From: a virus
IMG/VR virus record: IMGVR_UViG_3300020439_000003
Coordinates: 45,555-109,554 of that record
Strand: one strand, 5' to 3'
DNA length: 64,000 nucleotides
Part shown: positions 1 through 64,000 of the stretch, piece by piece
Layout: the number at the start of each line of letters is the position of its first letter
Position numbering within the stretch: the first letter of the stretch is position 1
Notes under the pieces: generated by a model
The model's database searches: none
What the model was told of the DNA's origin: nothing
The model's input: only the letters and a program-made list of their open reading frames with translations
Made by a program: the position numbers and the translations under genes

Positions 1-1884
1 TTCGATGACGATTGAGGGATTTATGTACCCTCTACCACCATTGATGATAGAAATACTCTGGATTTCCCCATTCTTATTGACGATACACTCTACTTTTGCC
101 TCATCAATCGACTGTTGGTTGACCAATGCGGTCTTATCGATCTCTACTTTGTAGTATGTGATCTTCTTAGGGAACTCATATACACCAAAAAACCCTGCTC
201 GGTCGGGAACTCCGTACCCAGCAAGCACATTTGCACTCTTTCCAAAGCGTCCAGGGGCAGTAATGACCTGATTTGTGGTAAATTTATCGCCACTTCCGCG
301 CAGTTCCATGTAACCGCAACGTAATTTGTTACCAAAATACGCAACTTCGTTGATTTCCCACCCGTTGATAGTGTCTCCTGCCTCAAAACTATCACCATCG
401 CGGGTTGTATAGCGGAACAAGATGCGTTTTGTGTCAGTATCTACGTTCTTAAATGATTCATAGATGCCTCCACCACTTCCATCAGTGAGTTCTAGACGTG
501 TATTTGTCGTTTTCCAACTGTCTTCACGGATTTCATAGAAGTGAGAATGATATTCCTGAGTAGGAGTGATCAGATTTTCATCACATACGCAAGTATTTCG
601 CCCCGAACCATCACTCAATGAGACAGATTTGTTCGGACAACAGTTACGATTAGACAGAGAATACTGGATGGAAAAGATCGGACCTTTCCATGGATATGAA
701 GTATCGTAGATGTAATAACAGAACTGAGAATCAAATAGAGTATGGAATTCTAGGTACTTTGGCACTGCTGCCTTGACAGCACCGTTCTTACCATAGATCC
801 ATTCAAAGTATGCATCAGTATTAGTATTAGGACATTTCTGTGGATCACCCCAACCAAAGTCTGGGTGGTGGTGTACAGAAGGAGAACCCCAGTATCTGTA
901 ACCCCTACGTTGTACGGGATCGGGGTTTAGTGGTCCTGCATCAGCATCATACTGATACTCATAGTTTTTATGAGTGTAGATACCTGATCCATCATAGTTC
1001 CAGTTATACCAACCTGCCCTTGTACCATATCCAACAGGTGATCCATATCCCACAGGTCCAATCAAACCTTGGTCACGAACGTTCTTACGGTTACCCTGTC
1101 CTAGGTCTTCTTTGAATACCCATCCAACAATACCAACATAACTGTAATCCTGATCTCTGGGGTCCTTACAATCAGGCACACCCGAGACGCCAGTCTGCAA
1201 GTTTACTTCTTGCGTCGGGTCGGCGGTGTAAAAATGGTCCCTTTTTGCGTTGCTAGTTCCCCTGTAATACTCATACAGAGGTACAGCTGATTCATCAGCA
1301 TCCGCGAAATCGTTTGCATGGCTTTGACTTGTGTAAATGTATCCAACAATTCCTACCTGAACATATCCACTACCATAACTGCTCTGAGTGGATAGTACAG
1401 AGTCATTACGATCGTTCTCATAGTGATGATACAGAGGTTGTGTCTTACTACCCTTATCACTACGAGCGATATAGAATGCAGGTCTTCCATTACGAGGTTC
1501 ATGGTTATATCCCTTAGAGACATTACCACTCTCCCCTGGGAAGTCCTCAGGAAATCTTAATTCTTCTTTATTGGTGTACTTGTGGTCTCTATTACTGCTA
1601 TCACCTGATCCGCGATAGTAGCGGTAGATGGGCATTCTCTCGTAGTCGCACTCACCTACACACTGCTGCTCTTGATCACCAATGTAGTATACCTTATCCT
1701 CACCAAAAATTGACGTACCAGGTCCTTCATCATTGAAGGTGATTTGATAGTTCGTTCCTGGTCCGCTATGGTGGGCGTATGATTCATATTTACCGTAAGA
1801 CGGGCGATCCCAATTCTTTTGGTATTCATTCCCCGAATCGATGTTCGGGAAAGATCGCCCTGTCTCACTGATAAAAATACTCAT
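1..1884 (-). CDS. large virion structural protein, runs off the window edge and is missing from the ORF track
   Basis: The ATG at 1884 overlaps the upstream stop (TAATG). It reads MSIFISETGRSFPNIDSG...MPIYRYYRG...DHKYT, and the same frame ends ...NGEIQSISIINGGRGYINPSIVIE at position 1, a GxGY repeat typical of cyanophage baseplate/tail proteins. Both ends were translated by hand. Confidence 0.8.
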   Translation of the reverse strand, partial: MSIFISETGRSFPNIDSGNEYQKNWDRPSYGKYESYAHHSGPGTNYQITFNDEGPGTSIFGEDKVYYIGDQEQQCVGECDYERMPIYRYYRGSGDSSNRDHKYTNKEELRFPEDFPGESGNVSKGYNHEPRNGRPAFYIARSDKGSKTQPLYHHYENDRNDSVLSTQSSYGSGYVQVGIVGYIYTSQSHANDFADADESAVPLYEYYRGTSNAKRDHFYTADPTQEVNLQTGVSGVPDCKDPRDQDYSYVGIVGWVFKEDLGQGNRKNVRDQGLIGPVGYGSPVGYGTRAGWYNWNYDGSGIYTHKNYEYQYDADAGPLNPDPVQRRGYRYWGSPSVHHHPDFGWGDPQKCPNTNTDAYFEWIYGKNGAVKAAVPKYLEFHTLFDSQFCYYIYDTSYPWKGPIFSIQYSLSNRNCCPNKSVSLSDGSGRNTCVCDENLITPTQEYHSHFYEIREDSWKTTNTRLELTDGSGGGIYESFKNVDTDTKRILFRYTTRDGDSFEAGDTINGWEINEVAYFGNKLRCGYMELRGSGDKFTTNQVITAPGRFGKSANVLAGYGVPDRAGFFGVYEFPKKITYYKVEIDKTALVNQQSIDEAKVECIVNKNGEIQSISIINGGRGYINPSIVIE

Positions 1885-2132
1885 TAGGGTTCTAAGACTT
1901 TGATGCGCTCTTCCAACATATTTAGACGCACATACAGGTCATCTAGTAGTTCCCGCATATTGAGATAGTCTTCATACCCCTCTGGTTTATATTTAATCAT
2001 CTCTGCGCCAGGAGGAGGGATTTTTGCAAGGACCCCTTCTACCGTAGCAATACGAGTCGCAAGATTCTCTAATCCCTTAGAGATCATCTTAATATGCTCA
2101 ACGTACGACTCTTCAAATGTTTTCTCAGACAT
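1884..2132 (-). CDS. hypothetical coiled-coil protein
   Basis: 82-aa ORF, translationally coupled to the downstream gene. Confidence 0.7.
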   Translation of the reverse strand: MSEKTFEESYVEHIKMISKGLENLATRIATVEGVLAKIPPPGAEMIKYKPEGYEDYLNMRELLDDLYVRLNMLEERIKVLEP

Positions 2133-2152
2133 AATAAGGTTGAACGCGGTTT

Positions 2153-2329
2153 TTACGGTTTTTCTGTACCCTCGGATTTTTTTAGAACGACAGACCCATC
2201 AGTCTCTTCGCTCCACTCTAACTCAGTCCCCTCATACCATCCAAGATCTTCCATCAATTCAGCAGGCAGAGTAATAGACATATCTCCGAAGTCGTCTACC
2301 TCCACAGGTAGCGTAAATCTTTTGCTCAT
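2153..2329 (-). CDS. AbrB/MazE/SpoVT-like DNA-binding protein
   Basis: ITLPAELMEDLGWYEGTELEW...DGSVVLKK swapped-hairpin pattern. Confidence 0.7.
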   Translation of the reverse strand: MSKRFTLPVEVDDFGDMSITLPAELMEDLGWYEGTELEWSEETDGSVVLKKSEGTEKP

Positions 2330-2355
2330 AGCACATATAGTGGCTAGTGTCATTT

Positions 2356-2874
2356 TTATATAGGAGCAGGATAATTTACAGCGTGTGGAGAACGTAACAC
2401 TAACTCTGTCATTCTATGATAGAAAGAGTGTATAGTCAAGTCTACAATCTTGCTTGGATCCAACCATGCATGATGTAGCATATATCCATGTCCCAGGTAA
2501 ATACCGCTATGATTGCATAATCTATCCTGCTTGCTGGAATAACCCCCTTCTAGGCGCTCTAAGTGCAGTCTCATGACCATCATGTCACCATACTGTAAGT
2601 CTGAGAAAGGTGGGGGATCACTATCACATGTACCTGTATAGACATGAATGACTCCATCCTCTAATCGCTCTGCCTGATCCTCAATAAACGATGGGTCAAA
2701 CAATGCCCGCCGATGTAACTTCGGATAGTCTCTGAGTGTTAGATTAAACTTCTTCTGATAAAACTCCATGCAGATGCCATAACAGTCACCTACCTTCATC
2801 TTATCTTTATACCATGGACGACCTACCCATTCGCCCCAGACCTCATTCATTTCATCTAAGGTAGGTCTAGACAT
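2356..2874 (-). CDS. NlpC/P60 (C40) cysteine peptidase, lambda gpK-like domain
   Basis: W-x-GRPW...GDCYGI (catalytic Cys), LQYGD, NHSGIYLGHGYMLHH (catalytic His). Confidence 0.8.
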   Translation of the reverse strand: MSRPTLDEMNEVWGEWVGRPWYKDKMKVGDCYGICMEFYQKKFNLTLRDYPKLHRRALFDPSFIEDQAERLEDGVIHVYTGTCDSDPPPFSDLQYGDMMVMRLHLERLEGGYSSKQDRLCNHSGIYLGHGYMLHHAWLDPSKIVDLTIHSFYHRMTELVLRSPHAVNYPAPI

Positions 2875-3313
2875 TCTTCTTGCCTACAATCGTAGTGCCA
2901 ACATGTTTCATATGAGGTGTAACAGTTTTATTCCTTTTCCTACCCTTAGTTCTATCCTTCTCTTCCCTCGTCTTTTCCTTATGACAGTCAACACATAACA
3001 ACTGACATTTACTTAATTCCTCCATAATACTATCATGCCTCCTTAACCACATACTACTGGTTCTTAATGTCTTATCCTCTGGACGCTTATGATCGATTTC
3101 CAGATTCTCTGTGGTGCCACACTTCACACACTTACCACCCATCACACCAACATAGTACGCTCTATTCTCTCTCATCTTAATCTTATTGCGTTCTCGGTAA
3201 TAATCCTTATGGCATTGCTTACAGTGACCTAAATGTCCGTCCCTGGTGCAACTGTAATACTCTGTGAGTGGTTTGGTCTTGTGACACCATTTACATGTTT
3301 TCTCTTGGGTCAT
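2867..3313 (-). CDS. HNH homing endonuclease with N-terminal zinc finger
   Basis: CxxC pairs; CVKCGTTENLEIDHKRP...KCQLLCVDCHKEKT. Confidence 0.85.
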   Translation of the reverse strand: MTQEKTCKWCHKTKPLTEYYSCTRDGHLGHCKQCHKDYYRERNKIKMRENRAYYVGVMGGKCVKCGTTENLEIDHKRPEDKTLRTSSMWLRRHDSIMEELSKCQLLCVDCHKEKTREEKDRTKGRKRNKTVTPHMKHVGTTIVGKKNV

Positions 3314-3532
3314 GGGGGTCTTTCGTGAATATGATACGTAGAGTCTCTACGAGACAATCCCAGATATATGCAAGCTCGACCCTGAGGGTGATCTTACTAC
3401 CTGGGAAATTTTTTGTGGATGGGGTTTGCGAATTCATGAATAATATATCGACCGCTCTGGGATACTGTTATAGCTTAGAAAGAAGGTACTTTCTTAATAA
3501 CCGCCCACGGCGGGGTCAACGAAGGGGACAAA

Positions 3533-3727
3533 TTAACTGTCCCCAGTGACTACTTCATAACAGAATCCTTCTAAGATCATGTACTCACACCACTGTGTAT
3601 ATTGGTGGAGTTGTTGATACAGATCTGTGTCAATTAGGAACTGCGCTAACTCTATCTGTTCATCGGGTGGGAGTGATCCAGAGTCATAAAGATCGAGGAG
3701 AACTTCATACTTAGTCGGGATGTTCAT
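3533..3727 (-). CDS. hypothetical protein
   Basis: 64-aa ORF within a coupled chain of small genes. Confidence 0.6.
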   Translation of the reverse strand: MNIPTKYEVLLDLYDSGSLPPDEQIELAQFLIDTDLYQQLHQYTQWCEYMILEGFCYEVVTGDS

Positions 3728-3891
3728 TGTGTTGAATAGTTGAGTGAATCTTTCAGTGCTTGTTGATAAGAACTAAATGGTCCATACTTAGGACAGTTGT
3801 CGTAATCGTATCGCCAAAAGTGTTTACGTCTGTCCTCCCATATTCTAACACAAACTGGGGGAGATGTGTCAAGTTGTATGGATTTACTCAT
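3724..3891 (-). CDS. small hypothetical protein (55 aa)
   Basis: Hand-translated MSKSIQLDTSPPVCVRIWEDRRKHFWRY...; ATGA overlaps with both neighbours. Confidence 0.6.
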   Translation of the reverse strand: MSKSIQLDTSPPVCVRIWEDRRKHFWRYDYDNCPKYGPFSSYQQALKDSLNYSTQ

Positions 3892-4019
3892 GTGCAATCG
3901 CCGATGGATTCTTCTTCAATAGTCTCGTAATACATGTCCTCATAAGTTAGACCATCGTCCTCATCATCTGGTTCATCGAGGATGTCGTCAATCCAGTCAA
4001 ATTGGGCAAATTCATTCAT
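3888..4019 (-). CDS. small, highly acidic protein (43 aa)
   Basis: Hand-translated MNEFAQFDWIDDILDEPDDEDDGLTYEDMYYETIEEESIGDCT; overlaps both neighbours. Confidence 0.6.
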   Translation of the reverse strand: MNEFAQFDWIDDILDEPDDEDDGLTYEDMYYETIEEESIGDCT

Positions 4020-4188
4020 AGTCAGTCTGGTCTAATCGTTGGTTCTTTTGTGTGTACTTAGTGTTGTAGTCTGTGGAAAACTCATCATCATAGTTGGATG
4101 ATTTCTTGGGGTTAAACTGTCGCTTTTCTCGGATAGATTTGGGGCGTCTGCTGTTATGCAGATCATTGCGTTTGTATGTCCGACCCAT
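4012..4188 (-). CDS. small basic protein (58 aa)
   Basis: Hand-translated MGRTYKRNDLHNSRRPKSIREKRQF...; lies downstream of a sigma70-like promoter. Confidence 0.6.
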   Translation of the reverse strand: MGRTYKRNDLHNSRRPKSIREKRQFNPKKSSNYDDEFSTDYNTKYTQKNQRLDQTDYE

Positions 4189-4228
4189 GGGAATTGCTCA
4201 GGTTGTGTTAACTGTGTAGAACTCTGTT

Positions 4229-4257
4229 AATGTAATCGATCTGGGCGAAACTGTCAA
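4229..4257 (-). promoter_or_regulatory. sigma70-like promoter
   Basis: TTGACA-17 bp-TACATT on the minus strand. Confidence 0.65.
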
Positions 4258-4293
4258 GTGTTACTGACAGTGAAAAATGTGTCCTCTATGTGT

Positions 4294-4322
4294 TTGACAA
4301 GGTGGGCGTGATAGGTTACACT
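4294..4322 (+). promoter_or_regulatory. sigma70-like promoter with no downstream plus-strand ORF
   Basis: TTGACA (4294-4299), 17 bp spacer, TACACT (4317-4322). Confidence 0.65.
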
Positions 4323-4342
4323 CCAAGGTGACAACAAATGTG

Positions 4343-4430
4343 CTATTTATTGAACTAAATGGAACACACATTTATATTTAATTGTATATTTAATTATTCC
4401 ACAGATTTGGGTGTTATCTGTGGAAAACTC
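4343..4430. other. AT-rich tract with DnaA-box-like 9-mers (candidate origin)
   Basis: TATTCCACA at 4395-4403 and TGTGGAAAA (reverse complement TTTTCCACA) at 4419-4427; another TGTGGAAAA at 4072-4080. Confidence 0.4.
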
Positions 4431-4507
4431 ATGTGTGAGTTACTGTGAAGTAACTGGGGAAATACTCGGGAGACGCTGATGCGTAAGGGAAGTGAGTATT
4501 TCTTACA

Positions 4508-5137
4508 TCATACGGGAATAACATTGAAAGTCAATGTAATTCTATTCTCTGATGGGTTAGACTCATAACCATGTGTAAGATTAGATGGATAGATGAGACA
4601 ATCTCCCTGAGAGTAAGGAACAGTTGCTTCTTGAAGATTGAATGCTGTCATTTGTTCAAACGGGAGCATCATTACAGGATACATTGCACTAACTACATTT
4701 CGTTTGAATTTAAGATAGGAGTGCGATTGATCGTTGTAGGAGATAAAGAACGTGCCTGAAAAAAGACAGTTTGAATGTTCATGAGGTGCATAGATTGCAC
4801 CTTGGTGTGCTACTTCTAGGTAGCAATCTGAGATCTCAAAGTTTGAAGCATAGCACAATCCTGATTCATTGTGTTTTCTTACTGCTTCAAGTAGTGTTGA
4901 TTTAAGGGCGGGAAGATCTGCGAGAATTTGATTCGTTTCGCCAATCTGTTGGACATTGTGACATAAAACCTGACGTTCTTTAATGTCTACAAAGTCTTGA
5001 TTTCTTGCCCATTTCAGAACATCATCAACATGATCTTTCATCTTATACTTTGTAACTGGGGTCATGAAAAGACCGTAAGTTTCAAAGTCGATTGCCTCAT
5101 TAAGATTAGAGGACAGATTAACAGGTTGCTGAGTCAT
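4508..5137 (-). CDS. 2OG-Fe(II) oxygenase, HxH type (TIGR02466-like)
   Basis: PHEHSN...IYPSNLTHGY...RITLTFN. Confidence 0.85.
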   Translation of the reverse strand: MTQQPVNLSSNLNEAIDFETYGLFMTPVTKYKMKDHVDDVLKWARNQDFVDIKERQVLCHNVQQIGETNQILADLPALKSTLLEAVRKHNESGLCYASNFEISDCYLEVAHQGAIYAPHEHSNCLFSGTFFISYNDQSHSYLKFKRNVVSAMYPVMMLPFEQMTAFNLQEATVPYSQGDCLIYPSNLTHGYESNPSENRITLTFNVIPV

Positions 5138-5274
5138 TTTAATTGAATGATGTAATCAATGCTGTACTATGTAGTATAACATGAAATGGGGGCATTGTAG
5201 GCGCTTGTAGGTGTCACTGAGAGCGTCAATCGTATTGTGTAGGATAGAGGGGAAATAGTTCTGACCAGTGATAA

Positions 5275-5430
5275 TTAACCGACGAACGCTGATTGTGTTG
5301 AATTCGTGGTGTAGGGGATGTCAAAATCTTCTCCGAACATTTCATAGTAGAATTGCGAGAAGATTGCGAAGTCGTCAGTTGCATTGTTGTTCCAGACTTT
5401 AAGGATTTCGTTGTAAGTTTGCTCAGTCAT
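5275..5430 (-). CDS. small hypothetical protein (51 aa)
   Basis: Hand-translated MTEQTYNEILKVWNNNATDDFAIFSQFYYEMFGEDFDIPY... Confidence 0.55.
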   Translation of the reverse strand: MTEQTYNEILKVWNNNATDDFAIFSQFYYEMFGEDFDIPYTTNSTQSAFVG

Positions 5431-5466
5431 AACGTTTGAGTAAGATGAATTGAAGAATGGAAATAA

Positions 5467-5790
5467 TCATGCGAAAGTGTAACCGTTGACGAAATCATGG
5501 GTGACGTTGTTGTCACGAACGAACCACTCAAAGTTCTTTTGAAAAACACCATCAGTGACGCCATTGCAGAAGCGGTTGATGATAGCATTGAGGCGAGATT
5601 TGGTGGTGTTAGTCTGCCAACCGCCATCAAATACGCGGAGGAAGTCATCACCGACTTCTGCAATTTTGTTGCCGTGAAGACGAACAACGGAAATGTTCTC
5701 TTCTTCGTTGAAGTGAACTGTGGTGTTGCCTGATGTCCAGTTTTTGGAATTAGCGATGGCGGTGTTCATTGCCTGCTCGATTTTACGCAT
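5467..5790 (-). CDS. early hypothetical protein (MRKIE family of cyanophages)
   Basis: MRKIE...LHGNKIA...DGGWQTNTTKSRLNAI; directly downstream of an early promoter. Confidence 0.75.
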   Translation of the reverse strand: MRKIEQAMNTAIANSKNWTSGNTTVHFNEEENISVVRLHGNKIAEVGDDFLRVFDGGWQTNTTKSRLNAIINRFCNGVTDGVFQKNFEWFVRDNNVTHDFVNGYTFA

Positions 5791-5817
5791 TTTTGTGTGA
5801 ATTTCTTTGACTCTTTA

Positions 5818-5875
5818 ATAATACACGATTTTGGGTGCTTAGCACCATGTTGTGTGCCGCTTATTTGATTGGCAC
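5818..5875 (-). promoter_or_regulatory. early promoter with upstream 22-bp palindrome
   Basis: Palindrome at 5854-5875 (GTGCCGCTTATTTGATTGGCAC); -10 TATTAT at 5818-5823. Confidence 0.7.
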
Positions 5876-6055
5876 AGGTTCGCACTCGTATCTGATGTTA
5901 TTCGGATAGGTTTTTCGTGCCCAATTAAGTACACGATTGTTCTGTGCTTTAATGCCCTTAGATGTCTTCGGAGTTGTGGGCATTGTCTTCGTCACTTGCA
6001 TCATTGTGAACTGGTCGTACATCCGAACCAGATACATTTGCGCGGTCGTTTTCAT
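5861..6055 (-). CDS. hypothetical protein
   Basis: MKTTAQMYLVRMYD...; its stop lies inside the palindrome. Confidence 0.6.
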   Translation of the reverse strand: MKTTAQMYLVRMYDQFTMMQVTKTMPTTPKTSKGIKAQNNRVLNWARKTYPNNIRYECEPVPIK

Positions 6056-6126
6056 TGTAAGAATCGGTGAATGAGTTCCAAAAATCCTCCCAATCTTTCG
6101 GGGAGTTAGTGACATCGACGATGTTC

Positions 6127-6360
6127 TTATTGTCCATTGAGAAAGTCATGCAATGCTTCATCGTATTCTGCTTGGGTTTGATACACTCTCCCGTGAATGT
6201 TGAGGGGGAAAGTCTTATCAACTCCTGCTGCTGCTACTGTCTCACAGTCAGCACGATCGTAACCCATTTCAATGAGATTTTCGACGTAAGGATTAGTCAC
6301 TGGTTTGTAGATAGAAAGGTTTGCTAATTCTTGGTTGAGATTGTTGAAAATGTCTTGCAT
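6127..6360 (-). CDS. hypothetical protein with UBA-like motif
   Basis: VENLIEMGYDRADCE. Confidence 0.6.
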   Translation of the reverse strand: MQDIFNNLNQELANLSIYKPVTNPYVENLIEMGYDRADCETVAAAGVDKTFPLNIHGRVYQTQAEYDEALHDFLNGQ

Positions 6361-6596
6361 TATACGATTTGAAATGTGTTGAGGTCGTTGCGATTGTCAC
6401 ATGCTTCCCATGCATTATAGAAAGAATCCCATGCGACTTCGTTATCAACAAACGAGGAAATATCCAGTTGCTCACATACCCAATCATATGCCATATCGAT
6501 GTCTGCATTTGTATCATTCACAAATGCTTCGAGTTGAGTGATAACATCGTTCCATGCTTCGATGTCATTGAAAGGGGAGAAGATTGGCGTTGCCAT
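6360..6596 (-). CDS. acidic early hypothetical protein
   Basis: MATPIFSPFNDIEAW...; follows a promoter. Confidence 0.65.
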   Translation of the reverse strand: MATPIFSPFNDIEAWNDVITQLEAFVNDTNADIDMAYDWVCEQLDISSFVDNEVAWDSFYNAWEACDNRNDLNTFQIV

Positions 6597-6618
6597 GTCG
6601 TTTCGTTTGATTGATCTT

Positions 6619-6697
6619 AGTATTGCAGATCTCAGCGCCTGCGGTAGTTCACGGTGATACAAAACCGTGAAATTGGGTCCAGTTAGATGACTGGCAC
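6619..6697 (-). promoter_or_regulatory. early promoter with palindrome
   Basis: Palindrome at 6676-6697 (GGTCCAGTTAGATGACTGGCAC), a second half-site GTGATAC at 6654, and -10 AATACT at 6619-6624. Confidence 0.6.
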
Positions 6698-7276
6698 CTC
6701 GGTGAGGTTGCTCACGCTGATTTCTTGATAATCTGCCTTGCAATTCTTTCCCTTAACATCATCAATGTCAAAATATAGGTCGATGATCTTAACAACCTTG
6801 CCATATTGTACGAAGAGAACATCATCAATCTTCGTGCGACTCTTTGCACTTACAACATCATCAAAACCTGCGATTTCACCAGTTGTTTTGAATCGTGGTG
6901 CAACTCGTGGGAGTACACTAACAAATAAAATCTTCTTGCAGTTCTTAGCGAGTGGAGAATAATAGAGTCTTGCTGCCTCTCCGATGGTAGTATTTGCGTA
7001 ATTCTTGATATTCTTGTTGACATTGCTGTTCATTGCCTTTGCAAGAATAGCACACACTAATTCACCATTATCATCAAAACCTGCGATGTCAATGTCAAAC
7101 GTGCCGCCGAATGCATCCTCGGGGAGTTTATACTCAAACTGCCAGTTTAGTTCAGCGAGATCAGGATTTGCGTTCAGAACCTCATTTAGGAGCACAGTGT
7201 GCAGTTCATCAGTACGCTTTGAAGAGCGAACATTTTGGAAGGAAGTTGTGAGAAAGTTTTCAAGAATCATTGCCAT
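6683..7276 (-). CDS. PD-(D/E)xK nuclease, type II restriction-endonuclease-like
   Basis: E..L.....FDIDIA...ILAKAMNSNVNKNIKNYANTTIGEA, resembling type II restriction enzyme cores. Confidence 0.55.
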   Translation of the reverse strand: MAMILENFLTTSFQNVRSSKRTDELHTVLLNEVLNANPDLAELNWQFEYKLPEDAFGGTFDIDIAGFDDNGELVCAILAKAMNSNVNKNIKNYANTTIGEAARLYYSPLAKNCKKILFVSVLPRVAPRFKTTGEIAGFDDVVSAKSRTKIDDVLFVQYGKVVKIIDLYFDIDDVKGKNCKADYQEISVSNLTEVPVI

Positions 7277-7293
7277 TTGTTTAACTTGAATAC

Positions 7294-7352
7294 ACAATAA
7301 AATGTGCTAAGCACATTTGCAACCGATCTTGTGACAGTTCATCAATCGTCCA
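7294..7352 (-). promoter_or_regulatory. early promoter with palindrome
   Basis: Palindrome at 7331-7352; TTGCAA -35; -10 TATTGT at 7294-7299. Confidence 0.65.
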
Positions 7353-7752
7353 TGGGGTTGCCTGTTCGCCAGTGTGTTCCCGCGCCTTTGTAATTTATCT
7401 CTTTTTTCTGTGAAAGTTTCATGATTTCTTGTGTCACTGGTTCATTGATATATGCTTCGATGAATTCTTTGCACTCACAAACTGTCTGACCAGTGTAACA
7501 TTGAACATATGAAAATTGTGGGTTCCGCGCTCTCACAATATAACGCGCATTGTCATCAATTCCTTCAATAATAAATGCGGCGAGTGGTTCACTCCATCCG
7601 CCCAACTCCGTAGGATCAGGGTAAATAACATCATCCTCAGTTACCCACACATATTCAATGTATTTGTGGCGGTCGATACGCAATGTGCGCTCAATGATGA
7701 GTTGGTCAGTCATTCTTTCAAGTTCGAGAAGTTTGTGTTTAATTCTACCCAA
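7342..7752 (-). CDS. hypothetical protein
   Basis: 136-aa ORF; its stop lies inside the palindrome. Confidence 0.65.
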   Translation of the reverse strand: MGRIKHKLLELERMTDQLIIERTLRIDRHKYIEYVWVTEDDVIYPDPTELGGWSEPLAAFIIEGIDDNARYIVRARNPQFSYVQCYTGQTVCECKEFIEAYINEPVTQEIMKLSQKKEINYKGAGTHWRTGNPMDD

Positions 7753-7962
7753 TTATCTGCCCTCGCTTAATTCATCTTCTAGCAAGTCAGGATAATACTC
7801 CTCGACTTCATTGATGAGTTCATTGACACTGTATTTCTCAAAGTTCTGCTCCAAAGTATCATAAACGAATTGCCACAAGTTCTTGTGATCCATGCCATCA
7901 ATGATGCGCTCAATGTAAGCGTCTTGCAATTCGTCGCGGTCGATGATGTTATCAGTGGTCAT
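7753..7962 (-). CDS. acidic hypothetical protein
   Basis: MTTDNIIDRDELQDAYIE...EVEEYYPDLLEDE. Confidence 0.7.
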   Translation of the reverse strand: MTTDNIIDRDELQDAYIERIIDGMDHKNLWQFVYDTLEQNFEKYSVNELINEVEEYYPDLLEDELSEGR

Positions 7963-8001
7963 GAGAATAACAGAAGGAAGGAGCATTGAATAAAGATAAT
8001 A

Positions 8002-8253
8002 TCAGCAAGCGAGACACATTGCTGAGTTGAAAAGTTGAGGTTCAGTGTGCATGTCGGTTACTTCGTAACCATAACCCTCCACACGGGAGTATACTTCACG
8101 ATTGAAATCTTTCTTCAACACATAACGCTTCGATTGAGATTGTCCCATGAATGTAACAGTCTTCAAAATGTAGCGGGTGCTGATCTCACCGTCAGCAAAC
8201 TTGACGGGGTAGAAGTCAACAACCATGTTTCCAGATTTGGCGGTGAGTTGCAT
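8002..8253 (-). CDS. early hypothetical protein
   Basis: MQLTAKSGNMVVDFYP...; follows a promoter. Confidence 0.7.
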   Translation of the reverse strand: MQLTAKSGNMVVDFYPVKFADGEISTRYILKTVTFMGQSQSKRYVLKKDFNREVYSRVEGYGYEVTDMHTEPQLFNSAMCLAC

Positions 8254-8282
8254 GAAATTCTCAAAATTTCTTTGACCCTTAT

Positions 8283-8339
8283 AGAATACACGAGAATCTG
8301 CCCAGATCAAGGATCAGTGGACAGTTCTCCTGGTGTCAC
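8283..8339 (-). promoter_or_regulatory. early promoter with palindrome
   Basis: Palindrome at 8318-8339 (TGGACAGTTCTCCTGGTGTCAC); TTGATC -35; -10 TATTCT at 8283-8288. Confidence 0.7.
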
Positions 8340-8894
8340 ATTCAAATTAAAACTTAGCGTCAATCGGTTAGTGTCATTTTTCTGCAATCTTACGCCATGA
8401 CGTACAAACGAAGGGAACACAATCAGGTCGCCTTCATTGATATTGGGTTCATGAACAGGTGACTGCTCAAAAATGTGAGTATATCCGAGGATTGTATGAT
8501 CCAAGTTCATATTCTCAAAATAGAATCGTCCATCCTTATCTCTATCGAACTGGATGAAGATCACACCAGAGAAGTTCACGAACTCAGGATAGTTCACATG
8601 ATGATGAGGTTCTTGCGAATGTCCACTGTTATACAGATTCAACCATGAGTTTACGATTTCAATCTCACAATCAGGAGGGAAATACTGATACAAATAAGGT
8701 GCTAGGACTTGTCCAAGTTCTTCGGGCGGGACGACATCTTTCTCTTCAAAATGTGTCGTGTGAACACTACAATTCCACCTACCCTCAGCATCAGTAAGGA
8801 GATGCCTAGCAGACTCCAAAAGGGATCCGAATGTCTCCTTGTGATTGTGAATGTGTGCTTGGTGGTATTTGATTGGGAATAGAATTGTTTGCAT
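8307..8894 (-). CDS. 2OG-Fe(II) oxygenase, HxH type
   Basis: SWLNLY...QEPHHH...FPSFVRHGV...RLTLSFN. Confidence 0.85.
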   Translation of the reverse strand: MQTILFPIKYHQAHIHNHKETFGSLLESARHLLTDAEGRWNCSVHTTHFEEKDVVPPEELGQVLAPYLYQYFPPDCEIEIVNSWLNLYNSGHSQEPHHHVNYPEFVNFSGVIFIQFDRDKDGRFYFENMNLDHTILGYTHIFEQSPVHEPNINEGDLIVFPSFVRHGVRLQKNDTNRLTLSFNLNVTPGELSTDP

Positions 8895-9387
8895 CAGGTG
8901 TAATTTTAATCAGTTTCTTGGTGTAATCATATGCATATTTTGTACGATTACCATGTATACCCCATCCTAACCATTGATAGGCATGATGCATATAATGTTC
9001 AACAGTTTGTCCACGTCCTTGTAAAACAAGAGCATAACGTGTCCACTGTGGTTCATTCACCATGTAACGAAGTTGTGTCCCCAGTGTGCTCGGGTCTCCC
9101 CCGTATGCGCGGGCAAAATGGGCAAGTCCGTCATATCTGCCCTGTGAGGTCCACTGAATGAGACCATATCCACCAACCAAACATGCATCGTAAGGTAGAA
9201 TTGCACCGCCTTCACATACATTTGGACGGAAGTTTGATTCTTGTTTGATGTTACCCATGACTGTTGCCAGTGCATTAACATCATGAATCCCCCTCGATTG
9301 TAGGAATTCAAGTGTCTGATTCTCTGCTGGTGAGCAGTCTACACACTTGATAATCGGAGGGGGAGTTGGTGTTGTTGTCAATAACAT
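8806..9387 (-). CDS. phage tail lysozyme-like muramidase (Phage_lysozyme2-like)
   Basis: ALATVMGNIKQESNF...GGYGLIQWT...QLRYMVNE. Confidence 0.8.
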   Translation of the reverse strand: MLLTTTPTPPPIIKCVDCSPAENQTLEFLQSRGIHDVNALATVMGNIKQESNFRPNVCEGGAILPYDACLVGGYGLIQWTSQGRYDGLAHFARAYGGDPSTLGTQLRYMVNEPQWTRYALVLQGRGQTVEHYMHHAYQWLGWGIHGNRTKYAYDYTKKLIKITPDANNSIPNQIPPSTHSQSQGDIRIPFGVC

Positions 9388-9422
9388 AATTTAGATTCGA
9401 GAGATCAACTAATGAAAGAATG

Positions 9423-9626
9423 TCAAGATTGCTCTGTATCCAACTGGGACAACTGTGGGGATCGCAGCAACTCGTGTTGGTATTCAAGTTCATTCCACAA
9501 ACTGTCAATGAGACCATCGATATATGTACGATGGTTGAGATGTTGAGCAACTCTTTTGAGTTCTAATACCTGCTGTTTTGCAGACTCAATATGATAACAT
9601 TCTCTACTTCTTACGTCAATGCTCAT
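9423..9626 (-). CDS. hypothetical protein
   Basis: MSIDVRSRECY...; ATGA-coupled to the upstream gene. Confidence 0.55.
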   Translation of the reverse strand: MSIDVRSRECYHIESAKQQVLELKRVAQHLNHRTYIDGLIDSLWNELEYQHELLRSPQLSQLDTEQS

Positions 9627-9823
9627 GCGAAACCGCCTCCTTTTGTCTTTTGATCGATCACATCCACAGTAACACAATACTGTGGATAGTTCCACCATGC
9701 CTCCATAACTCGCATGTAATCATCAACAATCTTCACACTACCATCGGCACAGTGTATTTTGTATCTATGCCGATCGTAAGGTTTCTCACATGTTTGCTTA
9801 AAGAAACTTGGCAAACCTGTCAT
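9623..9823 (-). CDS. hypothetical protein
   Basis: F.QTCEKPYDRHRYK...KGGGF, a pattern common in cyanophage small ORFs. Confidence 0.7.
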   Translation of the reverse strand: MTGLPSFFKQTCEKPYDRHRYKIHCADGSVKIVDDYMRVMEAWWNYPQYCVTVDVIDQKTKGGGFA

Positions 9824-9972
9824 GATCGTGGATCCATGTTAGTACAGAGATCAGGATCAATCTTACAAAGACGATCCATCTTTTGATCTTGAATTGATTG
9901 AACTTTGTTCATTGCAGTGATGCCAATGTTAGCACCAATCAAAACAATGATGAAAGCGAGGGCGATTCTCAT
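9820..9972 (-). CDS. small membrane-anchored protein
   Basis: MRIALAFIIVLIGANIGI hydrophobic N-terminus; CKIDPDLC. Confidence 0.65.
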   Translation of the reverse strand: MRIALAFIIVLIGANIGITAMNKVQSIQDQKMDRLCKIDPDLCTNMDPRS

Positions 9973-10044
9973 GATAATAAAAGAATGAAAGAGGGGAGGT
10001 CTCGCGGCAGGAGACACAATTATATAGACCCTCTATGTGATAGT

Positions 10045-10233
10045 TCAGCGTTGGAACTTGCCGTGCTTAAATGTAGCAAATTCAGGATTGTTGACCCAGC
10101 GACCCTGAGTGCAATCCCACACGATGGGCAGCGGTTCGGTCTGAGGAGTGTTCGGTGATGCCTTAGCGAGGACCTCACGGGACTGGGCAAACAGTTCGTC
10201 GAGAGTGTAGCGAGCAGGGCGGACGCCGTACAT
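10045..10233 (-). CDS. early hypothetical protein
   Basis: 62 aa, with a GGAG RBS and a promoter upstream. Confidence 0.65.
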   Translation of the reverse strand: MYGVRPARYTLDELFAQSREVLAKASPNTPQTEPLPIVWDCTQGRWVNNPEFATFKHGKFQR

Positions 10234-10259
10234 GTGTTGTCTCCGTTGATTACCTAGTA

Positions 10260-10316
10260 ATAATACACGCTCAGGGCGTGGTCACCACTATTTATGGACA
10301 CTAGGAGAACTGGACC
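10260..10316 (-). promoter_or_regulatory. early promoter with palindrome
   Basis: Palindrome at 10295-10316 (TGGACACTAGGAGAACTGGACC); -10 TATTAT at 10260-10265. Confidence 0.7.
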
Positions 10317-10831
10317 CCAAGGTGTGGACAGATCGCACCGAGTGAGATACGAATATCTTTTGTAGGTGGATCTCCATCATGTTCTAGTCTTGAATCAAAG
10401 TAGATAATTCTACCTTGTTTGAATTCCACTTTCTCACCCGTTGCAAATGTCGTAGCACCACTATCCCCATAAGCATGGTAAATAACTGACGTTGCGGCAT
10501 GATTGTAATCAGTGTGGGTTTGACTAACATGCCCAGGATTTTGTGCATTGACCAATAACCTATGGACATGAGACAAAGGTAGATCAGCACATACATCTTT
10601 AATGATGCATTCATTGAAGTATGCGAAGAACCAGTACCAAGGAGTCTCCTCAGTAAATTCATTGTTTCTGATGACAGTATTACCCCAGAATCTTGCCTTT
10701 GAATAGTCACCATATGGAGTATTATTATAGAAGAAGGGGAAGTCTGTTGAGAGATAGTTACCTACGTCTCTCACCATCCAACTGGGGAAATAGTCATCAA
10801 TGACTGTTACTGTGGTATCTAAATGTGTCAT
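10301..10831 (-). CDS. 2OG-Fe(II) oxygenase, HxD type
   Basis: VIDDYF...QTHTD...FDSRLEHDG...RISL. Confidence 0.85.
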   Translation of the reverse strand: MTHLDTTVTVIDDYFPSWMVRDVGNYLSTDFPFFYNNTPYGDYSKARFWGNTVIRNNEFTEETPWYWFFAYFNECIIKDVCADLPLSHVHRLLVNAQNPGHVSQTHTDYNHAATSVIYHAYGDSGATTFATGEKVEFKQGRIIYFDSRLEHDGDPPTKDIRISLGAICPHLGVQFS

Positions 10832-11439
10832 CGTTTAATCAATGGAATCTCAGTGCTCATTATGAAATTAGCAGATACAGTGATACGTTCACTATCCTCA
10901 CGTTGTGTGTCCACTTGGTGATGCAAATATGATGGGAAGATGAGTATATCACCTTCCTTACATTCAGGGAACCATGTATTAACCACTGGATAATGCTTAG
11001 AGAAGTATCCGAGGTGCATATTCTGATCTGGATTATAGAAGATGAACTTAGCATCTACCTCAGGATCATATTGTAAGAGGTATGCACAACTAAACGTGGT
11101 GTTATCTCCTCCACAATGTGTATGCACCTCCTGTGAATCACCCTTCTTATATACATTGATCCAACTTTCCGTCATTTCTATTCGCACGGTGGGTTTCCCA
11201 CCCAGTTGCTCATGCATATCATCTAAATTAGGACGTATTGCCTTAGCAAACACGTCCCACGAGAAGTCTTCATTATTGGTATCACTCTCAAAGGAGGATT
11301 GCAGTGTGCAATTCCACTCCCTCGGTTGTGATGTATTAGCGAATGCTAATTCTGATAGAAGTAATCCTTTGAGATACTGGTGTGCTTCAACTTCACCATG
11401 ATAGTAGAACTTAGGAAATAAACCTTGAACTTTACCCAT
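10828..11439 (-). CDS. 2OG-Fe(II) oxygenase, HxH type
   Basis: SWINVY...QEVHTH...FPSYLHHQV...RITVSAN. Confidence 0.85.
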   Translation of the reverse strand: MGKVQGLFPKFYYHGEVEAHQYLKGLLLSELAFANTSQPREWNCTLQSSFESDTNNEDFSWDVFAKAIRPNLDDMHEQLGGKPTVRIEMTESWINVYKKGDSQEVHTHCGGDNTTFSCAYLLQYDPEVDAKFIFYNPDQNMHLGYFSKHYPVVNTWFPECKEGDILIFPSYLHHQVDTQREDSERITVSANFIMSTEIPLIKR

Positions 11440-12683
11440 TATGCAACAAGAGAGAGGGGAGGAATGCCTTTGACGAAGATAGCATCAACAACATTTTGTA
11501 GACGCTTGACAACGTGAGCACCATAAGTCTTGTGGACAGGGACAGTAACGAAACCAGTTGGTTTGTTGTACAATCCCCACTCACATGCATTGAGTTCACC
11601 AGACTTCAAACGTGCAGCATCATCTTTATCTAGGCGAATAACACGACCGATAGTCTGTGCCATCTCAACAACATTCAAGTTGCGAAGAAGGATGCAGTGA
11701 GTGAGACCAGGGACGTTGATACCTTCGCTGAGGATAGAATAGTGGAACACGATGAACTTCTTAGAAGCATCCTTACCCCACTCAGTGAGAGTATTGAAGA
11801 ATACTTCACGAGATACTTTCACACCGTCGATGATAGCACCAAACTTAGATGTGACGTGCATGACACTGTAACCACGCTCTGCAAGTTGAAGCAGGAGTGT
11901 AGTCTTAGAGATCATGTTACCTAGCACGCGACTGCTAGGGACAGCGACGAGAACTTTGCTGGCGTGAGTATCATCGAGATTGTCAATGATGTCACGCACA
12001 GTGTCAGCATCAACGTCATGAATGTTGTGCTTTGTGCGAGTGTTGTCTGTTTCAAAGGGAACGATAGTTGGAGGGAGGATGTGACCCTGCTCAATCAACT
12101 CAGGTGCAGGAACGTTACAAATAACAGGACCATACACGTCGCTGTTGTTCATGGAACGACCATGCTTGCGAGCGATACGAGGAGTAGCAGTGAAGAAGTA
12201 TGCACGCTCAGAGAGATCAGAACATGCAGCAGTAGCAGCAAAGAAGTGACGAGTCACACTGTTGTGAGACTCATCAAAGTATGCAGCATTGATCTCAATA
12301 CCAGCATCAACAACTTTGTTCAAAGAGTGATAGGTAGTGAAGATAATGCAAGACTCACCTGCTGCACGCGCAGTGTTAGCGAACAGTGCAATCTTGTCAG
12401 ACTTGGTGCTGCTGAAATGCTGTGTCTCACCTGAGTGAGCATGACATACATGTGTCCATGTAGATGAAATAAACTGCATGAACTCGTCACACAGTTGATT
12501 AGCGAGCAGGATACGAGGAGCAACAACAACAATAGTCTGGGGACCGTTGTTGAGCAGTTGACGAGCGTGCTCGATCATGATGATGGTTTTGCCACCACCA
12601 GTAGGCACGATGACCTGACCCTTGTCAGCGGACTGCATAGCAGCGAGAGCGCGGGACTGGTGAGGGCGTAGGGTGATGGTCAA
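11439..12683 (-). CDS. superfamily 2 (DEAD/DEAH, ResIII-like) helicase
   Basis: LRPHQ, PTGGGKT, DESH, TAT, LSEGINVP, QTIGRVIR. Confidence 0.9.
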   Translation of the reverse strand: MTITLRPHQSRALAAMQSADKGQVIVPTGGGKTIIMIEHARQLLNNGPQTIVVVAPRILLANQLCDEFMQFISSTWTHVCHAHSGETQHFSSTKSDKIALFANTARAAGESCIIFTTYHSLNKVVDAGIEINAAYFDESHNSVTRHFFAATAACSDLSERAYFFTATPRIARKHGRSMNNSDVYGPVICNVPAPELIEQGHILPPTIVPFETDNTRTKHNIHDVDADTVRDIIDNLDDTHASKVLVAVPSSRVLGNMISKTTLLLQLAERGYSVMHVTSKFGAIIDGVKVSREVFFNTLTEWGKDASKKFIVFHYSILSEGINVPGLTHCILLRNLNVVEMAQTIGRVIRLDKDDAARLKSGELNACEWGLYNKPTGFVTVPVHKTYGAHVVKRLQNVVDAIFVKGIPPLSLVA

Positions 12684-12706
12684 GGCGTGTCTGTGTCAGT
12701 ACATAT

Positions 12707-12763
12707 ATTATACATCACTCCTCGTCTTCCACCACCTCTTTGTGCCACTTCCTACACTGGACC
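12707..12763 (-). promoter_or_regulatory. early promoter with palindrome
   Basis: Palindrome at 12742-12763 (GTGCCACTTCCTACACTGGACC); -10 TATAAT at 12707-12712. Confidence 0.75.
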
Positions 12764-12848
12764 TTGTATTCATAATATGGATCAATCCTTGCTTGTCTCT
12801 CCCACTCTTCACATTTCAAAATCTCTTTATAGAGTTTGTCATCATACA

Positions 12849-13181
12849 TTAGCGTGCCTCCATGTCTGGTAACATTTCATTGCCTGGGTGGTCATTAGTC
12901 TTACCACGGTATGCTTTCTTATGTTGAAAGTATGCTGGATCTAATTCTAAATCATCCCAGTCTTCTTCAAATATAACAATACAGCATTTAATCCATGGTG
13001 ACAATGCATGTGGATCCTCGTTAGGTTTCTTACTTATACACAGTGTGATGTATTCATCACTAACAAATTCAATAGTTCCCTCAAAACCCTGATACCTAGC
13101 AGGACACCCAGGTTGTACTGCTTTGATGATGTTCCTGATCTCGATAGGAACTGACTCGGAAATAAAGAGGGGAGTGCTCAT
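12849..13181 (-). CDS. hypothetical protein
   Basis: 110-aa ORF, coupled to an oxygenase gene. Confidence 0.7.
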   Translation of the reverse strand: MSTPLFISESVPIEIRNIIKAVQPGCPARYQGFEGTIEFVSDEYITLCISKKPNEDPHALSPWIKCCIVIFEEDWDDLELDPAYFQHKKAYRGKTNDHPGNEMLPDMEAR

Positions 13182-13795
13182 AGTGTTAGAAACGAAGTTG
13201 GGTTGCCATAGTTACCTTTGACCATGACATTAAATGCTAGTGAGTAACGTCTATTGTGATCCATGTTTGCTTCAACACAATGGACTAACTCACTAGGGAA
13301 TATGAGTACCATGCCTGTCTGTGGTGTGATTCTCCACGACTTAGCATTATATACATTTGTAGCATCACGACGTGGGTCAAGGTGTCGATGGCGTTGATCC
13401 ATGAACATAATATCACCACAATTAGGATGTGTCCTCAGATACACCACACCACTATACAAACTGTTACGATGTGAATGATCGTTAGCACGTTCCATGTGTT
13501 GATGCATGTTAATCCATGAACATGTGAAGTCAGTAGTGTGTGATATTGCATCAACACCCTGCACACCAAATACATATTCATCAACGTGTTCTTTTAACCA
13601 CGACTTGAAATCTAGGAACTTGTCTAGTATCTGTTGTTCAACAGTTTGAGCACCTAGATTATATCCTGATCTATCGTAGTTTCTAAATTCCAACTCATCA
13701 ACAGCATCCATGATGTTGGGCATCTCCTCATCAACTGTCACATATATTGGTGATGAGAACAGAGGGATAATCTCAGTCGGTAGTGAAGTTTGCAT
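13178..13795 (-). CDS. 2OG-Fe(II) oxygenase, HxH type
   Basis: LFSSPI...NDHSHRNSLYSGVVY...FPSELVHCV...RYSLAFN. Confidence 0.9.
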   Translation of the reverse strand: MQTSLPTEIIPLFSSPIYVTVDEEMPNIMDAVDELEFRNYDRSGYNLGAQTVEQQILDKFLDFKSWLKEHVDEYVFGVQGVDAISHTTDFTCSWINMHQHMERANDHSHRNSLYSGVVYLRTHPNCGDIMFMDQRHRHLDPRRDATNVYNAKSWRITPQTGMVLIFPSELVHCVEANMDHNRRYSLAFNVMVKGNYGNPTSFLTL

Positions 13796-14270
13796 TGATT
13801 AGAATTCTGTTCTTATGATATTTTGGTGAGTGTCCAGTATGCATGTGTTGACCATTAAATGTCAATAGTCTGTTTGCCTTTGGTTGTACCCGTTGAAAAC
13901 GACTGTCGGAAGGATCGCCAAGGATAATAGTATCTCCATCTGAATCATTAACATAGTAGATACACACACGATGAGGTTCTTTGCAATCAGTGTGAAAGTC
14001 ATGTCTGTATCCCTCTGGGTTATATAACGTCATATCTGCACGCACACGAAGACATGCAGAAGACCTAATAGTCTCCTGCATCTTCGCAACTAACTCACAG
14101 AACTGTGGATCACCTTCATCACTCAACCAGTGATTAAATCCATGTGCTTGTATATCATCACACCCATTGGTGAGAGTTTGTTGGTAGAACCAAGGAAACT
14201 CCCACCCAGTGAGTATAGATAACAGTTCTGCATGATAGTCATCATCAAGGAAGTTATCGATGATGTTCAT
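13773..14270 (-). CDS. 2OG-Fe(II) oxygenase, HxD type
   Basis: IIDNFL...FHTD...YYVNDSDGDT...HMHTG...RILIN. Confidence 0.85.
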   Translation of the reverse strand: MNIIDNFLDDDYHAELLSILTGWEFPWFYQQTLTNGCDDIQAHGFNHWLSDEGDPQFCELVAKMQETIRSSACLRVRADMTLYNPEGYRHDFHTDCKEPHRVCIYYVNDSDGDTIILGDPSDSRFQRVQPKANRLLTFNGQHMHTGHSPKYHKNRILINANFTTD

Positions 14271-14448
14271 CTCTGAGATGTAAGGAGGTCGCAATTTCAT
14301 CAATTAGATTCCTTTTATGATCTGGAAGGTGACCAATCTTGTTGTAATAGTCTTTTTGAAGTAGGAATAGTGCGTGGCGCAGAAGCACCTTCTGCTCTGG
14401 ATTTAGTGTTGCAGTTTTAAGAAACATGGTCATAGGTGCAGAGACCAC
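14254..14448 (-). CDS. small hypothetical protein
   Basis: 64-aa ORF inside the oxygenase run; TAAATA immediately upstream. Confidence 0.55.
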   Translation of the reverse strand: MVSAPMTMFLKTATLNPEQKVLLRHALFLLQKDYYNKIGHLPDHKRNLIDEIATSLHLRDEHHR

Positions 14449-14454
14449 TACTAT

Positions 14455-15162
14455 TTAACGGTGGACCACTAAATTATAGCGTTTCCTGTCAGAACAGCAA
14501 CACCTTTTAGGGGTCCAAATTGGAAGAGATAATGAAAGTCTCGGTCCTTTGGTGTGTCGGGTGTTGTGGTATGCCCTTGCAGGAAAGTATAGCACATCCC
14601 CAGGCGTAAGTAAAGTGTCTATTGCTATTGTCAACTCATCCTCACTTGGTGTGTAGGGAGGATCTTCTCCTTCAATAAGATGTGATGCTCGTTCGTTATA
14701 TACTTGCCACCTCGTTTCTCCATCCATTTGTATGATGAAGTTGACGGGTTTGTCCCAGTGTGGTTTGAAACTTGGGTGCGAATTGTCAGCGCCATTAGTA
14801 ATAAAAATGTGACAGTCAGCACATCCATCAAAGGTCTCTTCAATCTTTGACAGTAACTCATCAACTTGTGGTTTACCATGACCATATTTACATATGTTAA
14901 TAGTATAACCCATATTAGCAAGTTCAAAGAGTTCTTGCTTCTTTGGTACACCCATATAAAACCATGGTTCTTCCACCTGTTCCAGATCCATACGTCTACC
15001 ATTATCATCAATCACTGTGATAACGTGATTCCATGGAGCATTCAGGGCATCTTCGGCATCTTGCCATGTAACAAATGGTTCAATAGCATTGCGCCACACT
15101 CGTGGACGATCGTCTGCCTGATATACCTCAGGATTGAGAAACTCTGGGTTTGAAATTAACAT
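14455..15162 (-). CDS. JmjC/cupin-4 (YcfD/ROXA-like) hydroxylase
   Basis: FKPHWD..NFIIQMDGETRW...LTPGDVLYFPARAYH...RLSLS. Confidence 0.85.
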   Translation of the reverse strand: MLISNPEFLNPEVYQADDRPRVWRNAIEPFVTWQDAEDALNAPWNHVITVIDDNGRRMDLEQVEEPWFYMGVPKKQELFELANMGYTINICKYGHGKPQVDELLSKIEETFDGCADCHIFITNGADNSHPSFKPHWDKPVNFIIQMDGETRWQVYNERASHLIEGEDPPYTPSEDELTIAIDTLLTPGDVLYFPARAYHNTRHTKGPRLSLSLPIWTPKRCCCSDRKRYNLVVHR

Positions 15163-15691
15163 TGAGTGCAATCCTATATCCTGTGGTGGGTGATGATGAT
15201 GCATGTAATACATCACCTTTGAATACAACCATCTTGCCACGCTCAGGTGACACTCTCAACTGACATTGACGTTGAAATATACTCATCTCATCAGTGAAGA
15301 AGATAGTATCACCATCACTATCATTCACATAATATAATGCAGTGATGTGTTCTTCTTCAAAGTCTACATGTGGACAGTGATGTTCTAGTTTGTCAGGTAG
15401 TAGGCAACCAAGGCGAACGCGATAAACATCAGAAAAATCTTGACCAGCAGCATCAGCAATAATCCTCAAAGCAGATTCAAATAGATCGTAGTATTGTGAG
15501 ACAGGTTCATAGTCCATCACCACAACATGTGAGAATGAACTGTTATCAAACCTACCTTCATATGGTCGATACCCACCATCAGCAAACGTGGTCTCTTTAA
15601 CAAGATACCATGGGAACTGTTGTTGTGTTACAAGTCCCTCAATCTGATCCTGAATAATATCAGGCAATGGATAATCAGAACTCAATAACAT
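15128..15691 (-). CDS. 2OG-Fe(II) oxygenase, HxD type
   Basis: CPHVD...YYVNDSDGDT...VLHAS...RIALN. Confidence 0.85.
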   Translation of the reverse strand: MLLSSDYPLPDIIQDQIEGLVTQQQFPWYLVKETTFADGGYRPYEGRFDNSSFSHVVVMDYEPVSQYYDLFESALRIIADAAGQDFSDVYRVRLGCLLPDKLEHHCPHVDFEEEHITALYYVNDSDGDTIFFTDEMSIFQRQCQLRVSPERGKMVVFKGDVLHASSSPTTGYRIALNVNFKPRVSQS

Positions 15692-16379
15692 ATTGCTTAC
15701 GGTCGCTGGGTACATCACGGGGATACATGCAAGGGATAGACATTGATAGACGCTTACCACCAGGGAATGGTTTGTGATACGTTCTAGCAGGGATGTACAT
15801 AACATCTCCCTCCTGTAATACTGTATCCAGAGCGATAGTTAGTTCCTGACCTGCCTTGTCTGGTAGATAAGGTTCGTCTGTCATTTCGATCAGACCACTA
15901 CATCTCTCCTCGTATACATTCCAGTGTGTTTCACCTTCAATCTGACAAATAAAGTTAGGTGGTAGATCCCAGTGAGCACCAAATGACTTGCTGCCCTCCT
16001 TAGCACTACCAAATATATGTGCGTCACAATTACAATCAAACATCGCTTCAATGTTCTCCAACAGATTATCTACTGCTGGATTGTAATGACCATACTGTTC
16101 AATGATAAATGTATGACCTTCATTGATTGCTTGGAATAGTTCTTCCTTGTGTGCCACACCTTGTTCATACCATACTTCAAATTTCTCAGGTAGCATCAAT
16201 CGACGACCCTCAAAGTTGAGGATCTGGGTTCTATAATACCATGGATTATTAAAACAGTGTGTGACTGTATCCCAGTTGACATACTGTGAGAGATTATCTA
16301 ATGCCTTACGCCATACCTTTGGTTTATCACCACACACAAACTCCTTAGGATTGAGGAATGGTAGTATCAATTTATTCAT
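15675..16379 (-). CDS. JmjC/cupin-4 (YcfD/ROXA-like) hydroxylase
   Basis: FGAHWD..NFICQIEGETHW...LQEGDVMYIPARTYH...RLSMS. Confidence 0.85.
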   Translation of the reverse strand: MNKLILPFLNPKEFVCGDKPKVWRKALDNLSQYVNWDTVTHCFNNPWYYRTQILNFEGRRLMLPEKFEVWYEQGVAHKEELFQAINEGHTFIIEQYGHYNPAVDNLLENIEAMFDCNCDAHIFGSAKEGSKSFGAHWDLPPNFICQIEGETHWNVYEERCSGLIEMTDEPYLPDKAGQELTIALDTVLQEGDVMYIPARTYHKPFPGGKRLSMSIPCMYPRDVPSDRKQYVIEF

Positions 16380-17037
16380 GTAAATCACCCTCAGATTGGT
16401 CAATAGAACAACCTGCTACATTGATACTAATAGCAATACGTTCACCTACTGCTGGTTGTGTGCGATGCTTCAACCATGATGGGAAGATGAAGTAATCAAA
16501 TGATTTTGAAGGTTGTGTGTTCCACTTCAAATCACTACCACAATGTGTTCCATCGTCAGAAATATCATAGTCAAATTCTAGTGGTGTCATGCGAAGAATA
16601 TCTTCCAGAGGATTCTTGAATTGAAGATGACCATGCTCTGGATCTTTCTGCAAGTGATAAACAATACTCACATGTGATTTACTACGTTGACCACTGATGT
16701 GACAATGTTCTCCTGTTGTATCACCATCGTTATGCAAATTTGCCCACATACTATCAATGTAGACATGCAAATCTCTCCTATAATTTAGTGTCCACTTCCA
16801 ATACTCATGAGCAGCAACCATCACTGGATGTAGCATCCAGTCAAACTCTTCATGGTCAAATAGTTCTTTACCACCTAACAATCCACCAGTAGACTTACCG
16901 TCTTCTAGTGCCCATGAACCACGAGTAGTTTTCGACCAGTATTCATCGTAGAGTAATCTCTTAGTTGCTTCTAACTGCTCGGGGGTTGGTTCTATGCTGC
17001 CACGACAGATAGGAGTATCAAATAGTCTGCTTAGCAT
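16372..17037 (-). CDS. 2OG-Fe(II) oxygenase, HxH type
   Basis: MWANL...GEHCH...FPSWLKHRT...RIAISIN. Confidence 0.85.
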   Translation of the reverse strand: MLSRLFDTPICRGSIEPTPEQLEATKRLLYDEYWSKTTRGSWALEDGKSTGGLLGGKELFDHEEFDWMLHPVMVAAHEYWKWTLNYRRDLHVYIDSMWANLHNDGDTTGEHCHISGQRSKSHVSIVYHLQKDPEHGHLQFKNPLEDILRMTPLEFDYDISDDGTHCGSDLKWNTQPSKSFDYFIFPSWLKHRTQPAVGERIAISINVAGCSIDQSEGDLHE

Positions 17038-17695
17038 TCTTCCTAATAGTATTGTACAAGTTTTCCTTGTTTCTCACTGGTACGAAATTAAATGAGATAC
17101 TAATTCTATCATCCTCTGTCTGATTGTCTCGCACAGCATGAGGAACCCATGCAGGAAATAAGAATAGTCTACCAGCAAGTGGTGGATATTCATATGTAGT
17201 ATCAGTATGTGGCACTGCTGCGGTAGACATATCCTCAGCAATACCAAGAGAATGGATTAGATAACCCTCAGTATGATCCTTATAGAATACTAACTTACCA
17301 CACTCACCCTCTGGTACTTTGACATAAAAGACACCAGACATCACAGCACCAGGATGTACATGGACCTCGTTATATCCTCCATGTCCATTGATGTTCATCC
17401 AGACATTTGCATACTCAATATGTGACATCTCTGCCCCATATGTACCAAATGCTATCTCTGCATTCTTTTTAATAACATACAGCAGTTTCTTAAACTCATC
17501 ACCTTCAAGTGATTCGTCATTCAATATCTGCTCACCCAAATAATCGGGAGACTGATAGTTCAGTTCTCCACGATTACTACGGTATTGACCTTCATTATTG
17601 TTCGCAATATCGAGAACAATATCAGTCATTGCATTGACATCAATATCTAGATCAGTCCACCACACAGGCGTGGGGAAAATATAATCAAGATTCAT
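17018..17695 (-). CDS. 2OG-Fe(II) oxygenase, HxH type (TIGR02466-like)
   Basis: IFPTPV...NEVHVHPGAVMSGVFY...FPAWVPHAV...RISISFN. Confidence 0.9.
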   Translation of the reverse strand: MNLDYIFPTPVWWTDLDIDVNAMTDIVLDIANNNEGQYRSNRGELNYQSPDYLGEQILNDESLEGDEFKKLLYVIKKNAEIAFGTYGAEMSHIEYANVWMNINGHGGYNEVHVHPGAVMSGVFYVKVPEGECGKLVFYKDHTEGYLIHSLGIAEDMSTAAVPHTDTTYEYPPLAGRLFLFPAWVPHAVRDNQTEDDRISISFNFVPVRNKENLYNTIRKNAKQTI

Positions 17696-18174
17696 TACTT
17701 AGTCTTATTCAGTTCTTCGTCAGTTGCTGCTTGATTGCTCTCCCAGTTACTAAACTTGGAGTAATCCTTACCTTTCTTACTGTAAGGAGAGTTGGTCTTA
17801 ACTTTGACCAACTTACGCTTCTCTTGGATCTCACTTTCAATCCAAGGTTCAGGATCAACACCCATGACAAACTGACGGTAGAGGTTAAGTGTTTCCAGTC
17901 CACCTTCCAGTTTCACAATCTCATCACGAAGTGCATTCATTTGAGTGAAGTCAACACGAGTCTCTTCTCTATCAAATGACATTGCACTCAATGCTTCTTG
18001 GAGTTTAGAATACTCATTGTATTTCTCACGATGTTGATACATCAGGTTACGCCAGAGATCATCAAAAGACTTGACTGCTTCCTTTGCAGATTCAACTTCT
18101 TCGATGAGTTCGGGCGGAAGGTCCACTTCAAGTGCTTCTTCTAGCACTTCTTGTGATACATTTTCCTCAGACAT
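17695..18174 (-). CDS. acidic coiled-coil hypothetical protein
   Basis: MSEENVSQEVLEE...; lies between the halogenase and the oxygenase run. Confidence 0.7.
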   Translation of the reverse strand: MSEENVSQEVLEEALEVDLPPELIEEVESAKEAVKSFDDLWRNLMYQHREKYNEYSKLQEALSAMSFDREETRVDFTQMNALRDEIVKLEGGLETLNLYRQFVMGVDPEPWIESEIQEKRKLVKVKTNSPYSKKGKDYSKFSNWESNQAATDEELNKTK

Positions 18175-18176
18175 AA

Positions 18177-19766
18177 TCATTCCTTGTAAATAGTGTTCTT
18201 TTGGAACTGGTAGGACGACGGTAAAGTCATACACCAATCATACATCTCTTTGTCCCATTCGTCAAACCTCAGTTCTGCTGTTAGTAGTTCTTCGGCATCG
18301 ACTCGCGGATCGAGACTGTTCTGTAACCTTTTCAGGGTCAACGTGTGATTATTTAGTGGGTTGAATCCCATGCCTGCTGCAATATACCTCAACCCATCAT
18401 TGTGTGCTGGATCACCAGCAAACTCATAGAGCACATGCTTCTCGGATGCATATCTCATGAAGAGATTATCAAGGGCACCAGTAGAGAAATCATAATCTAT
18501 TTCATTAGAAACATACTGCCAGTATTCTGTCTCTCTATTAGAGAAAGCATAATGGGCAGCAATGAAGTTTTTGAATCCTTCAATCTCTAAATCGTTGACT
18601 ATATTTAGCATGTCAACTTCTACCCTAGGAACGAATCCTTGACGCCCTGAGAGGTTATTACATAGGCGTATGATCTGTTCATGGGTAACAAGCAGTCCCG
18701 TCGCTTCTAGGGGTTCTACGAAGCAGTTAGAGAGACCAACTGCACATACATTCTTGACCCATGATTTCTCATGTTTACCATTTCTAAATGGTACATGGTT
18801 GAATGATGCTTTATCAGCACGTTCTTTACCTCTGGTCTTAATCAGATAGTTATACAGTTGATGTTCTGCCTCACCCTTAGTTGCAAACCCAGATGAGTAT
18901 ACATATCCAACACCAGATCTCTCCCACAGTGGTACATCCCACACCCAACCATTATCAATGGCAGTGCAATTTGTACTGTTAGTAATCTCTGTCTCCTTAT
19001 CTACATGTGGCATGTGACATGTCACAGCACTATCATTAAGAAGGCAACCACCACCATCTTTGTGGAATGAAACAAAATCTTGCTTCATGAATCCACCAAG
19101 TAAGAGTGATTTGAATCCAGTACAATCAATATACAGATCATACTCAAACTCACGATCATCGTCAGTGATTAGTTTAGTAATATATCCTTGACTGTCTTTC
19201 TCACAACGAGCAATGTTACCTTGATGATAATCAAGACCCAAAGGTAGACACCAGTTGTTCTTCAACCACTGACCAAACTTAATGGCATCCATGTGGTATG
19301 CAGTGTCTGCTTCAAAGTGAAACCTAGGGTCATCAGTTAGTTTATTATGATGCGCCAGTTGTCCCACTAAGTTGTGAAGACGTGCGAATGATTGTCTTGG
19401 ATACTTCTCTGGATTCTGTAAATTAAGAGAGAACCATGACATCCACCCATGTGGACATAGTTCTAGTCTCTCTTGTGCAGATCCAAAAGGATAATCCCAG
19501 GTCTCTCCTTCCTTATAGAAATCATTGAACCTGATATTAGTTTTATATGTGGATCCAGTATCTTTCATCCACATATGATCTTCTAAACCAAGAATGGCAA
19601 AGAAGTCATTGATCTGACCCAAAGTAGATTCACCTACACCAATAACAGGGTAGTCTGGTGATTCAATCAGTGAAGTTTTAATATGTGGGCAAAGTTTCAA
19701 AAGGGCGGCAGCGGTCATCCAACCAGCAGTGCCGCCCCCCACGATGAGGACATTACGAATTTGCAT
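18177..19766 (-). CDS. flavin-dependent halogenase, tryptophan halogenase (PrnA) family
   Basis: GGGTAGW, IGVGEST, catalytic-position Lys in TYKTNIRF, IDCTGF, GWVWDVP (WxWxIP-like), FVEPLEATG. Confidence 0.9.
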   Translation of the reverse strand: MQIRNVLIVGGGTAGWMTAAALLKLCPHIKTSLIESPDYPVIGVGESTLGQINDFFAILGLEDHMWMKDTGSTYKTNIRFNDFYKEGETWDYPFGSAQERLELCPHGWMSWFSLNLQNPEKYPRQSFARLHNLVGQLAHHNKLTDDPRFHFEADTAYHMDAIKFGQWLKNNWCLPLGLDYHQGNIARCEKDSQGYITKLITDDDREFEYDLYIDCTGFKSLLLGGFMKQDFVSFHKDGGGCLLNDSAVTCHMPHVDKETEITNSTNCTAIDNGWVWDVPLWERSGVGYVYSSGFATKGEAEHQLYNYLIKTRGKERADKASFNHVPFRNGKHEKSWVKNVCAVGLSNCFVEPLEATGLLVTHEQIIRLCNNLSGRQGFVPRVEVDMLNIVNDLEIEGFKNFIAAHYAFSNRETEYWQYVSNEIDYDFSTGALDNLFMRYASEKHVLYEFAGDPAHNDGLRYIAAGMGFNPLNNHTLTLKRLQNSLDPRVDAEELLTAELRFDEWDKEMYDWCMTLPSSYQFQKNTIYKE

Positions 19767-19769
19767 AAA

Positions 19770-20378
19770 TTAGTCTTCTCTGACTGTCTCAGGATGTTCA
19801 GTTACTGCTTCACCTAGTTCGGGGTTAGTATCTACTGCTTCGGCAGATGCAGGGGCAGTAGTAACAGGTTGATCTGCCATAGTTTCAGCGGCAGGTGCAT
19901 CATGAAGATCAGGGTTGTATGCACCAACCTTGAACTCTTTCTGTGCTTCCACAGGAATCTCAAACTCAGTCAACCATGAAGGAATCTCTTCACTATGAGG
20001 GAAGGGTTCGTTAGGCAGAACTTTGTTACCTTCTTCATCATATTCAACCTCAGGGAGTTCAGTCTTCACACCAGCAATGTGCTTGAAGAATTCACCACCC
20101 TTAGCAGCATCGCCGAAGAGTCCTGCTTCAATATCTTTATACAACTTGGACAGTTGCATACCAGGATCACCATATGCAACGATACGGAGAGTCTCAGGAT
20201 CATGGAATTCAAAGTCAGGAATCCACTCACCAAGTTCAAGTTTCCAGTCGATAGTACCTTCGTCAGGAATATCGATCCATCTCAAACCAGAACCAGGTCC
20301 AGTGTAGACTTCAAACTCTTCACCTTCGTTGATGATGTCTGTAATAAATCCGTCTGCGCGGACAAGTGCTCTTTTCAT
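19770..20378 (-). CDS. putative tail-fibre-associated or assembly chaperone
   Basis: R..AY....QL..LYKDI..G......F...I..VK pattern seen downstream of fibre genes. Confidence 0.55.
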   Translation of the reverse strand: MKRALVRADGFITDIINEGEEFEVYTGPGSGLRWIDIPDEGTIDWKLELGEWIPDFEFHDPETLRIVAYGDPGMQLSKLYKDIEAGLFGDAAKGGEFFKHIAGVKTELPEVEYDEEGNKVLPNEPFPHSEEIPSWLTEFEIPVEAQKEFKVGAYNPDLHDAPAAETMADQPVTTAPASAEAVDTNPELGEAVTEHPETVRED

Positions 20379-20384
20379 TGTTCT

Positions 20385-21185
20385 TTAATCGAATTCGTAA
20401 ACGACAACAATACCCTGACGACCGTCGCCGCCACGTTCTCTGTTTCTAGCAGAAGAACCGCCAGCACCGTAAGCAGCATGACCTCTATGGCGCTGCGCCC
20501 ACTGTTGCTGTCTGTGAGAAGTTGGTGAAGAACCACCCCAGAAGGAGTGTCCACCATGACCGAGACCAGGAGGATTACGGTGACCCTGTGAAGAACCACC
20601 ATAGATTCTTACAGCACCCTGAGAGGGGTTACCACCAGTAGATCCATCATGTTGTTGTCTACGGTTGGCACCCTGTCCACCACCAGATGAACAGTAGTTA
20701 CCGAAACTTGATGTACCACCATTGCCACCACGTTGAGAATAGTTAGTACCACCACCTGCACCACCCACGGTCACAGAGATAGAGTTAATGTTCTGAACGT
20801 TGACAATCTGCTCAGTGTGTGCGCCAGCAGCACCAGATTCTCCATAACCTGATCCACCGCCACCACCAGCAGTACACATAACCCAGATACGTTTAATACC
20901 TGTGGGTTTGTTCCAAGTGGAGTTACTATTGTACACTGAGATAGACTTAGGTCCACCACCAGTTTGTACAGTTGCCCACGACATCGATGTGCCGTTGGTA
21001 GAGAGATACTTACCTGATTGTCCCGAGATAGATGGGATAACCTGAGAAGATGAACCACCGATAGTTCCATTGATTACGATGTTACTAACGGTAAGAGTAC
21101 CGTTCACAGTAATAGAACCAGAACTGAGGTTAAGTCCACCAGAACCAGATAGGTCTCTAATTGAAGATACTTTAAGGGTACTCAT
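20385..21185 (-). CDS. glycine-rich tail fibre/adhesin protein, paralog B
   Basis: MSTLKVSSIRD...GKYLSTNG...TWNKPTG...GGGGGSG...GIVVVYEF Gly-rich domain. Confidence 0.75.
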   Translation of the reverse strand: MSTLKVSSIRDLSGSGGLNLSSGSITVNGTLTVSNIVINGTIGGSSSQVIPSISGQSGKYLSTNGTSMSWATVQTGGGPKSISVYNSNSTWNKPTGIKRIWVMCTAGGGGGSGYGESGAAGAHTEQIVNVQNINSISVTVGGAGGGTNYSQRGGNGGTSSFGNYCSSGGGQGANRRQQHDGSTGGNPSQGAVRIYGGSSQGHRNPPGLGHGGHSFWGGSSPTSHRQQQWAQRHRGHAAYGAGGSSARNRERGGDGRQGIVVVYEFD

Positions 21186-21209
21186 TGATTACTAGGTCTC
21201 CTTCGTTGT

Positions 21210-21217
21210 TATTTATA
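21210..21217 (-). promoter_or_regulatory. T4-type late promoter
   Basis: TATAAATA followed by an AGGAG RBS. Confidence 0.75.
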
Positions 21218-22021
21218 TCAAATGAATTCGTAGACTACGATGATGCCTTGGCGTCCATCACCACCACGTTCTCTGTTACGACCTGAGGAACCACCAGCAC
21301 CATAGGCAGCATGTCCTCTGTGACGTTGTGCCCATTGCTGCTGTCTGTGTGCAGTTGGAGATGCACCGCCCCAGAATGATCCACCACCATGTCCTAGACC
21401 TGGGGGATTTCTGTGACCTTGACTTGACCCTCCATAAATTCTAACAGAACCTTGTGATGGGTTCCCGCCTGTGGATCCATCGTGCTGCTGTCTGCGATTT
21501 GCGCCTTGACCGCCGCCTGATGAGCAGTAGTTACCAAATGATGACGTTCCACCATTGCCAGCGCGACCACTGTAATTAACACCACCACCACCGCCACCAA
21601 CTGTAACACTAATCGAGTTGATATTTGTGACATCTACAAAAGACTCCGTGTGAGCACCAGCAGCACCTGATTCACCATAACCTGAACCACCACCGCCACC
21701 AGCAGTACATTTAACCCAGATACGCTTAACTCCACTAGGTTTGTTCCAAGTGGAGTTACTATTGTATACCGAAATACTATTAGGAAGACCTAAGTTACCA
21801 CCACCTTGTTGCCAAGAGATAGTAGAACCATTGGTGTAAAGGAACTTACCGCCTTGACCCGACTGTGATGGAATAATATATCCAGAGGATCCAGTTACGT
21901 TTCCGTTAATAACAATATGAGTTACATTGAGAGTCCCGTTCGCAGTAATAGAACCACCAGAGAAGGACATACCCCCTTGGTTACCTAGATCTTTTACTTG
22001 TGCTACATTTAGTCGAGTCAT
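21218..22021 (-). CDS. glycine-rich tail fibre/adhesin protein, paralog A
   Basis: Same architecture as 20385-21185, with a near-identical C-terminal domain. Confidence 0.75.
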   Translation of the reverse strand: MTRLNVAQVKDLGNQGGMSFSGGSITANGTLNVTHIVINGNVTGSSGYIIPSQSGQGGKFLYTNGSTISWQQGGGNLGLPNSISVYNSNSTWNKPSGVKRIWVKCTAGGGGGSGYGESGAAGAHTESFVDVTNINSISVTVGGGGGGVNYSGRAGNGGTSSFGNYCSSGGGQGANRRQQHDGSTGGNPSQGSVRIYGGSSQGHRNPPGLGHGGGSFWGGASPTAHRQQQWAQRHRGHAAYGAGGSSGRNRERGGDGRQGIIVVYEFI

Positions 22022-22761
22022 TGTTGTTGATCTAACTCTTTTCTTTTATTTAGTTGTTCAGCACCTACATGTTGAAGTGGAACAACCCTGAACGCATACT
22101 TACCATTATCTAGGATCTCGGGAATAAAGTTCATACTAATAGTAGTACGTCCCTTCCAGAGATTGAAGACACCTTCATAACCATGCACAGTCTCTGCTGA
22201 CCATATAAACAGACAACCTTCTTGTGGTTTGGTCTGGTGAACTTCCTTTGTATATTTATTACCCTCGTTTGCTATACGAGGTGATCTCATCTGTTGAATA
22301 ACTGGATGTCCCTCTTTCTGAGGTACACGATAGAAATCCAAAGGTGAATGAATCTTGGGATCAAAGTCAACAAAATATGTACCAACGATGATACAGTTGT
22401 TGTGATTGTGTTTGATCTGCCAACAATGCTCTTTCGAGCAATGATTCAACCAACAGTCAGTAATCAATAGATTAGATCCATTGAGTTCATATTCTAACAC
22501 ATCAGTGAAGTAGTCAGTCGCTGCGTCTAACAGAAACTTCTCAAAGTCTTTGAATCGATCATCATAACGTAAAAGATTACTATTAGAGATATTAAAGTAA
22601 TGGTGCAGATTCTCCTCTGCTACATTACTATTCCACTCAGGATGCCCTGGTTGTATCTCATCAATGATCTTATGACATACTTCCTTGATAACCTCATTGT
22701 CGCCATCATAATAATACTTCCCAAAGACTTGTGGGAAGTATTCTTCAAGTTCACGTTTCAT
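22018..22761 (-). CDS. 2OG-Fe(II) oxygenase, HxH type, embedded among fibre genes
   Basis: CWLN...IKHNHNN...WSAETVHGY...RTTISMN; ATGA-coupled on both sides. Confidence 0.8.
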   Translation of the reverse strand: MKRELEEYFPQVFGKYYYDGDNEVIKEVCHKIIDEIQPGHPEWNSNVAEENLHHYFNISNSNLLRYDDRFKDFEKFLLDAATDYFTDVLEYELNGSNLLITDCWLNHCSKEHCWQIKHNHNNCIIVGTYFVDFDPKIHSPLDFYRVPQKEGHPVIQQMRSPRIANEGNKYTKEVHQTKPQEGCLFIWSAETVHGYEGVFNLWKGRTTISMNFIPEILDNGKYAFRVVPLQHVGAEQLNKRKELDQQQ

Positions 22762-24011
22762 CTATTATGTTGATTAGTTGATAACAAATAGTAACTTCCG
22801 ATACTGTATGCACCACCGTCATTGAATCCGATGTTGCTAAGGTTTTTCAAGTTGTTTCTTGATCCACCGTACATATTTAGATAACCGCTGTCAGAGTAGT
22901 CACCGTTAGGTTCAGAGTGGGTGTTGTCTCTCAACCACCACTTTCCACCATCAGGTACACGCCACTCACCAACATTGTTACCACCATAGTCAGATGACCT
23001 CATAATACGAGAGGTGTAGTTACCTCCACCACCGTTCTTGAAGACAGCGCCACACCCAACAAAGAAGTTAGGCCAGTTACCTCCGTTGACGATTGTAGCA
23101 TAGTTAGCAGCAGCACGCCATGCATACTTGGAGCGACCATAGAACATATCAAGACCAAAGTCAACACCAGAGTGATACTGACCATTGTAATTCACACTAC
23201 GACCACCACCATTGATGGGATAGAAGTCATAACCACCACCATCCTCTGTGGTATCAACATACATTTGCAGTGCGTTGGGCATACTGTGTGACTGGATCCA
23301 GTATGTTCCATTGCTATTGCAGTGTCCATATTCTACACCAAACTTACCAGATTCAAGTGGAGAACTAGGTGAACTACCATTACCAAAGTTTAGTTCAGAT
23401 GCATTAACAATCTCTAACTTAGCATGGGAGATATAATATGCTTCGTCGCCTCTACTTTGGTTCAGTCCAGTATAGTGTTCAATACTAATACTATTAGAGG
23501 TATGTTGTCTCCAACCAGATGAAAACTTAATATACCCCATTGATGAGTCATTAGAACCGTTCCATGGTTCATAACTATAATCAACGTTGAAACGTGCTAA
23601 CAATACAGGAGAAGTTTCAGACTGGTTATGGTCACAGTTCATCTCTCTGAATCTGTTCTCATTCCAGATCTTACGCCAGTTAGCAATACGATTGCCATCA
23701 ATGTTGACGTATTGATACTCATTATCCCATGAGTCAACATGGTGAATAACACACGAATACTTAATGTATTGGTGTGATGGTAATCCACTCAGGTTGAGTG
23801 TATAGGATCTAGGAGATCCACCCCAACCGTGCCAATATCCTGTGCTAGAAAACTCAGGACGTGCGTACATACTGGAATACTCACTACGATTCCAGTTAGA
23901 GAGATAGTTACGACAGTCGTTTCCTTCGTCGTACCAAACTTCTCGTTGAGCAAAACCTCCGCCACCACCGCCGCCGATAGTAGCAATTTTAGCGAGTCCA
24001 ATACTAGGCAT
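22758..24011 (-). CDS. putative receptor-binding protein with fibrinogen-like and C-type-lectin-like motifs
   Basis: GTYWI...MYVDTTEDGGGY (YCDxxxxGGGW-like); W..PDGG.W......EPNGDY. Confidence 0.6.
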   Translation of the reverse strand: MPSIGLAKIATIGGGGGGGFAQREVWYDEGNDCRNYLSNWNRSEYSSMYARPEFSSTGYWHGWGGSPRSYTLNLSGLPSHQYIKYSCVIHHVDSWDNEYQYVNIDGNRIANWRKIWNENRFREMNCDHNQSETSPVLLARFNVDYSYEPWNGSNDSSMGYIKFSSGWRQHTSNSISIEHYTGLNQSRGDEAYYISHAKLEIVNASELNFGNGSSPSSPLESGKFGVEYGHCNSNGTYWIQSHSMPNALQMYVDTTEDGGGYDFYPINGGGRSVNYNGQYHSGVDFGLDMFYGRSKYAWRAAANYATIVNGGNWPNFFVGCGAVFKNGGGGNYTSRIMRSSDYGGNNVGEWRVPDGGKWWLRDNTHSEPNGDYSDSGYLNMYGGSRNNLKNLSNIGFNDGGAYSIGSYYLLSTNQHNR

Positions 24012-24013
24012 AA

Positions 24014-24880
24014 TTAGTCGTTATCTTCAAATCCTTGTGGGTTCAAGAACACTCTCCATGTAGCACCATCTAGGTAGAAGAAGAAGTTCAAGAGATCATA
24101 TCCATTACCAGGCGAGTATCCACCGTTTAATGTAGCAGTCTGACCGTTGATTTGTACACCATTGAGGTTACCAGACGTAGCAGTTGCTTGTCTAATTAGA
24201 ACCTGTGCAACATACATAAAACCAGCAATGTTAGGGACATTCTGGAAATTCAATGTAAAGTTGTTAGTATATGTAGTGGGATTTTGAGTTTCAAAGATTT
24301 GTGCCTGTGAATGATCCAAAGCAACTGTACTTGACAGTGCGAAAGAAATCATTCTTTCCTTGGTTTGACCAAACTCAAAGGTCGAACCAGCAACCATTCT
24401 CAGATGGTTGTTAACAGCAGCGTAGTTGAAATATCTATATGCTGAGAGATCTTCGTCAACACCAATCAGTGTCCACGTTGCATTATTCTCAATAGTAACA
24501 GTACGACCGTTAGCAATAGTAATAGGAGCAGCAGAGAAACCGTTGCTAAACTCTATACCATTGTTAGCACTTGGACCAATAGTTAAGTTTTCATTGATAG
24601 TAGTACCGTTAGTTCTGATAATAGAATCCTCACCAACAGATGGTCCACCACCACCAACATCGTCCCAACCAGGAGAACCAGGACCGTTGACATCAGGGAG
24701 ATAACCCTGAATCATTTTCTCAGTTTCGTTATATACAATCGTACCGAGAGCAACAGTGCCTAGTGCATTGATTTCAGTCTGGTTGAGATTAGGCAAGTTG
24801 ATCTGCTCTGTGACAGTCAGGGCGGTGATGATCGCCCTTGTCGCATCGCTAATCTGATTACCTATAATTTTTGTGGACAT
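24014..24880 (-). CDS. virion structural / fibre connector protein
   Basis: GTIVYNET...W..VGGGGPS.G.DSIIRTN..TI.EN.TI...TIANG.TVTI, motifs common in cyanophage fibre proteins. Confidence 0.7.
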   Translation of the reverse strand: MSTKIIGNQISDATRAIITALTVTEQINLPNLNQTEINALGTVALGTIVYNETEKMIQGYLPDVNGPGSPGWDDVGGGGPSVGEDSIIRTNGTTINENLTIGPSANNGIEFSNGFSAAPITIANGRTVTIENNATWTLIGVDEDLSAYRYFNYAAVNNHLRMVAGSTFEFGQTKERMISFALSSTVALDHSQAQIFETQNPTTYTNNFTLNFQNVPNIAGFMYVAQVLIRQATATSGNLNGVQINGQTATLNGGYSPGNGYDLLNFFFYLDGATWRVFLNPQGFEDND

Positions 24881-24900
24881 TAGATTCTCTTGCTAATTGT

Positions 24901-27900
24901 TTAGATAACAAGTTCACGAATTTGAATCACGTCACCTGTGGCAGGAATAGTCGCGCCACCAATAGAGAAGTCAACAGCATTACCAGTTACGGTGTAGTCA
25001 ACACCAGGGACTTGACATACACCATTCAAGAATACAAGTACAGAGTATGCAGTATGACCAGGAGAGATTGCAAAGGTAACAGTAGAACCGTTGCCATTGT
25101 AAGTGATACCATTGTTACCACTACTTAAACCTGTCGCTAATCTATATTTATCTGCACAACCATACTTTCCTGATACGTCAATGTCACCATTAAAGTAGGT
25201 GTTACCACTAACCTTCAATCGGTTAGAGGCATCAGGTGCCATACCAATACCATAATTAGTGACACCAGAATAGCGTTGGGATGTAATCGGAGCAGTATCA
25301 CTCAGACCCATCTTATACCATGTACCAGCATCATATACCCAACCAAGTGATTGACCAGGGGTCCAATCAATGTTATAGCAGATGTCTCCACTGTTAAATG
25401 CAAGACCAGCATCAAGATCAGGGAGTCCAGCAACTTCTTCTGCGAGGAAAGTCTGTTTCAGAACAGTACCATCATCGTTAGAATAAGTAAACTTCAACGA
25501 CTGGATCTCATCCTGTGATGTCAGTTTCTTCTGCATGGTCACAGGACCAGAGAATACTGACTCCAACTGGTTAGATGCACCACCAATCACGGTGAGTTTA
25601 TCAGTCAGCACCAACTCAGAGAACGTCTCAATAGTTGTACCTTCCTCACCCAACACATTCAACTGTGCAATATCTTCGTTAGTGATCTGACCCGTAACAG
25701 GGTTAATCACCTGGTTACCCACGAAGAGTTCACCATCACTGTTCACACCAGAGTAGTATGCAACACCTGCTGCTTCTTTGAGTGACTGTGATAGTCTAAC
25801 CTGTTCAGGTTTGAGCACTTCCACCTGGGTAGATGGGAATGCAGTTGAATAGTTACCAGGACCGAAACCAAGATACTCAAACGTGTGACCAGATGCTCTA
25901 AGAATAGAGTATCTTCTCAGTTCGATTGAGAGAGGAGCAACAGAGTTATCAGGGTTAAGTTGGAGAGGAATCTTTCTCTCTTCCTCATCACCCAGACGTG
26001 CAGTCACAACAATACCAGTCAATGTGTTCGTGGTAGTAGTGTAACCTAGGTTGTTCTCAGTTTCTTGTAGGAAGAACTGTGCTGTCTCCTTAGTAATAGA
26101 CAACTGAGTGTCTTCATTGGGAGTAGGAGTTGCACCATCAGTAGTTCTAACCAGACCCAGAGTCTCGTTATCTGCCACAGATACAGATGCAGCGGGGTCA
26201 GCAACAGGATTGTCTCTGTCAAATGCAGGGTAGATGTCTACTGTCTGCTGTGAGAATTCAAAGTCATTGAAGTTCTGTGCAGCAGGAGATACAGATGCAG
26301 AAAGCATCGTGAGATAGTAGATACCATCAGCAACACCACGCTCAAATGTTTGGAACGTCTCTACATCATAGATGTAGTATGTCTTACTATATGATGGTGA
26401 GTTAGTTTCAGACGATCTTGGTTGCATAACGAAACCAGTGATCGGAGGACGAGGAACAGGGAATGCATCCTTGTCCAATACATATCTGAAACGATAGGTT
26501 CTGTCATTCAAGTCACGAGCATCAGGGATACGACGGATGAACGTAGTAGGTGTAAATCCGAGGTTCTGATACAGCGAGTTCGCTTGAAGTGTGGTGTAGA
26601 TAGTGTTAGCAGCACTGTCTACTTGCAGATACCACTGACTACGATTACTATCCCATTTCAGTGGGTTGTCATCATCACCTGCTCTTGTACCAGTAACGGT
26701 AGGACCAGAGGGTGAAATGTTTGCGTAGTGAGTAGTTGGGTCGGACGCGCCAGACGCGACGAGTGAAACGTAGATCTTATCAGGAGTATTGACATCATCG
26801 CGTCTTGCGCCAATAGTATAACCCTGGATCTTACTGGGCGGTCTACCTGCTTCGGAAGTATATCCATACAGATAGAGTCTAGAAGCATCTGCTTCTGCCT
26901 TTGTAGTTGTAATATCAATAGTCACCCAGTTAATGGAGATCTCTTCTACATCTGATAGAGACTTGGGTGGGATGATGTGAGTAATTTGCCCTGCTTTGTC
27001 CTTGGTAAATGACGCAGCTTTGAACCCTTTGGATCGTAGGGATGTGTTACCGAAGTTTGAGTTAGAGTTCGTGATAGAGAGGTCACCACCACTGTCGGAG
27101 AAGAAGTGGTCACCGAATCCCACGGCGAACACTGACACAACCTGGATAAAAGAGTCATTGGATGCTTTAATATGAACGTGTCGCCATCCACGTCTATACT
27201 CTGCTAGACCGTTGATGTGAGCACCTGAACCTGCCGCTTGTGGTTCATATTGTCCAGTCGATTGGTTATATACAACGAATGCACGGTCATCCTTTTGTAG
27301 GGAGATACCCGTGAACTGTGCAACCACCATCGATTTGAAACCAGTTGCCTGGGAACCATCGGCGTGCATACCATTGATACCCCATACAGAACGTAGGGAG
27401 CAGTTGAACACATATGGTGAGGCAGAGTCAACGGTATCAATCTCAACCTTCACGAGGATGTTTGAACCAATAGCATTACCGCTAGGTTCAGATGACATTT
27501 GATAGGTGAATTGGTTACCCTGTGCTGAGGTTACCAAGAACGATCCATTATAGAGTAGTTGATCCTGCTCAGTAGGACCAGTAACGCCAGATATATTAAC
27601 AGCGACACCCACGGAGAATCCGTGATTCTTCGGGTTGCCAAGTTCATCCACCGTAAATGCCGTGGCAGTTTGTCCATTACGGATAATCTGAGATACAGCA
27701 AATTCGTCAGAAATAGGACCAACGATCCTGTTTTCTTCGATTCTTGCCTGCAACTGGTCTTGTGCAACAACGCCAGAAGAGTCAGGAATAGTAGCGTATG
27801 CTTTCGAGATCTTCTGATAGTAGAGACTCAGATCTTCGGGGTTAGCATACTCAAAGCAAGTAATCTTGTGGTGAGAGAAGTTAGGTGCAATAGTAGCGAT

Positions 27901-28479
27901 GTCATCACCACGATAATATACACCGTTGTTGTCCCCATCAAAGAAGGACATCTGCCAGAAATAGCAACCACCAGTCAGTCTAAAAATCGCAGAAGGACCA
28001 GGCTCATTGACAGCAGTAATACCGAGACTACCCTGTACTGTGGGATAAGGGACGTATTTTGGAATGATTTTGGTTCTACGAAGGTCCGAACCAACAACAG
28101 AGACACCACGAGGGCAAATAATACCACCGCGAGTTGAATTAAATTTATAAAGAACATTACTACTACTCGTTAGATCGAAGTTAGTATTAGCGTCAAACGG
28201 TTGGACATCATTATAGTCCGCAACCCCTGGTCTGTTATCGAGAACATACTCAGAGGGATACAGATAGATTGAAAATGCGTCGAATTCGTCATTACTCAGA
28301 CCAACACGATAGGAGAATCGTGCCACTTCAAGGAATGCTCTCTGCAACGTCTTAAATGGACGCAACGCAGAGTTACCCCTATTGTCATATGCATCCGATG
28401 CATCAAAGTCGTCAGGGTTGACGTAGATAATACGTCCTGTCCTCGACGTAATGATATTTTTAAGACGAGTAAGTGCCAT
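24901..28479 (-). CDS. large virion structural / tail fibre-related protein
   Basis: 1192 aa; MALTRLKNII...IIYVNP.DFDA.D...RPFKTLQRA, GFKSMVVAQFTG, ASGHTFEYLGFGPGNYS. Confidence 0.8.
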   Translation of the reverse strand: MALTRLKNIITSRTGRIIYVNPDDFDASDAYDNRGNSALRPFKTLQRAFLEVARFSYRVGLSNDEFDAFSIYLYPSEYVLDNRPGVADYNDVQPFDANTNFDLTSSSNVLYKFNSTRGGIICPRGVSVVGSDLRRTKIIPKYVPYPTVQGSLGITAVNEPGPSAIFRLTGGCYFWQMSFFDGDNNGVYYRGDDIATIAPNFSHHKITCFEYANPEDLSLYYQKISKAYATIPDSSGVVAQDQLQARIEENRIVGPISDEFAVSQIIRNGQTATAFTVDELGNPKNHGFSVGVAVNISGVTGPTEQDQLLYNGSFLVTSAQGNQFTYQMSSEPSGNAIGSNILVKVEIDTVDSASPYVFNCSLRSVWGINGMHADGSQATGFKSMVVAQFTGISLQKDDRAFVVYNQSTGQYEPQAAGSGAHINGLAEYRRGWRHVHIKASNDSFIQVVSVFAVGFGDHFFSDSGGDLSITNSNSNFGNTSLRSKGFKAASFTKDKAGQITHIIPPKSLSDVEEISINWVTIDITTTKAEADASRLYLYGYTSEAGRPPSKIQGYTIGARRDDVNTPDKIYVSLVASGASDPTTHYANISPSGPTVTGTRAGDDDNPLKWDSNRSQWYLQVDSAANTIYTTLQANSLYQNLGFTPTTFIRRIPDARDLNDRTYRFRYVLDKDAFPVPRPPITGFVMQPRSSETNSPSYSKTYYIYDVETFQTFERGVADGIYYLTMLSASVSPAAQNFNDFEFSQQTVDIYPAFDRDNPVADPAASVSVADNETLGLVRTTDGATPTPNEDTQLSITKETAQFFLQETENNLGYTTTTNTLTGIVVTARLGDEEERKIPLQLNPDNSVAPLSIELRRYSILRASGHTFEYLGFGPGNYSTAFPSTQVEVLKPEQVRLSQSLKEAAGVAYYSGVNSDGELFVGNQVINPVTGQITNEDIAQLNVLGEEGTTIETFSELVLTDKLTVIGGASNQLESVFSGPVTMQKKLTSQDEIQSLKFTYSNDDGTVLKQTFLAEEVAGLPDLDAGLAFNSGDICYNIDWTPGQSLGWVYDAGTWYKMGLSDTAPITSQRYSGVTNYGIGMAPDASNRLKVSGNTYFNGDIDVSGKYGCADKYRLATGLSSGNNGITYNGNGSTVTFAISPGHTAYSVLVFLNGVCQVPGVDYTVTGNAVDFSIGGATIPATGDVIQIRELVI

Positions 28480-28509
28480 TTACTTGGGTTCCTCTTACCT
28501 ATGTATTTA

Positions 28510-30720
28510 TTATGGTGTCGCGCCGCCACCGCCAGAATCAGCGGCTTTGGTGTTAACGACCACCGCGAAATCATCAGAAACTGATTCAAATCCAGTGACG
28601 TTGTATGCAATATCACCAGCAGAAGAATATACCAAGATGTTCTGACCAGGACCAACCACAATGCCAGTAGTTCTGTCTACTGAATTTGCAGCGATTGCCT
28701 TGTCATAAGCAATATAATCTTCGGCGTTAGTATATGTTTCAGCAGTTGCACCTGCCTTATCACCTGTACCAATACCATTGATGTCAAAAGTGAGGTTAGC
28801 AGCGCCACCACCACCAAGGACAGCATCAGTTGCAGTTAGAGTTTCACCATCAACATAATCTTTACCACCATTGACCAGAGTTACAGTAGCAGCACCAGAT
28901 CCATCTACTACAATAGAAACAGTACAACCAGATCCAGTGCCACCAGTAGGAGATACACTGTAAGTACCAGCAGAGCGAGATGCATCGGCAGCGCCAACAC
29001 TATCAAAAGCAAGAATCTTACCAGCAACTACCTCCGCCATGTAACGATTCTCGTTAGCACGAGTCGGAGTGTCATAGAAAGTATCACCAACTGCGAAAGC
29101 AGGAGATCCAATATCCAGAGAGATCTTCAACACGTTGCGTGCAGGATCCCAGTCATGGACATATCCATACTTACCAGGTGTTACACCATTGTTTTGAACA
29201 GTGTAAGTAACACCACCAAGGTCAAAAGTATCAGCAGCAGCGAAAGTCTCACCTGCTACCTTATAGATATAAATTTCTTCGTACTCAGGATTGTTGGCAA
29301 TACTAATAGCATGACCAAACTGAGCATTACCATCCTCAGTGTTAGCAACTGCGGGTTCAGCGTAGGTGTTAAGTGACAGAGGAGTTGCCTCATCAATCAC
29401 AATTTCCAAATAACCATTAGATCCAGCAGTACCTACCTTGGTAACACCAGTAGTATATTCAACACCAGTCAGCGTTTGGGTTCCATCGACTTCTTCCGAA
29501 AGGCGAAGTGGATGACCAGTATTACTACTATCAGATTGAATATAACGGTAAGTCCGTTCGTTATCAAATCCAGCGGCAAGCGGAAACTCATAAGTTCCTG
29601 TGCTAGATCCCTCAGCAATGATAAATTTATCACGGTTTTCAACAGGGGTAGAACCCTGTGAGAAGTTTGCAGGTACAGTAGCATTAGAAGTACCACCTGT
29701 CAAGGTCTCACCCTCAGTCAGGAAGTTCAAATAATAGTCACCAGCATCAGTCAACTGAGTAACAGCAGAACCATCGGTGTGGTCAACAGCAGAAGTACCA
29801 TACACACCACGGATCACACCCAGATCGTTACCAGCAACAGACTCAACTTGAAGGAGTTCGTTGCCAATTCTGATGAAAGATCCTTCAAGGAATCCAGTTG
29901 CATCAGTCAGAGTCAAGGTAGCATCAGCAGCAGCGTACGTTGCACCTTCGTTAATGGTAGATGCAGTAGCAGAGTCGATGAAAGACTTAACATACTCACC
30001 AGCAGGAATAGCAGATGCCGTCGTACCATACACACCACGAGTAACAGTCAGTGTGTTGTTAGTAGTGTTAATACCACCAACGTTGATAGAAAGAATCTCA
30101 GTACCAGTATCAGTCGGAGCGTCACTTCTCATCAAGAGAGTATTCTCAGCAAGACCAGTGTTACGAGATACCTTAACACTTGTAGCACCAGATGCTACGT
30201 CTGCCATGGCAAAAGTCAGACCACCCGTGGTGTTATCAAACGCACGAACAGTAGCAGTCAGACCAGAAGTACCGCCAGTAATAGTCTCACCTGCCACCAA
30301 CAAACCAATAAGGTTATCTACGTTGGTCTCAGTCGTGAGAAGTTTCTCAACTTTAACGTATCTCATCACGGTAGCAGTGTCCTTGAATACGTCAAGGAGT
30401 TTTGCAGTTGCACCGCTAGTCGATACAATATCAGCACCAGGAGTTGCATCAGCAAATGCAATACCAGGAGTGACTTTCAACTTGTAAGTTGAAATTGGAT
30501 TACCTTTTGTGAATTCTAAGTTATTCGTGGTTGCACCTTCATCACCATTCATGGTGAGAATTTGGTCGTAATCACGAATTGCAGCACGGTAGGTAACTCC
30601 GCTACCACTAGCATTGGTGGCAGTCAGGACCGTGGATGCAGTGTTATCGATGTTGCATCGATACAGTGATGTATTTGTAGTTGCCGCTGGTTTTGCAGCG
30701 GCGAGTCTTCCTGCTGTCAT
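28510..30720 (-). CDS. virion structural protein
   Basis: 736 aa, T/A/G-rich, with repeated GETITGGTS and V.RGVYGT motifs. Confidence 0.8.
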   Translation of the reverse strand: MTAGRLAAAKPAATTNTSLYRCNIDNTASTVLTATNASGSGVTYRAAIRDYDQILTMNGDEGATTNNLEFTKGNPISTYKLKVTPGIAFADATPGADIVSTSGATAKLLDVFKDTATVMRYVKVEKLLTTETNVDNLIGLLVAGETITGGTSGLTATVRAFDNTTGGLTFAMADVASGATSVKVSRNTGLAENTLLMRSDAPTDTGTEILSINVGGINTTNNTLTVTRGVYGTTASAIPAGEYVKSFIDSATASTINEGATYAAADATLTLTDATGFLEGSFIRIGNELLQVESVAGNDLGVIRGVYGTSAVDHTDGSAVTQLTDAGDYYLNFLTEGETLTGGTSNATVPANFSQGSTPVENRDKFIIAEGSSTGTYEFPLAAGFDNERTYRYIQSDSSNTGHPLRLSEEVDGTQTLTGVEYTTGVTKVGTAGSNGYLEIVIDEATPLSLNTYAEPAVANTEDGNAQFGHAISIANNPEYEEIYIYKVAGETFAAADTFDLGGVTYTVQNNGVTPGKYGYVHDWDPARNVLKISLDIGSPAFAVGDTFYDTPTRANENRYMAEVVAGKILAFDSVGAADASRSAGTYSVSPTGGTGSGCTVSIVVDGSGAATVTLVNGGKDYVDGETLTATDAVLGGGGAANLTFDINGIGTGDKAGATAETYTNAEDYIAYDKAIAANSVDRTTGIVVGPGQNILVYSSAGDIAYNVTGFESVSDDFAVVVNTKAADSGGGGATP

Positions 30721-30727
30721 TTGTTAA

Positions 30728-32062
30728 TTACCATCCTGCCTGGAAAAATGTTTGGAGTCGGAGTCTACCCCCGAAGGTTGGTGCCGCGAGAGGACCACCG
30801 AAACTAACACCCACCGCGTCGATGTTGTTAGTGGAGAGAAGCGTTGCGTCGCCATCAGGGAACTGAATTTGTACAGAACCAGTGATGTTCGTGGTGTCAA
30901 TGTTGATAATACCGTTGACATTATCAGGGTTATTGATCGCCACATACTCCAACGTCTTATAAGCAAGCGTTTGAGTTGCTCGCTCTGCAACCAAGACATT
31001 TGGATCCGTACCATTATTTAGAGGGGCAGTAACACTGCCGCCTGGGAAACTGAATACGAGGTTATTGTTAGTTGGGATGTTCTCCATCTCCAACGTAACC
31101 TTCTTACTATTATCGTCTGTATCCTGGAAGATAGCACCTTCGTAGGTTTTGTTCGTCAGGATTTGTGTAGACGCTTCACCAACAACTTTGACGTTCAAGT
31201 CAGGGAACGTAACAGTTCTATCCTGAGTCAGTTCTGATTGGTCGAAGATAACATAACGAGTTGGATCGTTCTCATCATTAGAAGGAGTATTAGAGAACGT
31301 GGGGTTAACCATGTTCTTATTATATACATCCTGCTCAGTAACGTCATCCAAGATAGTAGACTGAGTAATGGCGGCACCGAAATCGGGCAGTCTGTATGTA
31401 TGCAGACCAGGTGCATCCCATGCGTCAGTCTCAAACTTTGCGATCTTTGCAGCGTTAGTAGAACCAGTAATACTCAGATCACTATCCTTAATAATGATCG
31501 TCTTATTAGTGATAGTCTGGTTCGTATCAGTAGCAAGAAAGGTGGTCGTAGTGTTCGCACCCAAGTTAGGGAAGTCGAAACGCTTCGTGCCACCTGCTGT
31601 TGATACAGTACCAACGTTGAAAAATACTCTCTTGCCAGGGTTCTGATCGTCCTCAAAGAACAGCGTGTTGTCGGTAAAGATTGTAGTACCGTCAACCGTA
31701 AAGTAACCACTACCCTGCGGAGTGATCTCTACGTTAGCATTTGCCGATGCAGTATCAATAGCACGGATTTCCAGAGTGGAGGATCCATCCGAGTTTGCAT
31801 TCCGACTATTATATAATGCTGCCGTACCAAATGTGATACCAATTTCATTTACATTGGATTGGTACAAACCAGTGTCACGGTCCAAATTGAAAGCCATACC
31901 TGGGGCGGTCTGACTTCCTGCCGATACTGATCGAAAGAGTTGATTAACTCTTGCCTTCCTGTTGGGGATGAGTGGGTCAGAAATGACAATAGGAAGAACT
32001 GCTTCTCCCGTTACCAGGTCGTCGCCAACAGTTTGAAGTTGTGATATTCTTTTAGTTCCCAC
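30728..32062 (-). CDS. virion structural protein
   Basis: 444 aa with QTITNKT-type repeats; late promoter TATAAATA at 32093-32100. Confidence 0.75.
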   Translation of the reverse strand: MGTKRISQLQTVGDDLVTGEAVLPIVISDPLIPNRKARVNQLFRSVSAGSQTAPGMAFNLDRDTGLYQSNVNEIGITFGTAALYNSRNANSDGSSTLEIRAIDTASANANVEITPQGSGYFTVDGTTIFTDNTLFFEDDQNPGKRVFFNVGTVSTAGGTKRFDFPNLGANTTTTFLATDTNQTITNKTIIIKDSDLSITGSTNAAKIAKFETDAWDAPGLHTYRLPDFGAAITQSTILDDVTEQDVYNKNMVNPTFSNTPSNDENDPTRYVIFDQSELTQDRTVTFPDLNVKVVGEASTQILTNKTYEGAIFQDTDDNSKKVTLEMENIPTNNNLVFSFPGGSVTAPLNNGTDPNVLVAERATQTLAYKTLEYVAINNPDNVNGIINIDTTNITGSVQIQFPDGDATLLSTNNIDAVGVSFGGPLAAPTFGGRLRLQTFFQAGW

Positions 32063-32095
32063 TACACTCTCACGGGCGCTGTTGTTCCAAGTTAT

Positions 32096-32335
32096 TTATA
32101 ACGTTACAGACCTGTGTCCCATGAGAAGAGTCAATAGCGAGTTTGCTTTCTCTCGCATTTTGTCGTGATAGTCACGGGCACTAATGACCTCTGCGATGAT
32201 CTCTTCGTAGCACTGCCGAGGATCAAAATCATCAAAACACATGTAATCGTTAATAGCGTCACTTAGACGTTCCCTCCTTTGTTGTTCGTAAGTTTTATCG
32301 GGTCCGAGATTAGGGCGTCCCTCAGTCGGGGACAT
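32096..32335 (-). CDS. hypothetical protein
   Basis: Coupled small ORF. Confidence 0.65.
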   Translation of the reverse strand: MSPTEGRPNLGPDKTYEQQRRERLSDAINDYMCFDDFDPRQCYEEIIAEVISARDYHDKMREKANSLLTLLMGHRSVTL

Positions 32336-32588
32336 CTTGGAAGTTGTCAATGTATTCCTCCATATTAAAGACGATGGGATGGCACTCTTCCATAATTAAG
32401 TAAGATGACCATCGATAAAGATCTTCCATTGTGATCTTTGGATTGTTCTCTGCCTGTATGATGACCTGTGGGTCATTGGGATCAAATCCCTCGTCCTCAA
32501 ATGTGAACGGTAACCCAGAGATCAAAAACATCTTAACTATGCCACATGTATCAAGATAACAATACTGCTCAGTTACGTTGAACTTCAT
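32322..32588 (-). CDS. hypothetical protein
   Basis: GLPFTFE...SSYLIMEECHP, a cyanophage pattern. Confidence 0.7.
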   Translation of the reverse strand: MKFNVTEQYCYLDTCGIVKMFLISGLPFTFEDEGFDPNDPQVIIQAENNPKITMEDLYRWSSYLIMEECHPIVFNMEEYIDNFQDVPD

Positions 32589-32793
32589 GCGCTTCCTCTT
32601 GCATCATCGATGCGATCTTGCCTTCTAAGATAAGACAGACCTCTTTAACGGTCTGTGCCTTAATACTATGTAGGTGTGTTGCGTCTTCATAACCTAATAC
32701 AGTACCATGCCAGTGCTGGTCGATGTCAGAGAACCACAGTTTAATATCAACTGTTAAGTTCTTCTTGCATGGCGCTGAGTTCTTCATTGACAT
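32569..32793 (-). CDS. HicB/DUF1902-like small protein
   Basis: beta-beta-beta-alpha pattern: W.GTV.G......KAQTVKEV...LEGKI. Confidence 0.4.
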   Translation of the reverse strand: MSMKNSAPCKKNLTVDIKLWFSDIDQHWHGTVLGYEDATHLHSIKAQTVKEVCLILEGKIASMMQEEAHEVQRN

Positions 32794-33025
32794 ACTGTGC
32801 TACTCCTGCGGGATCTGGTTTCCAGTCACTTGGCATGGGCAAATCGGGCGGAAGATCGTCATTTGCCTGCGCGTAACTGTTTACGTATTCAGGTACAGGA
32901 ACCATCAATACTGAGGGTTTGCCCTCCTGAACGATCTTGATTGTATGACCTCTTTCTACGAGTGTCAAGCAGAAGTCCAAGTTTTCTTGCACTTCTTCAA
33001 TTTTCAATTCAAGTAGACTAGACAT
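32747..33025 (-). CDS. Phd/YefM antitoxin-like protein
   Basis: LKIEEVQENLDFCLTLVERGHTIKIVQEGKPSVLMVP. Confidence 0.55.
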   Translation of the reverse strand: MSSLLELKIEEVQENLDFCLTLVERGHTIKIVQEGKPSVLMVPVPEYVNSYAQANDDLPPDLPMPSDWKPDPAGVAQYVNEELSAMQEELNS

Positions 33026-33219
33026 TAGAAACAATAGGTACGTTGATCAGATTCAAGGTTGTCTTGAAGCAACTCGGTAATCACCTGGAAACTTTCAGCA
33101 CCATCGGTATCGAAGGTGAATTGGACAGTTTCATCATAACCCTCATCATCTTGTACGACGATGCGGCGCTCAGGGAAGTGGAAGTAAGCGTGAGCGATAA
33201 AGCGAGGTTCAGTGTTCAT
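33025..33219 (-). CDS. hypothetical protein
   Basis: 64 aa, TAATG-coupled to gp5. Confidence 0.65.
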   Translation of the reverse strand: MNTEPRFIAHAYFHFPERRIVVQDDEGYDETVQFTFDTDGAESFQVITELLQDNLESDQRTYCF

Positions 33220-35795
33220 TAGTTAAGCATTACAGGGAGACCGTAGATCTGAGTAGGACCGAGACCCGAACCCAGAGCAGCAAGACCAGTACCGACGCCG
33301 TAGGAGACGAGACCAGTAGTACACTGGTTAATAATAGCACCTGATCCGCCCGTGACAATCTCGCCTATGCCACCTGTTGGAGTGGCTATCATGGTCATAT
33401 GAGCACCAGGCGATCCACCAGTAACGATGTCTGCCATAGCACCAGGTTTGGTGTTGCCCACCGACATACGAATATGTGCAGGAGGAGTAACACCAGGGAA
33501 TGGTGCGTCCATTGTCACGTCAACGATAGCACCTTTCACCAGACTGTACTGACCAGTCACCACACCAGGGATCATGGAGAAGATACCAATAACATCGAAT
33601 CTACCACATGCAAGGAAACTGGTGATCCAGTTTGCTTCGTTGATGATCTCACCACTTGCTTTGTTAGTGATGACGTTTGCCTGATTATTGATCTCAGGTG
33701 CATCAAGAGAGATAGCGTTAATACCTTTGATGTTAACACGAGCACCCTGGATAGTAATGTCACCCTGATAAGAAATATCGTGGTCACCTGCTTTGGTTTG
33801 TACAGACTTCGCTTCTTTCTCACCATGATCTACGTCAAAGTGACTACCGCCACTCTTAGCAGTCATGAGATTGTTGAGAGTATCGCTTGCCTGATCCAAC
33901 CACTTGTCACCACCCTTGAAGAATGATGAATCACTATTAGACTTTGCCTTAGCACCAGGACCGTTAGAGGTGTGCTCGTTCATAGAACCAGAAACTTCCA
34001 AGTGGAAGTCACCCATCACTTTCAGGTAGTAATCACCTTCAACAGTGTGAACGAGGTTGTTCTTGACGTTCTGCACAAGGTCGCGACCATAGATAGCAGT
34101 CTCGTTGTTAGGAACGTTGACGTGCTTATTGCCACGCTTATCTTCAAACGAAGTAACACCACCAGGACCAGAACGAACACGCTTCTCCTTGCCAGGAGTT
34201 GCATCATCAATATCTCTTGCACCATTCAAGAACATTTGAGTCTGTTGCAAGAACGGATTCATCTCCTGGAAGAAGGAATCAAAGATGTTACCACCTGTCG
34301 ATCCACCAAAGTCACCAGCTCCACAGTCTGCGTAGTTACCGCCACCAGGACCAGCAAGTGCTTCACCAATATCGGTACATTCGGTGGTCCCCAATAATGG
34401 TAACCACCCTTTCGCTCGCGGTTTTCGACTCTTCCTTCCACACGATATGAACCCAGCAATAAAACCAATGATTGCAGAAATGATGTCAAGGATACTAGAA
34501 AAATTCAGTGAGGTAAAGTCTACCGAGAAGATACTACTAATACCATCAGCAACTTTCTTCAAATCCTTGAAAGTATTGATTGCTTTCAACACAGTGTCAG
34601 CAATCTTATTGAACATTGCTAGTGCCTTACAGATCTTCTTCTGAATACCTGCCATTGCCTTCTCAACGAAGTCAAGCACACCAGCAATCATGTCATCGAT
34701 CTTGTCCATGACATAATCAAATATACTCTGTAAGAATCCTCCTAGGTCTCCTACTATATTTGCGATTGCCGACAAGAAACCAGGAACAGGTTGGCAGAAA
34801 ATATCTTGAATGATCTGCATGATGATGTCCATGATCTTCTTCACGATGATCAGAGGGACAAAGTTAGAAACAACCTGCATGATCTTATCGATCAAGAGTT
34901 GCATCTTCTGTGCAAGGAATTCTTTCAGTGGTGCCAACATACCACTGATTGCATTAGTAATAAAGTTAGTAAGGTTACTCAGTTGGTTCAGGATTGCCTT
35001 ACCCTGCATCACATGTCCAGTGATAGCAGATACCATATTGCCATCTTCATCCTTGGCAATAGAACCAACACCGATACCCAGATCAGTGAGCATACGCTTC
35101 AAGTCTTTCGTGAAACCTTCGTTAGCAGGTCCAGTCGTACCATCAGCGATACCACCTTCATTAGAAGGAACACCAATAGGGTTGGTGAACACGTTGAAGG
35201 GAGTCTCAACTTCTGCTCTACTTACAGCACCACGAGATGCCTCCTCACCACCAGTAACACTACCAGGCGTTTGACCCTGTGCTTTCACAAAGGGGTTACC
35301 ACCCATCGCAGGAGTATTGTTCAGACTCGTCTGTGAAGGAGTGTTGGTTTTGTTTTCGTTCGCCTTTGTAGGATCAGCGAACACAGTGCGTGCCATCTCA
35401 TTAGGAGTGCCACGACCACCGTCCTTAGAACCCGTGTTCTCAGGGTTCTTCATAGTTCTGAATGAACCCAATACGCAAGGAAGTTGTGCCTCTTCACCAT
35501 CAAGGAAGAAACCAAGCACCTGTGCGCCAGGTTGCAGTTCAGTTGTAGTGCCAGCGTTTTTGGTCTGGGGTTGGTCAGTTGGGAGAAGTACCGTTGCCCA
35601 CGGCAGCATATCCGTAGGGAGTGTCTGCAAGTGAGATGATGATCCGTCTTCGGAGGTTTCTGATTGGGTATACCATCCAAGAATACGAACTTTAACCCTA
35701 CCTAATTGAGCAGGGTCCATGTGGTCTTCAACTTCACCAATCCACCAGTGAAATCCATCTCTGCCAGCAAAGTCAGTTTTTGATCCTAGTGCCAT
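33219..35795 (-). CDS. gp5: baseplate hub / central spike protein gp5
   Basis: WWIGEVED..DP..LGRVKVR...LPWA...V.GFFLDG..AQ.P (gp5 OB fold); C-terminal beta-helix repeats (VEGDYYLKVMGD). Confidence 0.85.
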   Translation of the reverse strand: MALGSKTDFAGRDGFHWWIGEVEDHMDPAQLGRVKVRILGWYTQSETSEDGSSSHLQTLPTDMLPWATVLLPTDQPQTKNAGTTTELQPGAQVLGFFLDGEEAQLPCVLGSFRTMKNPENTGSKDGGRGTPNEMARTVFADPTKANENKTNTPSQTSLNNTPAMGGNPFVKAQGQTPGSVTGGEEASRGAVSRAEVETPFNVFTNPIGVPSNEGGIADGTTGPANEGFTKDLKRMLTDLGIGVGSIAKDEDGNMVSAITGHVMQGKAILNQLSNLTNFITNAISGMLAPLKEFLAQKMQLLIDKIMQVVSNFVPLIIVKKIMDIIMQIIQDIFCQPVPGFLSAIANIVGDLGGFLQSIFDYVMDKIDDMIAGVLDFVEKAMAGIQKKICKALAMFNKIADTVLKAINTFKDLKKVADGISSIFSVDFTSLNFSSILDIISAIIGFIAGFISCGRKSRKPRAKGWLPLLGTTECTDIGEALAGPGGGNYADCGAGDFGGSTGGNIFDSFFQEMNPFLQQTQMFLNGARDIDDATPGKEKRVRSGPGGVTSFEDKRGNKHVNVPNNETAIYGRDLVQNVKNNLVHTVEGDYYLKVMGDFHLEVSGSMNEHTSNGPGAKAKSNSDSSFFKGGDKWLDQASDTLNNLMTAKSGGSHFDVDHGEKEAKSVQTKAGDHDISYQGDITIQGARVNIKGINAISLDAPEINNQANVITNKASGEIINEANWITSFLACGRFDVIGIFSMIPGVVTGQYSLVKGAIVDVTMDAPFPGVTPPAHIRMSVGNTKPGAMADIVTGGSPGAHMTMIATPTGGIGEIVTGGSGAIINQCTTGLVSYGVGTGLAALGSGLGPTQIYGLPVMLN

Positions 35796-36286
35796 TATGT
35801 TAGCGTAAAGTCTAGTTGCCTTCCATTATTTAGACGCTCAAACTGAAACAGACCTTCTTCTGGTTCTTTACCCCATTGGAACTTACCTGTCTCAATATCA
35901 TATCCTGTATCACGAGAGCGATAAAAGACACCATTAAATTGGATCTCAGATACTACTCTCGTATTCCTCAGAATACATTCGTCTTGGACTTCTCCAAACC
36001 ACCATCCATCAAAGTAACCCCATTGTAATGTGCAACCATCTGTACCAGTCTGTTGATTGACTGGATGTGTAATCACAGTATGGTCATCAAGATATTCACA
36101 GGTTATATGATAATGACGGTATGGATCATCCTCAGTTTGGTAATTATACCATTGTTTTAATTCTAGCACATTATTGTCAATCTTGGTATACAAGACATTG
36201 ATCTGTGGCCATTTACTAGGGTCTGTGAATGCTTGCTTTCTATTACGCCAGTGCCCCAGGATCATCTTTTCATATAATGAGGTCAT
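35795..36286 (-). CDS. cpeT: CpeT/CpcT-type phycobiliprotein lyase
   Basis: GHWRNRKQAF..P..W...KQWY.Y.....PYR...SRDTG.D...G...WG. Confidence 0.8.
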   Translation of the reverse strand: MTSLYEKMILGHWRNRKQAFTDPSKWPQINVLYTKIDNNVLELKQWYNYQTEDDPYRHYHITCEYLDDHTVITHPVNQQTGTDGCTLQWGYFDGWWFGEVQDECILRNTRVVSEIQFNGVFYRSRDTGYDIETGKFQWGKEPEEGLFQFERLNNGRQLDFTLT

Positions 36287-36875
36287 ACCATCCAGTCACA
36301 ATAATCTTCTCTTCATTAGGTGCAGGCAGTCCCTTATGCATATGGGTCCAATCTGCTGGCCAGATCAATGTCAGACCTTTCTTTGGTTTTATCTTAGCAC
36401 CCTGCACGTCAAAGAATGTCTCACCACCTTCTTTAATATCATTGAGATAGGTCATCCATGCCATAACACGATTAGCACATTCAGGATTAGCAGAGTTCCT
36501 TTCACAATGCAAAGCAAAAAATCCCCCATTAGGAGGATACCATTGCATATTGAAATCCTCTTGAAGATCCCAATGAATTGTACGCAACATAGGCCAATAG
36601 TTTACATATTCCCTAGTTACTTCTGCTAGTGCATCAATATAATCTGTGACCCTCTTATCTTTATGATAACGAGGAATGGTCATGTCAATAGAGTCCTTAA
36701 TGGTCTTATCAACCCCACCAGCACCACCATTAGCACCACCGCAGTGTCCCTCTGTCTTTTCTAAGTAGTCACAAGAATGCCAGAAATCTATGAGTCCATC
36801 ACAGATCTCTGGTTCGATTATGCCACCACCAATAAATGAGTTATGGGCATCAATATCAATGTATTCTCCAATCAT
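36270..36875 (-). CDS. 2OG-Fe(II) oxygenase, prolyl-hydroxylase-like, HxE type
   Basis: LHCE...WMTYLND..EGGET.F...IWPADWTHMHKG...KIIVTGW. Confidence 0.85.
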   Translation of the reverse strand: MIGEYIDIDAHNSFIGGGIIEPEICDGLIDFWHSCDYLEKTEGHCGGANGGAGGVDKTIKDSIDMTIPRYHKDKRVTDYIDALAEVTREYVNYWPMLRTIHWDLQEDFNMQWYPPNGGFFALHCERNSANPECANRVMAWMTYLNDIKEGGETFFDVQGAKIKPKKGLTLIWPADWTHMHKGLPAPNEEKIIVTGWYDLII

Positions 36876-36911
36876 AGCTAAGAGACTGCCCTTTCAACCC
36901 TGACAGTGTTG

Positions 36912-36940
36912 AGTATAATGATTTATGGGTATGTTGTCAA
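36912..36940 (-). promoter_or_regulatory. sigma70-like promoter
   Basis: TTGACA-17 bp-TATACT. Confidence 0.75.
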
Positions 36941-36941
36941 G

Positions 36942-37169
36942 TCAGTTGTCGTGTGTCTTACACTCGGGGGCACCTGGTTCTTGATCGCAGTAGAGTTCTA
37001 GTGCAGTGGGGTCGTGATGGTCTCCTGCTTCGATTTCTTTCTTATGGTGCTCAACATACTCTTCAAGATCATGCAGTTCGCCTTCAATGTGACGACGCAT
37101 TTGAGGATTTGTGGTAGGATCTTCGAGGATCTTTTTGTCTTGTTCGATGTGTTGTTCGATACTATCCAT
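36942..37169 (-). CDS. cp12: CP12 Calvin-cycle inhibitor
   Basis: LELYCDQEPGAPECKTHDN C-terminal CP12 motif. Confidence 0.9.
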   Translation of the reverse strand: MDSIEQHIEQDKKILEDPTTNPQMRRHIEGELHDLEEYVEHHKKEIEAGDHHDPTALELYCDQEPGAPECKTHDN

Positions 37170-37193
37170 GGTTTCTACCTCGGAGGTATAAAG

Positions 37194-38813
37194 TTATTTA
37201 TTCTTGGAAACAGGCAAACTGTCTCTACATAAGAACAACTGAGTAGTAATACCTGTTTTCTTATATGTATGGATCAGTCCTTTGATTACATACTTACCAG
37301 AATAAATTCTGTCTTTCTGAACCTTTCTGTTACCTTTTTGATTGGACGATGGTAGGTCCACCTTGATTATAGCGCCCGCATACAAACTTGTATTACCTGG
37401 TACACTGATTGTCAGCGTATGAGTATTAAGTAATGACCATCTAGCAGCAGAGTATGCTGAACAGATCACTGTATTATCGGATTGATCGCTCGCACCACCA
37501 TCATTCGCTGATGCTGTCTGGTGAGCATTCTTAGGTAAGATCTTAAATTTAGATCTGGTAGGTGCTTTCTCGGTATACTTCTCAACTAATTCTTTGTCGT
37601 AGGGGAATCCTTTCTCGACAGTTGATGCAGTCTCAAATAGTGAAAAGATGTTTGTAATATATGGTCCACCAGCAGTTCCACCTGGTTTACCCATCTTCTC
37701 CTGGGTGGCAATTTGTTGATCAGTAAGTTTCTTCTTACTACCTTCTTTACCCTTGTCCCATTTGAAACTCTGGGCATTACCAGCAGTAAAGAATCTATTC
37801 TCCTGCTTCTCTTCCTTGGCGTAGAGATCAGCTAATTGACTAGATGTTAATTGATTCAGTTTAGTATTAGAATCAAATGCTTGAAACTGATTATTGTTGT
37901 TTTGAAAATACTTGTCAAAGGTAAGTGAAGAGGATCCACCTGCTTGTGGTGCAAAACTGTCAGTAATCTGTGGGAATGAAATACCATAGGTTACAGTCTT
38001 GTATACACCTAGTCTTAGTTTTTCCAGTTGGTTTGTTCTTTCAGGGTATTGAACTGACTCAATCTTGTATGCATCTAGTGCTGGATTATTTTCATTGACG
38101 TTTGACTGACCATAGACATATTCACAGAGTGGTTTCTGTTCACACAAATAGTCCATGGAGAGAAAGTTGAATCCATTCTTATTTTCATAGAATAAGAATC
38201 CAGACTGTCTCTTGCCTGCCTTTTTGTCACCTTTATTCGCTTTGCGTTTCTTGTTGTTACCACCCTTGGTTCTAGCAACCTTGTCAGAAATATATGAGAT
38301 CAGGTCAACAGGACGCCAATTAGGTGATACACAGTTAGCGTTACTATATGGTTCGATATTTACTTTATCCTTAGGTACATCTAACTTCTTCAATAACATA
38401 CGCTCTACGATGTCTGTACGACCCGCCATGGGTCCAAAGGCACCAAATGCTCTGTTAGACTCGTTTGCATATATTTCTGGTGATGCACAGTGCAAGATAT
38501 ACATTTTAGTACGTTCTTGCTTCACCACACTACCAATTTGATATACACGCAATTTGTGTTTGATGCTCTTAAATTTGCCGTTGTTGATTGCGCCCGCAGC
38601 ATCTGTTTCAAACTGAATATGAACCTCCTCAGATCCTCTGAGGTTATCATCAAAGTTCACTGAGTCTAGAATAGCAATATCACACCTAATAAAAGGTGAG
38701 TCAATCGACTCCATCCAGTTGAATTCACCAACCATATCGATGATGTCAGCTTTCTCACCATCATCGAATACGATGTCAACTTTTTGTAACTTGTATGACT
38801 TGGTATAACTCAT
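37194..38813 (-). CDS. baseplate hub protein, gp27-like
   Basis: ESIDSPF...PNWRP...FLFYEN..GF.F.S.D.L...VPGN..L.AG...SGKY.I..L.H...L.RDS. Confidence 0.7.
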   Translation of the reverse strand: MSYTKSYKLQKVDIVFDDGEKADIIDMVGEFNWMESIDSPFIRCDIAILDSVNFDDNLRGSEEVHIQFETDAAGAINNGKFKSIKHKLRVYQIGSVVKQERTKMYILHCASPEIYANESNRAFGAFGPMAGRTDIVERMLLKKLDVPKDKVNIEPYSNANCVSPNWRPVDLISYISDKVARTKGGNNKKRKANKGDKKAGKRQSGFLFYENKNGFNFLSMDYLCEQKPLCEYVYGQSNVNENNPALDAYKIESVQYPERTNQLEKLRLGVYKTVTYGISFPQITDSFAPQAGGSSSLTFDKYFQNNNNQFQAFDSNTKLNQLTSSQLADLYAKEEKQENRFFTAGNAQSFKWDKGKEGSKKKLTDQQIATQEKMGKPGGTAGGPYITNIFSLFETASTVEKGFPYDKELVEKYTEKAPTRSKFKILPKNAHQTASANDGGASDQSDNTVICSAYSAARWSLLNTHTLTISVPGNTSLYAGAIIKVDLPSSNQKGNRKVQKDRIYSGKYVIKGLIHTYKKTGITTQLFLCRDSLPVSKNK

Positions 38814-41500
38814 GTCAGTGATTTAGGTGGAGTAGAGATGTCAGATAACCAACCCATGCGTGGCATTAAGAAGTCAGAAGCAGGATTCTTATATCCACCA
38901 CTATTGCCAGCAACTACTGGTGGGGGTGGTTCTACTGGTGGGGGTGGTTGATCTGGAAGTTGCTGAGTAGAGACTTGTGTTCCATTCTGCCTCTCTGCTT
39001 GTGCTTCTTTCTTTGCCAATGCTGCATCACTGATCTTGGTGCCCTTACCATCATTGTTAATATCATCAATATAACTTTGCATCAATTCCTTACCACCCAA
39101 GTTGTTGAAGATCGACATTGGATCAATCTTCTTAGGTCCTTGGGCAACCTCTGGATCTGCCTGAGTGCCCGCAGGTGAATCGCTACCCTGACCAGGAGTC
39201 TGGGCAGAGGCAAGGTTGAGGTTGGGATCATCACTGACCATTGCAGCGCCACCACGAGCACCGTTAAGTGCTGCTTTGACTTCCGCTACGCTATGTAGCG
39301 CCTTATTGCCGTTGCCATATACACTTTCACCAGTAGCGGGATCAGGCAGTGATGCCCACTCTCTTGCCAGTTCCAGCAATGCACCATTTTCATCATTATG
39401 CTGCTTCTGGATATACTGCCACGCATATGGTCTCTTGTATTTAATAAGACCAACACCTAATTTATCTTGAAGACTCTTATCATACTTTGCTTCCTTATCA
39501 ATGTTCATCTCCTTCACAATATATTTCATTGTGTCGGGAATAATCTGATAACGACCAGCAGCAAACAACTTACCAGATGACTGCTGAGACATAACCTCAC
39601 CGACTGTCATGTCAGTTAGGTTCTTACCTAGAATCTCAGATGCATTGTGAGTGCTACCGACAATGCGACCACCACGAGTACCTTGGTTCATAGAGTTATA
39701 TCCACCCTCACCAGATGCAATGAAGTCCAGCAGACCACCTGCTGCCATTCTCTTCTTATTACACCAAGTGCATCCTTTAACGAATCCACCTTTTGCTTTA
39801 TTTGCTGCCTCGCCCATGTCAGAGATATATGATCCCATGAGATCAGCACCACCCATGTTCTGGAATACCTTGGCGATGTCAATCTTTTGAGGACCAGTTG
39901 CAGCGTTCTTACTGCCCTTGGAAGTACCCGAACCCATAGGTTCTTTGGTTACGTGGACCTTATCTTGTCCACCCCTCTTCAAAACTTGTGACTTGGACGC
40001 AACTTCGCGTGCCATGTCCTCAATACTTCTCTGACTCTCTGGTTTCTTCCAGTAGTCAGGGTTACCACCAAGCATGTTGACAGACATGCCAACACCTTTC
40101 TTAGCAAGACCAAACAGGACAGGATCCATCGTCTTGTTAAGACCCAGAAGGTTCTTAGCACCATCAATCATACCACCCAGGAACATCTGGGGGATTTCGC
40201 CACCCTTAGAGAATGGCATAGGAAGACCAAACCCAGAGCGAGATGCTTCCGCTAGTCTTGTATTAGTAAGACCAGGATTACCTCTGGTTGCAGGAGTGTC
40301 GAATGGAACAACGAATGCTTTACCTAGACCGCCACCATCTGCCTTTGTTGCAACGTATTCTGTGCCATGACCAATAAATGCAGTAGATCTACCACCATCC
40401 AGTGATACAGGATACCCAGACTGAGGTCCATGGATCCAACCACCAGCAGCGAACTGTGGTAGAGGACCACCACGAGCGAATCCAAGCATCTCTGCACTGA
40501 TGGGAGCACCAGTCATGCCACCAGATTCTCTGATCTCGTCTGCCTGAGACTTGTTGGGATCGTCTGGATCCTCTATGACTGCTGTACCATCCTGATTGGC
40601 GTTGACTGCTGCAACAGCAGTACCAACAACAATAGCGCCAGCACCAAGGGCGAGCATACCACCAAGACCCATGCCCTTGACAAATGCTATGAGTCCTTTG
40701 ACCATGCCACCGATCCCTCGGAAGAGACCCATAAGCATCTTCTTCAATCCACCGCCCTTCACCAACTTCATGATGGCACCGCCAGCGGCGAGACCAAACT
40801 TAGCGAGGGCAACAGGGGCAAAGATTGCCCCTAATACAGTGATAAATTTAAGTAGACCAAATATCCCCTTGAAACTTAACGGGTTCTCTAAGAACTCTAC
40901 CAGTCCGTCAAGACCAAAGGTCACTAAGAAGTCGGCGATCTTCACGAACGCCTCAAACATACTCCTAAGAGCCTTGAATATCTTCTTTAACTTACCTTGA
41001 TTCTCTGGTTTCGACATCCAGTCGAGAACCGTATAGATGAGCAGAGACTTGAAGATCTGCTTTATAAGACCAGCAATGCCTTCAAAGAATCCTACTGACT
41101 TCTTGGCAGCACCAATAGTTTGCTTATCTTCCTCTTTGTTAGTCTTTTTCTCTTGAACCTTCTCAGATGCTCTATCTTTAACTAAACCTGCTTGTCTGAT
41201 AGCAGCACGCTTAGCATCTTTAATCCTTTTCTTTTCATCCTTAATATAGTCTTCACGCTGCTTCATCATGGACTCACGGAGTTCCATGTTCTTGAAGGTA
41301 TATTGAGCGAAGGAATCCTTCATCTCCTCCACCATAATCGCGATGGAGTTTACAGACGCACCAAGACTGTTGGTAGCAGCAATACTCTTTGCATACCCAG
41401 CAGCGGGTTGAGTAACAATCTTATCTCCTACCTTGACCGTGATACCGCCACCCTTAAACTTGGGTGGAGTGATCATTTTATATAGTCTTGCCTGTGCCAT
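38810..41500 (-). CDS. tape-measure/hub-like protein with muramidase domain
   Basis: Helical and membrane-like N-terminus; LLDFIASGEGGYN...AAGRYQII...LAREWASLP lysozyme-like domain. Confidence 0.75.
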   Translation of the reverse strand: MAQARLYKMITPPKFKGGGITVKVGDKIVTQPAAGYAKSIAATNSLGASVNSIAIMVEEMKDSFAQYTFKNMELRESMMKQREDYIKDEKKRIKDAKRAAIRQAGLVKDRASEKVQEKKTNKEEDKQTIGAAKKSVGFFEGIAGLIKQIFKSLLIYTVLDWMSKPENQGKLKKIFKALRSMFEAFVKIADFLVTFGLDGLVEFLENPLSFKGIFGLLKFITVLGAIFAPVALAKFGLAAGGAIMKLVKGGGLKKMLMGLFRGIGGMVKGLIAFVKGMGLGGMLALGAGAIVVGTAVAAVNANQDGTAVIEDPDDPNKSQADEIRESGGMTGAPISAEMLGFARGGPLPQFAAGGWIHGPQSGYPVSLDGGRSTAFIGHGTEYVATKADGGGLGKAFVVPFDTPATRGNPGLTNTRLAEASRSGFGLPMPFSKGGEIPQMFLGGMIDGAKNLLGLNKTMDPVLFGLAKKGVGMSVNMLGGNPDYWKKPESQRSIEDMAREVASKSQVLKRGGQDKVHVTKEPMGSGTSKGSKNAATGPQKIDIAKVFQNMGGADLMGSYISDMGEAANKAKGGFVKGCTWCNKKRMAAGGLLDFIASGEGGYNSMNQGTRGGRIVGSTHNASEILGKNLTDMTVGEVMSQQSSGKLFAAGRYQIIPDTMKYIVKEMNIDKEAKYDKSLQDKLGVGLIKYKRPYAWQYIQKQHNDENGALLELAREWASLPDPATGESVYGNGNKALHSVAEVKAALNGARGGAAMVSDDPNLNLASAQTPGQGSDSPAGTQADPEVAQGPKKIDPMSIFNNLGGKELMQSYIDDINNDGKGTKISDAALAKKEAQAERQNGTQVSTQQLPDQPPPPVEPPPPVVAGNSGGYKNPASDFLMPRMGWLSDISTPPKSLT

Positions 41501-44500
41501 TAGTTACCCGTGAGGAGTGGTGTCATCCCAGAACCTGGGGTTATGATCTGAGGTGCTGGTGGTGTTGCACCAAACACTTTCTTAGTAAGGATCATGACGT
41601 TGTTGCTTCCACCTTGCAAGTCTTCTTCACGTTGCTGAGAGTTCTCAGACTGTGTTTTCAATAGTTGACTCTTTCTATTTAGTTCGTCTTGTTCCTGTTT
41701 TATCTGTGCTGCACCTGATCCACCACCACCAGACACACTACTACCACTGGAACGTGCCTCATCATCCCTAATGTCTTGAATATAACTCTTCATCAAGTCA
41801 GCACCACCGAGACCCTTGAAGACCTCCATAATGTCAATCTTCTTGGGTTTTGGAGGTTCAGTCTGCTGAGGAGTACCATCAGCGTTCAATCTATCACCAG
41901 TGTTGTTTGTCGAACCACCTGGTGTATCGGAATCGGATCCTGCGTTTACATTATTAGTAGTACCATCATATCCAGACTTGTTGCCACCTGGATGTGTTAG
42001 AGCAACAATACCTCTGGTTCCTGCACCATACACAGCACCAACACCATTAACTCTTGCCTGCCAGTGTCCACTCCAAAGTTTCTGTCCACCTTCCTTAGCG
42101 ATAGCAGAGTCATTACCACTACTGCTAGCAGCATTGTTCCAGTCACTATGTCTGGTTGAGAAAATCAAAGCACCAGAAGGGATCTGCTTATCCTTAACTG
42201 CCTTTGTCCATGTAGGAAGATCCATCACATTGACATTTACATTACCATAAGGTGATGTGATTCTCTTAGAAGATCCTAAACCCTCAATGGATGCATACCC
42301 ATGCTCACCTACTGCCTGAGCCATCAAACCCCTAGGGTTGTTGGGGTCATTACCAGTGGCAACATGAGGAGCACCAATAGATGCCTTATTTCTTTCAGCG
42401 GTCAAGATAACACCAGTGGTACACATACCAGCGGCGGCATTTACCAATGCTGTGCCATCACCGAGTTTTGCAAGTTCTCCACCAGCAGCCCGCGATGGCA
42501 TGAACTGTTCTAATCTCTTTATCTCCCTCTTCCTCATGCCAGGGTGCTTAGATCGTCCCTTAGGATCATATTCACCACCACCATCAAAGTAGAGGAGTCC
42601 TCCTCTTGCCTTCTCTTCTTCTTTCTCACCGAATCCCAACAGATTCATCAGTTTACCGATGAGTTCACCAAGACCAGGTAACTTAGATAGCTGACTATCT
42701 AATTGACTCTTCAATCCACCAAGACCTAGGGTGTTGATGAGTGCATCTTCACCTTCTGCTAATGCTGGGATGAAATCTCTGGCAAACAGGTATCCATCAA
42801 GGAACATCGATGCCACGTTAGTAGCACCAGCAGTTGCAAGACCAGCAATATCCAGAACACCTGAGATAGATTCCAGCAGACCACCAACGCTATCACCAGC
42901 AGCAAAGCGATCGTATGCAAATGCTAGGTTAACAACACCACCAATGACAGGAAGAACAGCGGCAGCTCTCTTACCTAATTTACTACCAGCAGTGGCAACA
43001 TTAGTAATACCTTTCTCGGAGAACAGTTTACCTACCTTGTCATAACCAGGGATCTTCTGCAATCCCTCCATCAACTTTGCACCAACCTTGTTCGCTTGCT
43101 CTATGATTGGCTCAACGAACGGTTTGACTTTGGCGACAATCTCTTCCATGAAGAACTTCTTCGCCTTAGTGCCTAGACCATCGACAGTTTCAACTGCAAA
43201 GTTCTTGATACCAGTACCAAACTTTTGGGCAGTAGCAGTGGTTGCTTCCCAGGCACTCTTCATGCCCTTGTTAGCCCAATTACCAAACTTTATTGCCTTA
43301 TCGCCAATAAAATCAACACCTGCCTTAGCACCAGTCTTCAATCCCTCAACAGTATTGCTACCTGCTTTTTGAAGTTTCTGCCACCAGTTTAGTTTCTTGG
43401 GTGCTTTCTTGGTAACGTCAGTTGCTGCCTCTCCAAGGTCTACTGCTGTATTAGTTGCCTTTGCAGCGTCACCAACAGCATCTGCGTTCTTGGCAACGTT
43501 ATCTACGACATTCTTAGGTGTGTTGTCAGGTAGAAGATCCAGTGGGTTAGGGCACATACCCATGAGACCACCCAACATCCTCCTCTTTCTACCGCGAGGA
43601 CGAGGTTTCTTTCCAAACTTTCTGTTAGCAGCATCCTTACCGAAACGTCTTTCGTATCTTTCCCTGGATCCTGCTCTACGCTTACGACCATCAACATCAA
43701 CATCAGGACCACCCCTACGACCATCGCGGTCTGGTCGCATTCTTTGTTGATCTGCGCTAGAAACTGCCTTACCAAGTCCACGCATGAACTTGACATCACC
43801 AATGAGTTTCCAAGGCATCAAGACCCTAGAAGCAGCCCAAAGTGCAGCAAGACCCCCTACAAGTTGTAGGACGCCAAACATCTGTTCAAATATCCTAGCA
43901 ACACCAGTTTTATCAGACTCTCCAAAGATATTTGTGATACCCTTCATCACATTGTCGATACCCCACCCTGCTAGGGCACGACTAAACTTCCATACAGCAG
44001 AAAGAAATCCGAAGAGTTTCTTTAATGCTTCTCGATTCTCTTCTTTACTGACCCATTCCAGCAACTTCATTCCCAGAAGTGGTGCCAGAACCTTCATCAG
44101 CATAGCGCCGAGAGAGTTCAGGGGTGATAGCAGGTTCTTTAAGAACCCAAACTTACCCTTCTGTTTCTTTGCTAGTTTTTCTCCCTCTTTCTTCTTTTCA
44201 GCAGGTGCTTTCTGCTTCTCTTGTAACGCCTCTGATGCCTTATCCTTCTCTCTTCCTTTCTTTCTACCTAAAAGATCTTCCTGTGCCTCGATGACAGAGA
44301 CTTTATGCTTGTGCTCTTTCTCATCAAGTTCTTTCTCGCGCTGTAAAGCATCCAGTTCAAACCCAGTATGAACTTCTGCAATCTCTTTGAAATCTTGTAC
44401 AGCAGATCCCAAATAAGAAACAGCACCACCCAACCTATTCTTTGCAAAGACCTCGGTTCTAATTGCCTTACCGAGGTCATCTTGCCCAGTGCTAGGTGCC

Positions 44501-44535
44501 TTTACGCTGATATATTTTCTTAGGGTTGCTGCCAT
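41500..44535 (-). CDS. tape-measure (gp29-like) protein
   Basis: 1011 aa, K/A/G-rich amphipathic helices, located after gp51. Confidence 0.65.
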   Translation of the reverse strand: MAATLRKYISVKAPSTGQDDLGKAIRTEVFAKNRLGGAVSYLGSAVQDFKEIAEVHTGFELDALQREKELDEKEHKHKVSVIEAQEDLLGRKKGREKDKASEALQEKQKAPAEKKKEGEKLAKKQKGKFGFLKNLLSPLNSLGAMLMKVLAPLLGMKLLEWVSKEENREALKKLFGFLSAVWKFSRALAGWGIDNVMKGITNIFGESDKTGVARIFEQMFGVLQLVGGLAALWAASRVLMPWKLIGDVKFMRGLGKAVSSADQQRMRPDRDGRRGGPDVDVDGRKRRAGSRERYERRFGKDAANRKFGKKPRPRGRKRRMLGGLMGMCPNPLDLLPDNTPKNVVDNVAKNADAVGDAAKATNTAVDLGEAATDVTKKAPKKLNWWQKLQKAGSNTVEGLKTGAKAGVDFIGDKAIKFGNWANKGMKSAWEATTATAQKFGTGIKNFAVETVDGLGTKAKKFFMEEIVAKVKPFVEPIIEQANKVGAKLMEGLQKIPGYDKVGKLFSEKGITNVATAGSKLGKRAAAVLPVIGGVVNLAFAYDRFAAGDSVGGLLESISGVLDIAGLATAGATNVASMFLDGYLFARDFIPALAEGEDALINTLGLGGLKSQLDSQLSKLPGLGELIGKLMNLLGFGEKEEEKARGGLLYFDGGGEYDPKGRSKHPGMRKREIKRLEQFMPSRAAGGELAKLGDGTALVNAAAGMCTTGVILTAERNKASIGAPHVATGNDPNNPRGLMAQAVGEHGYASIEGLGSSKRITSPYGNVNVNVMDLPTWTKAVKDKQIPSGALIFSTRHSDWNNAASSSGNDSAIAKEGGQKLWSGHWQARVNGVGAVYGAGTRGIVALTHPGGNKSGYDGTTNNVNAGSDSDTPGGSTNNTGDRLNADGTPQQTEPPKPKKIDIMEVFKGLGGADLMKSYIQDIRDDEARSSGSSVSGGGGSGAAQIKQEQDELNRKSQLLKTQSENSQQREEDLQGGSNNVMILTKKVFGATPPAPQIITPGSGMTPLLTGN

Positions 44536-44723
44536 TAAAGTGGGACACTATTGTTTTGTTTGTTCATGCGCCTTTCTTCTTCTTGTAAATGAGCAAGTAG
44601 AAGGTTCACATACACATCACGTTCCCAAGGCATCATATTATCTAGTTCGGTTAAACTATATTTGTGATGCTGCATCAATGCAAAGTTAGTCTTATAGTGA
44701 TTCATAAGACTATCGTGCATCAA
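44535..44723 (-). CDS. gp51: baseplate hub assembly catalyst
   Basis: YKTNFALMQHHKYSLTELDNMMPWERDVY. Confidence 0.85.
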   Translation of the reverse strand: MMHDSLMNHYKTNFALMQHHKYSLTELDNMMPWERDVYVNLLLAHLQEEERRMNKQNNSVPL

Positions 44724-44725
44724 TG

Positions 44726-45427
44726 CTACCCGAAAAAACTTGCTAGACCCTCCAACAACACTTCATTCTCTACTCCTGTTTTAGGATTAGTAACAATGAG
44801 TGTGTGAGTGAGTTTCGGCATAGTTTCAAAGAACTTTTGAATCTTAGCGAACTGTTCATTATTCATCTCACCGATGAAGTCAGTTGCTTCTTTCTTAGTG
44901 AAAGAATCATAGATTTCATCACCATCATATACTTTATCAATACAGTCAGCAGCAAGTGCGAACACGTCATCAAGTGATGGTTCATCAGTCATGTTACGTT
45001 CAACAAAAACATCCAGAGCAGGATATTTCATTTGAATCTTGACTTCATCACTCAGTTTGACAATCTTCTTGTGATCCTTAGGAACTTGAACTTCAACCTC
45101 ATTAAGGTCAAGTTCAACATCTACCTCAGTTTCACCGTCATCTTGACAAACGACTTTGAATTCACTTGTCTCACCCACCGCCTTAGAACGGATTTGTAAG
45201 AACAGGTATTCCAACTCAAATGTAGGGAGATCATCAACAGATTTTAGGTCTGTGCAGTTTTTAAGAATAGTCTTAACTGCTTTGATCATCTCTTTCTCCT
45301 TCTGACTCTCCATAGCGAGGTAGAGGAGTTTCTCTTCTTTTACGAGGAACGGTCGAAAGTTAACTTTCTGACCGCTGACAGGCAGAGTACAATCATACTC
45401 TGGCACAGCAAGTTTTGGTAAAGGCAT
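44726..45427 (-). CDS. gp26: baseplate hub subunit
   Basis: MPLPKL..P.Y...LP...FRPFLVKEEK...LEGLASFF; TATAAATA at 45449-45456. Confidence 0.9.
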   Translation of the reverse strand: MPLPKLAVPEYDCTLPVSGQKVNFRPFLVKEEKLLYLAMESQKEKEMIKAVKTILKNCTDLKSVDDLPTFELEYLFLQIRSKAVGETSEFKVVCQDDGETEVDVELDLNEVEVQVPKDHKKIVKLSDEVKIQMKYPALDVFVERNMTDEPSLDDVFALAADCIDKVYDGDEIYDSFTKKEATDFIGEMNNEQFAKIQKFFETMPKLTHTLIVTNPKTGVENEVLLEGLASFFG

Positions 45428-45451
45428 AATGATAGATTACGATAAAATTAT

Positions 45452-46192
45452 TTATACACTATATCGCTGAACGTCTGGGTTACCAGAACCTTCAACTCGT
45501 AGTTGTACTTCTTGCCAAGTGAAGGCAGGTTGTTTCTGCCTATATTTAAGAGTCTTAGAAGCAACAGGATCCATTCTATATCTCTCAAAGTAGAACTCAA
45601 CTTCCATGATCAACAAACTCGTCTGTTCGTTATCCAGAGTCATAGTGCTGACATTTACTGGGAATGCACCATAGATCTGATATACAGCAGATGCCTGCAT
45701 CGGATTCAACGCACCTCTGTGCTCTTTATCCTTTTGATCATTGTTATCGTTGATGATTCTGAAATTAGCACCACTCTCCCATTTGACGACAGTCATATCA
45801 GTGACGTAATCATCATAGAATCCAACAGTATTGTCAGAATCAGAAGCGCAGTAGTGCATCCACTTCTCAAAGAACGCTCTGTGACTTTGGTCCTTAGTCA
45901 CAAGGAATGATACATTGATAGAAGAGTTCGTCTGTCCAGTGGCAAAACGACGAATCATACCGAAGTTATTAACTTCACCAGTAGTAACTGCTCTACTAGG
46001 CACAGTCACTGAATTAGCAAAATAGTTGATATTGCTTACAGTTTCTCTAATATCTGAGTTAAATCTACCAAACTGACTTGCCATGAAGACAGGCGGTGGC
46101 AGACGGAATTCCCACAGATTACTCGTAGCAGGTGCCAACCTGTTAGTGGCAATCTCTGCCCTGAATTGATTAAATCTATTAGGATTTCCCAT
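45452..46192 (-). CDS. tail tube-related protein (gp19/gp54-like)
   Basis: SVTVPSR...FFEKW...YDDYV...AFPVNVS..TL; located between gp2 and gp26. Confidence 0.7.
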   Translation of the reverse strand: MGNPNRFNQFRAEIATNRLAPATSNLWEFRLPPPVFMASQFGRFNSDIRETVSNINYFANSVTVPSRAVTTGEVNNFGMIRRFATGQTNSSINVSFLVTKDQSHRAFFEKWMHYCASDSDNTVGFYDDYVTDMTVVKWESGANFRIINDNNDQKDKEHRGALNPMQASAVYQIYGAFPVNVSTMTLDNEQTSLLIMEVEFYFERYRMDPVASKTLKYRQKQPAFTWQEVQLRVEGSGNPDVQRYSV

Positions 46193-46659
46193 TAGAGTCT
46201 GGACCAAATAAAACTACTAGGCACATCTATCCTCATACCCGCTCGTCTCATTGTAAATTGTTCTAGCGGTAAAGGAGTCATATCAAGGAGGTCTGCACGC
46301 CGAACAGTTTTGATGTTACTAGCATTTGACATAAAGTATTTATGATGGCAGCGAGAAGGATATGAAACAGACCCTCCACCCCATGACTTTGCTACGCTTC
46401 TACGTGCATCTGGTCTAAGATAATGCAAGTTTCCACCTGAGAACTGTAAGTTCTGCATATCTATGTCAGTAATCAATACCATAGGGAATCTGTCATAGAA
46501 GGGTAGATTCTCAGTAGCAGCAGCATATGCATAGTAGATTACATCACCCACCTTGAAACCTGTGGAGTCTTCTAACCCATAAAATGCCTGAGAACGATAC
46601 CAGTCCTTAGACTGCTTCTGTCCTCCTGCTAAATCTTTGATATCAGTAAAAATACTCAT
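46192..46659 (-). CDS. gp2: DNA end protector protein
   Basis: LPFYDRFP.V...GGNLHYL...HKY. Confidence 0.8.
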   Translation of the reverse strand: MSIFTDIKDLAGGQKQSKDWYRSQAFYGLEDSTGFKVGDVIYYAYAAATENLPFYDRFPMVLITDIDMQNLQFSGGNLHYLRPDARRSVAKSWGGGSVSYPSRCHHKYFMSNASNIKTVRRADLLDMTPLPLEQFTMRRAGMRIDVPSSFIWSRL

Positions 46660-47090
46660 ACCTTTAACTCGTTTTCTGTAAGGATCTTGAACGTCATACG
46701 CCTGTCTTTACAATACTCCTCTGCTGCCTTCCATTTTGCCTCGTTGACAGCATAGGTCTTCACTTCACTTAGATACTGTTTTGTGATTCTCTTTTTCTTT
46801 TTGGGCGGAGCACATTGCGACTTCGGTTTAATCTCGATAATGAACTTCTGAGACCTTCCGTCCCTTGTTCTTGCTCGGACATAGAAGTCGGGAAAATAGC
46901 GATGAACCCTATTATCAACAGGAGAAATGTAGGGGATGATAATCTCTTCCGAACCCCATTCAACAATGTTTTCATTTTTGTCACACCATACCATGAACTT
47001 TCTTTCCCATAAACTCCTATAAATAATGTTTGTAGGGTCCCCTTTATATTTTTGTCTATTTGACGGACGGTATTTTCCCGAGTAACTCAT
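46656..47090 (-). CDS. gp4: head completion nuclease
   Basis: KYKGDPTNIIYRSLWE...W.SEE..IPY.SP.D...HRYFPDF...EIKP. Confidence 0.9.
   Translation of the reverse strand: MSYSGKYRPSNRQKYKGDPTNIIYRSLWERKFMVWCDKNENIVEWGSEEIIIPYISPVDNRVHRYFPDFYVRARTRDGRSQKFIIEIKPKSQCAPPKKKKRITKQYLSEVKTYAVNEAKWKAAEEYCKDRRMTFKILTENELKV
47018..47025 (+). promoter_or_regulatory. late promoter for gp48-gp53, inside the gp4 coding sequence
   Basis: TATAAATA on the plus strand. Confidence 0.65.
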
Positions 47091-48132
47091 GGCAAGTAAT
47101 AGATTGATGTATCCGCTAATCGCACCTAGGGGCGGGGTGGGTTCTGATGGAGCCATATCGAGGAAATCTAGATATCCTACTAAGGTAATGGATTACCTTA
47201 AATTCACCATTTATGAGTCAGATGAGAATTCTAACTCATATACCTATGCTGGTAAAGGCAAGGGTGGTGGTGATAAGAAAAAGATTTACAAGACAGTATA
47301 CCTCTATTTACCACATCAACTAACTGAAACTTTCAATACTGCATATGATAGGGCAGCATTAGGTCCTTTCGGTAGTGCAGCAGTTGATGCTGTGTCTGGT
47401 AGAGGATCTATGGATACATTCGTAGATAAAATTCAAAATGGTGCTAACTCTGCTAAGTCGCAGGTTGCATTCGGTGCTGTTGCTGGTATCTTTACCAACC
47501 TTTCTGGTGCTATTGGTGTAGATGGTAACCTGAGTAAGAATCAACTAGCAGCACTAGCAAAAGGCAAAGTATTCAACCCATACGAAGAAACTGTATTCCG
47601 TGGTGTAAATTATCGTCAGCATAACTTTGACTTTGATATGGCACCTCGTAATGGTGAGGAAGCATCTTCTATTAGAGACATCATTTTAACCCTCAGAGAT
47701 TCGATGCTGCCAGATACATCTGATGGTGATAAATGGTTGACCGTACCTAGATTCTTCCGTGCTGAGATTGTTAGATATACTCCTGGTAAGTTAGGTAATC
47801 AGAATGGTAATAAAATCAGCAGACCTCAAAGTCTTGCAACTCTGTTGACCTATCCTGTCAACATGGTACTAACTGGATTACAAGTCAATATGACACCTAC
47901 TGGTCAAAATAACTCCATTAGACGTGGCGATGAACTTGAAGACTACGGTCCTGCTGCATACAAGATGTCATTAACCTTCGATGAGACCGCATTCATCACT
48001 CGCGGTATGTATAGCGGCAAGAAGAAGAAATCAGGAAACGAGCAATTCTTGCCTCCCAATACCTTCTCGCTTCCTGATGATGCTATCCCGAAAATTGGAA
48101 CTGGCGACACTAACTACTTCGATTTCACCTAA
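47089..48132 (+). CDS. gp48: baseplate tail-tube cap
   Basis: LYLP...NPYEE..F.GV..R...F.F...PRN..E...I..I...MLP. Confidence 0.85.
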   Translation: MASNRLMYPLIAPRGGVGSDGAISRKSRYPTKVMDYLKFTIYESDENSNSYTYAGKGKGGGDKKKIYKTVYLYLPHQLTETFNTAYDRAALGPFGSAAVDAVSGRGSMDTFVDKIQNGANSAKSQVAFGAVAGIFTNLSGAIGVDGNLSKNQLAALAKGKVFNPYEETVFRGVNYRQHNFDFDMAPRNGEEASSIRDIILTLRDSMLPDTSDGDKWLTVPRFFRAEIVRYTPGKLGNQNGNKISRPQSLATLLTYPVNMVLTGLQVNMTPTGQNNSIRRGDELEDYGPAAYKMSLTFDETAFITRGMYSGKKKKSGNEQFLPPNTFSLPDDAIPKIGTGDTNYFDFT

Positions 48133-49085
48133 TGTCTTATTTTTCTTACTTACCTGACGTTAAAGTCCGTGTTTCGTCGTTCCGTAAAAATAACGTCGAA
48201 CCCTTTGTCATTGCTAAGAATATCTTCCGTCGCTGTAAACTGGTAGAAGATATTCAAGACGCTCTGTTGGGGTTCCAGCAATATACCATCATGAATAATC
48301 AAAGACCTGATCAGGTCGCTTTTGAGATATATGGCGACGCTGAACAGGACTGGGTGATCTTCCTCTGTAATAACATTACCAATATGTACAATGATTGGCC
48401 AATGTCAGAGAGAGAATTGACTGATTATGTAAAAACTAGATATGCAGGTCGTTTGAACGATATTCATCATTACGAAACTAGGGAAATCAGAGATGATAGT
48501 GGCAGAATCGTAATGAAAGAAGGAATTGAGGTAAATGCTAATTATCGCTATTATACACCTGATGGTAATCTAGTCCCAAATGCTTCTATTCCTATTTCTA
48601 ACTGGGAATACGAAAAAGACATAAATGACCAGAAATCCAATATCTGGTTATTAAAACCAGAATACGTTGAGACGTTTATTGACGAATTTGAACAACTAAT
48701 TGCATATGCACCAAATGACGAAATTGAGGATGTAACTGGTATTAAGTTTACACCTAATGCTGTCAATGAAACCTTTGTAATCAAGAAAGTTGATTATTCC
48801 ACAGAATACGGCAGAACAGCAGGCGTTTCGTTTGCTTCTGGTCTTGAATTGGTAAACAAAGTCGTTACTACAACTCAGACGGAAAGTGGAGCAACTGTTA
48901 CTACTTCTGTTTCTCAATCTGAGACCACAACATCTCCTGGCGTTAACAGCAGCGGTGTCGTCGCTGGAACAACTGACTCCTCTTCCACAAGTGGGACAGG
49001 CGGTACGTCCAGTGGAAGTTCCAGTGGATCGAGCAGTGGATCCAGTGGTTCTGGATCTAGCGGATCAGGTGGAGGAGGATACTGA
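48132..49085 (+). CDS. gp53: baseplate wedge subunit
   Basis: YF..LP...KNIFRR...RPD.VA...YGD...DWVI...N.I...WP...HHYET; Ser/Gly-rich tail. Confidence 0.9.
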   Translation: MSYFSYLPDVKVRVSSFRKNNVEPFVIAKNIFRRCKLVEDIQDALLGFQQYTIMNNQRPDQVAFEIYGDAEQDWVIFLCNNITNMYNDWPMSERELTDYVKTRYAGRLNDIHHYETREIRDDSGRIVMKEGIEVNANYRYYTPDGNLVPNASIPISNWEYEKDINDQKSNIWLLKPEYVETFIDEFEQLIAYAPNDEIEDVTGIKFTPNAVNETFVIKKVDYSTEYGRTAGVSFASGLELVNKVVTTTQTESGATVTTSVSQSETTTSPGVNSSGVVAGTTDSSSTSGTGGTSSGSSSGSSSGSSGSGSSGSGGGGY

Positions 49086-49241
49086 TTCTTCCTTCTTTAA
49101 CTTGAAGTAGAGTTTGTAAAATCTATCACACATCTCTCTGAGGACCTCATGGTCCTCGGTTAGACCGTATTTCTTTGTATATGTACAAGAACCCTCCATC
49201 TCAGAGATGAGAAGGAGGATTTCAACTGCTGAGGGTTTCAT
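49065..49241 (-). CDS. small hypothetical protein (58 aa)
   Basis: Hand-translated MKPSAVEILLLISEMEG...YKLYFKLKKE; ATGA-coupled. Confidence 0.55.
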   Translation of the reverse strand: MKPSAVEILLLISEMEGSCTYTKKYGLTEDHEVLREMCDRFYKLYFKLKKEESVSSST

Positions 49242-49582
49242 ATGAGACCCTTTTCTTGTGCTAAATGTAGCAAATCCTTCAAATGCCCTACATGTTTCGC
49301 TCCAAGGGCGATTTGAGGATATGTGGCGTCTGGACCAAATTCCAGTTCAAACGCTCTTTGGTCAAAATGCTGATTTAGGCGATATTCGAGAAATTCGCCT
49401 TCTAGTGATTTGAGCAGTTGTGCTGCTCTTTCACATTCTTGTGATCCGTTGCTATAAATTACTGCTGTCTGTGGGATCATTCGTCGGTTGTCCTCTACTA
49501 ACTGCTTTTTTTCATCATCCCAGATATAGTGGGTTACTTTACCGTCTTTGTCTATTACACTGCACAGACTACGATTAGTCAC
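49238..49582 (-). CDS. glutaredoxin-like protein
   Basis: AVIYSNGSQECERA...EFG..ATYPQI..G..H.G; start position uncertain. Confidence 0.65.
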   Translation of the reverse strand: MTNRSLCSVIDKDGKVTHYIWDDEKKQLVEDNRRMIPQTAVIYSNGSQECERAAQLLKSLEGEFLEYRLNQHFDQRAFELEFGPDATYPQIALGAKHVGHLKDLLHLAQEKGLI

Positions 49583-49886
49583 GTTGCCTCCAATCGTCGG
49601 GTTTGTCCCTTTTGAACCAATCAACAATTTCGTCTGCACCATCGAACCCCGTTCTGTGATTAGATGGGTCGGGGTCGCCTAATCCCATCTTATTCATAAA
49701 ATCATCCATACTGCCCTCCTCAATCCCATTAGATTGCCGACGTGCTTTCTGCAACCAGTCACGAGCGAGAGTGTGACTTTTGGCAAGTTTTTCCGCCCAG
49801 ATCATATCTGAGAGGGGCACCTCCTCGTTATTTGCAATGCAACGACAAATAGATTCGAGTCTGAGGCGATAAGCAGTTGAGAGCAT
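49575..49886 (-). CDS. conserved cyanophage hypothetical protein
   Basis: MLST.YRLRLE.IC...GLGDPDPSNH...DDWRQRD. Confidence 0.75.
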   Translation of the reverse strand: MLSTAYRLRLESICRCIANNEEVPLSDMIWAEKLAKSHTLARDWLQKARRQSNGIEEGSMDDFMNKMGLGDPDPSNHRTGFDGADEIVDWFKRDKPDDWRQRD

Positions 49887-49890
49887 ACTA

Positions 49891-50088
49891 TCACTCGCGA
49901 AGTTTAAGTTCTAAGTCTTCCAGTTTATGGTACTCAGCATGTGCGCGTTCTTGACGCTCACACACTATATTTAGGATATCTTCCATAATGACAGCGTTAT
50001 CTGCACCGTCATCAAGATATTTCTCGATCGCTTCGCGTAAGTAACGATGTCTATGCCATTCAGGGGAATAAGGTTTGTAGTGTGCCAT
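49891..50088 (-). CDS. hypothetical protein
   Basis: YKPYSPEWHRHRYL. Confidence 0.7.
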   Translation of the reverse strand: MAHYKPYSPEWHRHRYLREAIEKYLDDGADNAVIMEDILNIVCERQERAHAEYHKLEDLELKLRE

Positions 50089-50180
50089 GGTATAAAATTA
50101 TGAAAAACCCTGGGGGTCAAAAAATACTGGGAATTTTTTTCCGACCTTTTGGTAAATGAAAGTCGAAATAATATATGGGG

Positions 50181-50549
50181 TTAAAATGCTGGGTGAACGC
50201 GGTAACGTCTACGACACCTAACCCTTACCAGTTTTTCTTTGTAGTACCCAGGGTGACCGTAGTAATCAGGTTCATAGTAGAAAGTCCTGTACCCCCAGCA
50301 ACGCTTTGGTCTGTGGTGATGACCACGGTAGTGTACATGATGATGGTGATGATCATCATTGAACGGTTCCCAGAACTCCGCCCAGGTCAGTGCCTGGGCA
50401 GGAGAAGCAAACCCAACTAGCAGCACCGAAGCAGCGGCTAGTTTTGCTTTGAGAGCAGAACGACGCTTCTTTGCTTGACGCAGTGCTTGGGGTTTCAAGG
50501 TACGCTTTGCCTCTTTTTTAGAGTGGTGTTGCCAGTTGGGTACTTTCAT
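50181..50549 (-). CDS. basic N-terminus plus signal-like segment plus His-rich peptide
   Basis: PNWQHHSKK...; AAASVLLVGFASPAQA; DDHHHHHVHYRGHHHR. Confidence 0.65.
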   Translation of the reverse strand: MKVPNWQHHSKKEAKRTLKPQALRQAKKRRSALKAKLAAASVLLVGFASPAQALTWAEFWEPFNDDHHHHHVHYRGHHHRPKRCWGYRTFYYEPDYYGHPGYYKEKLVRVRCRRRYRVHPAF

Positions 50550-51454
50550 TACTCCTCTGCAAGTTTAGCGAAGTAAGAGAGATCAGGATCTTCTTCCTCT
50601 TTCATAGATGATACCGCAGATCCAAACCCACTGGGTTCAGGAGTGGACGGTTCATTGAATGACACAGGGGTATCAAGTTCCTGCTCTTCCTCTTGGACAA
50701 CAGCAGCACGAGAGGTGCGACCGAGTACAAGGTTCAAGCGTGCTTCCAGTTCCTCGTAAGACTTGAAGTTCTTAGGATCAGTGAAGTCAGAGAGTGAATA
50801 CTCCTGATTGTAGATCGCTTCCAACTGTTCGTCATCGAAGTCACCCAGTGTACCAGGTGCAGAGAACTCAGAGCGATCATAGTTCCAGTAACCATCTTGC
50901 TTGACGATCTTCAACTTGAAGTCAGCACCTTTCCAGAAGCAGAAAGGATCGATGGGTTGTTCATCTTCAAACTGAGGTTTCAGTGCCTCAACAATCTTAT
51001 CATGAATCTTCTTGCCATACTTGTAGAGGAAGACTTTGCCTTCGTTCTCAGGGTGAAGAGGATCCTTCACAACATAGATGTTGGAGTAGTATGACAGTTT
51101 ACGTTTCTGTTTGCGGGCGACATCTTTGTCTGAATCAAGTCCGCTGTTCCAAAGCACACGGTTCAGGTCACCGACAGGATCTTTCTGTTCCAGAGTGGTC
51201 AGAGAGTTCTCGATGTACCAACCGCCAGGACCTTTGAATGCGTGAGACCAGACTTGTGCCCAGGGCAGTTCCTCCTTTGCAGGTGCAGGAAGGAATCGGA
51301 TAACAGCATAACCGTTACCTGCTTTATCGACTTCGGGTTTCCACAGACGCTCGTCGGGTCCGCGACCACCACCAGTCTTGTTCATCTTGTCCAACTCCTT
51401 AGTCAGATTACTGATGCTAGAAGTGCTGGATTTTTTGAGGGATGAAAAGGACAT
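50549..51454 (-). CDS. gp32: single-stranded DNA-binding protein
   Basis: DERLWKP..DK.GNGYAVIRFLP...GGWYIENSLTT...acidic tail with YF.KLA. Confidence 0.95.
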   Translation of the reverse strand: MSFSSLKKSSTSSISNLTKELDKMNKTGGGRGPDERLWKPEVDKAGNGYAVIRFLPAPAKEELPWAQVWSHAFKGPGGWYIENSLTTLEQKDPVGDLNRVLWNSGLDSDKDVARKQKRKLSYYSNIYVVKDPLHPENEGKVFLYKYGKKIHDKIVEALKPQFEDEQPIDPFCFWKGADFKLKIVKQDGYWNYDRSEFSAPGTLGDFDDEQLEAIYNQEYSLSDFTDPKNFKSYEELEARLNLVLGRTSRAAVVQEEEQELDTPVSFNEPSTPEPSGFGSAVSSMKEEEDPDLSYFAKLAEE

Positions 51455-51526
51455 TCGTATTCTCCGTATTGGGTTTTGTATTTGGCGTGTGTGCCATGAG
51501 TATCATGGCATATTATATAGGTGTTG

Positions 51527-51892
51527 TCAAGCGTTCTCTTCTTGGAGATCCCGCTTCCAACCCAGCAGTTTGTCCTCCATGACTTGGAGGATCTGCATCA
51601 GGTTGCTTCCACCAGAGTAGATAGAGGACAGGTTGTCGATGCGATCTTTCATCTGTGCAACCTCTGATGGTTCATCACCATCTTCCTCAACATAATTGAC
51701 CATCATCTGCAAGCGTGAGTAGAACACCTTCTGTTTAGAGATGAGTTCCAACGTCTTGTTGATGTGGTCAATGCGTTCTTGTGGATCAAAATCCTGAAAG
51801 TTCTGTGACATTTTCAGGAGTTCTGTGTATGTTCCTTGAAGGTCATCAAGTTCTTCCTTGACGACCTCACTCTTAAAGAAGTCTTCGGTCAT
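51527..51892 (-). CDS. DUF1825-like protein
   Basis: FF.SEVV..EL...L..KQKVFY.RL; located upstream of gp32. Confidence 0.65.
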   Translation of the reverse strand: MTEDFFKSEVVKEELDDLQGTYTELLKMSQNFQDFDPQERIDHINKTLELISKQKVFYSRLQMMVNYVEEDGDEPSEVAQMKDRIDNLSSIYSGGSNLMQILQVMEDKLLGWKRDLQEENA

Positions 51893-52233
51893 AGTTTTCC
51901 TCCTACCACTCCGTTATTAACGACGCGAGTGTAGTCGTCGATGGTTCCATCTTGAATAGATTTGAGATGCCAGCGTGTCATTTGAAGAACACCATCCTCA
52001 GTACCACCAGTGATGAAGTGAGCACCAAGGGGACGCTTCAAGATAGATGTGAAGAGTCCAAAGCGTGTCTTCTTTATATAGAAAGCGTCATCAATCCACT
52101 CTTGGTCTGGTGGAATGATCTTCTCAATAGTATTGTTTGGTCCCAGCGATTGCTTCAACTTGGGGTGAATCATCTCCTCAGATGGGGAGGATTCCACGAC
52201 TGGTTCGTTTGATGCAGTTGAGTTGCTGTGCAT
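51889..52233 (-). CDS. hypothetical protein
   Basis: WIDDAFY...TRFGL..S...VGGKL. Confidence 0.7.
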   Translation of the reverse strand: MHSNSTASNEPVVESSPSEEMIHPKLKQSLGPNNTIEKIIPPDQEWIDDAFYIKKTRFGLFTSILKRPLGAHFITGGTEDGVLQMTRWHLKSIQDGTIDDYTRVVNNGVVGGKL

Positions 52234-52423
52234 TTGCTTTGATCTTATCTTTGAGCGGTTTACTAATTAGTTTACTTACCATTTCAACTTCGATCTCATA
52301 CTCTTCACACACCGCTGCTACTGCTTCGATGTAATTGATCAGACCGTTGTTGTTCTGGACAGCATGTTCTACGAGAGCACTGAACTTGTTCTGAGTCATA
52401 AAGTTTTCTTCTAGATTCTTCAC
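52178..52423 (-). CDS. gp33: late promoter transcription coactivator
   Basis: YIEAV...CEE..IE.E.V.KLISKPLK.KIK..AQ.LN...TSR..LP. Confidence 0.85.
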   Translation of the reverse strand: MKNLEENFMTQNKFSALVEHAVQNNNGLINYIEAVAAVCEEYEIEVEMVSKLISKPLKDKIKANAQQLNCIKRTSRGILPI

Positions 52424-53103
52424 ACTTTGCTCCCTAGAAAGTAACGGAATTCCTTGATCCATTCACACAACGTATCGATATAAGGTATCTTATCATACTT
52501 TTGAACCACTTGGGTCTGTCCATCCTCTGCGATGGAAAGTGTAACAAGTTTCTTTACCTCACATCCAGTGCGCTCCCAGTACATGTAAGAGTATGCTGCT
52601 TCCTGGACAAAGTATTTCTCCAACCACGCTTCCTGTTTCAGAGTACCCGTGGTCTTGAAGTCAATTATAGCAAGCTCGCCATCAAACTCAGCAATACAAT
52701 CAACCCTGCCAGCAAGACATAGATCGTTACTATAAAGAGGGGCTTCAATACAGTGAATGTTATCAATACGATCAAGATCCTTACGAGCAAACCCAAAAAG
52801 GTACGCGGGAAGACCCTCGCTTTTCTCCACCTTTTGAAGGTCACCTTTAAGGTACGACTCAACGATTCCATGATACTTTGATCCTCTCAATGATGATGTA
52901 CGTCTGATTTTCTCTGCCTTCTCCCAACCTACACGTTCTTCCCATGCTTTGATGGTGGGTGCAGAGATATGACTCGTGACTGTTGTCACTGAGGGATACC
53001 ATTTGTCGTCAGGCGTCTTGTAAAAACGATGCCCTTCAACTTGGGTCGCAGTGAGTTCAATGATCTCACTTGCGGGTCCCACATAATTAAATTGTTTCAT
53101 CAA
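52420..53103 (-). CDS. PD-(D/E)xK exonuclease (Cas4-like, ExoA type)
   Basis: YPSVTTV...RG..YH...AGRVDCIAEFDG.L.IIDFKT...YFVQ..AY. Confidence 0.85.
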   Translation of the reverse strand: MMKQFNYVGPASEIIELTATQVEGHRFYKTPDDKWYPSVTTVTSHISAPTIKAWEERVGWEKAEKIRRTSSLRGSKYHGIVESYLKGDLQKVEKSEGLPAYLFGFARKDLDRIDNIHCIEAPLYSNDLCLAGRVDCIAEFDGELAIIDFKTTGTLKQEAWLEKYFVQEAAYSYMYWERTGCEVKKLVTLSIAEDGQTQVVQKYDKIPYIDTLCEWIKEFRYFLGSKV

Positions 53104-53852
53104 TTAAATCCTAGATTGATCTTGCTGACGAGATACTCACGTACCATACCAGATCTAACAATGTCTTCAATACCAAACTCTACGCACTCAAACGAGGGCA
53201 TGGTTTGAAGAATCTTCATGAAGTCTAGCACACCAGTACGTTCATTGCTCTTCACAAGGTCTGACTGGGTGTAGTCACCAGAGAAAATGATCTTCGCATC
53301 TTCACCCACACGAGTGATGATGGAGTCAAGTTCGTGGAAGTTAAGGTTAGAGAACTCATCCACAATGATAACACATTTGTCAAGGGTTACGCCACGAATG
53401 AATGACGTAGACCAGAACGAGACAGTCTCCTGTGCTCTCAGGTTATCGTATAGCATCTCAAAGGATGCATCATCAGGCATGGTAAACATATACTTCACCA
53501 TGTTCTTGTAAGGAATCTGATACAGATTACTCTTATCCTCATGGTCGCCAGGAAGGAACCCAATCTCTCGGGTAGGCACCAGTGAACGAACCATGTAGAT
53601 CTTCTCGTAAGGAGACTCAGGATCTAGTACCTGTTGCATAGCAAGGTAGAGACTGATGAAGGTTTTACCTGTACCAGCAGCACCATGAAGAACAATGTTC
53701 TTTCCTTCTGCATATGCATCAAAGACTTTTCTCTGATTATCAGTCAGAGGTTCAATCTGTTTAAGGTGTTCTAGATTGATCGGTTTCTTCCGACGCATTT
53801 GCTTTGCAGTCATACCTTTTCCGACAGTTTTGGATTTACTTTTGATAGGCAT
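53100..53852 (-). CDS. phoH: PhoH-family ATPase
   Basis: GAAGTGKT, GFLPG, RGVTL, IVDEFSN, GD..QSD. Confidence 0.95.
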   Translation of the reverse strand: MPIKSKSKTVGKGMTAKQMRRKKPINLEHLKQIEPLTDNQRKVFDAYAEGKNIVLHGAAGTGKTFISLYLAMQQVLDPESPYEKIYMVRSLVPTREIGFLPGDHEDKSNLYQIPYKNMVKYMFTMPDDASFEMLYDNLRAQETVSFWSTSFIRGVTLDKCVIIVDEFSNLNFHELDSIITRVGEDAKIIFSGDYTQSDLVKSNERTGVLDFMKILQTMPSFECVEFGIEDIVRSGMVREYLVSKINLGFN

Positions 53853-53855
53853 AGA

Positions 53856-54086
53856 TCAAGTGTATCTACTAAGGTTGGCACCTGGGTGCTCAGATTGAAT
53901 CTTGGACATGACTTCTTTGAATCCGTCCGACTGTTTAGGTTTACCGTAGGTGGTGCCAGCGACACCTGCCTGCCAGTCCTTATCCCAGTCAGGGTTCTGT
54001 TCTCGCCATTCCGTGTACTCTTTCATGGTCTTGATGAAAGTCTGTTTCTCACCAGTGACCTTATTTATTACACTGTAAGTAGGCAT
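53856..54086 (-). CDS. small conserved protein (MPTY family)
   Basis: MPTY...NKVTGE...GFKEVMSKI...HP. Confidence 0.7.
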   Translation of the reverse strand: MPTYSVINKVTGEKQTFIKTMKEYTEWREQNPDWDKDWQAGVAGTTYGKPKQSDGFKEVMSKIQSEHPGANLSRYT

Positions 54087-54087
54087 G

Positions 54088-54264
54088 TTAGATGCTCCTG
54101 TTTTGTGGTAGTGCGATAGCGCAGATGTATTTACACGATGGCATATCTGCTTCAAATAGTTTCTTTGCCTCACTCTGACAGGATGCCATGTACGGTTTGT
54201 AATGGTGGCGGTTGCCTGTGCTATTCATGGTGTAGCAAATCTGATAGGGGTATTGTTTCATCAT
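54088..54264 (-). CDS. small hypothetical protein (58 aa)
   Basis: Hand-translated MMKQYPYQICY...EAKKLFEADMP; ATGA-coupled to thyX. Confidence 0.55.
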   Translation of the reverse strand: MMKQYPYQICYTMNSTGNRHHYKPYMASCQSEAKKLFEADMPSCKYICAIALPQNRSI

Positions 54265-54962
54265 GGGATAAGAAGCGCAGATTGATAACAGTGATCGTCT
54301 TGTTCATGGCATTCACAGTCGCCGTCACACCAACCCAATGCCTCAGAGACAGTAGGGAACTGGCATACGAAGTGACGCTTACAGAGTTCAGCGATCTCCA
54401 TGTGTTCTTTCTGTGTACCATTAGCAGTACGCAGATTGATGTAATGGATCCATGACCTAAGATTTCCTGTCATGTAGAGTTTTGTTCCTACGGCGAGGGG
54501 GAGTACAAAACGAGCACACTCCTTTGCGATTCCTTCTTCAAGCATCTGCTGGTAGAGTTCCATACCCTGCTTGAAATGATTCTGCATCAGGATCTCAAAC
54601 TTCTGAACCACAAAAGGATCCAGATCATCAATACTATTCTGACGATTCTTTGTGTCCTGCCTACGCAGTTCAGGCAGTTGGATGTCACCCAGAGCAGAGG
54701 AGTCTGCATATCGTTGGGAAAACTCTTGGAAGCAGAACGAACGGTGCCTCAGGATTTGAGCTCCCAGTCCCCTGGTAGTCTCAATTTGTAGAGTCATAGT
54801 TGCTTGTTCAAACACAGACCAGTGTCCATGTTGGATGCAATACTTCAATAGACCAGCAACCTTAGGGTTGTCTTGGTTTGCTGGGTTGCTTACACGGGCG
54901 ATGTACCCGATAGTTTTCTCTGCATCAGGAGTTACAGAGACAAGGCATACTTTTGGTTTCAT
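54261..54962 (-). CDS. thyX: FAD-dependent thymidylate synthase
   Basis: HWSVFEQ...QILRHRSF.FQEFSQRY (RHRxxSxR motif), KECAR.VLP. Confidence 0.95.
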   Translation of the reverse strand: MKPKVCLVSVTPDAEKTIGYIARVSNPANQDNPKVAGLLKYCIQHGHWSVFEQATMTLQIETTRGLGAQILRHRSFCFQEFSQRYADSSALGDIQLPELRRQDTKNRQNSIDDLDPFVVQKFEILMQNHFKQGMELYQQMLEEGIAKECARFVLPLAVGTKLYMTGNLRSWIHYINLRTANGTQKEHMEIAELCKRHFVCQFPTVSEALGWCDGDCECHEQDDHCYQSALLIP

Positions 54963-55207
54963 TTAATTAGAAGTCTACTCAGAATATAAAGACCAACTGA
55001 ATGGAACCAGTTGATAGCAGGAAGACCAAAGATGAATGGCATAGAGATGTTCCATGCCAACCAGATAACAAAGGGTAGAGTCAACAATCCCAAAAAGAAT
55101 GCCACCATTTCCATTCCCATTTGTTGTCCCTGAATAAAGGCAGGGTCCTTAGTCTCATCTTCTTCCTCTGTCTTCTTTAAGTTGAAGGTGTAAGGATGAT
55201 TACTCAT
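54959..55207 (-). CDS. small membrane protein
   Basis: Two hydrophobic segments. Confidence 0.7.
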   Translation of the reverse strand: MSNHPYTFNLKKTEEEDETKDPAFIQGQQMGMEMVAFFLGLLTLPFVIWLAWNISMPFIFGLPAINWFHSVGLYILSRLLIK

Positions 55208-55461
55208 TTCTTTTTCTTGTCTTTACTTTGATAACCCCAGAGTTTAGGATTGATTCTACCCTCTGTTTGTTTCATATCAATTAGATCATGGCGATAGTTG
55301 TCCCAGTAGTGATCAAAGATCTCTACCTTTTTGGAACCCATCGCAATGTCATAACATACTTTACCATCTAATTTGTAAGTTATCAAGTAAGTAGTATATG
55401 GAAGGGATGTATCGTTAGCGAGTTCTGGATTACAATCTTGATGTAGGATTTTAATCTTCAA
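55204..55461 (-). CDS. hypothetical protein
   Basis: SLPY..YL..Y...DI......V.IFD.YWD...GR.NPKLW; TTG start coupled to the upstream gene. Confidence 0.7.
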   Translation of the reverse strand: MKIKILHQDCNPELANDTSLPYTTYLITYKLDGKVCYDIAMGSKKVEIFDHYWDNYRHDLIDMKQTEGRINPKLWGYQSKDKKKK

Positions 55462-55889
55462 GAACGACCTCCCCACTGGATAGAGGGGAATGCTTCGGAC
55501 ACACACGCTTTGGTGATTTTGTATCGCTTGTTCAGTTTCTTATCCTTAGCGAGGATAACAACGTTTGCCTCATCAGGATGAAGACCTTCAAGCATCTGGA
55601 TCAACATGGATTCACGTTTGATACCAGGAATGTTTGAACCTCCCTTGAAGAAGTGGTGAAGCAATCGTGCCTCCTTCTCCAACACGTTATGTTCAGTGCC
55701 GATAGGTGCTGCATTCTTCTCGAAAGGAGGAGCACCTTCGGGGAGCAGAGAGACGATGCTCTCATCGTAATTGATGATGAAGATAGACTTCAATGCCTGA
55801 GATTCATTCTCCCTCAGGATAGCAATCTTTTCTGCCTTAGTCTTAGCGTTATGTGCTTTCTGTAAGATTTCAGAAATCAAAAGTTTCAT
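55458..55889 (-). CDS. conserved T4-like hypothetical protein
   Basis: LISEIL...LPEG.PP...RE.M.IQMLEGLH..EA. Confidence 0.75.
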   Translation of the reverse strand: MKLLISEILQKAHNAKTKAEKIAILRENESQALKSIFIINYDESIVSLLPEGAPPFEKNAAPIGTEHNVLEKEARLLHHFFKGGSNIPGIKRESMLIQMLEGLHPDEANVVILAKDKKLNKRYKITKACVSEAFPSIQWGGRS

Positions 55890-55891
55890 TG

Positions 55892-56770
55892 TCAGAACTC
55901 AGTAATGTGGTCAAGCATTTCATTCAACTCATGTCGAGCGAAATAAGGATACATCTTACCCCTAGGATTGGGGTCAATAGATTCAAATGTATTTATGATG
56001 TCAGTGTAAACCTGATCTGGGATACATGCAAAGTCAATGAGTTTACGATTACGTTCATAGTTCTGCATAGTTTTCTCATCACAGAACTCTTCGGGTGACA
56101 TGTCAATCCACCGTGCAAGTTTTACTTTACTCAGTGGACGCTGCCTCTTCTCAGAGACAAAGGTGTCATCATCAGAGAGGAAGTTAGGGATGCCATCACC
56201 ACGGTCACCCTTGATGATGTGTTCCAGAAGGTAGACCTTAGGGTCAATACCATTCATGAACTTCTTCTGGATAGGATTGTACTGATTGACAAACTTGTAG
56301 CGTTGCAACTGTACGAAGTCCTTATCACCTGACAAGATCAATACTTTCTTAGCAGGTTGCATGTTGTTCTGCAATCTGATGTTACGCATTGCTTGGTCTC
56401 TCACAAGAGATGCAATAACATCATCTGCTTCTGCACCATCAACCTCCACTACCTTGTATGGCATGTGGTCTCTGATCTCATCGCGGATCTTGTTTAGCAG
56501 TTCAAAGATCTCGTTCCAATCAAGAGAGGACTTCTGCCTGTCTTTCTTACGAGTACCTTTGTAGTATGGGAATTCTTTTCGTCGCCAGTAATGCTTACTG
56601 TCGTAACACAAAACAAGTTCGCCATATTCTGAGAAGAACTTACTACGGTAGAACCGTAGGGACTTCATCACCATGTGGCGAACCAGGGATTCACTTAGTT
56701 TGTTGTTGGTTGTAGTCAAGGATACCATCAGGTTGCTGATGCAGACCTGATTCATGTCAACAAGGATCAT
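55892..56770 (-). CDS. rnh: T4-type RNase H / 5'-3' flap nuclease
   Basis: MILVDMNQ, YWRR..FP.YK..R, EADD, SGDKDF.QL, GD.GDGIPN. Confidence 0.9.
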   Translation of the reverse strand: MILVDMNQVCISNLMVSLTTTNNKLSESLVRHMVMKSLRFYRSKFFSEYGELVLCYDSKHYWRRKEFPYYKGTRKKDRQKSSLDWNEIFELLNKIRDEIRDHMPYKVVEVDGAEADDVIASLVRDQAMRNIRLQNNMQPAKKVLILSGDKDFVQLQRYKFVNQYNPIQKKFMNGIDPKVYLLEHIIKGDRGDGIPNFLSDDDTFVSEKRQRPLSKVKLARWIDMSPEEFCDEKTMQNYERNRKLIDFACIPDQVYTDIINTFESIDPNPRGKMYPYFARHELNEMLDHITEF

Positions 56771-56774
56771 TCGA

Positions 56775-57020
56775 TCACTCTTCGTCTTCGTCGTCTAGCG
56801 TATCATAAGGTTGCTGATAACGCAAGTAGATCATGGCATCATCGGTGATCAGATCACCATCTTCATCATACATCTCAGGATGCATAACGATACGTGCATA
56901 GTCTGCACGCTCACGCCACTCATCGTAGACATCTTTCACGTTCCATACAACAATGGAACCGAGAAGGAAGGAACCAACAGTAAGGAAGAACGCAATATAA
57001 AGAAATGATGCATCTGCCAT
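56775..57020 (-). CDS. small membrane protein (DUF2973-like)
   Basis: N-terminal transmembrane helix; HPEMYD.DG. Confidence 0.65.
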   Translation of the reverse strand: MADASFLYIAFFLTVGSFLLGSIVVWNVKDVYDEWRERADYARIVMHPEMYDEDGDLITDDAMIYLRYQQPYDTLDDEDEE

Positions 57021-57044
57021 AGCAATCCTCCTATGTTTGTGTAG

Positions 57045-57416
57045 TTATTTAGTCAGTTTCTTGCGGTTCTTTGAACCAGGTTTCCGACCAGGTTTCTTTT
57101 CAGCATGATACTTCCATGCATCTTCGAGGATACTGTACAGATAGTCTCGGATCTTCCTCGCTTTTGGTTTGGGGATGTGACTGTATGCCTCTCGAAGAGT
57201 CTTGTCACCACCCTTGATATATCCTTCTAGTTCAAGGATAGTATTGTTCAATGTTGCTGCTGAGGCAGACTCAATGAACTCGTTCGTCATGCGACGAGTC
57301 CATTTATTACCGCGTAGGTATGAGTCCATCTTGAAGAGAAACTTGTGCTCAGTCATGGCAATATCTACTGCCTTGTCAACTAAGATATAGAGTTCGTCTT
57401 CGTTGGTCTGTTTCAT
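57045..57416 (-). CDS. conserved hypothetical protein
   Basis: YIKGG...LREAY.H.PKP.ARKI..YL. Confidence 0.75.
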   Translation of the reverse strand: MKQTNEDELYILVDKAVDIAMTEHKFLFKMDSYLRGNKWTRRMTNEFIESASAATLNNTILELEGYIKGGDKTLREAYSHIPKPKARKIRDYLYSILEDAWKYHAEKKPGRKPGSKNRKKLTK

Positions 57417-57667
57417 CAGAGAAATGCGCCTTCACGTAGGTACTTGATGGTTTCAGTACAACCACCCATCCTCTGTCCATTGATGAGGACCTGAGGGAAG
57501 GTAGCGCCTCCACCGAACTCGGTCTTGAATTGTTCACGAGTGAACTGTGCCCCGAGTTTGTACTCAGTATACGACCAACCACGCATTCTGTAAACCTCTT
57601 TGATCTTGATGCAATAAGGACACCCATCACGAGTGTAGATTACAGTGCCGCCAGGATTCTTTGCCAT
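57416..57667 (-). CDS. nrdC: glutaredoxin
   Basis: CPYC, TFPQV, GGC. Confidence 0.9.
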   Translation of the reverse strand: MAKNPGGTVIYTRDGCPYCIKIKEVYRMRGWSYTEYKLGAQFTREQFKTEFGGGATFPQVLINGQRMGGCTETIKYLREGAFL

Positions 57668-57683
57668 GATAATTTATAGGATG

Positions 57684-57707
57684 AAAAAAGGGAGCGAATG
57701 CTCCCTT
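57684..57707 (-). terminator. rho-independent terminator
   Basis: AAGGGAGC-ATTC-GCTCCCTT followed by a T run on the minus strand. Confidence 0.8.
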
Positions 57708-57735
57708 GTATATATTATATTGTATCTACGTTGGA

Positions 57736-58113
57736 TCAGAAGGCGTACTTCACACCCAATTTACCGCCGTAACCACGGTCCACGTCGCTGTCGCCAGAAC
57801 CTTGGAAGGAGACCTCACCATAGACACCCAGTGCCTCGGTAGCAGCAACGGAGATACCTGCCTTACCAGAAGGAACAGTGTCATCAGCAGCACCGTCAGG
57901 AGCGACGTAGCTAGCACCACCTTGTACGTACCATGCAGCAGACTCGCCGAGGGCACCCTCGTAGCCTACGTGGAAATCAGTCGTGGCACCAGTGTAATCC
58001 GTGCCCGTCCAACCTGCATTGGTTTCCACGTTCACGTAGGGTCCTGCAAGGGCAGCACCAGGAGCAGCGAAAGCAGCAGCAGCAGCGGCGGCAGCGAAAG
58101 CAGTTTTGATCAT
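57736..58113 (-). CDS. small outer-membrane beta-barrel protein
   Basis: Ala-rich signal peptide, alternating beta strands, C-terminal KLGVKYAF (terminal Phe). Confidence 0.7.
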   Translation of the reverse strand: MIKTAFAAAAAAAAFAAPGAALAGPYVNVETNAGWTGTDYTGATTDFHVGYEGALGESAAWYVQGGASYVAPDGAADDTVPSGKAGISVAATEALGVYGEVSFQGSGDSDVDRGYGGKLGVKYAF

Positions 58114-58139
58114 TTGTTGTTTACCTTTAAGTATGTTTA

Positions 58140-58229
58140 CTCATGGAGTTTAACCCATGGATGGCAGAGGACTCGACATGTCCTCGTCTTTGTTACAGAT
58201 CGTTACGCGCATAACGATCTTTATTTATA
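58140..58229 (-). ncRNA. structured 5' leader (three hairpins) downstream of a late promoter
   Basis: TATAAATA at 58222-58229, then stems AGATCGTTA/TAACGATCT, GAGGAC/GTCCTC and CATGG/CCATG. Confidence 0.5.
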
Positions 58230-58311
58230 CACTTTTGTTCTCAAAAATGCACACCCTTGTGACAGTTGAGACTCAGATATACTTAGTAACAAGTACATCC
58301 GAATTGTGACA

Positions 58312-58614
58312 TTAGTCCTTGTTCAGGTAGTCACGGATGTCGTCGGCAACCTGCTCGGAAACAGGTGCCTCAGGGGTCTCAGCAGGAAGGATTTGGATCT
58401 CTTCTGACTGAGGAGGTAATTCTACCTCCTTCATGTCAATCCTGTCAAGCTCTCCTCTCCAACCATGATAGTATTTCTTCATCGCTTTGAGCATCTTGCG
58501 CTTACCACGAGGGTCATGCTCGTATTTTTCCAGCACTTTTCTCAGTGCGTTCATGCGTCTGGCAGAGTGCATAAGACTTCTGTCAGCAGCAGAGTTGCCA
58601 AATCCTTGACTCAT
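58312..58614 (-). CDS. hypothetical protein
   Basis: 100-aa ORF, ATGA-coupled. Confidence 0.7.
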   Translation of the reverse strand: MSQGFGNSAADRSLMHSARRMNALRKVLEKYEHDPRGKRKMLKAMKKYYHGWRGELDRIDMKEVELPPQSEEIQILPAETPEAPVSEQVADDIRDYLNKD

Positions 58615-61600
58615 TCTACTTCGTCGATAATAATTTTGAACTTAACTCGATCAACCTTACCACCTGTCTGACACATATACCAGATGTTTGAATCTCTGTT
58701 GTGTGACTCTTGGTAGAAGATTTCACGAGGTGTGTACCTATCCTCGCTAAACTTACGAGCAGTACGATCACTCATACCGATAGTTGTTACGTCAATTTCC
58801 TTAGGAAGAGGAACATTAGCACCAGCATCCCTAGGGAAATAAGGAGTGACAGAACCGTTTGAGTTCTGGTACTTAGGTTTCTTCGGTTGTTCAGGTGGCC
58901 ATACCATTTCAAACTCTTGTCCGACCTGATATGCCTGACCACGATCAACGATGTCGAATACTTCCACGGCACACCCCCAGTATATATTATTACCGTAGCG
59001 TGAACCACCTGTGTACCACTGATCGGGGATTGAATATGGCCAGAACGCCATCCGAATCTTTCCTAAGTTGGAGTTTTCGATTGCTCGTTCCTTGTTACCA
59101 TACTCACCTACCACATAGTCATGCATGAATGACATCTTACTGTACTGTCCATTAGATGTGATGGCAGTACCCTTAGGATGAGCACCCTGATTGCCTTGGT
59201 TGATACCCTTTGCATAGTAAGCATCAATGTCGGCAAACAAAGATGCTTCATATCCATAGGACACAGAGCGATACTGTGCGAACCAGGCATTGAAACCATG
59301 ACTATTTGATAGATGATAGTAGTTTCTCTTCAACTTGTCAACCTCTACGGCAGGGCGACAGATCAAACCACGTCCATGCTCGAACAGAGTGTTGTAGAAG
59401 ATGCCACGGACACGACCTCTGGGGTTGTTGTAGGTATACACGTTATCCCACTCACCCTGAGCGTCATGCTGGGTACTCAGGATCATACCCCATCTATCAT
59501 CTGTGCCACCCTCATAGAAACCAGGCGGTGAATTCTGTGGTGAGAACTCTGCCCAGTCATCACCACCATAATAGATGTCATCCCAGTCAGCACTCTGACC
59601 GTTACCATTATTAGTATTGACCTGACCATTGTTCCATACAGTCACAGGGTCAGTCCACTTGTCCTCACGGTGATCCCAGAGAGCAATCTTCAACTTCTTG
59701 ATCCTACCCTGATCACTGTCAGGTGAAGAAGTATTCTGTGAAGATGTTCTACCAACACCATAGGTATTGGATCGTCCTGCACCCTCACCTGCACCACCAG
59801 CGGTAGTCAAGCTGACATTCCATGGTTTCTCAAACTTGTTGTCACCAGTGTCCATGAGAATGAATCCAACCGAAGCATTACCATAGGCAGGACCACGTAG
59901 AGGACCATCAATTATAAATTTAAGTTCATCACCTTCGGAAATGGAGAAGGAAGCAAGATCAACACCAACGTTCGGCCAATCTCCGATGTCTAACTGGCGA
60001 TTAACTATATCAACATTGTTCTTTTGCAACCTGTATCTGAACTTGATGTCCATGGATTCAGGTGCATTGATGAAGGAACCGAATGCTTTTAACTTAAACG
60101 ATGCAGACTTGTATGCTTTGATGGTTTGGGTCTTGTTGACCTCAACCAAGTATTCACCATCACACTTACCAACGTTTGAGTTCTTAAACTTGTTGATCTT
60201 GTTTTCGGGTACAGGTTTACCACAACCAGCACGAGTCGTGGTTACATCAGCAAAGTAACCATCGAAGTTGGGATTAGAACACTGTTCCTTGACGATGATA
60301 TCCATCATCACTTTCTCTGGTGATGGTTGATCAAACACATAGCATTCGATGCCATCATATTTGTAGTCACCACCAGGTTGCAGCATCTCGTAGTAGATCT
60401 TGAAGTCATCGTAATCATCATCACCATTCAACAGATCTTCCCACCACTGCCAGTTATTACTCTTGAACTTTACCTTAGATGTAGAGGCAGATCCCTGAGA
60501 TTCTGTCGGGTTCATCTTCCTATTAGAGAAGAACACCCATCCATTTTCTGTGGATGCACTGTGCTTGTATCCCCGACTCTGTGAATTGAATGTAATTGAC
60601 TGACCATTACTGACGCCACCATTACCATCAGGAATCAAGAAGAATACAATGTCCTTATGTGGATACTGTTGCAACGTGCTGAGTTCAATTCTGAACTGCG
60701 TGGTCTCGATATCTCTGGTGGTATTTGCTTCAATAACTTTTGCCCAATGAATAGTTTCACCATCTCTATCAGCAATAGCAACACCCCAGGAGTTCTCATA
60801 CCCAGCGTTACCTTTGATGACGTTGTAGGAGATTACAATAGGTGATATAGGGTTAGCAGCAATCCTATATGCAAGACGTGATGGATCATAGCGAAGTGGT
60901 TTCTGTGGGTTTGCTTGCAGAACCGTGCTGTACTTGTGGTCAGTTCCAACCCCGAGAGCATTGCTTTCTCTCTGCCTACTACCAATGTTTACAGTGGCAT
61001 TACAATCATTACCATGACCATCACGTAGACACAGAGACTTGTTACCGTTCTGACGAACTGCATTGAACTTGATACCACCAACAGGGTAGGTCTGACCACC
61101 AGTGACAGTGATGTAACCTGATCCAGATCCTCTTCTACCTTCTCTCTGGATAGAGTAACCTGCCACAGTTAGATTATCAAATGCTGTACCAGCAGTGCTG
61201 GGGTTATCGTTCCATTTAACTTCAATCTTTAATTTAACACTACCACTACCAGTAACTACCAGTTGATTAGCACTATTGAACTCAGCAGTTACCTCTTCTG
61301 CTTCTCCACGTCGCACATACTCATGTAGTTCCTGAACTTCCTCGTTAGGTAACAGATAGTTTACTGCCTTAGCAGCATTCTTAAATGCATAACCTAGGAG
61401 ATTACCCTCAGTGTATCCATATTGATTGATGTATGCACGGATACCCTCACCAGGACCATCAGGTTTACCTGGGTTGATTGTCAAGAGAGTGTCTTGGAGA
61501 CTGCTGGAATAGAACCTATACAGAGGCACAGCACCGTCCTCTGGTGCCGCCATGATATAGAAGGCAGGAGTGTTGCTGACCAGGGTGTAACCAGGGTCAG

Positions 61601-63107
61601 GGGTGGTGCTGAGACCGTATCTGTGATCGTTTGCACCAGGTCCAGTGACCTCCAACTCAACAGTCAGGTCACGCTTACCAGCGTTCCATGTGTGAGTGGT
61701 CTTGGTGCCAGGAGAGGGCAGAGAACCCGACCAGGAGTCGATCCACCACTCGGAGTCATATTCATTACCATCAAGCACACCACGGCACTTGAAGGTCACT
61801 GAGGCACCGCCTAGGGAGACTGTACGAGTCTGGATGTTACTGCTATTGAAATACTTGTTGCCTGCTTCACAGAATACTTTACCACCGTTGTAGTTACCAG
61901 CGATGTCAGTGGTCACAACTCTCAGGTTGTGCTTCAAGAATGAACCAGACCCATTAACGCCATTGCTGATAGGTGAGAGCATGACATTACTAGATCCAGC
62001 ACCACTGGTGTATTCATAGATGGGAACACGTTCACCTTCACAATTTTGCACACAGATCTTACCAGTCGTGCTGTTCTGTCCTCTGAAATAGAACGTATCA
62101 CAATCAGCACCTGGTGTCTTCCATGTACCAGTGATGTATGGTTTGAAGATACATTCAACTGCATCCTTCACACACTTATCCCATCCACCATCATCACCAG
62201 GGTCATCGACATCTCTACCGATGGACTTACAATATAGTTTCTTACCGTTCTCTATGATGTAGAAGATACCTTCCTCTGCCTCATCAGGTTGAGAACTGAT
62301 CTCTACGGTGCCTGCTGCCAGTCCTTCCATGACCTCTTGACAATCATCTCCACCAGGGACAGGGAACGGACCTGGGGGATATGGTATGGGTCCAACAGGA
62401 AAGATGTCACAGATAGCAAGTTCAGGAAAAAGATCACACAACCAGTCAATAGGACCGACTGGATCCAGATCAATGATAGGTTGCGTACCTGGGAAGTCAT
62501 CTGGTGTCACATCAGGCACAGGGACCGATGGATAACAACGGTCTACAATCTGTCTGATGACCTCACCAGGATTGATTTCAGGTGCAGGTTCGGGTTCGCC
62601 CTGGCGAGGTCTAGGAGGACCAGGAGGGCGTGGTGTTAGTGGTTGATCAGGACCATAGCAGTTCTGTACGATCTGCCTAACCAGTTCCCCTGGTGGCATG
62701 GTCGGAGGTGGTTCTGGTTCACCCTGCCTACCTCGTGGATTCTGACCAGGGATTGGAGAGTCTGGACTCAGGGCAGGACCATCACCGTTATAGCAGTTGT
62801 CTACTACTGCACGGATGGTATCAGCAGCAGTAGCAGCAGGCAGAGGCGTACTGTCATCGATGGTAGGTGGTCTAGGGATGCTGACCCTAGGACTACCAGA
62901 TGCGTCTGGTGTGTTGTTAACAATAGGAACATCCGCCGCATAGCAGTTACCTACTGTGAGACGGATGTTAGCACCAGGATTAACGGGTGCAGGGGGTGGA
63001 GTATCACCCTGCCTGCTCCTCACGTATTGGTTTCCAGCAGGATTCGTGCTGCTAGGGAGCAGTGGAATGCCACTATCGCCAGAATAACAAGGGTTGCCCG
63101 CTACCAT
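58611..63107 (-). CDS. large virion structural protein with Pro-rich repeats and a DUF4114-like motif
   Basis: 1498 aa; N-terminal Pro-rich repeats ending in CY; AVPLYRFYS; WEDLLNGDDDYDD; AATAAATA upstream. Confidence 0.75.
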   Translation of the reverse strand: MVAGNPCYSGDSGIPLLPSSTNPAGNQYVRSRQGDTPPPAPVNPGANIRLTVGNCYAADVPIVNNTPDASGSPRVSIPRPPTIDDSTPLPAATAADTIRAVVDNCYNGDGPALSPDSPIPGQNPRGRQGEPEPPPTMPPGELVRQIVQNCYGPDQPLTPRPPGPPRPRQGEPEPAPEINPGEVIRQIVDRCYPSVPVPDVTPDDFPGTQPIIDLDPVGPIDWLCDLFPELAICDIFPVGPIPYPPGPFPVPGGDDCQEVMEGLAAGTVEISSQPDEAEEGIFYIIENGKKLYCKSIGRDVDDPGDDGGWDKCVKDAVECIFKPYITGTWKTPGADCDTFYFRGQNSTTGKICVQNCEGERVPIYEYTSGAGSSNVMLSPISNGVNGSGSFLKHNLRVVTTDIAGNYNGGKVFCEAGNKYFNSSNIQTRTVSLGGASVTFKCRGVLDGNEYDSEWWIDSWSGSLPSPGTKTTHTWNAGKRDLTVELEVTGPGANDHRYGLSTTPDPGYTLVSNTPAFYIMAAPEDGAVPLYRFYSSSLQDTLLTINPGKPDGPGEGIRAYINQYGYTEGNLLGYAFKNAAKAVNYLLPNEEVQELHEYVRRGEAEEVTAEFNSANQLVVTGSGSVKLKIEVKWNDNPSTAGTAFDNLTVAGYSIQREGRRGSGSGYITVTGGQTYPVGGIKFNAVRQNGNKSLCLRDGHGNDCNATVNIGSRQRESNALGVGTDHKYSTVLQANPQKPLRYDPSRLAYRIAANPISPIVISYNVIKGNAGYENSWGVAIADRDGETIHWAKVIEANTTRDIETTQFRIELSTLQQYPHKDIVFFLIPDGNGGVSNGQSITFNSQSRGYKHSASTENGWVFFSNRKMNPTESQGSASTSKVKFKSNNWQWWEDLLNGDDDYDDFKIYYEMLQPGGDYKYDGIECYVFDQPSPEKVMMDIIVKEQCSNPNFDGYFADVTTTRAGCGKPVPENKINKFKNSNVGKCDGEYLVEVNKTQTIKAYKSASFKLKAFGSFINAPESMDIKFRYRLQKNNVDIVNRQLDIGDWPNVGVDLASFSISEGDELKFIIDGPLRGPAYGNASVGFILMDTGDNKFEKPWNVSLTTAGGAGEGAGRSNTYGVGRTSSQNTSSPDSDQGRIKKLKIALWDHREDKWTDPVTVWNNGQVNTNNGNGQSADWDDIYYGGDDWAEFSPQNSPPGFYEGGTDDRWGMILSTQHDAQGEWDNVYTYNNPRGRVRGIFYNTLFEHGRGLICRPAVEVDKLKRNYYHLSNSHGFNAWFAQYRSVSYGYEASLFADIDAYYAKGINQGNQGAHPKGTAITSNGQYSKMSFMHDYVVGEYGNKERAIENSNLGKIRMAFWPYSIPDQWYTGGSRYGNNIYWGCAVEVFDIVDRGQAYQVGQEFEMVWPPEQPKKPKYQNSNGSVTPYFPRDAGANVPLPKEIDVTTIGMSDRTARKFSEDRYTPREIFYQESHNRDSNIWYMCQTGGKVDRVKFKIIIDEVE

Positions 63108-63115
63108 GTATAAAA

Positions 63116-63796
63116 TTACTTATCGATATATTTATTCTCTTCCAACCACTGCCTCGTCAGAGGTGTGGGTTCATAGTCTTCCCACATCTTACCACGAGCA
63201 CAGGACTCCAATGCTTTCTGAGTCATACCTTCGGTCTTACCTGCCCAGGTTGCTTCCTTCTCCCATGGTTGTGCTTCTGGTGGATAGGTGCGACGCACCA
63301 TCTCTTGCCAGATCTCAGGCACATCTTCTTCTGGTTTGATGATAGCAATCATGTTGTTCTCAATAGTACCTGCCATACAATCTTGTGCAGCGTGCCATCC
63401 TTCATGTCGCACAACACTCATCAACACATGTGGTCGATACATGTATGCACGATTGAGATAGAAATGATTACTCACAGTATGGTAGACACCACGATGACCA
63501 ACTGGGAAATACCTCTCATCAGCAAGATACACATTCACACCAATGTTCTTGAATGCAATCATAATAAAATCAAACTCTTCCTTGACTGCATTCCAATTTG
63601 AATCAGGATATGCATGTTCAAGATCAATAGATGAATTGATGCGGTGTACATCTTTTGTGCATTCTTTCAGCAGCATACAACCCATGGCATCCATGGAGTA
63701 GTAACCTTTGGTGATCTTTTCTTCACCTGCTGACACTGGAACAGTCATACCATGTGCTGCCCCCAACAAGAGACCAGCGATAATATATCTGAACAT
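63116..63796 (-). CDS. putative secreted HExxH metallopeptidase-like protein
   Basis: Signal-like N-terminus; RHEGWHAAQDC...WEKEA. Confidence 0.65.
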   Translation of the reverse strand: MFRYIIAGLLLGAAHGMTVPVSAGEEKITKGYYSMDAMGCMLLKECTKDVHRINSSIDLEHAYPDSNWNAVKEEFDFIMIAFKNIGVNVYLADERYFPVGHRGVYHTVSNHFYLNRAYMYRPHVLMSVVRHEGWHAAQDCMAGTIENNMIAIIKPEEDVPEIWQEMVRRTYPPEAQPWEKEATWAGKTEGMTQKALESCARGKMWEDYEPTPLTRQWLEENKYIDK

Positions 63797-63820
63797 AAAA
63801 ATAGGGGTCATAAGACCCCA
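63797..63820 (-). terminator. terminator downstream of psbA
   Basis: GGGGTC-TTAT-GACCCC-TATTTTT. Confidence 0.75.
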
Positions 63821-63883
63821 GAAGTATAGCACTTGACTTGGATTTTGCCAAGTCAATTTAGCGGCGACGATATCAATTATTTA

Positions 63884-64000
<117 letters not shown>

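Follow-up and report, generated by a model that had tools for sequence, protein, structure and literature searches.

Results

The window, that is, the whole stretch of 64,000 nucleotides that was analyzed, belongs to a marine T4-like cyanophage in which a halogenase gene and several iron oxygenase genes in a row lie directly behind genes for Gly-rich fibres and a chaperone-like protein. Open reading frame calls together with Pfam, NCBIfam and PHROG scans confirm the co-directional gene run described in the initial annotation. From position 24880 down to 13178, on the minus strand throughout, two virion proteins are followed by an oxygenase, two Gly-rich paralogs, the chaperone-like protein, the halogenase, a small helical protein and seven oxygenases. 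The genes are tightly packed with gaps of 2–32 nt or overlaps at the junctions, and the halogenase joins the next gene in an ATGA overlap. The array represents, in the S-WAM1/P-RSM6 lineage, a module that is conserved among T4-like cyanophages and corresponds to Syn9 gp34–gp54.

Upstream of the run lies a tail fibre gene (1192 aa, 24901–28479, minus strand; phrog_529 tail fibre, E = 0), whose homologue S-SZBM1_52 was found in virions (PMC9146016). The run itself opens with a 288-aa virion protein (24014–24880; phrog_29506), the counterpart of Syn9 gp35, with the homologue S-SZBM1_51 likewise found in virions (PMC9146016), and with a 417-aa structural protein rich in W, Y, N and G (22758–24011; phrog_15727 "virion structural protein", 3.7e-122). 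The earlier labels "connector" and "lectin-like" for these two find support only as far as "virion protein". The 417-aa protein forms a two-gene cassette with a TIGR02466/2OG-FeII_Oxy_5 oxygenase-like protein (22018–22761; HNH...H motif, Pfam 34.6 bits, also matched by NCBIfam), which is thereby embedded among structural genes; both are present or absent together in the related loci mapped.

The Gly-rich fibre paralogs A (267 aa, 21218–22021) and B (266 aa, 20385–21185) match Pfam Gly_rich_2 and are 79% identical. The AF2 model of paralog B (pLDDT 69) has a TNF-like plus glycine-rich fold and matches the Pam3 fibre gp24 (7ypx_A; Foldseek E 1e-6, TM 0.52–0.55), which strengthens the label of Gly-rich fibre; other matches were Bxb1 tail-tip chains and the Gly-rich domain of ALK/LTK. 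The fibre loops, rich in H, R, Q, W, N and P, had been proposed as targets. The loop Trp residues of the window vary across the fibre family, and with the Sf-FR1 copies in the alignment the Gly-rich fibres have no invariant Trp. Gly-rich, chaperone-like and enzyme proteins were undetected in the virion proteome of S-SZBM1, which comprised only 30 proteins (PMC9146016).

According to the alignment, the chaperone-like protein (202 aa, 19770–20378; phrog_1787, no Pfam family) has a conserved N-terminal domain (residues 1 to about 110) and a C-terminal tail. The tail carries the invariant Trp135 (codon 19974–19976) in the motif I-P-S-W, which across copies reads (M/I)-P-(A/S/C)-W. This Trp-bearing tail is present in 40 of 40 halogenase-adjacent copies and in 0 of 6 copies from phages without an adjacent halogenase, a co-variation that is confounded with the fibre subfamily and in which the tailed copies may derive from few events. 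The name chaperone-like gains support from a fold that weakly resembles the Pam3 chaperone gp25 (VIA Z 4.2 over 53 residues). Since the Trp135 region has a pLDDT of about 85 in the AF2 model, the motif may serve as a structural or docking element packed into the protein and not as a free substrate.

The following gene codes for a VirX1-type flavin-dependent halogenase (529 aa, 18177–19766; PF04820, Trp_halogenase, 312 bits) that aligns with VirX1 (PDB 6qgm) at 371 bits over residues 2–527. The motifs GGGTAG, T-Y-K, WVWDVP and FVEPLEATG are present and the gene is intact. Behind it, as in most relatives, sits a small helical acidic protein (17695–18237; no family), the counterpart of Syn9 gp44 with 32% identity, which likely starts with the ATG at 18180, in overlap with the stop codon of the halogenase.

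The oxygenase row begins with a TIGR02466/Oxy_5 oxygenase-like protein (17018–17695; HVH...H, Pfam 83.5 bits, NCBIfam 102 bits; PDB 3bvc and 2rg4, both uncharacterised) and a second one (16372–17037; HCH...H, Pfam 36.8 bits) which evolves fast, with 47–57% identity in relatives whose JmjC neighbour retains 82–92%. This neighbour, a short JmjC oxygenase (JmjC_2, MINA/NO66-like; 15675–16403; HWD...H, PF08007 60.6 bits; PDB NO66/MINA53 with E ~3e-5), is the counterpart of Syn9 gp49 and the best-conserved enzyme in the array. Then come a 2OG-FeII_Oxy_3 (prolyl-hydroxylase-like) oxygenase (15128–15805; HVD...H, Pfam 31.6 bits; phrog_274), a second short JmjC_2 oxygenase that occurs patchily, in some relatives only (14455–15240; HWD...H, PF08007 64.4 bits), an Oxy_3-type oxygenase (13773–14303; HTD...H, Pfam 26.2 bits, just below the 27-bit cut-off; phrog_274 157 bits) and another TIGR02466/Oxy_5 protein (13178–13795; HSH...H, Pfam 73.3 bits, NCBIfam 79.6 bits). 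The phrog_274 label "DNA endonuclease V" is a mislabel. Thus the seven oxygenases claimed after the halogenase (three HxH of the TIGR02466 type, two HxD and two JmjC) are all there, but the run does not end at 13178. Beyond a UvsW-like helicase follow a DSBH Oxy_5 oxygenase-like gene (10828–11439, minus strand) and a phrog_274 gene with HTD...H (10301–10831, minus strand), which shows that the array extends beyond the fibre side. With further DSBH genes at 8307–8894, 4508–5137 and 36270–36875 the window has 13 in total.

As had been noted, a late promoter precedes the last fibre gene: the exact T4-type box TATAAATA (21210–21217, minus strand) begins immediately past the stop codon of paralog A, and its end is 25 nt upstream of the ATG that opens paralog B. 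The late-type box AATAAATA (28504–28511) has the same distance to the ATG of the 1192-aa tail fibre. A box at the paralog-B-type spacing was found for 41 of 78 homologous genes in relatives. When NATAAATA was counted 17–42 nt before the start codon, it preceded 52 of 100 Gly-rich, 9 of 42 chaperone-like and 2 of 63 halogenase genes; for oxygenase genes, late-type boxes amount to 1 in 253. The scan from 21185 to 18177 gave no convincing terminator, in agreement with the earlier statement that there is none before the halogenase.

Among 50,697 phage records the Gly-rich subfamily is limited to 10 cyanomyoviruses, all of which have a VirX1-type halogenase 0.5–5 kb downstream; Sf-FR1 and Sf-CH11 agree with this pattern once their diverged copies are recognised. 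The IMG/VR loci found with the Gly-rich profile show the order two to three Gly-rich genes, chaperone-like gene, one or two halogenases and oxygenases, a count that takes in every such locus with enough downstream DNA. In these loci the order of fibre, chaperone and halogenase is kept at 30–45% identity and with different upstream fibres. In S-BM3, whose helicase is nearer to that of the window than those of Syn9 or P-RSM6, the fibre paralogs, chaperone, halogenase and oxygenase row are all missing together, and the genome has a single 2OG gene. Across cyanophages, the halogenase and the Gly-rich fibre subfamily co-occur. The oxygenases number from about 1 (Sf-FR1) to 9 (S-CREM1) behind the same core and are scattered in multiple copies in cyanomyoviruses without halogenase or such fibres (about 10 in S-RIM2; about 13 in S-B64).

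Discussion

The enzyme array is not new. Iyer, Abhiman, de Souza and Aravind (2010, NAR) described the neighbourhood of tandem dioxygenases and tryptophan halogenase in Syn9/Syn10 (Syn9 gp38–gp54), did not connect the enzymes with fibre genes and proposed the synthesis of secondary metabolites (PMC2938197). With Syn9 the window shares the Gly-rich gp38/39, the small gp40, the halogenase(s) gp41/42, a gp44-like protein and a set of unlike dioxygenases including the MINA/NO66-like JmjC gp49. It differs by having one halogenase instead of two, two JmjC genes, an extra cassette of structural protein and oxygenase, and no homologue of the dUTPase-fold gp43 on the contig. VirX1 of Syn10 is a full-length homologue of the predicted halogenase of the window at about 39% identity, and both have the FAD motif, the T-Y-K lysine, WxWx(I/V)P and the FxEPxExxG glutamate. 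VirX1 is a trimer with an unusually large open active site and no known natural substrate (PMC8407142). In cyanophage Pam3, gp25 has been proven to be the chaperone of the fibre gp24 (PMC9608196; PDB 7ypx). As in the window, a small chaperone gene follows the fibre gene; the TNF-like and Gly-rich gp24 is matched by the model of the Gly-rich protein, and gp25 has, in a weak match, the same beta-then-helix layout as the small protein. Unlike in Pam3, the fibre gene is duplicated and the chaperone-like protein has a Trp tail, and Pam3 has neither halogenase nor oxygenase row.

Among hydroxylases encoded by viruses, the collagen lysyl hydroxylase L230 of Mimivirus and the prolyl 4-hydroxylase of PBCV-1 act on virion or viral proteins, and MibH is a flavin Trp halogenase acting on a ribosomal peptide. 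These enzymes are precedents for the proposed chemistry, in which a 2OG enzyme of the virus would work on its fibre protein and a halogenase on a peptide; we know of no phage example. The 109-kb contig has no collagen-like repeats along its whole length, and the window halogenase scores higher against the free-Trp halogenases (about 205 bits) than against MibH (148 bits).

Gene order is conservative among T4-like phages, and synteny by itself therefore carries little weight. The gene order, the Trp tail, the joint absence from S-BM3 and the late boxes, twice on the halogenase itself, together support a functional link of the fibre and chaperone genes to the halogenase. The idea of a cluster that tailors the virion itself is partly supported: the comparative evidence links the halogenase to the fibre and chaperone genes, whereas the oxygenase battery makes a weak fibre-tailoring set, running on past the helicase, varying in number, occurring without a halogenase and nearly devoid of late boxes, and the loop Trp is not conserved.

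We tentatively suggest a fibre-linked module with a late halogenase that acts on a phage-made protein of fibre assembly, a reading we regard as quite possible. The halogenase would be expressed late, on transcripts that start at the fibre and chaperone promoters and read through into it, and would obtain reduced flavin from a host reductase. Its substrate must already exist, since no scaffold-building enzyme is present, neither a gp43 homologue nor, by Pfam among the open reading frames scanned, a synthetase; it could be a protein of the phage's fibre assembly line. The leading candidate would be the chaperone-like protein, at the invariant Trp of its tail, and the second the Gly-rich fibre that this protein presumably folds. 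At least the oxygenase at 22018–22761 may hydroxylate its cassette partner; the long downstream row appears only loosely tied to the fibres. For such modules no modified residue on any protein has been reported to date.

It is rather unlikely, though credible, that the halogenase and the dioxygenases work in succession on a host metabolite, amino-acid-derived or other, and add halogen and hydroxyl groups to give a secondary metabolite, a siderophore-like compound or a sugar decoration of the cell surface, with the fibre adjacency being historical. Iyer et al. proposed this for the Syn9 array (PMC2938197) and, in 2021, for the S-SSM6a cluster (PMC7824862). VirX1 accepts and halogenates many small aromatic molecules in vitro (PMC8407142), JmjC proteins, 2OGFeDO enzymes and Trp halogenases occur in bacterial neighbourhoods along with TonB receptors and peptide synthetases (PMC2938197), and the distant cyanophage halogenases of P-SSM2 and S-SSM7 adjoin carbamoyltransferases (PMC7824862). 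VirX1-type halogenases are not always near fibre genes, lying beside gp46/47 in S-B64/S-H35 and behind gp32 in L025. Family scans, however, found no carbamoyltransferase, methyltransferase or transporter in or near the array, which also lacks a synthetase and gp43, and neither the Trp tail exactly where a halogenase follows nor the co-occurrence of fibre subfamily and halogenase would be explained. A lytic cycle would leave little time for an antibiotic-like product to pay off.

Similarly doubtful is a set of oxygenases that has no tie to the fibres and is gathered at an insertion-tolerant junction. They would hydroxylate nucleic acids or host proteins such as ribosomal proteins and translation factors, as with MINA53/NO66/YcfD and prolyl hydroxylases, or repair DNA, or, by turning 2-oxoglutarate into succinate, steer the nitrogen-stress signalling of the host. 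Signalling through 2OG/NtcA (PMC3037559) and DNA repair (PMC9146016) have been put forward, though the "denV" neighbours cited for the latter are themselves mislabelled oxygenases. The scatter, variable number and near lack of late boxes described above fit such a role, as does the continuation past the helicase. NO66 and MINA53 are the nearest relatives of the array JmjC proteins, but these (242–261 aa) lack the C-terminal domains of YcfD/NO66. Against this reading, a core set with counterparts of the oxygenases at 17018–17695, 16372–17037, 15675–16403 and 15128–15805 lies behind the halogenase in almost every related locus, down to about 30% identity, S-BM3 lacks row and fibre/halogenase block together, and the oxygenase at 22018–22761 travels with a structural protein.

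With a fibre-linked, late halogenase as the tentative reading, the link of the array to the fibre genes leads to a testable guess at the substrates of viral halogenases.

Results

Gene content and layout

The 64 kb analyzed here form the right-hand end of a 109.5-kb IMG/VR fragment from a T4-like cyanomyovirus. The isolates nearest to it are S-WAM1 (nucleotide identity 78%, restricted to part of the region), P-RSM6 and S-SZBM1, whose existing annotations list the same genes in identical order. ORF calls combined with Pfam, NCBIfam and PHROGs scans reproduced the gene run that had been read from the sequence. All of its genes are on the minus strand, starting with a 288-aa protein (24014-24880, phrog_29506), a 417-aa 'virion structural protein' (22758-24011, phrog_15727) and an oxygenase-like protein (22018-22761, 2OG-FeII_Oxy_5). 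Then come two Gly-rich paralogs with a mutual identity of 79% (21218-22021 and 20385-21185, Gly_rich_2), a chaperone-like protein (19770-20378; phrog_1787, a family with no function assigned in PHROGs), the halogenase (18177-19766, Trp_halogenase, 312 bits) and a small helical protein without family match (17695-18237). The row of oxygenases downstream has the order Oxy_5, Oxy_5, JmjC_2, Oxy_3, JmjC_2, Oxy_3, Oxy_5. Neighboring genes overlap or are 2-32 nt apart, and the run is almost free of non-coding DNA since small minus-strand ORFs of 64 codons (14254-14448) and 44 codons (12714-12848) occupy what look like gaps at 14303-14455 and 12683-12849. Contrary to the initial annotation, the oxygenases continue beyond 13178. 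Further DSBH genes are located at 10828-11439, 10301-10831, 8307-8894, 4508-5137 and 36270-36875, which brings the window to 13 oxygenase-like genes; the other 45 kb of the contig contain none.

A CpeT-like gene and an Oxy_3 oxygenase (35795-36875) come immediately after the gp5-like baseplate hub gene (33219-35795), thus auxiliary genes are also present inside the baseplate block. Outside the window, a single ORF of 7078 codons (G000:C1:18588-39824), which takes up one fifth of the contig, corresponds to the giant S-SZBM1 protein named 'baseplate wedge initiator'. As neither the window nor the 109-kb contig contains collagen-like (G-X-Y)n repeats, collagen-like substrates for the prolyl-hydroxylase-like enzymes were dropped from consideration.

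The region is of a known kind and fits the published Syn9-type dioxygenase/halogenase neighborhood (Iyer et al. 2010). Common to both are tandem unlike dioxygenases, a MINA/NO66-like JmjC protein and one or two Trp halogenases. Unlike Syn9, the window has one halogenase and two JmjC genes and lacks gp43: a tblastn search of the 109-kb contig with this dUTPase-fold protein, which has a conserved Cys, gave no match, and only gp44 has a counterpart, the small helical protein.

The halogenase

The halogenase is a full-length homologue of VirX1 from cyanophage Syn10 (PDB 6qgm; 371 bits, residues 2-527). It contains the FAD-binding GxGxxG motif (GGGTAG, residues 10-15), the catalytic lysine within T-Y-K at 73-75, aligned to the identical tripeptide of VirX1, the WxWxIP motif (WVWDVP, 274-279) and the FxEPxExxG glutamate motif (FVEPLEATG, 349-357). 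Judged by these motifs the protein belongs to the flavin-dependent tryptophan halogenases (PF04820; PrnA/RebH/VirX1), and the corresponding activity is predicted. No flavin reductase gene was recognized among the scanned ORFs of the window, and a host reductase would have to supply the reduced flavin. VirX1 itself forms a trimer, its active site is large and open, iodide is its preferred halide, and no natural substrate is known for it (PMC8407142).

Halogenases of the VirX1 type are also found away from fibers, beside gp46/47 in S-B64 and behind gp32 at locus L025. Shorter relatives are located between the terminase genes of pelagiphage HTVC008M or within a carbamoyltransferase cluster (PMC7824862). 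Two halogenase-like ORFs were seen in MT835646.1, a 'Bacteriophage sp.' contig from a faecal sample. On this contig long ORFs overlap each other on the two strands, a pattern of high-GC bacterial DNA, and it is probably not a phage; we therefore dropped this 'gut phage' as an independent test.

Conservation of the neighborhood

The window proteins were mapped to 8 loci of isolates and 43 from IMG/VR. Gene order does not vary within the close lineage: fiber (1192 aa), 288-aa protein, a variable slot, two Gly-rich proteins, chaperone-like protein, one or two halogenases, small helical protein, then Oxy_5, Oxy_5, JmjC, Oxy_3, (JmjC), Oxy_3, Oxy_5 and the helicase. Wider loci were gathered by a profile search with the Gly-rich family. 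All those with sufficient downstream DNA carry two or three Gly-rich genes, the chaperone-like gene, one or two halogenases and at least four oxygenase counterparts, and this order is kept at 30-45% identity behind very different upstream fiber genes.

Among 50,697 phage records the Gly-rich subfamily is found only in ten cyanomyoviruses (S-WAM1, S-SZBM1, P-RSM6, P-TIM40, Syn9, Syn10, S-CREM1, Sf-FP1, Sf-CH3 and S-RIM44), and in all ten a VirX1-type halogenase is encoded 0.5-5 kb downstream of the Gly-rich genes. Of two seeming exceptions, Sf-FR1 has three diverged Gly-rich copies together with the chaperone-like gene, and in Sf-CH11 the 'GspG-domain' protein adjacent to the halogenase is a Gly_rich_2 protein. 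A strict rule that a Gly-rich fiber needs a halogenase is ruled out, as a second Gly_rich_2 subfamily is present in halogenase-free phages; its carriers include Syn33 ('gp38'), S-RIM2, P-RSM1 and S-RIM12.

The chaperone-like proteins which precede a halogenase extend into a tail of 29-116 aa with an invariant Trp (40 of 40 distinct proteins). The motif is (M/I)-P-(A/S/C)-W, with the Trp at residue 135 of the window protein. In six homologues without a halogenase behind them (S-RIM2, Syn33, P-RSM1, S-H25, S-RIM4 and S-B64) the profile match stops at about position 109 and none has the tail. These six belong to the second Gly_rich_2 fiber subfamily, thus the tail co-varies not only with the halogenase but also with the fiber subfamily.

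The 417-aa structural protein and the oxygenase next to it (22018-22761) form a cassette whose two genes are present or absent together across the mapped loci. Both are missing from a P-RSM6-like contig (L015), where the slot is empty. In the S-WAM1, S-SZBM1 and Syn9 types the slot is filled by unrelated genes.

The UvsW-like helicase of the window is 68% identical to that of S-BM3, 63.5% to that of Syn9 and about 59% to that of P-RSM6. In S-BM3 the fiber gene is followed by three small genes and then directly by the helicase; Gly-rich, chaperone-like and halogenase genes and the oxygenase row are all missing at this locus, and the whole genome has one 2OG gene. Taken together, the absence in S-BM3, the co-variation within the cassette and the Trp tail suggest more than shared descent.

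Cyanomyoviruses carry multiple, scattered 2OG oxygenase genes (about 10 in S-RIM2, about 13 in S-B64 and about 17 in S-WAM1) whatever their halogenase or fiber type. As few as about one (Sf-FR1) and as many as nine (S-CREM1) stand behind the same fiber/halogenase core.

The Gly-rich fiber and the chaperone-like protein

The two paralogs match PF21722 with 38 and 34 bits. Neither the Gly-rich protein nor the chaperone-like profile found a match in sequence searches of the PDB. An AlphaFold model of the Gly-rich protein, built with 18 homologues, has a pLDDT of only 69, and its match to the tail fiber gp24 of phage Pam3 (7ypx_A) reaches a Foldseek E of 1e-6 and a TM of 0.52-0.55. The model also matches the glycine-rich domain of ALK/LTK and tail-tip chains of mycobacteriophage Bxb1. 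Pam3 uses gp24, which has TNF-like and Gly-rich domains, as its receptor-binding fiber; the chaperone of this fiber, gp25, is encoded by the next gene and consists of an N-terminal beta-sandwich followed by a helical domain at the C-terminus (PMC9608196). The model predicts TNF-like and glycine-rich distal domains as in a fiber of the gp24 type, and with this match the original label 'fiber' is well supported.

The label 'chaperone-like' for 19770-20378 is plausible but unproven. The protein shares with gp25 the position behind the fiber gene and the beta-then-helix layout, but its fold matches are weak: Z 2.6 for the Mu Tfa chaperone, and for gp25 a VIA Z of 4.2 with an rmsd of 3.2 over 53 residues at 23% identity (Foldseek E 0.13).

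Hydroxylation and halogenation had been proposed for fibers with loops rich in H, R, Q, W, N and P. No Trp is invariant across the Gly-rich fiber family; the Trp residues of 'FW' and 'QQQW' in the window vary in the family, and the Sf-FR1 paralogs lack W70 and W91.

In the virion proteome of S-SZBM1, homologues of the 736-, 1192-, 444- and 288-aa proteins were detected; Gly-rich, chaperone-like and enzyme proteins were not found among the 30 proteins listed, which were obtained without a modification search (PMC9146016).

The oxygenases

Motif inspection agrees with the metal motifs first noted, HxH in the Oxy_5/TIGR02466 genes, HxD in Oxy_3 and HWD in JmjC. The prolyl-hydroxylase-like Oxy_3 proteins (PF13640) have the iron ligands HVD (15128-15805), HTD (13773-14303) and HTD (10301-10831), each with a distal His. 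The first two score 31.6 and 26.2 bits against the Pfam cut-off of 27 bits. By the HxD/E...H triad on a DSBH fold the Oxy_3 genes are predicted to encode classical Fe(II)/2-oxoglutarate dioxygenases.

Four genes of the run match TIGR02466/PF13759 ('2OG-FeII_Oxy_5') above the cut-off (Pfam 34.6-83.5 bits). Their metal motif is HxH...H and not HxD, and their PDB matches are only uncharacterized structural-genomics entries (3bvc, 2rg4). Because the family has no characterized member, its use of 2OG is putative.

Both JmjC proteins contain the core with HxD...H (PF08007, 60.6 and 64.4 bits; HWD in each) and are closest to the ribosomal oxygenases NO66/MINA53 (PDB, E about 3e-5). With 242 and 261 aa they consist of the catalytic core only; the PDB relatives have 341-489 aa and are matched in the core only, and the C-terminal dimerization and winged-helix domains of MINA53/NO66/YcfD are absent from both proteins. 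The JmjC gene at 15675-16403 is 82-92% identical in relatives where the adjoining Oxy_5 gene (16372-17037) is 47-57% and the halogenase 68-80% identical. Evolutionary rates are thus very uneven inside the array.

A DNA-repair neighborhood, as the label 'denV' would imply, was rejected. The RefSeq genes of S-WAM1, P-RSM6 and Syn9 labeled denV ('DNA endonuclease V') belong to phrog_274, which comprises Oxy_3-type oxygenases. The phrog_274 genes of the window (10301-10831, the thirteenth oxygenase-like gene, 13773-14303 and 15128-15805) show the H-x-D...H triad and do not match Pyr_excise. It seems that denV is a mis-annotation which has been propagated.

Promoters and timing

The late promoter box noted before the last fiber gene was recovered as an exact TATAAATA at 21210-21217, 25 nt upstream of the ATG of the second Gly-rich gene. 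With NATAAATA 17-42 nt upstream of the start codon as criterion, seven structural genes of the window have a late box. In the relatives it precedes the 1192-aa fiber gene in 18 of 32 cases, Gly-rich genes in 52 of 100 and the chaperone-like gene in 9 of 42, whereas the counts are 2/63 for the halogenase, 3/36 for the small helical gene, 1/253 for oxygenase genes and 0/48 for the helicase and the next gene. By these counts the fiber and chaperone genes look late. The halogenase is probably transcribed by read-through, as it starts 3 nt behind the chaperone-like gene and our scan, in keeping with the initial annotation, revealed no convincing terminator upstream of it.

For the oxygenase row the boxes scanned gave no positive timing signal, early or late, and no sigma-70 or extended -10 promoter was found at a sensible distance before its genes. 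Boxes resembling the -10 element GTGTATTAT appear from 12742 downwards and none lies inside the run. On the minus strand of 5854-12742, an extended -10 box of the GTGTATT(A/C) type stands just before the gene start at five of six sites; there is none within 12849-24880. Thus, the helicase and the following genes seem to have their own promoters.

Discussion

The initial annotation had proposed that the halogenase and an oxygenase battery tailor the tail fibers of the phage itself. One part of this proposal stands: a link between the halogenase and the fiber/chaperone pair is supported by the comparative evidence. The other part, tailoring of the virion by the oxygenase row, is not supported beyond adjacency. 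We count against such a battery that the 2OG genes are scattered and multi-copy, continue past the helicase and vary in number, that the fibers have neither an invariant Trp nor collagen-like repeats, that the proteins in question were not detected in the S-SZBM1 proteome and that halogenases also occur away from fibers.

We tentatively suggest that the halogenase acts on a phage protein. The fuller version is rather doubtful, namely that it halogenates the chaperone-like protein at the invariant Trp of its tail, or the Gly-rich fiber which this protein would fold, and that some of the neighboring oxygenases hydroxylate the same proteins. The added halogen would be iodine or bromine, both of which are abundant in seawater.

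A different reading is the tailoring of small molecules. The Syn9 array was interpreted as serving the synthesis of halogenated, hydroxylated secondary metabolites, and the same study proposed for bacterial operons that co-encoded tail-collar/collagen-like proteins are the substrates of the neighboring dioxygenases (PMC2938197). For the S-SSM6a cluster, capsule decoration or an antibiotic was proposed (PMC7824862). Given the constant company of fiber and halogenase in the ten carriers, we regard small-molecule tailoring as unlikely. Host-directed or metabolic roles without any tie to the fiber have no better prospects in our estimate. Proposals for cyanophage 2OG oxygenases include 2OG/NtcA signaling and DNA repair (PMC3037559; PMC9146016); the scattered oxygenases go along with such roles. 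A RiPP-like precursor with its tailoring enzyme finds no support for the Trp tail, as the likeness consists of adjacency and a conserved Trp motif only and the scans of the proteins of the run revealed no protease, cyclase or transporter family (Pfam, NCBIfam, PHROGs).

The region is ordinary for its phage lineage. The halogenases and the many 2OG oxygenases of cyanophages rank with the commonest 'auxiliary' genes that ocean viruses carry, and we know of none with a known natural substrate. A cyanophage halogenase, prnA, has been on record since 2005, and the structure of VirX1 was reportedly solved in 2019. The comparative pattern now names candidate substrates, the P-(A/S/C)-W tail of the chaperone-like protein and the Gly-rich fiber. 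If neither is modified, the secondary-metabolite and host-takeover readings gain weight. If the halogenase does act on them, the assembly of a virus particle would involve post-translational halogenation by an enzyme, a viral halogenase would have its first natural substrate, and protein halogenation would join the means by which phages tune their receptor-binding organelles.
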